Notes: generated by a model from the letters alone, not told the origin. 25,838 nucleotides of DNA from an uncultured Chloroflexia bacterium (GCA_963752475.1 CAVVYR010000010.1:1-25838), one strand, 5' to 3'; shown: positions 1 to 25,838, numbered from the stretch's first letter. A program made the numbers and translations.

Positions 1-103
1 CCGGCAGGCGAGACTCTCGGGCCTGGAGATCGGCGCGGTCTGCCCGGTGACCCGATGTGTGGCACCGGAGGGTGCCTATGCCACCCACGGGCCACCCGGC
101 ACG

Positions 104-137
104 TTGACGTTTCTGCTCGTTTGTGCTCGAATAGTAG
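104..137 (+). promoter_or_regulatory. Putative promoter/operator of the DeoR operon
   Basis: TTGACG at 104-109 is -35-like. A 10-bp direct repeat gtttctgctc/gtttgtgctc lies at 109-128 in an AT-richer patch just before the ATG at 144. No clear Shine-Dalgarno sequence. Confidence 0.35.
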
Positions 138-143
138 TCATTC

Positions 144-935
144 ATGAGCGATTCTGAGCGACCCACCAGCATCATCGCGTTCGCGCCAGAGCGGCGTGAG
201 CGCGTCAAACAGATCGTCAAGTCGCGTCATGCCGTCCGCGTCGAGGATCTCAAGGAAGAGCTCGGCGTGTCGACCGCCACCATCCGCCGTGACCTCCACG
301 AGCTGGAGGAGGAAGGTGAGCTGCGCCGCGTCCACGGCGGTGCCATCGCCATCGACGAGAGCCCGATCGAGGCCCGCTTCGAGGCCAAGGCCGCCACCAA
401 CCCTGCCGAGAAGCAGCGCATCGCCGAGCATGCCGCCGCCATGGTCGAGGCCGACGCCAAGATCTACCTCGACGCCGGATCCACCTGCCTCGAGCTGGCC
501 AAGCTCCTGGCCCATCGCACCGACATCACCATCGTCACCAACTCCCTGCCCGCCATCAACGAGCTTGCCGGCGCCGGGCCCCGGCTCATCGTCATCGGCG
601 GCGAGCTGCGGGCCCTGAGCCAGGCGCTCGTCGGACCCCTGAGCACGCCCGTGCTCGATCAGCTCTATCTCGACCAAGCCTTCGTGGGCACGTTCAGCCT
701 TTCGCTCGACGCTGGCATGACCACGACAGACCCCGCCGAGGCCTTCACCAAGGAGTACGTGCTCGCGCGCTCGCGCGAGGCGGTGCTCCTGGTGGATGGC
801 TCCAAGCTCGGCACCCGTTCATTCGCCAAGGCTGGCCGGCTCGACCAGATCGACGTCGTCATCACCGACGTCGCGCTGGACGAGGAGGCCAGTGCCACGT
901 TCGAGCACGCCGGCGTCCGCGTCCTGGTCGCCTGA
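144..935 (+). CDS. DeoR/GlpR-family transcriptional regulator
   Basis: N-terminal HTH GVSTATIRRDLHELEEEG..RRVHGGA; C-terminal sensor domain with YLDAGST, IVTNS and GGEL. Confidence 0.95.
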   Translation: MSDSERPTSIIAFAPERRERVKQIVKSRHAVRVEDLKEELGVSTATIRRDLHELEEEGELRRVHGGAIAIDESPIEARFEAKAATNPAEKQRIAEHAAAMVEADAKIYLDAGSTCLELAKLLAHRTDITIVTNSLPAINELAGAGPRLIVIGGELRALSQALVGPLSTPVLDQLYLDQAFVGTFSLSLDAGMTTTDPAEAFTKEYVLARSREAVLLVDGSKLGTRSFAKAGRLDQIDVVITDVALDEEASATFEHAGVRVLVA

Positions 936-944
936 GGAGGATCG

Positions 945-3245
945 ATGACAGAAACCCGCACGCTCTACAAGTCGGACATGCGTCCGGAGTTCGAGCCGTT
1001 CACCATCCAGCCGCCGAAGGTCAAGGGCTTCGGGTACAGCGGCGACCTGGCCTACGAGATCCGCAGCCATCACCTTGACGGCCAGGCGGCCATCGACCTG
1101 CTCGACGACATGCTCGCGATCCGCGAGGTCGAGGAGATGATCGTCCGCCTCCGGTCGGGTGGCTACGAGCCGCTGCAGGGTTTCGCCTACCGCGGCCCCA
1201 CGCACGTCTCCATCGGCCAGGAGGGCACCGCCGTCGGCGCCAGTTCGGTGCTCGGCATCAGCGACCGCATCACCAGCTCCCACCGCGGCCATGGCGACGC
1301 GGTGGCCAAGGGCTTCAGCGCCATCCGCCAGATGACCGACGAGCAGCTCAAGGAGCGCGCGCCCTGGTCCAAGGCCACCGACCGTGAGGGCCTTCTCGCG
1401 GATGCCTTGCAGGAGCACATCTACAGGATCATCGCCGAGCTCTTCGGCAAGGACGAGGGCTACTGCGCCGGCCGCGGTGGTGGCATGCATATCGGTGACT
1501 TCAGCACCGGCCACCTCGGCGCCAACGCCATCGTCGGTGGCTCGGTGCCCATCGCCACCGGCGCGGCCATGGCCAAGCGCTTCATGGGCAGCGAGGACGT
1601 CGTGGTCTGCTTCGCCGGCGACGGCGCGTACGCCAACGGCGTCGTGCTCGAGTCGCTCAACTGGGCTGCGCAGTACCAGTGGAAGAACTTCCTCGCGGGC
1701 GACAAGGCCTATGGCCTCCCTGTCATCTACGTCATCCAGAACAACCACTACGGCATGACCCACCGTACCGATGACGAGGTCATGGGCATCAAGGCCCTCG
1801 CGGTCCGCGGTGCCGGCTTCGCCGAGGACGGCATGCACGCCGAGGTCGTCAACGGCATGGACGTGCTGGCCATGCGCGACGCGGTCAACCGCGCCACCGA
1901 GCTCTGCCGCAACGGCGAGGGCCCGGTGCTCATCGAGGCCTCCACCTACCGCTACTACGGCCACTCCCTCTCCGATCCGCGCAACGAGTACCGGACCAAG
2001 GAGGAGGAAGAGGCCTGGAAGGCGGTCGACCCCATCGAGAACCTGGGCGCACAGCTGATCGCCGAGGGCATCCTCGACGAGGACGGCCTGGCCGAGGTCA
2101 AGAAAGCCGCTGCCGAGCGAAACGCCGCTGCTGCGGTCCGAGCGAGCAAGGCCACCGACCCCGCGCCCGAGGATGTGCTCAAGTACATGTACGCGGGCAC
2201 CATCTCGGAGACCGTGCCCCCTGAGTTCGCGAACCCGACCCTCTACGACGACGCGCCCGAGCCCAAGGTCACCGACAAGGGCATGCTCCAGAAGGACGCC
2301 TTGCGTGAGGCGATGATCGAGGAGATGGAGCGCGACGAGCGAGTCATCTTCTACGGCGAGGACGTGGCCGACTACGGCGGCGCCTTCAAGGCCAGCAAGG
2401 GCCTGATGGAGCGCTTCGGCCGAGACCGTGTCTTCAACACCCCCATCTCCGAGGCCGCCATCATCGGCACCGGCGTCGGTGCGGCCATGGCCGGACTTCG
2501 CCCGGTGGTCGAGCTGATGTACATGGACTTCGCGCTGATGGCGTCAGACCAGATCGCCAACCAGGCCGGCAAGTGGCACTTCATGAGCGGCGGCCAGACC
2601 ACCATCCCGATGGTCATCCGCTGCTCGGTCGGTGCCGGCAAGGGCTACGGCGGCCAGCACAGCCAGTCGCTCGAGTCGCTCTTCACGCACCTGCCCGGCC
2701 TGGTCGTGGCCTACCCCTCGACCGCCGAGGATGCCAAGGGCATGCTCAAGTCGGCCATCCGCTCCGACGACCCGGTGCTCTTCTGCGAGAGCCAGGGCCT
2801 GTACGCCGCGCGTGGTCCGGTGCCCGACGGTGAGTACACGGTCCCGCTGGGCAAGTCCGCGGTCGTGCGCGAGGGTGGCGATGCCACCATCGTGGCCTGG
2901 GGCCCGGCCGTGCCCGATGCGCTCAAGGCCGCCGATCAGCTTGCGGCCGATGGCGTCGAGTGCGACGTCATCGACCTGCGCACGCTGGTGCCACTGGACA
3001 TGGAGCCGGTGCTGGCCTCGGTGGCCAAGACCGGTCGCTGCGTCGTCGCCGCCCAGGCCATCCTCTCGGGCAGCTACGTCAACGAGGTCGTGGCCCGCGT
3101 GGTCAACGAGGCCTTCGATGATCTCGACGGTCCGGTCGCTCGCATCGGTGCCGCCAACGGCATCAGTCCGCAGGCCGAGGGTCTCGAGGCGGCCTTCCTG
3201 CCGGGCGCCGACGACATCGCCAACGCTGTGAAGGGGCTCATCTGA
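945..3245 (+). CDS. Fused E1 alpha/beta subunit of a ThDP-dependent 2-oxoacid/acetoin dehydrogenase complex
   Basis: GAGGAGG RBS. Alpha motifs HVSIGQE, SHRGHG, GGGMH, the ThDP motif GDGA...NN and YRYYGHS. Beta motifs GEDV, NTPISEAAI, HSQS and IDLRTLVPLD. Confidence 0.93.
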   Translation: MTETRTLYKSDMRPEFEPFTIQPPKVKGFGYSGDLAYEIRSHHLDGQAAIDLLDDMLAIREVEEMIVRLRSGGYEPLQGFAYRGPTHVSIGQEGTAVGASSVLGISDRITSSHRGHGDAVAKGFSAIRQMTDEQLKERAPWSKATDREGLLADALQEHIYRIIAELFGKDEGYCAGRGGGMHIGDFSTGHLGANAIVGGSVPIATGAAMAKRFMGSEDVVVCFAGDGAYANGVVLESLNWAAQYQWKNFLAGDKAYGLPVIYVIQNNHYGMTHRTDDEVMGIKALAVRGAGFAEDGMHAEVVNGMDVLAMRDAVNRATELCRNGEGPVLIEASTYRYYGHSLSDPRNEYRTKEEEEAWKAVDPIENLGAQLIAEGILDEDGLAEVKKAAAERNAAAAVRASKATDPAPEDVLKYMYAGTISETVPPEFANPTLYDDAPEPKVTDKGMLQKDALREAMIEEMERDERVIFYGEDVADYGGAFKASKGLMERFGRDRVFNTPISEAAIIGTGVGAAMAGLRPVVELMYMDFALMASDQIANQAGKWHFMSGGQTTIPMVIRCSVGAGKGYGGQHSQSLESLFTHLPGLVVAYPSTAEDAKGMLKSAIRSDDPVLFCESQGLYAARGPVPDGEYTVPLGKSAVVREGGDATIVAWGPAVPDALKAADQLAADGVECDVIDLRTLVPLDMEPVLASVAKTGRCVVAAQAILSGSYVNEVVARVVNEAFDDLDGPVARIGAANGISPQAEGLEAAFLPGADDIANAVKGLI

Positions 3246-4576
3246 TGGCCGTTCCCATCCGCATGCCGATGCCCGGTCAGATGACCGAGGAGTGCACCGT
3301 GCTCCAGTGGTTCAAGGCCGAGGGCGAGACGGTCTCCAAGGGCGACCCGCTCTTCGAGATCGAGACCGACAAGTCGAACATGGAGATCGAGGCCTTCGAC
3401 GAGGGCGCGCTGCTGCGCATCGATGCGCCCGAAGGGGCGACGGTGCCGGTCGAGTCGATCGTGGCCTGGATCGGCAAGCCCGGCGAGGAGCTGCCCGAGC
3501 CTGAGGCTGCGGGCGGCGCTGCACCGGCGGCGGCTCCGGCACCCGAGCCCGAGGCCGCTCCGGCAGCGCCTGCGGCTGTCGAGGCCCCGGCGGCACCGTC
3601 CGCGCCCCAGACCCCGCCCATGCAGGAGCGTGCTGCTACGCCCGCTCCGGCGGGCGACGGCAAGCTCAAGATCAGCCCGCGTGCCAGCCGCGTCGCCGCC
3701 GAGCTCGGGGTCGACCCCCGTTCGGTGCACGGCACCGGCCCCGGCGGCCGCATCGTCGAGCGTGACGTGCGAGCCGCAGCAGAGGGTGGCGTCGCCGCTC
3801 AGGCCAGTGCGCCCGCCGCTGCCGCGCCGGCGCCCGCCTCCCCTGCCCCGGCCGCACCGGTCGCCGCTCCGCCGGCACCGACGAACGTGACGGGCGAGGG
3901 CGAGACCATGAGTCGCATGCGCCAGACCATCGCCAGGCGGCTGACCGAAAACACCTCGGTGCCCACCTTCACGGTCACGCAGGCCGTCGACATGACCGAC
4001 CTGTTCGGCTATCGAGCACAGCTCAAGGCCGCCGGATCGAAGATCAGCGTCACCGACTTCGTCCACGTGGCCGTGGTCCAGGCACTGGGCGAGTTCCCCA
4101 TGCTCAACGCCTCCACCGACGGCGTGAAGGTCTGGAAGCACGAGCACGTCCACCTCGGTGTGGCCGTGTCCGTTCCCGACGGCCTGCTGGTGCCGGTCGT
4201 CCGCGAGGCCGACATGCTCAGCGTCAAGGGCCTCCACGACAAGACCGCCGAGACGGTCGTCGCGGCCCGCGATGGCTCGCTCGCGCTCGACCTGCTCACT
4301 GGTTCGACCTTCTCGGTCAGCAACATGGGCATGTTCGGCGTCGAGCAGTTCACGGCCATCATCAACCCCGGCGAGGCCGGCATCCTCGCGGTGTCGAGCG
4401 TGGTCGAGGAGGTCCGCCCCTACGCCGGTGGCATGGCCATCCGCAAGATGATGCGCATCACCCTCACCGCCGACCACCGCATCGTGGACGGCGCCATGGG
4501 TGCCGAGTTCGTCAATGCCGTCAAGCGTCGCCTCGAGGACGCGGACGGCTTCCGCAACCAGGTGCCGCTCAGCTAG
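3245..4576 (+). CDS. Dihydrolipoamide acyltransferase (E2)
   Basis: Lipoyl domain ETDKSNME, Ala/Pro linkers, subunit-binding domain GTGPGGRIVERDV and catalytic DHRIVDG. Stop/start overlap (TGATG) with E1. Confidence 0.95.
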   Translation: MAVPIRMPMPGQMTEECTVLQWFKAEGETVSKGDPLFEIETDKSNMEIEAFDEGALLRIDAPEGATVPVESIVAWIGKPGEELPEPEAAGGAAPAAAPAPEPEAAPAAPAAVEAPAAPSAPQTPPMQERAATPAPAGDGKLKISPRASRVAAELGVDPRSVHGTGPGGRIVERDVRAAAEGGVAAQASAPAAAAPAPASPAPAAPVAAPPAPTNVTGEGETMSRMRQTIARRLTENTSVPTFTVTQAVDMTDLFGYRAQLKAAGSKISVTDFVHVAVVQALGEFPMLNASTDGVKVWKHEHVHLGVAVSVPDGLLVPVVREADMLSVKGLHDKTAETVVAARDGSLALDLLTGSTFSVSNMGMFGVEQFTAIINPGEAGILAVSSVVEEVRPYAGGMAIRKMMRITLTADHRIVDGAMGAEFVNAVKRRLEDADGFRNQVPLS

Positions 4577-4606
4577 CGACACCTCTGAGTCAGTCCTCCT
4601 CCTCTG

Positions 4607-4645
4607 ACCGGCGGTCGAGTCCCCCACTCGGCCGCCGGTTTCTCA
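4607..4645. terminator. Stem-loop, probable bidirectional terminator
   Basis: accggcggtcgagt-ccccc-actcggccgccggt (14-bp stem with one G-U pair) followed by a short T run, between convergent genes. Confidence 0.65.
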
Positions 4646-4659
4646 TGTCGGCGGCCGAC

Positions 4660-5550
4660 CTATCCGTCGGCGGTGTCGAACCGGTCGATGATGGCCTCCA
4701 CGATGGGCTCGGGAGCATCTTCCTGGATGTAGTGGCCAGCCTCGGGGAGCAACACGAGACGGTGATCGGGGAACGTGGAGCGCCAGCGATCCAGGCTCCG
4801 CTTGCTGCCGAAGGCCGGGTCCTTCTGGCCCTGCACCAACACGATCGGCCGGTCGGTCAACGTCGCCTTCACTCGCTGCTCCAGCTCGGTGAGCCACGAC
4901 CGGGCGGCGCGGATCTGCCTGGGGAACTCTGCGATGCCCGCGCGTGACTCCGGCGTCGGCACGACTTCGGAGTAGTGAGCGAACTCGTCCGCGCTGAGCT
5001 CCGCCTGCAGCATCCGCTTCATCAGCGTGGTCACGAAGAAGTTGCGCCGCTTGATGAGCAGCTGCATCGGCGGTGAGCCCATGGCCAGGCTGAAGATGCG
5101 CATGTTGTTGTCATCGGCCGGCCAGAACCAGGTGTTGCCCATGACCAGGCCGCTGAACCGTTCGGGCATGCGAGACGCGATATCCATGCCGATGGGCCCG
5201 CCCCAGTCCTGACCCATGACCACGGCGTCCTGGAGGTCGAGCTGTTCGACCAGCTCGCGAACCACGGCCGCATGCTCGCCCGGCGTGTAGCCGTACGGCG
5301 CGGGCGGGTGGACGGATAGACCGAAGCCAGGGTAGTCGGGCACGACACAGCGGAACCGACCCTCGAGAGCGGTCACGAACTTGCGATAGAGGAAGCTCCA
5401 GTCGGGGTTGCCATGCATGAGCAGCAGCGGGCGCCCCTCGCCCTCGTCGACGTAGTGCACGGGGCCGACCGAACTATCGAACCAACGGGACTCGAACGGG
5501 AAGTACTCGGGCGACGGCTCGAAGTCGACGATCCCGTCAGGTCGTGGCAT
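4660..5550 (-). CDS. Haloalkane dehalogenase subfamily III / OleB-like alpha/beta hydrolase (DhmA2/Rv1833c-like)
   Basis: HGNPDWSFLY, nucleophile elbow GQDWGGP, GNTWFWP and catalytic AGHYIQED. GGAGG precedes the ATG at 5550, so the start is moved from 5571. Confidence 0.88.
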   Translation of the reverse strand: MPRPDGIVDFEPSPEYFPFESRWFDSSVGPVHYVDEGEGRPLLLMHGNPDWSFLYRKFVTALEGRFRCVVPDYPGFGLSVHPPAPYGYTPGEHAAVVRELVEQLDLQDAVVMGQDWGGPIGMDIASRMPERFSGLVMGNTWFWPADDNNMRIFSLAMGSPPMQLLIKRRNFFVTTLMKRMLQAELSADEFAHYSEVVPTPESRAGIAEFPRQIRAARSWLTELEQRVKATLTDRPIVLVQGQKDPAFGSKRSLDRWRSTFPDHRLVLLPEAGHYIQEDAPEPIVEAIIDRFDTADG

Positions 5551-5778
5551 GAGGTCCTCCCCGGCACCCAAGGGGTCGTGCCGCTGATGCTGCGCCCGCG
5601 TTCAGCGTGGCACGCGCATGTCCAGAGGGCCAGCGCGTTGTGCGGACCCTTGCGTAACTGCGAGTAGCGTACTTCGAACCAGACGAACACCAGGGACAGC
5701 GATCGCGGGGTGGCCGCAGGAACTGGCGGATAGCCCGAACCGGCCACGGCGTCATGGCGGAACGTGGTCCCCGCAGCG

Positions 5779-6918
5779 TCAGGCGGGATCGTACGGCCGG
5801 GCTGTCTCCACCTCCAATCGCTCCAGCTCGGAGGGAACGGCCATGAAGCCGGTCTTGCCTCGGGCATACCAGAGGCTCCCATCGGGCGCGAACGCGAGGC
5901 TCTGACACTACCGTCCCCCGCGCGCATGTCGAGGGTCGCCCACGTCTCACCGTCGAAGAGCATCCGCGTCACATCGAACCGTTGGGTGGCGATCGGATCC
6001 TCGTCCCAGACCAGCATCCAGACCCGGCCATCCGGGGCGGCCTGCAGACCGAAGGGCAGGCCGTGCTTGTCACTCAGCAGCGAGGGCAGGCGCCAGGCAG
6101 ACCAGGCCTCGCCGTCCCAGCGGCAAGGTGGGCCCGCGTGGTCGTGGTCGGGGATGAGCACGGCCCACAGGGTCCCGTCGGCGCCGACGTCGAGGCCCAT
6201 GACAGCACCGCTCATCCCCCGAAGGGCGTGACATCGGCCCAGCCGTCGCCGTCGAAACGCGTCAGCCCCGCGGGTCGAGCGTCCCGATCGGTCAGCCCGG
6301 CCCAGGCGGTCCCATCGGGCGTGACGCCGAAGCCGGTGATGGCCCCCTCGCCGAAGGGCAGGGTGAAGGTGACCGCGAGGTCGTCGATGGACCAGCTGTT
6401 CCAGGTCGAGCCGTCGAGGCGCCCGAGGTGCTCCCAATGCGGCACCCAGGCGGTGCCATCGTCCATGACCTCGAGGTCGTACGCCCCGAGGCCGTCCTGC
6501 CACGGCTCGGACCAGCTCCAGCGGCCATCGTCGAGGAGCGCGTAGCGCGACCCTCTCACGAGCACGGCCCTGCCGGAGGGCGTGGAGACCATGTCCTTCG
6601 CTCCGCGCACTCCGTCGGTCCAACCGCCACGCTTCCCTGCCCGAAAGACCCTGTCCGGCGGCTCGAACCGCATCACCCACAGCGTGCCGTCGCGGGTGAT
6701 GGCGAGGCGCCGGAGTCGGTCCATCGGGTGGCGGCCATCGCCTACCAGCCGGTACTCGCCGGGGCGCTCGGTCTCTCAGCTGCAGCTTGTCGAGCACCTT
6801 GGCGACCGGCGCGCCCCGGTGCCCACGCCGGGGCCAGCATCCGGTTCGCCTGGGCGGTAGCGACGAGGGGTTGTGCCGAAAGCGCCAGTGCCAGCGCGAT
6901 GATGCAGGTCAGCCTCAT
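5779..6918 (-). pseudogene. Secreted beta-propeller-repeat protein, broken by at least 3 frameshifts (real or sequencing error)
   Basis: AAGGAGG RBS and signal peptide MRLTCIIALALALSAQPLVATAQA. xxDGxxW repeats (TRDGTLW, TPDGTAW, GADGTLW, APDGRVW, APDGSLW) are spread over successive frames. Ends ...ARPYDPA-TGA at 5779. Confidence 0.6.
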
Positions 6919-8361
6919 GACTGGGCACCTCCTTCGGGCTCCATCTCGTCGGGATGGAGGATGTGCGGTTCGCGGGACTCGGAGAGGACCCACAGGCTGT
7001 CGTCCGGCGCGAGCTGCAGCGTCGATGCTCGCCGAGCGCGAGGGGGATCTCATAGGTCGACCAGGCCGACCCGTCGAGCATGAGCAGTGCGGGGTGACCC
7101 CGCTGCTTGAGGGTCCAGAAACAGGCCTCATCGGTCGATGACCATGGATGCGGGATCGGCGCCAGAACCGTCGTCCAGCCGTCTCCGTCCCAGTGCATCA
7201 GCTCCGCATCGGGATACGCCCGCTGGACCCACATCGAGTCGTCGTGCCCCGGATGGAAGACGTCTCTGCGAGGGTCCGACCCGCCCATGTCGATCGGCAG
7301 CAGCGGCTCCGCAGGCGGGGAGACCTCCTCCAGCAACCCGCGAGCGCGCCAGGGTCGATGGCAAGAGACATCCCGCTGTTCGGGTTCTGCGGGTCGGGCC
7401 AGTGCCGGAGCCATGCCCAGACCGAGCCGTCCGAGGCGATCTCCAGGTCAGCGACGCCGACGAGCTCGAGGTCGATGCCGGACGGCCAGTCGATGTCCAT
7501 GTCGCGGGGGTGGAACTCCGTCCAGGCGTCCCCGTCGTAGCGGGCAGGTCGAGGAACGTCCGGGCTGGTCGCCCACAGCTCGCCGGACTCGGTGGTCCCC
7601 ACCAGCGTCCAGCCGTGCCAGCCCGGGGTCTCTGCTTCCGGCCATGCCTCGAACGGCTGCCAACCGTCGTCATCGAGCACCAAGACCCCATGGCTGAACC
7701 AACCCGCGCTGAACAGTCGGCCATCGCGGCCGGCGAGGAGCTGACCCCCAGGATGTTCGTAGCCGCGGCGTTGCCCGACCTCTACGAGCCGATCGCGCCT
7801 GGTGATCCAGACCCGGCCGTCTGGCGCGATGACGAGCTGGTCGATGTTGCGCATGCGCCGGCCGGTCGCGTCGGCCACGACCCGTGTGACGCCGGGCGCT
7901 AACGTCCTGGTCTCGAGTCCACCGAGGATGGCCCGGTAGCGCTCGAGCGCGGCGTTCTCGCTCGGCATCGCGGTGGGGGCTTCGGCTGAAGCCTCGACGT
8001 CGGGTGGGGCCGGCATCTCCGTCGCCGGAGGCAGGAGAGCTTCACTCGTCGTCGCGGGTGGGGGCGGCACAGGCTCTGCGGGTCCGGCGAGGAACCCCCG
8101 GGCCAGGAACCCGAAGACCGCCGCGAGCAGCACGGCGGCCAGCCCGGTCGAGATCACCATGGCCAGCCGGCCGAGGCGATCATCCGACCCATCCGACCGG
8201 CCGAGTAGCGGTACCGATAGCCACCAGCGACGGTGGCGCTGGGGTGTGACAGCGATCATGGCCAGCATCTCCTCGAAGCCCTCGCGGGGCTCACGCAGCG
8301 TGGCGGCGCGCTCGGCGAACCAGCGTTCGAGCTGCGGCTCGCGACGTCGTTCGGCGTTCAT
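6915..8361 (-). pseudogene. Single-pass membrane protein (putative anti-sigma factor) with extracellular propeller repeats, frameshifted
   Basis: ATGA overlap with the ECF sigma stop. Short cytoplasmic N-terminus, TM helix LAMVISTGLAAVLLAAVFGFLA, Pro-rich linker, then APDGRVW/ASDGSVW/WDGDGW repeats that continue in the 6776-7414 frame. The end is inferred from the ATGA overlap at 6915-6918. Confidence 0.55.
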
Positions 8362-8937
8362 CGCGCCACCTCGTGCGTGGTGTGATCCGACATCGCCGGT
8401 CGGGCGTCCGCTTCGAGTGCCGCCCGCATCGCCTCATGGGCTCGATGCAGCCGGCTGCGGGCGGTACCCACGGCGATACCGAGAGCATCGGCGATGGCTT
8501 CGTGACTCATATCCGCGTAGTGGAAGAGCACCAAGACGTTGAGCATCGAGCGACAGGGGAAGCCCGAACCGATGCACTAGCCGACGACCGAGGCCGGGGC
8601 GGTCGTAGCGTCCTTCGGGAGCCACCTCCGGCGAGTCACGTCGCCATCGCTTGCGCTTGCGCCACTCGTTGCGGCACTCGTTGACCAGCGACTGGAAGCA
8701 CCACGATTTGAAGCGTTCGGGGTCGCGCAGCTGGGGCAGGTGGCGCCAGACCCGGACCATGGCCTGCTGGGTGGCGTCTTCAGCTGCGCCCAGGTCACCC
8801 ATGATCGAGTAGGCCACGCGGTGCAGCCGCGGATACATCGGCTCCACCAGCCAAGAGAACGCGTTCAGGTCGCCGTTCTGCGCCCGGCCCACCAAGTCGG
8901 CATACATCCCGACCCTGTGCCCCCGTTTGCCCAGCAC
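8358..8937 (-). CDS. ECF (sigma-70 group 4) sigma factor, frameshifted as sequenced
   Basis: Region 2 (AEDATQQAMVRVWRHL..LRDPERFKSW) is in ORF 8434-8937. Region 4 (MSHEAIADALGIAVGTARSRLHRA) is in ORF 8358-8546. GGAGG lies upstream of the GTG at 8937. Confidence 0.85.
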
Positions 8938-9964
8938 CGTGCTGGTGCCTCCATAGCGTACGACCCGGGTCGAGGGTGGCCGCGTTCCAGAATTGCCCCG
9001 CGCGACCTAGCGGAGAAGCGGCTCTATGTCCGCGTGGCTCAGGCGCGCGCGGCGTCTCCAGGGGGAGGCGGTCCCTGAGGCTGTCCGCCCGAAGGTTGGG
9101 TCGCGCATCGATCGCCTGGAGCGCTCGCACGCCGACAGCCACGCTGGCTCCGGCCATGAAGGCGAAGACCACCAGCGGCGGCAGCGCGAGCTCATCGGTC
9201 ACCAGCGCCTCTACGAGGAGCATGGACACGATGGCGAGGGCCATCGAGGCGCCCTTCACCAGGATCAGCGCCGCCGACACATAGCCCACCGGGAGCCTGA
9301 GGTAGACGGACAGACCGGTGAAGACCGCGAGCGGCACAAGCAATCCAAGGTCGAATACGGGCACGACCAGCGTGGAGCCACCCTGGAGTTGGTCGACCAC
9401 CGTCTCACCCCAGGAGCCCACGATCACCGGCAGCCACAGTCCCGCGAGGATGACCACCACAGCGACGTTGTAGACGACGATCTTGCCGCGAGGGAAAGGC
9501 CGGGAGTCGCTGACGCGGAGCGCGTCGAGATCGAGTCCGTACAGCAGCAGGCCCAGGGCCGAGATCGCGAACGCGAGCGTGGCGATGTAGATGGGAAACA
9601 GCGGACCCAGCGCCCAGTAGACCGCGTACTGCGCGGACTGGTAGGTGAGATAGGCCAACAGGCCGGCGGTCACCAGGGTGGCCCGAGCCGAGCCACGCCA
9701 GACCAGCGCCAGCGTCACCAGCGTGGCCGGCACGACCACGAACAGCGTGACGATGTCCCAGCCGATGCCCTCGGCCACGATGCCCTCCGCATTGAAGCGG
9801 TAGATGCCGTCGGTCACCACCTCTACGACCTCGCCGCGAACGGTCGTGAACTCCGTCGTTGACAGATCACCCCGCAGCAGCACGCCGGCCGCGCTGGCGA
9901 CCCCGGCCAGCACCGCCGCCATACTGCCGAGCAAGACCACGAACCGTGCGATGGACCGTTCCAT
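8795..9964 (-). CDS. Polytopic integral membrane protein of unknown function
   Basis: About 8 hydrophobic segments; ATG at 9964 lies 2 nt after the TetR stop. The tail beyond about 9040 is uncharacteristic and overlaps the sigma gene, so the true stop may be earlier. Confidence 0.7.
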   Translation of the reverse strand: MERSIARFVVLLGSMAAVLAGVASAAGVLLRGDLSTTEFTTVRGEVVEVVTDGIYRFNAEGIVAEGIGWDIVTLFVVVPATLVTLALVWRGSARATLVTAGLLAYLTYQSAQYAVYWALGPLFPIYIATLAFAISALGLLLYGLDLDALRVSDSRPFPRGKIVVYNVAVVVILAGLWLPVIVGSWGETVVDQLQGGSTLVVPVFDLGLLVPLAVFTGLSVYLRLPVGYVSAALILVKGASMALAIVSMLLVEALVTDELALPPLVVFAFMAGASVAVGVRALQAIDARPNLRADSLRDRLPLETPRAPEPRGHRAASPLGRAGQFWNAATLDPGRTLWRHQHGAGQTGAQGRDVCRLGGPGAERRPERVLLAGGADVSAAAPRGLLDHG

Positions 9965-9966
9965 CG

Positions 9967-10566
9967 TTACCCCCTTTCCGGGCTCACGCCCGACCACAAC
10001 ACATCTACGATCTCTTCGGCCAGCGTCTCGATGTCGGCGCCCTCCGGCAGGTCCGGTTCCGCGAGCGTCGAGCGCTGCATCACCAGCGTCGAGGTCAGTC
10101 CGAAGAAGGCCTCTGCCAGCAGCCGCGCGTCGACGTCCGGCCGCAGCTGGCCGTCCGCCTGCCGCGCACGCAGGAAGCTCGCCATCCGCTCCAGGTTCGA
10201 GGTCGCGATCTCACTCATCGCGTCCTGGACCTCCGACGCCGAACGCGCCTCGAGGGTCAGGCGGAGCACCAAGCCACCGCTCGCGATGGCGTCCTGGATC
10301 TCGATCGCCGCGAGGTTGCGCAACGTCGACCGCAGATCATCGGGCACGACCGCGTCAGGCGGCGGGAACTCGCCGCGTGACGCAGCGGCCACGACGGCGA
10401 GGGCCTGCAAGATGCCGGCCTTGTTGTCGAACCGACGGAAGAGCGTGACCTCGTTGACACCGGCCGCCTCCGCGATGGCGCTGGTGGTAGTGCCGGTATA
10501 GCCGCGCTCCGCGATGAGCTCGGCCGCGGCTTCGAGGATCCGTGTCTCCGTGTCGCTGGGCGTCAT
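9967..10566 (-). CDS. TetR/AcrR-family transcriptional regulator
   Basis: ILEAAAELIAERGYTGTTTSAIAEAAGVNEVTLFRRFDNK HTH; C-terminal GQLRPDVD motif. Confidence 0.95.
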   Translation of the reverse strand: MTPSDTETRILEAAAELIAERGYTGTTTSAIAEAAGVNEVTLFRRFDNKAGILQALAVVAAASRGEFPPPDAVVPDDLRSTLRNLAAIEIQDAIASGGLVLRLTLEARSASEVQDAMSEIATSNLERMASFLRARQADGQLRPDVDARLLAEAFFGLTSTLVMQRSTLAEPDLPEGADIETLAEEIVDVLWSGVSPERG

Positions 10567-10578
10567 CGAAATCGCCTC

Positions 10579-10600
10579 TTGCAAGTAAGTACTTGCTTAC
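10579..10600. promoter_or_regulatory. Putative TetR operator
   Basis: AT-rich overlapping palindromes GCAAGT-aagt-ACTTGC (10581-10596) and GTAAG-tacttg-CTTAC (10585-10600) between divergent genes. Confidence 0.65.
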
Positions 10601-10612
10601 AGTAGCATAGCG

Positions 10613-12211
10613 ATGCAAGGAGCGCCGGCTGAAGGCGCCGAGAGGAATGGAGCGACGACGATGGGGGCAAGAGCGATCGGTACGGACACAACCACTGGGG
10701 GTGCTGCCGACCAGACCGGAGACCGAGGACACGCGGACCGGACGCGATCGTCAAGGATCGACCGCTGGGTCGGCCTGGGCGCCGCCATGGCGCTGGCGGT
10801 CGGCACCGGCATCCTGGCCGCCTGGCTGATGCCGCGCGGGCCCGCGACCACCGCCGAGGCCATCGGCTGGCTGGCGGCCGGTCTGCTCCTGGGCCTGGCC
10901 ATGGGCGCGATCTCGGCCACGCGCTGGTCGGTCGCGCTCGGAGCGGTGGCCTTCACCGCCGCCTTCGAGCTGGGCCGCGCCGGGACCTACGGGCCCACGG
11001 TGGATGCCGTCCAGCTGGGATCGACCTACGGCATCATCGCCTTCGTCGTGGGTCGGCTCCTGACCTACACGCTCGCGCTCCTGCCGCTGGCGCTCGGCGG
11101 CCTCGCCGGTGTGGCGCTGGCGGCGCGTCGCCAGCGCCTCGGTGCCACTCGGCCCGGGATCCTCGGCTGGTTCGTGGTGCTCGTGCTCAGCGCGTGCGTC
11201 GTCGGGATGGGGCTGCTGTTCCTTCGGCCGGCCAGCACGCCGGCGATCCTGGGTGCGGACGGCGAACCAGTACCCGGCTCGATCGCCGAGCTCACCAGCG
11301 TTCGGCTCGGTGGCCACGACCAGGCGCTTCTCATCCGCGGACGCAGTTCCGATGCGCCGGTCTTCCTCCATCTCGCCGGCGGCCCCGGCGGCACCGACCT
11401 CGGGGCCATGCGACGAGACACGTCACTGGAGGACGACTTCGTGGTCGTGACGTGGGACCAGCGAGGGACGGGCAAGTCATACGGCGCGCTCGACCCGATC
11501 GAGACCCTCACGCCCGAGCAGATGGTGGCCGACACCATCGAGCTGACCGAGTACTTGCGAGAGCGATTCGACGAGGATCGGATCTACCTGCACGGCAACT
11601 CGTGGGGCTCGCTGTTGGGCGTACTGGCGGTGGAGGCTCGCCCTGACCTGTATCACGCGTGGGTCGGCAGCGGCCAGATGGTCAGCCCACCTGGCACGGA
11701 CCGCATGTTCTGGGAGGACACCATCACCTGGGCCGAAACGCAGGGTGATACGGGACTCGTGGCGACGCTGCTCGAGAACGGCCCGCCACCGTACGCGGAC
11801 ATCCTCGCCTATGAGGCGGCGCTCTCGCACGAGCATGACTGGAACCCGTACCCCGAGTTCGACGGCGACGGCGAGATGCCGGCGACGCTCTTCGTTCCGG
11901 AAAACACGCTCATGGACCAGTTCAACGGCCTGCGCGCGTTCCTCGATACCTTCGCCGTCCTCTATCCGCGGATCCAGGAGATCGACCTGCGGCAGGAAGC
12001 GGCGCAGCTGGAGGTTCCGGTCTACCTCCTCACGGGAGGGCACGAGGCTCGCGGCCGAGCTGTCCTCGCAGACGAGTGGTTCGAGCTGCTGGACGCCCCG
12101 ACCAAGGAGGCGATCGTGTTCGAGCACTCGGGTCATCGACCCTCGTTCGAGGAGCCCGGCCGCTTCGCTGAGCTCATGCGCCGGGTCCGCGACGAGACGT
12201 ACGACCGCTAG
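10613..12211 (+). CDS. Membrane-anchored alpha/beta hydrolase (proline iminopeptidase-like)
   Basis: About 5 N-terminal TM helices, then LAGGPG, WDQRGTGKS, nucleophile GNSWG and catalytic SGH. The start may be at 10661. Confidence 0.85.
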   Translation: MQGAPAEGAERNGATTMGARAIGTDTTTGGAADQTGDRGHADRTRSSRIDRWVGLGAAMALAVGTGILAAWLMPRGPATTAEAIGWLAAGLLLGLAMGAISATRWSVALGAVAFTAAFELGRAGTYGPTVDAVQLGSTYGIIAFVVGRLLTYTLALLPLALGGLAGVALAARRQRLGATRPGILGWFVVLVLSACVVGMGLLFLRPASTPAILGADGEPVPGSIAELTSVRLGGHDQALLIRGRSSDAPVFLHLAGGPGGTDLGAMRRDTSLEDDFVVVTWDQRGTGKSYGALDPIETLTPEQMVADTIELTEYLRERFDEDRIYLHGNSWGSLLGVLAVEARPDLYHAWVGSGQMVSPPGTDRMFWEDTITWAETQGDTGLVATLLENGPPPYADILAYEAALSHEHDWNPYPEFDGDGEMPATLFVPENTLMDQFNGLRAFLDTFAVLYPRIQEIDLRQEAAQLEVPVYLLTGGHEARGRAVLADEWFELLDAPTKEAIVFEHSGHRPSFEEPGRFAELMRRVRDETYDR

Positions 12212-12220
12212 ACGCGTCCG

Positions 12221-13123
12221 TCAGGCGCTGTGGACGCTGGTGCGCAGGCGGAGGAGACGGTCGCTGGCGCAGATGAAGAGCCAGGTTCCGTCGGGCCCGC
12301 CGAAGCAGAAGTTGGCCACGACCGTGGGGGTCGCGATGGAACCGAGATGGCGTCCGTCGGGACCGACGACCCAGATGCCGCCGGGACCGCTGACCCAGAG
12401 GTTCCCGTGCTCGTCGCACTTGAGCCCGTCGGGGAAGCCGACCTCACCGTCGAACGGCTGCTCCATGTCGAAGAAGACGCCGCCGCCGGACAGCGAACCA
12501 TCGGCCGCGACGGTGTAGCGCATGATGCGCATGGCCTCGGTGTCATCGATGTAGAGGTATCGCCGATCGGGACTGAAGCAGAGCCCGTTGGGGGTCTGGA
12601 GGTCGGCGATCATCAGCACCGGCGGGGAGCCGGCATCGGGCTCTGCGATGCGGTACACGCCCCGGTATGGCATCACCAGCGGGCGCTCGATACCGTGGAC
12701 AGCGCGGCGACCATACGGCGGGTCGGTGAACCAGATCGCGCCGTCATCGGCCACGATGACGTCGTTGGGGCTATTCAGGCCACGGCCGTCGTGGCGGTCG
12801 GCTAGCAGCGTGACCGACCCTGTGGGCTCGAGGCGGATGACCCGGCTGGTGCCGTGCTCGCAGATGATGAGCCGGCCCTGGTGGTCGAGGGTCATGCCGT
12901 TGGCGAAGTCGGTCGGGCGTGCCAGCTCGGTGATCGTGCCGTCGAGGTCCCAGCGCCGGCGCACCTGCCCCGGGATGTCGTTGAAGATCAGATGGGCTGG
13001 GTCATCCCCCCGTTCCGGCACCCATACCGGTCCCTCGAGGAACCAGAAGCCGTCGCCTAGCGTCTCGATGGCATCGGGCTCCGGCACGAGGGCGAGGAAC
13101 TCAGGGTCGTGTTCCTGTGGCAT
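12221..13123 (-). CDS. SMP-30/gluconolactonase family protein
   Basis: EGPVW, ANGM, LNSPND, PNGL and FPDG motifs. AAAGGAG RBS before the ATG at 13123; the ORF-track extension to 13381 is not supported. Confidence 0.92.
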   Translation of the reverse strand: MPQEHDPEFLALVPEPDAIETLGDGFWFLEGPVWVPERGDDPAHLIFNDIPGQVRRRWDLDGTITELARPTDFANGMTLDHQGRLIICEHGTSRVIRLEPTGSVTLLADRHDGRGLNSPNDVIVADDGAIWFTDPPYGRRAVHGIERPLVMPYRGVYRIAEPDAGSPPVLMIADLQTPNGLCFSPDRRYLYIDDTEAMRIMRYTVAADGSLSGGGVFFDMEQPFDGEVGFPDGLKCDEHGNLWVSGPGGIWVVGPDGRHLGSIATPTVVANFCFGGPDGTWLFICASDRLLRLRTSVHSA

Positions 13124-13148
13124 CGGACTCCTTTCGCCTTTCGACGAG

Positions 13149-13259
13149 CTAGCCTTCGCGGCGCTTCGGATCTGACGTGGCGCCGAGCTTGTGACCCATG
13201 GTGCCGTTGATGACGAGACCGCCATCGGCCAACAGCTCGTGGCCGGTGATGTAGCGCGA
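13149..13259 (-). pseudogene. Orphan 3' remnant of a short-chain dehydrogenase (SDR) gene
   Basis: The minus strand reads SRYITGHELLADGGLVINGTMGHKLGATSDPKRREG-stop, the classic SDR C-terminal YITG..L..DGG motif. There is an in-frame stop just upstream and no start codon. Confidence 0.7.
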
Positions 13260-13280
13260 GCCTTTGCGTCATGTGCCGCG

Positions 13281-13315
13281 TGTATACTCGCCAGTAGTAT
13301 ACTTGGAAGTATACA
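13281..13315. promoter_or_regulatory. Three GTATAC palindromes upstream of the ATPase gene (putative operator/promoter)
   Basis: GTATAC at 13282, 13297 and 13309. The outer pair forms TGTATACT...AGTATACA. TATACT and TACAAT -10-like hexamers overlap them. Confidence 0.55.
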
Positions 13316-13361
13316 ATGGTGAACGTACCACTTCGAACTTCTTGATCGGTTCAGGGATCGC

Positions 13362-14756
13362 GTGGACGAACGCGCGGCCATGGAGGCCTGGTACGAGCGT
13401 GAGGACGAGACCAGAGCCCTGATGCTTCATGGGCGGAGACGTGCCGGCAAGTCCTGGCTGTTCCGAGCGTTCGTCGACGGCAGGGACGCTGACATCTTCG
13501 TGGCTTCGACCCGAGCCCTCGCGGATCAGCTGCATGGCTTCGCCGGCCAGCTCGCGGTCGCTGGTGAGCGGCCGCACCTGCCAGACCTCGAGACGTTCCT
13601 GCGTCTGCTGTACCGACGTGCCCGCGATACACCTCGGTTGGCAGTGATCGACGAGCTGCCCAACCTGATTGCGGTCGACCGCAGCCTTCCGAGCACCCTG
13701 CTCAAGGTCATGGAGGAAGAGGCCGCCGGATCGGGGCTCAAGCTGATCCTGACAGGGAGCCATGTGGCAGTGATGGAGGAGCTGCTGGCTGAGCGGCAGC
13801 CGCTCCACGACCGGCTTCAGAGCCTGCCGGTTCGAGCGCTCGACTTCTGGTCTGCCCGGACGATCCTGGGCGATGGTCCGGGCGACCGGCAACTGACGGC
13901 CTATGGCCTCGTCGGCGGGATGCCCAAGTACCTCTCGGAGATGGCCGGCGCGGCAGACCCACTGACGACGCTGGCCGAGGTGGCGCTGTCCCCGCTCGGG
14001 CGCCTCTTCGACGAGGGTCGGGCCGTCCTGGCCCAGGAACTCCAGCAGCCCGCGACGTACTTCAGCCTGCTGGGGGCGCTCGCGCTCGGGCCCGCCGATT
14101 TCGAGACCGTGGAGCGACGCAGCCGGGTCGAGCGTCACCGGATCACCAAGTACCTGGCCACGCTACGCGACCTCGGCCTCGTCGACTCGCGCGTGCCCGT
14201 GACCGAGTCGGGCGTCCGTACCCGGAGCCGGTCGTACGTGCTGGCCGACGGGTTCCTGCGCTTCTGGTTCCGCTACGTGTTCCCGTTCCAGGCGGACCTC
14301 GAAGCCGGCCTCGATCCGGCGACGATCGTGGCGCACGAGATCGAGCCCACGCTCTCGGACCACCTGGCCCCCGCCATGGAGGAGATCGCGCGCGCCTGGG
14401 TGAGACGTTCCGGCGTCGGTAGCGCCACCAAGGTCGGAGCCTGGTGGGGTCGGTCGCTGGACAGCCACCGTCGCCGCGGAGAGCGGACGAGCGAGGAGAT
14501 CGACATCGTCGGCCTCAAGGGCCGGCGTGCGACGGTCGTGGGTGAGGTCCGCTGGCGCAGGAAGCCGATGACCGTCGACATCCTCGAGGAGATCGATCGG
14601 TTCAAGCTGCCGGCCCTCGAACAGGCCGGGGTGGCTGTGGGCAGACCGGAGATCGTCCTGGTCAGCCGGTCGGGGTTCAGTCCAGGGCTGAGCGGTGCCG
14701 CCCGGAAGGACGCGCGGATCCACCTTGTTGGGCCGGACGACCTGGTACTCGCCTGA
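13362..14756 (+). CDS. Archaeal-type AAA ATPase (ATPase_2) with wHTH and C-terminal DUF234/PD-(D/E)xK-like domain
   Basis: Walker A GRRRAGKS, Walker B LAVIDELP, LILTGS, GGMPKYL, D.FLRFWFRYV and C-terminal EIDIV...GEVRW. The family-like F.DR..E N-terminus extends in frame to about 13350, so the true start is likely upstream (the ATG at 13316 is out of frame). Confidence 0.9.
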   Translation: MDERAAMEAWYEREDETRALMLHGRRRAGKSWLFRAFVDGRDADIFVASTRALADQLHGFAGQLAVAGERPHLPDLETFLRLLYRRARDTPRLAVIDELPNLIAVDRSLPSTLLKVMEEEAAGSGLKLILTGSHVAVMEELLAERQPLHDRLQSLPVRALDFWSARTILGDGPGDRQLTAYGLVGGMPKYLSEMAGAADPLTTLAEVALSPLGRLFDEGRAVLAQELQQPATYFSLLGALALGPADFETVERRSRVERHRITKYLATLRDLGLVDSRVPVTESGVRTRSRSYVLADGFLRFWFRYVFPFQADLEAGLDPATIVAHEIEPTLSDHLAPAMEEIARAWVRRSGVGSATKVGAWWGRSLDSHRRRGERTSEEIDIVGLKGRRATVVGEVRWRRKPMTVDILEEIDRFKLPALEQAGVAVGRPEIVLVSRSGFSPGLSGAARKDARIHLVGPDDLVLA

Positions 14757-14800
14757 CGACCTGGTACTCGCCTGACGACCTGGTACTCGCCTGACGACCT
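14736..14800 (+). repeat. Perfect 19-bp tandem repeat, 3.4 copies
   Basis: GACGACCTGGTACTCGCCT at 14736, 14755 and 14774, plus a partial copy at 14793. It spans the ATPase stop codon. Confidence 0.95.
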
Positions 14801-14888
14801 CGCACAGCCATGAACGCGTCACCGCTCTGGTCCTGCGGTCGTCGCTGCGGCTAGGCTGGGCCTGGCACATGCAGCAGGAGAGCGACCA

Positions 14889-15662
14889 ATGACCGACCAG
14901 CCAGACTTCAGACTCGATGGCCAGACGGCCCTCGTCACCGGGGCCGCGCGCGGGCTCGGCCGGGCGATCTCCCTGGCCCTGGCCGATGCCGGGGCCGATG
15001 TGGCCCTGGGGTTACGCGTTGGCGCGGACGCCAAGGATCTTGTGACCGAGATCGAGGCGATGGGCCGGCGCGCGCATCGGGTACAGATGGACCTGCTCGA
15101 CCTCGACCAGATCGGGGCGGCGGTCGAAGAGGTTCGACAGGTCTTCGGACGCGTCGACATCCTCGTCAACAACGCCGGCGGCGGACCCGAGGAGAAGGCT
15201 GCGGAAGACTGGACCGAAGAGGACTTCGACAGCACCTTCGACGTCAACGTCAAGGGCCTGTTCTTCGCAAGCCAGGCCGTGGCCAAGGTGATGATCGAGC
15301 ACGGCGGCGGACGCATCGTCAACCTCAGCTCGCAGGCCGGGTTCATCGCGCTCCCGGGAGAGGCCGTGTACTGCGCGACCAAGGCAGCGGTCTCGCACTT
15401 GACCAAGTGCCACGCGGTCGAGTGGGGCCGGTACGGCATCAACGTCAATGCCGTGGCACCCACGTTCATCCGCACCCCGGGCACCGAACCGATGCTGGCC
15501 GACGCGGCGTTCAAGGCCGATGTGGAGGAGCGCATCGCTGCCCTGCACCGCATCGGAGAACCGGTCGACGTGGCGGGTGCGGTGGTCTACCTCGCCTCCC
15601 CTGCCTCCGGGCTCGTGACCGGCACCACGCTCATGGTCGACGGCGGCTGGACCGCTCGCTGA
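14889..15662 (+). CDS. Short-chain dehydrogenase/reductase (sugar/sugar-acid dehydrogenase-like)
   Basis: TGAARGLG, NNAG, catalytic S and YCATK, VDGG; AGGAG RBS. Confidence 0.93.
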   Translation: MTDQPDFRLDGQTALVTGAARGLGRAISLALADAGADVALGLRVGADAKDLVTEIEAMGRRAHRVQMDLLDLDQIGAAVEEVRQVFGRVDILVNNAGGGPEEKAAEDWTEEDFDSTFDVNVKGLFFASQAVAKVMIEHGGGRIVNLSSQAGFIALPGEAVYCATKAAVSHLTKCHAVEWGRYGINVNAVAPTFIRTPGTEPMLADAAFKADVEERIAALHRIGEPVDVAGAVVYLASPASGLVTGTTLMVDGGWTAR

Positions 15663-15669
15663 CGAAGCC

Positions 15670-17172
15670 TCAGTCCGCGAGTCGGGCGAAGACCGGCGCC
15701 AGCGCGGGGTAGAGCTCGCGATAGACGTCGAAGCGGTGACGGTAGGCGTCTCGGCCCGCCGCACTCGGCAGGACCTCGCGCCAGCCCGTGGACATGCGCC
15801 CGGCGGTGGCGACCACGTCCCACATCGCGTCCAGACCGACGGCCGCAGCGGCCAGCACCGCCGCGCCCAGCGCCGTGGTCTCCGAGTGCTCGGTGACCTC
15901 GACCGGACGCTCGAAGATGTCGGCGATCAACTGCACCCAGAAGCTGCTGTTGGCCCCGCCGCCCATGAGCCGCACACGCTCGGCACGGACGCCGGTGTCG
16001 GCCTCGATCATCTGGAGGATCTGCAGTTGCTCGTAGGTGATGCCCTCGAGCACGGCGCGATACATGTGCGCCACCCCATGGTGGACTCGCAGGCCGACCC
16101 AGGCACCCCGGGCATCGGGATCCCAGTGCGGCGCCTCGGCCCGGATGAGGTAGGGCAGGAACAGCAGTCCCTCGGCACCGGCGGGGACCTCGGCGGCTTC
16201 GGCCGTCAGGCGCGCCAGCGCCGCGTCGGACGTGTCCCGCAAGATCCGCGTACGGAACCAATCGAGCGAGTGGACGCCGCTCGCGAGTGCCGCCTCCAGC
16301 GTCCAGCGCCCGGCGATGGGACTGGCCATCGAGCGGTAGGCGGGCCCGGTCATGTAGCGATCGGCATGGACGCCCAGCGTCACGGCCGTGCCCAGGTTGA
16401 GGTAGGCAAGACCGCCTGCGCAGACCGCCGCGCCAAGTCCCGCGCTCTGGCCATCACCGGAGCCGGCGACCACCGGCGTTCCGGCCGGCAGCCCGGTCTC
16501 GCCCGCCGACGCCTCGCTGACCTCACCGATGACCGAACCCGGTGCGAAGAGAGCCGGGAGCTGCGAACGACGCACGCCGACCTGCGCGATGAGCTCGTCG
16601 GAGTAGCCGAACGTGCGCACATCGACGAGCCCGGTGGGGTCGGCGCTGGCCCAGCTGGTGGCCCACTCCCCTGTCAGTCGCTCGGCGAGGAAGGCGTGGA
16701 CCTCGGCGATCCGCCCGGCCCGCTGCAGGACCTCCGGCTCGTGCTCGTGGAGCCAGGCCAGCTTGTAGAACGTCGGCGCCGTGCTGGGCGGGCGCCCCGT
16801 CAGCTCGTGGACTCGCTCCGAGCCAAGCGCCCGGACCTGCGGTGTGGCGCGATCGTCGTTCCACAGGATCGCCGGCCGAAGTGGCATGCCCGCGCCATCG
16901 AGGCACACGAACGACTCACGCTGGTGCGTGATGCCGACCGCGCGAACGGCCACGGGCTCGACGGCTCCGGTGACCTCGCGCAGGGCCGAGCACGTGGCCT
17001 CCCACCACTCGTCCGACGACTGCTCCCGCCAGCCGGTGTGCGGCGACGAGGTCTCGATCGGCACGCGCGCGGAAGCCACGACCTCACCTTGCGCGGTGAA
17101 TGCGATCGCCTTGCAGGCGGTGGTGGAGAGGTCGACCGCGATGACGACGGGCCCCACGGCGTGGCTGGTCAC
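15670..17172 (-). CDS. FGGY-family carbohydrate kinase (xylulokinase-like)
   Basis: DLSTTACK, ILWNDDR, GDGQSAGLG, LFLPYL, RAVLEG and MGGGANS. Confidence 0.92.
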   Translation of the reverse strand: MTSHAVGPVVIAVDLSTTACKAIAFTAQGEVVASARVPIETSSPHTGWREQSSDEWWEATCSALREVTGAVEPVAVRAVGITHQRESFVCLDGAGMPLRPAILWNDDRATPQVRALGSERVHELTGRPPSTAPTFYKLAWLHEHEPEVLQRAGRIAEVHAFLAERLTGEWATSWASADPTGLVDVRTFGYSDELIAQVGVRRSQLPALFAPGSVIGEVSEASAGETGLPAGTPVVAGSGDGQSAGLGAAVCAGGLAYLNLGTAVTLGVHADRYMTGPAYRSMASPIAGRWTLEAALASGVHSLDWFRTRILRDTSDAALARLTAEAAEVPAGAEGLLFLPYLIRAEAPHWDPDARGAWVGLRVHHGVAHMYRAVLEGITYEQLQILQMIEADTGVRAERVRLMGGGANSSFWVQLIADIFERPVEVTEHSETTALGAAVLAAAAVGLDAMWDVVATAGRMSTGWREVLPSAAGRDAYRHRFDVYRELYPALAPVFARLAD

Positions 17173-17193
17173 GCCTGCTCGTCCATGGCTCGT

Positions 17194-18813
17194 CTAGGCC
17201 GCGGAGGTCGGGATGGGGTGGAAGAGGCAGCCGTCGACGAAGAGCTCGAAGAAGTCCGGCTCGGTCTCCAGCTCCACGTGCTCGATGCGACCGATGATCT
17301 CGTTGAGGGCCTCGCGGCGGCGGCGAGAGAGCAGCAGCATGGACGCACCCCGAAGTGCGGAGTTGCCCACGCGCTCCACGTGCTCCGGCTTCACCTGGGC
17401 GAGGAAGCCGATGTCGATGGCGTTCTCGATGTCGATGGCGTTCGCGAAGCCGCCGGCGAGGTACACGTGGTCGACATCCTGGGCGTCCAGACCCAGCTTG
17501 CGCAGCAGGATGCGCTGACCTGACGCGTTCGAAGCCTTGGCCTGTGCCAGCTGGCTGGCGTCTGCGCGCGAGAAGGTGATGCCGCGAGAGGGTGCGATGT
17601 CGTACTCGGTGCCGCCGTTCTCGAAGCGGCCCTCCGGGCTCATCCACTCGACTCGGCGAAGCTCGGCGAGGATGTCGACGAGGCCGGAACCACAGATACC
17701 CTCAGGCTCGTAGTCGCCGATGACCTGGTAGACGAACGCGTCGTCGTTGATGTGGACAGCCTCGATGGCACCGTCGGCGCCGGCCATGCCGAAGCGCAGC
17801 ATGCCGCCCTCGAAGGCGGGGCCGGCGGGGCTCGAGGCGGCCACGAAGCGCTCGCCGTCGGTGGCCACGATCTCGGTGTTGGTGCCGATGTCGATGAGGA
17901 GGGAGCTGCCGGGCGCGGAGCCGAAGTCGGTGGCTACCAGGTCGGCCGCCACATCCCCACCGACGTGGCTGGCGATCAGCGGCGCGCCCACCACGCGGGC
18001 CTGCGGGTGGATGAGGATGCCCAGCTCGTAGGCACGCTTGGTGACCCAGGTGGATTCGGCCTCGCCACGGAGCATGGCGTGCTCGGTGAGGGACTTGTAG
18101 GGCATCTCGCCGATGGACTTCACATCGATGTCGAAGAAGAGGTCACGCATCGTGGAGTTGGCCACGACCATGGCCTCGTAGACCTCGTGGCGGTCGATGC
18201 CCAGCTCCTTGTAGATGTCCTTGAGGCCGGCGTTGAGGGCTCGGCGGAGGGACTTGCGCAGGGTGCCGGGGTGGTCGCGCTCGTAGCCGATGCGGCTCAT
18301 CACGTCGCTGCCACCGAAGCGCTGGGGGTTCTCGAAGGCGCCGCCGCTCACGACGTGGCCGTCGGTCAGGTCGATGAGGCGGAAGACGACGGTGGTGGTG
18401 CCCACGTCGATGGCCAGGCCCAGGACGTGCTCGCGGCGCAGATCGAGGGTGATGCCGTCGTAGAGGACCGCGTGGTCGGTAGTGGTGACGACGGGGTCGA
18501 CCTCGGTGATGGGCTCGCCGGCGTCGGTGAGGATGTGCATCTTGCGCCGGATGACGGCGAACTCGATGTCACCCTCGGCCAATTCGACGGTCGCCTGGCA
18601 GGCGAGGCGGAACGCCTGGGGCAAGTACTCCTCGGCCTCGGTTCGGGGGCTGAGCTGGTCGCCGCCCTGGCGGACCTCGACGGCGCACTCGCGGCAGCGG
18701 CCGGAGCGGCTGCAGGATTGGGGCACGGCCAGCGAGACCTCGTCGGCATAGTCGAAGAGCGTCTTGCCGGTGGACAGGGGTCGGCGTTCGATGCCGTGGA
18801 TGATCTCGGGCAC
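17194..18813 (-). CDS. ASKHA-domain reductive activator of corrinoid proteins (RACo/DUF4445) with N-terminal 2Fe-2S domain
   Basis: C-x5-C-x2-C...RLAC iron-sulfur motif, DVGTTT, NPQ.FG.DVMSRI, DIGTNTE, AGPAFEG and GICGSG. Start is GTG 18813 or TTG 18825. Confidence 0.9.
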   Translation of the reverse strand: MPEIIHGIERRPLSTGKTLFDYADEVSLAVPQSCSRSGRCRECAVEVRQGGDQLSPRTEAEEYLPQAFRLACQATVELAEGDIEFAVIRRKMHILTDAGEPITEVDPVVTTTDHAVLYDGITLDLRREHVLGLAIDVGTTTVVFRLIDLTDGHVVSGGAFENPQRFGGSDVMSRIGYERDHPGTLRKSLRRALNAGLKDIYKELGIDRHEVYEAMVVANSTMRDLFFDIDVKSIGEMPYKSLTEHAMLRGEAESTWVTKRAYELGILIHPQARVVGAPLIASHVGGDVAADLVATDFGSAPGSSLLIDIGTNTEIVATDGERFVAASSPAGPAFEGGMLRFGMAGADGAIEAVHINDDAFVYQVIGDYEPEGICGSGLVDILAELRRVEWMSPEGRFENGGTEYDIAPSRGITFSRADASQLAQAKASNASGQRILLRKLGLDAQDVDHVYLAGGFANAIDIENAIDIGFLAQVKPEHVERVGNSALRGASMLLLSRRRREALNEIIGRIEHVELETEPDFFELFVDGCLFHPIPTSAA

Positions 18814-18926
18814 AGGGCCTCTCAACTGACGACTCGATGGGTCACGCCAACGCTACCAAGAGCGGGCCGTCGCTGCTTGCGTCTGGGGTGGACTCCTAGC
18901 CTCCGAGCGGGGCTCTGGCGGTGATT

Positions 18927-18935
18927 TGGTATCCT
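18927..18935 (+). promoter_or_regulatory. Extended -10 promoter element of tRNA-Gln
   Basis: TG-g-TATCCT ends 11 nt before the tRNA 5' end. A divergent TG-g-TAGCGT lies on the minus strand at 18850-18858, ahead of the RACo gene. Confidence 0.5.
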
Positions 18936-18946
18936 GTGGCTCTCGC

Positions 18947-19022
18947 TGGCGAGTGGCCAAACGGTAAGGCACCTGACTCTGGATCAGGGGATTGAAGGTT
19001 CGAAATCCTTCCTCGCCAGCCA
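18947..19022 (+). tRNA. tRNA-Gln(CTG)
   Basis: Acceptor TGGCGAG/CTCGCCA + GCCA, D arm GCC-AAACGGTAA-GGC, anticodon arm CCTGA-CT CTG GA-TCAGG, T arm GAAGG-TTCGAAAT-CCTTC (one extra A relative to the downstream copies). Confidence 0.97.
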
Positions 19023-19267
19023 TCCCCTCTTCTGAGCGTGAATTGGGCGTTGTCCTTTGTGCTCAGGTGAGTCGCACCACTAGCACGCCGCTCTTCATGG
19101 CATTTCGTAGACGGTGGCCTGCGCGTCGAACCAGAGTGTCGGCGCCACTCCCCGGGTGGCGCCCTCGACCCCGCGTGGGCTCCGGACGGGTCCCGCGAGC
19201 ATCCGTCCGCGTGGATTTGGCGCATCCCCGCCTGCGGCCTCGGACAGGCGGGCAACGCGGCGTACCG

Positions 19268-21916
19268 CTACTTGCCCTTGAAGGTGGCCGTGTAGTTCTC
19301 CGTCATCGTGCAGTTCTGGCCGTTGAGCTTGGCCTTGCCTACGAGCTTGCCGGTGATCTTCCTGGGCGAGTTCACCTTCAGGTTGTACTGGAACTTGATG
19401 CTCTGCCCACCTTCGGTGTGCGTCGAGGTGCCGACAAAGGTGTTCTTCTTTGCGTTCTTGAGCTTCATCCTGGCGGCCGCTCCTGAATTGGGGTCGCCGA
19501 TGGTGAACGCGGACTTCGCGGCATCGACCTTGATCCAGCCAGGCTCGCCCTTCCGTGACGGCAGCGCTACCGTCCTGCCCCCGCACGTGAACTTGACGTT
19601 CGTGGTGTCGACCGACCAGTTGCCGGCCTTGGGTAGACGGACGCTCGGCTTCGTGGGCTCGTCGGCCTCCTCATCGGGCCGCGCATCCTCGTCCTCAGGG
19701 GGATTGACGGTGTCGTCGGTCGGTGGCTCGGATGCGCTGGCCTCGTCCTCGCCGGGGGCGGGGGCGGTCTCGGTGCGCGGCTCGCTGAAGTAGAGCACGC
19801 AGGTCGTGGCGGTCCCTGGCAGCAGCGTGTGGCTGACGCTGGCGCCGACCGCGGCCGTGTCGGAGCCGGTGCTGGTGCCGGCGCCGGCGTCGACGTCGGT
19901 GCAGACCGCCGAGTCGAAGGACAGCGGACCTGGATCGGTGACAGTGATGGTGATGGGGCCGGGCTCGAGCGGGCCGCGGGCGATGCGCTCGTCCGCGCCG
20001 AGGGTCAGGGCCTCAGCGTCGAGCTCGAGGCCAAAGGGGCCGGCACCCGCGGGGATGGGCGCGACGAGGGGCGGGTCGTCGTCGGTGAGGATGCCGTCCA
20101 CGAGGATGGTCAGGCTGGCCTCGTCCGCGCCGGGGGCGGGGGCAGACTCGCTCGGCGAGACCTCCAGCAGTCGATAGGTGCAGGTGACGTCGCTGCCGGG
20201 TGGCGTGAGCAGGGCCACGGGTCGGCTCGGCAGCGTGCCGGGCGGGAAGCTCGCGCCGGTGGTCGGATCGATGAGGCCGATGCCCCGGCCGTGCTGGTCA
20301 AGACAGGCGAGCCCGTCGATGACGTAGGGCGCCGAGGGCGCCGCGGACCACAGCCTGAAGGCCTCGTCGGCGGGGACCGCGAACGTGCGCGGGCTGCCGG
20401 GCGCGATGTCGACAGGCACGACCGGCTCGGCGGCATCGACGACCACGCTGACCGAGGCACCGGGCGCGGCGGGGTCGGCCTCGGCCGCGAGCGTGACGGT
20501 GCGGGCGACGGTGGCATGGCTGAGCCAGAAGCCGCAGCCGGTGAGGGTGGACGGGGGGTCGTCGAACGTCACCCGGCCGGCCTCGAGGTCGAGGTCCCCG
20601 AAGGTGCGGACCGCGTCGATGCCCTCTCGGGTGCTGCAGGCGATCTCGGTCAGGATGTGGTCGGGATCCGGGTCGACGAGCTGGAGCGTGAGCGGTCGGC
20701 CGAGCGCCACCTCGACCTGGCGTGGCGTCGTGTTCGTCACCCGCAGCGGTGTGCCGTCGACCTCGATGTCGAAGGCGGCGACCTCGTCGGCCGGGTCGGT
20801 GCCGACGGTGAGGCGGATGGGGATGGTGGGGGCGCGCTGCAGTCGGTAGCTGCAGTCGGTGACATCGGCCGGCTCGAGGGCGACGACGACGCGGCCGGCG
20901 TCAGGACCGAACTCGATGGGTGTCACCTCGCTGCCGTCGTCACGGGTGCACTCGATGGCGCCGAGCTGATGGTCGGGGCCAGGATCGATGAGCTCGATGG
21001 TCGCGCGGTCAGCAGCGCTCGGGGCGACCACGTACGGGTCCCCCATCGCGACAGCCGTCCGTGCGCCGTCGATGGCGAAGCCGAAACGCGCTCCGGCATC
21101 GGCTGGCTCGGTCGCGACGCGGACGATGGCGCCACCCCGCAGGGCCGTCGGGTCCAGCAGTCGATAGGTGCAGGTGACGTCGCTGCCGGGTGGCGTGAGC
21201 AGGGCCACGGGTCGGCTCGGCAGCGTGCCGGGCGGGAAGCTCGCGCCGGTGGTCGGATCGATGAAGCCGATGCCCCGGCCGTGCTGGTCAAGACAGGCGA
21301 GCCCGTCGATGACGTAGGGCGCCGAGGGCGCCGCGGACCACAGCCTGAAGGCCTCGTCGGCGGGGACCGCGAACGTGCGCGGGCTGCCGGGCGCGATGTC
21401 GACAGGCACGACCGGCTCGGCGGCATCGACGACCACGCTGACCGAGGCACCGGGCGCGGCGGGGTCGGCCTCGGCCGCGAGCGTGACGGTGCGGGCGACG
21501 GTGGCATGGCTGAGCCAGAAGCCGCAGCCGGTGAGGGTGGACGGGGGGTCGTCGAACGTCACCCGGCCGGCCTCGAGGTCGAGGTCCCCGAAGGTGCGGA
21601 CCGCGTCGATGCCCTCTCGGGTGCTGCAGGCGATCTCGGTCAGGATGTGGTCGGGATCCGGGTCGACGAGCTGGAGCGTGAGCGGTCGGCCGAGCGCCAC
21701 CTCGACCTGGCGTGGCGTCGTGTTCGTCACCCGCAGCGGTGTGCCGTCGACCTCGATGTCGAAGGCGGCGACCTCGTCGGCCGGGTCGGTGCCGACGGTG
21801 AGGCGGATGGGGATGGTGGGGGCTTCGGCTTCGGCAGCGATGGCAGTTGCACCACCGATCGCCGCCATCGCAACGGGCAGTGCCGCGAGCAGGAGTGTCC
21901 GAGCTGTGCGCTGCAT
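19268..21916 (-). CDS. Secreted modular protein: six ~110-aa two-Cys beta-rich domains (A-B-C-A-B-D) plus a Lys-rich C-terminal domain
   Basis: Signal peptide MQRTARTLLLAALPVAMAAIGGATAIA-A. Each module has an (I/L/V)xC...CxY/F Cys pair. An acidic Pro linker precedes the basic terminal domain. Confidence 0.85.
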   Translation of the reverse strand: MQRTARTLLLAALPVAMAAIGGATAIAAEAEAPTIPIRLTVGTDPADEVAAFDIEVDGTPLRVTNTTPRQVEVALGRPLTLQLVDPDPDHILTEIACSTREGIDAVRTFGDLDLEAGRVTFDDPPSTLTGCGFWLSHATVARTVTLAAEADPAAPGASVSVVVDAAEPVVPVDIAPGSPRTFAVPADEAFRLWSAAPSAPYVIDGLACLDQHGRGIGFIDPTTGASFPPGTLPSRPVALLTPPGSDVTCTYRLLDPTALRGGAIVRVATEPADAGARFGFAIDGARTAVAMGDPYVVAPSAADRATIELIDPGPDHQLGAIECTRDDGSEVTPIEFGPDAGRVVVALEPADVTDCSYRLQRAPTIPIRLTVGTDPADEVAAFDIEVDGTPLRVTNTTPRQVEVALGRPLTLQLVDPDPDHILTEIACSTREGIDAVRTFGDLDLEAGRVTFDDPPSTLTGCGFWLSHATVARTVTLAAEADPAAPGASVSVVVDAAEPVVPVDIAPGSPRTFAVPADEAFRLWSAAPSAPYVIDGLACLDQHGRGIGLIDPTTGASFPPGTLPSRPVALLTPPGSDVTCTYRLLEVSPSESAPAPGADEASLTILVDGILTDDDPPLVAPIPAGAGPFGLELDAEALTLGADERIARGPLEPGPITITVTDPGPLSFDSAVCTDVDAGAGTSTGSDTAAVGASVSHTLLPGTATTCVLYFSEPRTETAPAPGEDEASASEPPTDDTVNPPEDEDARPDEEADEPTKPSVRLPKAGNWSVDTTNVKFTCGGRTVALPSRKGEPGWIKVDAAKSAFTIGDPNSGAAARMKLKNAKKNTFVGTSTHTEGGQSIKFQYNLKVNSPRKITGKLVGKAKLNGQNCTMTENYTATFKGK
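20163..21823. repeat. 671-bp direct repeat inside the secreted protein gene (20163-20833 and 21153-21823)
   Basis: Offset 990 bp. Only one difference was seen by eye (20275 g vs 21265 a; Leu vs Phe). Confidence 0.95.
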
Positions 21917-22103
21917 TCACGACAGGCTACAGGTGCTGTCAAAGGTGCCTGCCTCTCCTTCGTGAGCACCAAGTTCGCGGTTAGGATCCGAGTGACAGCT
22001 CCACTCCTCAGCCAACCTCTCGACACTCACCCGTGAGGTAAGGCACCTAACTGAACGCGCTACGCTCCCCTCGCCACGGCGGGTAGCACGCCGCTCAGGC
22101 GTT

Positions 22104-22153
22104 CCTGACTCTGGATCAGGGGATTGAAGGTTCGAATCCTTCCTCGCCAGCCA
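22104..22153 (+). repeat. tRNA-Gln 3' portion, att-like copy 1
   Basis: CCTGACTCTGGATCAGGGGATTGAAGGTTCGAATCCTTCCTCGCCAGCCA matches 18972-19022 except for the extra A in the gene. Confidence 0.93.
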
Positions 22154-22217
22154 TTCCTTTGCCCGTGAACGAGGTCCCGGAACACCATCCGGGGCCTCGG
22201 TGATTCGTGGCTTCGAC

Positions 22218-22269
22218 TTGACGCCCTCGCGTTACACATCTATGGTCATCAGTGACATGGTTGTGCAAC
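22218..22269 (+). promoter_or_regulatory. Sigma-70-type promoter with an overlapping imperfect inverted repeat (operator), copy 1
   Basis: TTGACG-N17-TATGGT (22218-22246). Arms gttacacatctatggtca (22231-22248) and tgacatggttgtgcaac (22253-22269). Confidence 0.65.
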
Positions 22270-22970
22270 AGAACGTCGACGGTCGCGAGTTGGATGTGAA
22301 CCAGGCAGCCCAACTGCTCTCGCTGCGTCCGCGCTCGGTCCTGCGGCTGATCCGGGATGGTGAGCTGCCCGCGCGCAAGGAGTTCGGGCGCTGGCGCATC
22401 CTGCGCAGCGACGTCGAGGTTCGCCGTGAACTCGGCTCGCGCGGCGGTCGACGCTACTCGCCCGCACAAGCCTGGGGCCTCATCGCCATCGTCAGCGGTG
22501 GCCAAGCCCCGTGGCTCGACCGGGTCTCGCGCTGGCGTATCGAACGACGGCTCGACGGACGCTCCCTCGACGAGCTGCGCAGCGCACTTGCAGAGCGAGG
22601 CCGAGCCCATCGCTACGCCGCACATCCCGACTCGATCGCTCGGCTGGGCGGCATGACTGGTGCGATGCTCTCCGGGCTTCCAGGCGCCGCCGCGAGTGGC
22701 GTCGGTGTCATCGCGAGCAGCGAGCACTACGAGGCCTACCTACCCGCGTCGACTCTCGCCGAGGCCGTGCGGGAACACCATCTACGTGAGGACCTCGAGG
22801 GCTCGGTCATCCTGCGTCCGGTCGTGGCCGGGGCGCTGCCGAGACCCTGGCCCGATGTCGCACCGAGTCTCGCCGTCGCAGTCGACCTGCTCGAGAGCCA
22901 CGATCCACGCGCACGTCAGGTCGGTCGCGATCTGCTTGCCGAGCTCCAGGACGCCTGGCGGGGCCGGTGA
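22257..22970 (+). CDS. Excisionase-like HTH (HTH_17) fused to an AbiEi-like domain; putative antitoxin, copy 1
   Basis: LDVNQAAQLLSLRPRSVLRLIRDGELPARKEFGRWRI HTH. The C-terminal VAP.LAVAVDLLES.DPRAR resembles AbiEi_2/DUF2186. Start placed at ATG 22257, downstream of the promoter. Confidence 0.75.
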   Translation: MVVQQNVDGRELDVNQAAQLLSLRPRSVLRLIRDGELPARKEFGRWRILRSDVEVRRELGSRGGRRYSPAQAWGLIAIVSGGQAPWLDRVSRWRIERRLDGRSLDELRSALAERGRAHRYAAHPDSIARLGGMTGAMLSGLPGAAASGVGVIASSEHYEAYLPASTLAEAVREHHLREDLEGSVILRPVVAGALPRPWPDVAPSLAVAVDLLESHDPRARQVGRDLLAELQDAWRGR

Positions 22971-23710
22971 ACGAGGCTCGGTCCAAGACGGTCGAGGTCG
23001 TGTCGGGATCCGCAGCCGAGGCGCGGCTGTGGGTGACGCTGCGCGAGGTCTGCGGACTCTTCGAGGGCCTCGAATGGGTCCTCGTCGGAGGACTGATGGT
23101 GAAGGTCCTCGAGGCTGAGCATGGCCGGGTCATGCCCGTCACCACCATCGACATCGACGCCATCATCGACGTGCGCGCGATGCTGCGCGGCCAGGGCACA
23201 CGTGAGGCAGTACGACGGCTCAAGACGGCTGGCTTCGTCCCGTTCGAGCCTGACCGCGAGACGGTCTATCGCTTCACCCGCGACGACGACATCGTCGACG
23301 TGCTCGTCCCCGACGGGCTCGGTGACCGCGCAGACATCGTGACCGAGCCACCAGCGACGACGTTCCGCACGCCAGGCGGCTCGCGAGCCCTGCAACAGAG
23401 GCGTTCGCTGCTCATCACGAGTGGTGGCGATACGATCAGCGTGCCCGTGCCCGATCTCGGGGGTGCGCTCGTCATCAAGGCCCGGGCGGCGACGAACGCA
23501 AGGACAAGCCGATCGAAGCACCAGCGCGACCTCGCGCGTCTACTCGTGCTCGTCGAACACCCATACGACCTGCGCGAAGCTCTGACCATGACGGAGCGAC
23601 AGCACCTGCGCCGGCACCGTGCTCTGACCGAGCCGGATCACGACGCGTGGTCCGAGTTGCCCGACAATTCGGTTGTCGGCGCCCAGACGCTCACGATCAT
23701 CATCGACTGA
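22967..23710 (+). CDS. AbiEii/MenT-like (DUF1814-type) nucleotidyltransferase; putative toxin, copy 1
   Basis: WVLVGGL...TIDIDAI Pol-beta-superfamily motif, VDVL and C-terminal K.RA...KH.RDL. GTGA overlap with the upstream gene. Confidence 0.75.
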   Translation: MNEARSKTVEVVSGSAAEARLWVTLREVCGLFEGLEWVLVGGLMVKVLEAEHGRVMPVTTIDIDAIIDVRAMLRGQGTREAVRRLKTAGFVPFEPDRETVYRFTRDDDIVDVLVPDGLGDRADIVTEPPATTFRTPGGSRALQQRRSLLITSGGDTISVPVPDLGGALVIKARAATNARTSRSKHQRDLARLLVLVEHPYDLREALTMTERQHLRRHRALTEPDHDAWSELPDNSVVGAQTLTIIID

Positions 23711-23846
23711 TCCCGAAGCAACGCTCATGCGCAAGACCTTGGCCGACCTGCTCACGCCGGGCTCGGCGAGTAGTCGAGCGCAATGGAACTTCGGGAACGC
23801 GACCGGAAGCCTCGGTCGGAGCGGTAGGTACGGTGGTGCGCATCAA

Positions 23847-23875
23847 GCGTCTCCCCTGACTGACAGCGGAGACGC
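23847..23875 (+). terminator. Stem-loop downstream of the nucleotidyltransferase
   Basis: GCGTCTCC...GGAGACGC 8-bp stem with inner CTG/CAG pairing and no U tract. Repeated at about 25709-25737. Confidence 0.35.
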
Positions 23876-23928
23876 CAACCGAAGCATCCGAGGACCAAGA
23901 GTCCGATGAGCTCAGTCGAGCGTGGCGC

Positions 23929-24010
23929 CTCTGGATCAGGGTATTGAAGGTTCAAATCCTTCCTCCTCTGGATCAGGGGATTGAAGGTTCGAATCCTTCC
24001 TCGCCAGCCA
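23929..24010 (+). repeat. Two back-to-back tRNA-Gln 3' fragments (att-like copies 2 and 3)
   Basis: A variant 37-mer at 23929-23965 (GGTATT, TTCAAAT, truncated at CCTC) is followed at once by a canonical copy at 23966-24010 ending GCCAGCCA. Both start at the anticodon loop CTCTGGA. Confidence 0.93.
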
Positions 24011-24074
24011 TTCCTTTGCCCGTGAACGAGGTCCCGGAACACCATCCGGGGCCTCGGTGATTCGTGGCTTCGAC

Positions 24075-24126
24075 TTGACGCCCTCGCGTTACACATCTAT
24101 GGTCATCAGTGACATGGTTGTGCAAC
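24075..24126 (+). promoter_or_regulatory. Promoter/operator, copy 2
   Basis: Same sequence as 22218-22269. Confidence 0.65.
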
Positions 24127-24827
24127 AGAACGTCGACGGTCGCGAGTTGGATGTGAACCAGGCAGCCCAACTGCTCTCGCTGCGTCCGCGCTCGGTCCTG
24201 CGGCTGATCCGGGATGGTGAGCTGCCCGCGCGCAAGGAGTTCGGGCGCTGGCGCATCCTGCGCAGCGACGTCGAGGTTCGCCGTGAACTCGGCTCGCGCG
24301 GCGGTCGACGCTACTCGCCCGCACAAGCCTGGGGCCTCATCGCCATCGTCAGCGGTGGCCAAGCCCCGTGGCTCGACCGGGTCTCGCGCTGGCGTATCGA
24401 ACGACGGCTCGACGGACGCTCCCTCGACGAGCTGCGCAGCGCACTTGCAGAGCGAGGCCGAGCCCATCGCTACGCCGCACATCCCGACTCGATCGCTCGG
24501 CTGGGCGGCATGACTGGTGCGATGCTCTCCGGGCTTCCAGGCGCCGCCGCGAGTGGCGTCGGTGTCATCGCGAGCAGCGAGCACTACGAGGCCTACCTAC
24601 CCGCGTCGACTCTCGCCGAGGCCGTGCGGGAACACCATCTACGTGAGGACCTCGAGGGCTCGGTCATCCTGCGTCCGGTCGTGGCCGGGGCGCTGCCGAG
24701 ACCCTGGCCCGATGTCGCACCGAGTCTCGCCGTCGCAGTCGACCTGCTCGAGAGCCACGATCCACGCGCACGTCAGGTCGGTCGCGATCTGCTTGCCGAG
24801 CTCCAGGACGCCTGGCGGGGCCGGTGA
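24114..24827 (+). CDS. HTH_17-AbiEi-like putative antitoxin, copy 2
   Basis: Protein identical to copy 1. Confidence 0.75.
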   Translation: MVVQQNVDGRELDVNQAAQLLSLRPRSVLRLIRDGELPARKEFGRWRILRSDVEVRRELGSRGGRRYSPAQAWGLIAIVSGGQAPWLDRVSRWRIERRLDGRSLDELRSALAERGRAHRYAAHPDSIARLGGMTGAMLSGLPGAAASGVGVIASSEHYEAYLPASTLAEAVREHHLREDLEGSVILRPVVAGALPRPWPDVAPSLAVAVDLLESHDPRARQVGRDLLAELQDAWRGR

Positions 24828-25571
24828 ACGAGGCTCGGTCCAAGACGGTCGAGGTCGTGTCGGGGTCCGCGGCCGAGGCGCGGCTGTGGGTGACGCTGCG
24901 CGAGGTCTGCGGACTCTTCGAGGGCCTCGAATGGGTCCTCGTCGGAGGACTGATGGTGAAGGTCCTCGAGGCTGAGCATGGCCGGGTCATGCCCGTCACC
25001 ACCATCGACATCGACGCCATCATCGACGTGCGCGCGATGCTGCGCGGCCAGGGCACACGTGAGGCAGTACGACGGCTCAAGACGGCTGGCTTCGTCCCGT
25101 TCGAGCCTGACCGCGAGACGGTCTATCGCTTCACCCGCGACGACGACATCGTCGACGTGCTCGTCCCCGACGGGCTCGGTGACCGCGCAGACATCGTGAC
25201 CGAGCCACCAGCGACGACGTTCCGCACGCCAGGCGGCTCGCGAGCCCTGCAACAGAGGCGCTCAGCTGCTCATCACGAGTGGCAGCGATACGCATCAGCG
25301 TGCCCGTGCCCGATCTCGGGGGCGCGCTCCGTCATCAAGGCCCGGGCGGCGACGAACGCAAGGACAAGCCGATCGAAGCACCAGCGCGACCTCGCGCGAT
25401 CTACTCGTGCTCGTCGAACACCCATACGACCTGCGCGAAGCTCTGACCATGACGGAGCGACAGCACCTGCGTCGGCACCGTGCTCTGACCGAGACGGATC
25501 ACGACGCGTGGTCCGAGTTGCCCGACGATTCGGCTATCGGCGCCCAGACGCTCACGATCATCATCGACTGA
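24824..25571 (+). pseudogene. Nucleotidyltransferase copy 2, frameshifted after about 25260
   Basis: Same N-terminal ~147 aa as copy 1, then four single-base insertions (net +4; homologous stop at 25569-25571) plus several substitutions. Confidence 0.7.
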
Positions 25572-25790
25572 TCCCTGAAGCAACGCTGATGCGCAAGACC
25601 TTGGCCGACCGTGCCACGCCGGGCTCGGCGAGTGGTCGAGCGCGATGGAACTTCGGGAACGCGACCGGAAGCCTCGGTCGGAGCGGTAGGTACGGTGGTG
25701 CGCATCAAGCGTCTCCCCTGACTGACAGCGGAGACGCCAACCGAAGCATCCGAGGACCAAGAGTCCGATGAGCTCAGTCGAGCGTGGCGC

Positions 25791-25837
25791 CTCTGGATCA
25801 GGGTATTGAAGGTTGCGAAATCCTTCCTCGCCAGCCA
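25791..25837 (+). repeat. tRNA-Gln 3' fragment, att-like copy 4
   Basis: CTCTGGATCAGGGTATTGAAGGTTGCGAAATCCTTCCTCGCCAGCCA at the window end; starts at the anticodon loop. Confidence 0.88.
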
Positions 25838-25838
25838 T

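Follow-up and report, generated by a model that had tools for sequence, protein, structure and literature searches.

Tandem tRNA-Gln(CTG) 3' halves in a Limnocylindria-like MAG probably record accretion of integrase-borne islands followed by integrase loss

The window, the whole 25,838-nt stretch of DNA that was analysed, is the entire contig C10 of a Chloroflexota (Limnocylindria-like) MAG. It carries an array in which an intact tRNA-Gln(CTG) gene, the attL end, lies at one end, and direct repeats of the 3' part of this tRNA follow downstream on the same strand (Table 1). An initial annotation of this DNA had described an intact tRNA-Gln(CTG) and four 3' copies, three starting at the first base of the anticodon loop and the fourth at the stem, and the ARAGORN, Rfam, and blastn-short results agree with this description. 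Queried against the whole genome by blastn-short, the intact tRNA-Gln matched 3' copies at four places on C10; three of them begin at tRNA position 31, the first anticodon-loop base, while the remaining one (22104) begins 5 nt earlier, at position 26. In these three copies the identity block starts at the canonical crossover sublocation in the anticodon loop. The 45-mer CTCTGG...GCCAGCCA gave two matches at no more than three mismatches and none in any of 100 shuffles; the other copies are missed by this search because they carry indels. The half at 22109-22153 is identical to the tRNA-Gln of relatives at 45 of 45 positions, and the truncated half at 23929-23965 directly abuts the next one with zero spacer. 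The T-loop of the intact tRNA-Gln has 8 nt, TTCGAAATC, versus TTCGAATC in every T-loop-covering copy from 13 tRNA-holding loci of relatives (one of them, L081, ends before the T-loop), and a homopolymer error is the probable source of the additional A.

Table 1. Features of the tRNA-Gln(CTG) array on contig C10 (the window) and on contig C29 of the same genome
Feature	Position	Strand	Basis or remark
Intact tRNA-Gln(CTG)	C10:18947-19022	+	ARAGORN; Rfam 62.5 bits
Segment 1, 3.1 kb	C10:19023-22103		single gene
Segment 1 gene, 882-aa protein, signal-peptide-like N-terminus	C10:19268-21916	-	only gene in segment 1
Decayed tRNA-Thr(CGT) 3' half, tRNA positions 31-75	C10:21959-22003	+	34/45 identical, ungapped; alignment score
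Type A arm	C10:22018-22103	+	83% identical to C29:17930-18018
tRNA-Gln 3' copy, tRNA positions 26-76	C10:22104-22153	+	includes 5' strand of anticodon stem; blastn-short
Segment 2, 1.8 kb	C10:22154-23928	+	two genes
Segment 2 first gene, HTH_17 domain, weak AbiEi_2 match	C10:22200 (or ATG 22257) to 22970	+	family search
Segment 2 second gene, 247-aa protein	C10:22967-23710	+	GG...DID motif, read directly from translation
Type B arm, hairpin CGTCTCC...GGAGACG	C10:23846-23928	+	hairpin 81 nt upstream of crossover point; alignment
tRNA-Gln 3' copy, truncated, 37 nt, tRNA positions 31-68	C10:23929-23965	+	GGGTATT variant; blastn-short
tRNA-Gln 3' copy, tRNA positions 31-76	C10:23966-24010	+	starts at first anticodon-loop base; blastn-short
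Second copy of segment 2	C10:24011-25790	+	type B arm at 25708-25790
tRNA-Gln 3' copy, tRNA positions 31-76, final	C10:25791-25838 (blastn-short match 25791-25837)	+	contig terminates on final base; blastn-short
tRNA-Gln half	C29:6964-7008 (blastn-short match 6973-7008)		blastn-short
Integrase relic, ~30 aa	C29:7154-7237	opposite	146 bp after half 6964-7008
tRNA-Gln half	C29:16241-16285		blastn-short
DUF4143 ATPase unit	C29:16286-18018		att-like site on both sides
tRNA-Gln half	C29:18019-18062		blastn-short
Solo arm	C29:19633-19721		
Degenerate tRNA-like copies (two)	C29:23421-23490 and C29:30252-30326		

The protein encoded by the single gene of segment 1 matches no Pfam, NCBIfam or PADLOC family, and the gene contains an internal duplication with a spacing of 990 bp (20163-20833 repeated at 21153-21823, 99.85% identity). 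In segment 2, the HTH_17 protein contains an excisionase-type DNA-binding domain scoring 25.4 bits, below the NCBIfam cut-off of 28.8, and therefore the absence of an excisionase is not certain. Judging from its translated motif, the 247-aa product of the second gene appears to resemble AbiEii-type nucleotidyltransferases. Close homologues of the cargo of segments 1 and 2, including the segment 1 gene, were not found in 48 other genomes of the genus. The initial annotation had credited the cassettes with their own promoters; for the 1.8-kb unit this stands, with a sigma-70-like site at 22218-22246 and in its copy (two found versus 0.2 expected), but such a site was found nowhere else. Its statement that no recombinase is present is true for the window, where profile and tblastn searches revealed none. 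The tRNA-Thr half inside segment 1 scores 46, compared with at most 32 among 300 shuffles, and tRNA-Thr halves likewise begin at tRNA position 31.

The repeated unit is longer than the tRNA half, since most halves are preceded by conserved arms of about 85-125 nt, typically about 95 nt. The type A arm contains a decayed tRNA-Gln-like 5' half, and for this reason 22077-22150 scores as a weak tRNA (Rfam 39.3 bits). Two further ARAGORN calls, a tRNA-Gln at 22077-22153 and a tRNA-Leu at 23918-24010, are fragments and not genes. Type B arms number 17, in this genome (G000), G021, G001, G010, and locus L078 (possibly the same as a G-labelled genome); the hairpin is located 81-83 nt from the core or crossover point in 13 of 19 aligned copies. 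Repeats, anticodon-loop register and arms are all direct observations, and they bear on one alternative, namely that no integrase was involved and that the repeats come from duplication in place or from unequal homologous recombination around the tRNA. Such an origin would accommodate the tandem duplication of the 1.8-kb unit and the pair of complete tRNA-Gln(CTG) genes in G064, which are separated by 1.87 kb. However, the copies start at the anticodon loop rather than at arbitrary points, the arms are unrelated to the upstream flank of the tRNA-Gln gene itself, the intervening segments are mutually unrelated, and integrase relics, described below, adjoin copies. Local duplication, already disfavoured, is thus a highly improbable explanation.

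The repetition of the 1.8-kb cassette, also claimed initially, is real in the assembly, where 22102-23965 and 23960-25829 match at 98.7%. Relative to copy 1, copy 2 has 14 substitutions, eight one-base insertions, and one deletion, all after 23008; up to 25260 only two substitutions were detected, and beyond this point substitutions and one-base indels disrupt the second gene. Copy 2 probably carries sequencing errors, and four of its insertions are missing from a contig of the independent run X6. One could suppose that copy 2 and the terminal half, and only these, do not come from one genome, being a noisy contig end or a strain variant placed in tandem by a long-read assembler. This is a possible but less probable explanation. 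It is favoured by the location of the duplicate at the very end of C10, by the clustering of differences in the last 600 bp, where the eight insertions are among those that break the gene, and by the contigs of X6, which is free of four insertions, and X1, which compensates one by a nearby deletion. The intact tRNA-Gln also shows a one-base homopolymer difference from all relatives, and at the junction 23965|23966 a truncated half is placed straight against a full one, which is not a product of site-specific recombination. On the other hand, substitutions of copy 2 (e.g., 23425, 23426, and 23666 in copy-1 coordinates) are present in the X1 and X2 contigs and, therefore, a second sequence variant exists; X1 may be the source sample. 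The tandem duplicate, located at the contig end, is thus a putative one. The remaining array does not depend on copy 2 and recurs in other genomes and samples: contigs from four runs of four studies extend from the tRNA 3' end (19004) into segment 1, and those of X2 and X6 lead out of segment 1, across the type A arm and into the half at 22122.

The final copy and contig C10 share the same 3' end, so the array was cut by the assembly. The initial annotation had suggested looking for an extension to the right and for more copies in the genome, and blastn-short indeed revealed further ones on contig C29, in which the array goes on to a total of at least 37 kb. The first part of this contig (C29:1-6759) is orthologous to array coordinates 30169-36994 of G021, with 76.7-78.5% nucleotide identity and six ORFs at 72.5-92% amino acid identity, and its G021 counterpart sits inside the array, between two halves. 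One segment is thus common to this genome and a relative at the divergence of core genes, indicating that it was inherited rather than recently moved. At the end of the shared ABC/glycyl-radical segment, the arm subtypes differ between G000 and G021, a difference not accounted for by simple vertical descent.

Arrays of this kind were observed directly in other members of the genus. G021, the best-assembled relative, has an intact tRNA-Gln and 10 copies across 67 kb of a 1.1-Mb contig; in G010 the tRNA-Gln is accompanied by two copies, and G001 has two copies on a separate contig. A strict 41-mer pattern occurs in at least two copies in 11 of 49 genus genomes; in G064, one of the 11, these are two whole tRNA genes. 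Upstream of the array, synteny is preserved in G021, G010, and G001 (72-82% nucleotide identity) while the segments differ, except the one that is shared, so that, as had been proposed for checking, cassette content is variable among relatives. The cargo in G021 is mostly related to sugar metabolism and transport, which does not bear out the earlier idea of stockpiled surface and defence genes. Segment sizes range from 1.8 kb to more than 20 kb, and a number of units of about 1.8-2.5 kb, with one or two genes each, have att-like sites on both sides (segment 2, the DUF4143 ATPase unit, and the alpha/beta-hydrolase and UPF0261 units in G021). The att copies show graded decay. The ATPase module is flanked by tRNA-Gln halves in G000 and G006 and by tRNA-Thr halves in G021 and G054, and therefore single-gene modules changed arrays; in G000 and G006 it carries along a truncated tRNA-Thr half and was therefore not moved by precise recombination at the tRNA-Gln sites.

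Relics of tyrosine integrases, convergent with the tRNA, are located 80-300 bp downstream of tRNA-Gln in five relatives (G021, G019, G005, G008, and G058), at locus L073, and, on C29, behind one internal copy, the opposite-strand orientation having been read for all except G058. The G021 relic comprises the last 79 aa, including HxLRH...GH...Y, and that of L073 consists of three fragments. These relics, observed in place, agree with the earlier reading of the copies as scars of a tyrosine recombinase crossing over in the anticodon loop. An intact integrase beside tRNA-Gln was not found in any of the 49 genus genomes searched. A six-frame search of this genome, which is 88.8% complete, gave three PF00589 matches: two form a conserved pair with a spacing of about 40 kb, which looks like housekeeping Xer, and the third is a fragment; none was on C10 or near the array, leaving no intact candidate for the recombinase that had been expected to serve it. 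A tblastn search with a 383-aa integrase of the clade revealed nothing in C10, and no serine recombinase was found in this genome at the same completeness. An integrase could be located in the gap between C10 and C29, which is unassembled. Intact kin occur elsewhere: G063 encodes a 383-aa integrase with Phage_integrase and SAM_3 domains 1.5 kb from tRNA-Pro(GGG), and other intact members of the clade adjoin tRNA-Pro, tRNA-Lys, and tRNA-Arg at the equivalent position.

Taken together, these data make it likely that islands borne by integrases accreted in tandem at tRNA-Gln(CTG) and then lost their integrases, the window being the left end of the accretion zone. Integrative elements of one family, each bearing a tyrosine integrase, would have recombined their attP with the tRNA, with the crossover in the 7-nt anticodon loop. 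At each insertion the tRNA would be rebuilt with the element-borne 3' half, forming attL, and the earlier 3' half would be displaced downstream behind the element's own arm, arm and half together forming attR. Repeated insertions would therefore produce the order of tRNA, segment, arm and half, segment, arm and half, and so on. The integrase gene, placed directly after attL on the opposite strand, would later be deleted or truncated, leaving cargo segments (1.8 to more than 20 kb) that have no integrase but keep att-like ends, a cis-mobilizable element state. This order of events we infer. The relics beside tRNA-Gln show that the integrase was once part of the islands and was then lost. No integrase remnant was found inside the three segments of the window, and therefore an origin of segments 1, 2, and the copy from integrase-bearing elements is proposed by analogy. 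Unless an integrase arrives from outside, the segments would now be immobile in this genome. The 45/45 identity of the half at 22109-22153 suggests a young event or gene conversion, yet all tRNA-Gln-linked integrases seen are relics. The clean att-like ends kept on both sides of the 1.8-kb segments count against accretion and decay, since random decay does not predict them. Segments were recognised by their ends alone, which tempers the clean-end argument.

The initial annotation had proposed instead an integron-like system with an integrase acting in trans. The small segments would then be dedicated mobile cassettes, moved by an integrase whose gene lies at another locus or on a visiting element, and the recombination site would be the composite of arm and tRNA half, about 140-170 nt. 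The several one- or two-gene units with att-like sites on both sides are in line with this proposal, as are the conservation of the arm, its hairpin at a constant distance, in 17 copies, the genus-typical arms around cargo of segments 1 and 2 that has no close homologue in the 48 other genomes, and the occurrence of the ATPase module in both Gln and Thr arrays. However, no intact candidate integrase is present in the genome or beside tRNA-Gln in the 49 genomes, the relics place the integrase in cis, the att copies are decayed to different degrees, one segment was inherited at core-gene divergence, and a truncated tRNA-Thr half travels with the ATPase module of G000 and G006. Neither circles nor empty-site junctions appeared in the contigs, which are not able to reveal them. 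The relics, from islands that had an integrase and lost it, correspond to what the annotation itself had named as evidence against its idea, decayed ends of integrase-bearing islands. We consider dedicated cassettes unlikely, and give the same low credence to short units being working minimal integrase-less cassettes in Limnocylindria whose site is read by the integrases of visiting elements. If they were, tRNA genes would be open cassette docks exchanging single genes, even between Gln and Thr arrays.

The array thus probably belongs to a type of genome hotspot that is already known rather than to a new integron-like system. It shares with integrons a one-sided layout of short gene units, each terminating in a conserved recombination-type site, and a tyrosine-type recombinase. 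In integrons, attC sites are imperfect palindromes whose single strands form hairpins where cassettes end; the composite sites found here consist of a tRNA 3' half and an arm with one short hairpin. The array differs in that units reach more than 20 kb, in that the relics indicate that each once brought its own integrase, and in that no intI-type tyrosine recombinase gene was found beside it by six-frame PF00589 and tblastn searches. In streptococci, where site-specific accretion occurs, mobilization of cis-mobilizable elements (CIMEs) by a neighbouring element has been demonstrated experimentally. Like them, segments 1 and 2 are att-flanked, have neither integrase nor transfer genes (an excisionase is not certainly absent), and lie in tandem with related integrative elements; CIMEs are mobilized by a neighbour, while no intact helper is present in this genome.

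In the tycheposon preprint (Hackl et al., 10.1101/2020.12.28.424599), tRNA-anchored islands of Prochlorococcus are described in which successive integrations push older elements inward, with partial tRNAs between elements, scattered partial tRNAs and fragmented integrases as remnants, and metabolic and defence cargo. A tycheposon combines an integrase with a replication module beside the tRNA, whereas no primase or helicase was found among the segment proteins scanned, including 42 of the 61 candidate ORFs in the G021 array. The Dehalococcoides islands, from the same phylum, lie in tandem downstream of one small-RNA gene, ssrA, according to McMurdie et al. 2011 (PMC3146451). Direct repeats of the 3' end of this gene mark their boundaries, with extra conserved nucleotides directly upstream of each repeat, and the integration module is on the reverse strand beside attL. 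Those islands target tmRNA by means of the serine recombinase DsiB (CcrB-like), and their repeat is 20 bp long and placed in the T-loop. In the present array the target is tRNA-Gln(CTG), the relics are of tyrosine recombinases, the repeat of about 45 nt is joined by an arm of about 95 nt, and each tRNA-Gln-linked integrase seen is a relic. The same text reports 15 ssrA islands without the module, proposed to be cis-mobilizable elements or fixed, and it is these elements, together with those of the tycheposon islands, as far as both sources describe them, that the segments of the window resemble.

The 4.25-Mb genome G000 (38 contigs, 88.8% complete, 5.8% contamination), whose contig C10 is the entire window, carries an intact tRNA-Gln(CTG) gene identified by both ARAGORN and Rfam, and a blastn-short search with this tRNA as the query located four more 3' copies on the same contig. 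Position 31 of the tRNA, at which the last three copies begin, is the first base of the anticodon loop. A 45-mer of the tRNA half gave two near-exact matches in the window and none in 100 shuffled sequences; chance therefore does not explain the copies, and the initial annotation, which had described the tRNA and its 3' copies, was correct in this respect. Two further tRNA genes called by ARAGORN, tRNA-Gln at 22077–22153 and tRNA-Leu at 23918–24010, were rejected as fragments.

Features of the tRNA-Gln(CTG) array on contigs C10 (the window) and C29 of genome G000, with the related arm in genome G006
Feature	Position	Remarks
tRNA-Gln(CTG), intact	C10:18947-19022	ARAGORN and Rfam
Segment 1 (3.1 kb)	C10:19023-22103	one gene, minus strand; 882-aa protein
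Compound Thr/Gln junction	C10:21959-22153	
tRNA-Thr(CGT) 3' half, decayed	C10:21959-22003	34/45 identical
Type A arm	C10:22018-22103	
tRNA-Gln 3' copy	C10:22104-22153	begins in anticodon stem; blastn-short
Segment 2 (1.8 kb)	C10:22154-23928	two genes
tRNA-Gln 3' copy, truncated	C10:23929-23965	begins at tRNA position 31; blastn-short
tRNA-Gln 3' copy	C10:23966-24010	begins at tRNA position 31; blastn-short
tRNA-Gln 3' copy	C10:25791-25837	begins at tRNA position 31; last base is the end of C10; blastn-short
tRNA-Gln 3' copy	C29:6964-7008 (also delimited as 6973-7008)	
Integrase relic	C29:7154-7237	about 30 aa
tRNA-Gln 3' copy	C29:16241-16285	
ATPase module (L167)	C29:16585-17930	
Compound Thr/Gln junction	C29:17915-18068	
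Type A arm	C29:17930-18018	83% identical
tRNA-Gln 3' copy	C29:18019-18062	
Solo arm	C29:19633-19721	
Degenerate tRNA-like copy	C29:23421-23490	
Degenerate tRNA-like copy	C29:30252-30326	
Type A arm	G006	one

The T-loop of the intact tRNA-Gln (19001–19008) has one extra A relative to relatives; this base is absent from every copy covering the T-loop at all 13 relatives' loci that hold tRNA-Gln, one of which (L081) ends before the T-loop. The last copy in the window has an extra A and an extra G in its T-loop (25814–25822) compared with all relatives. The extra bases are probably long-read homopolymer errors; if the A is real, the sole tRNA-Gln(CTG) of G000 has an 8-nt T-loop. Relative to the first copy of segment 2, the second has 14 substitutions, eight one-base insertions and one deletion, all located beyond position 23008 in the coordinates of the first copy, and its second gene is broken by them. 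Four of the eight insertions are absent from the contig of an independent sequencing run at the same place, and the C10 assembly therefore probably contains single-base errors. Contigs of independent runs at this locus are short and end at the repeats; those of run X18 cover segment 1 and almost none of segment 2, a lack of cover that carries no weight as evidence. This 1.8-kb duplicate at the contig end should be treated with caution.

No recombinase was found in the window, as initially noted. The protein encoded by segment 1 begins with what resembles a signal peptide and contains an almost perfect internal duplication. It matched no Pfam, NCBIfam or PADLOC family and had no close homologue among the 48 other genomes of the genus, while its best Protein Atlas lead was below the threshold (0.75). 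At the nucleotide level, a 671-bp stretch of this gene (20163–20833) recurs 990 bp further on (21153–21823) with 99.85% identity; either a domain was duplicated within the gene very recently, or this is a repeat whose copy number assemblers may get wrong. The first protein of segment 2, whose gene is preceded by a sigma-70-like site, contains an HTH_17 domain (44 bits) and matches AbiEi_2 weakly. The second (247 aa) belongs to no Pfam family; its translation contains a GG...DID motif, and 11–13% of the members of its nearest Atlas clusters (0.97–0.98) are AbiEii-type nucleotidyltransferases. The two genes probably form an AbiE-like toxin–antitoxin pair, which should be taken as a lead only; none of the three segment proteins had a PADLOC hit. 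The 247-aa protein has homologues in 10 other genomes of the genus (44–59% amino acid identity), none with flanking tRNA-Gln halves within 1.5 kb; two of them are located near tRNA-Pro genes.

The array continues on contig C29, which contains no intact tRNA-Gln. Its first part (C29:1–6759) encodes an ABC transporter, a radical-SAM activase and a fragment of a glycyl-radical enzyme, and is orthologous to a stretch of the related genome G021 (76.7–78.5% nucleotide identity; 72.5–92% amino acid identity for six ORFs) that sits between two halves within the tRNA-Gln array of that genome. This position indicates that C10 and C29 belong to a single locus, which spans at least 37 kb and is interrupted by an assembly gap that no contig was found to fill. 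The shared segment is as diverged as core genes, which points to inheritance rather than recent transfer. In G021, araA and lacI lie to the left of this segment, and in G000 they are located elsewhere, on contig C19. The flank upstream of tRNA-Gln is syntenic in G021, G010 and G001 at 72–82% nucleotide identity. About 10 kb of the window (4640–14872) has no counterpart in G021, in whose syntenic stretch the genes on either side adjoin directly. Encoded there in G000 are an alpha/beta hydrolase, a TetR regulator, a lactonase-like protein and a DUF234 ATPase (13362–14756), the last matching the PADLOC candidate defence family PDC-S27 with E = 1.6e-15.

With a strict pattern, at least one copy of the tRNA half was detected in 36 of the 49 genomes of the genus and at least two in 11. 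On the 1.1-Mb contig of G021, the intact tRNA is accompanied by another 10 copies across 67 kb, with spacings of 1.8–20 kb; in G010, two copies follow the tRNA at distances of 21.5 and 45 kb, and G001 has two on a separate contig, along with further arms. G064, one of the 11 genomes, was rejected as an example of a 1.8-kb cassette, its two copies being complete tRNA-Gln genes 1.87 kb apart; these two tRNA-Gln(CTG) genes (C38:3272–5217, locus L154), although complete, are different. The proposal that such arrays stockpile surface and defence genes did not prove general: Pfam families were assigned to 29 of the 42 ORFs scanned among 61 candidates in the G021 array, and all of them were metabolic, transport or regulatory (e.g., sugar ABC transporters, GH1, ROK, LacI, AraA, transaldolase, PGI, MacB/HlyD and an ECF sigma factor), with no mobility or replication families among the 42.

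A six-frame search of G000 revealed three matches to the tyrosine recombinase family PF00589, two on contig C14 and one fragment on contig C1, while no serine recombinase was found in this genome. The C14 pair is spaced by about 40 kb, and equally spaced pairs were present in all three other genomes checked; we infer that the pair comprises Xer-type housekeeping genes. Directly after tRNA-Gln in G021, a PF00589 match on the opposite strand corresponds to the C-terminal 79 aa of a tyrosine recombinase, the frame being broken upstream. With this fragment as the query, relics in the same position were found in G019, G005, G008, G058 (location irrespective of strand) and at locus L073. The relic of G000 itself, on C29, is 64–68% identical and lies 146 bp past the first half on that contig. 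None of the tRNA-Gln-linked copies found is full-length. A full-length member of the clade occurs in G063 (383 aa, with Phage_integrase and SAM-like domains), 1.5 kb from tRNA-Pro(GGG), and other full-length members adjoin tRNA-Pro, tRNA-Lys and tRNA-Arg genes in the genus and a 201-genome sample of the family. In these 201 genomes no intact tRNA-Gln-linked integrase was detected, the hits being clade members next to tRNA-Pro and tRNA-Lys only; locus L159, which comes from an unpublished genome, was left out of account. Other tRNA genes of G000 are also accompanied by 3' halves: tRNA-Thr(CGT) has a single one 22.6 kb away (C1:192458–215356), with integrase fragments at C1:210890–215356, and tRNA-Gly(CCC) (C6:82765–85410) and tRNA-Gly(TCC) (C29:234956–240498) have halves 2.5 and 5.4 kb downstream, respectively.

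Most halves are preceded by a conserved arm, designated type B, of which 17 examples were collected (five in G000, eight in G021, two in G001, one in G010 and one at L078, a locus that may belong to one of these genomes). Of 19 aligned copies, 13 have a GTCTCC...GGAGAC hairpin in the arm, 81–83 nt before the crossover point, and the approximately 10–30 nt 3' of each half are alike within groups. The layout is that expected of an attR junction, in which the element's P arm comes first (left), followed by the core and by the tRNA half of the next site. No Rfam match to the arms was obtained at an E-value of 1 or below. The second arm type, type A, includes a decayed 5' half resembling that of tRNA-Gln, and for this reason 22077–22150 scores 39.3 bits as a tRNA in Rfam. 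Upstream of the arm lies a decayed tRNA-Thr(CGT) 3' half, which in C10 scores 46, the highest value among 300 shuffles being 32; only 16 nt of its C29 counterpart are left, a match at chance level taken alone. The resulting compound junction, consisting of the tRNA-Thr(CGT) 3' half, a spacer of about 73 nt and a pseudo-tRNA-Gln with a decayed 5' half and a perfect 3' half, occurs twice in G000 and once in G006. One possibility is that an element was earlier mobilised from a site with tRNA-Thr and tRNA-Gln att regions side by side.

Taken together, we consider it likely that the array arose by accretion of integrase-borne islands, the remaining segments being possible cis-mobilizable elements or fixed remnants. 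Elements of one integrase family would have inserted repeatedly into tRNA-Gln(CTG) by crossover in the anticodon loop, each insertion leaving an arm-plus-half junction; the integrase gene, on the opposite strand beside attL, would later have been truncated or deleted, and the cargo segments retained. Truncation of the integrase is seen directly in the C29 relic.

An active, integron-like cassette system served by an integrase in trans, as the initial annotation had suggested, would accommodate the one- or two-gene units with clean sites on both sides, namely segment 2 and the DUF4143 ATPase unit on C29, as well as an alpha/beta-hydrolase unit and a UPF0261 unit in G021, and also the half at 22109–22153, which is identical to tRNA-Gln. 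In G000 and G006 (L168; 93% nucleotide identity), the sharp-ended DUF4143/AAA_14 ATPase module is bounded by tRNA-Gln halves, and in G021 (L169; 85%) and G054 (L170; 83%) by tRNA-Thr halves, which indicates that single-gene modules moved between arrays. However, in G000 and G006 the module carries a truncated tRNA-Thr half along, decay is graded across the att copies, and no intact integrase is at hand; such a system thus appears improbable. The att scars of the earlier interpretation stand, while the integron-like system does not on present evidence.

Under the accretion scenario, one tRNA gene would gather successive islands whose cargo is kept after integrase decay. For annotators, the locus is an example of two fragments being called as tRNA genes and of an array that breaks the assembly, leaving one locus on two contigs. 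The conserved arm, the compound Thr/Gln junction, the C10–C29 link and the caution regarding the contig-end duplicate are worth keeping, and the arm together with the att-flanked single-gene units would gain weight if excision were ever shown. A way of building flexible regions known from Dehalococcoides and Prochlorococcus is thereby extended to a little-studied lineage of uncultured soil and sediment Chloroflexota. In the accessible part of the Dehalococcoides report (PMC3146451), islands at the tmRNA gene have almost the same anatomy, including 15 without an integration module; as at ssrA in those genomes, tandem segments here occupy one small-RNA gene. By the nomenclature of streptococcal and Dehalococcoides islands, as far as these sources extend, integrase-less segments with att ends are possible cis-mobilizable elements. 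The tycheposons of Prochlorococcus, according to the portion of their description consulted (10.1101/2020.12.28.424599), likewise have partial tRNAs between successive integrations and fragmented integrases, resembling the partial tRNAs between segments and the integrase fragments of the present array.
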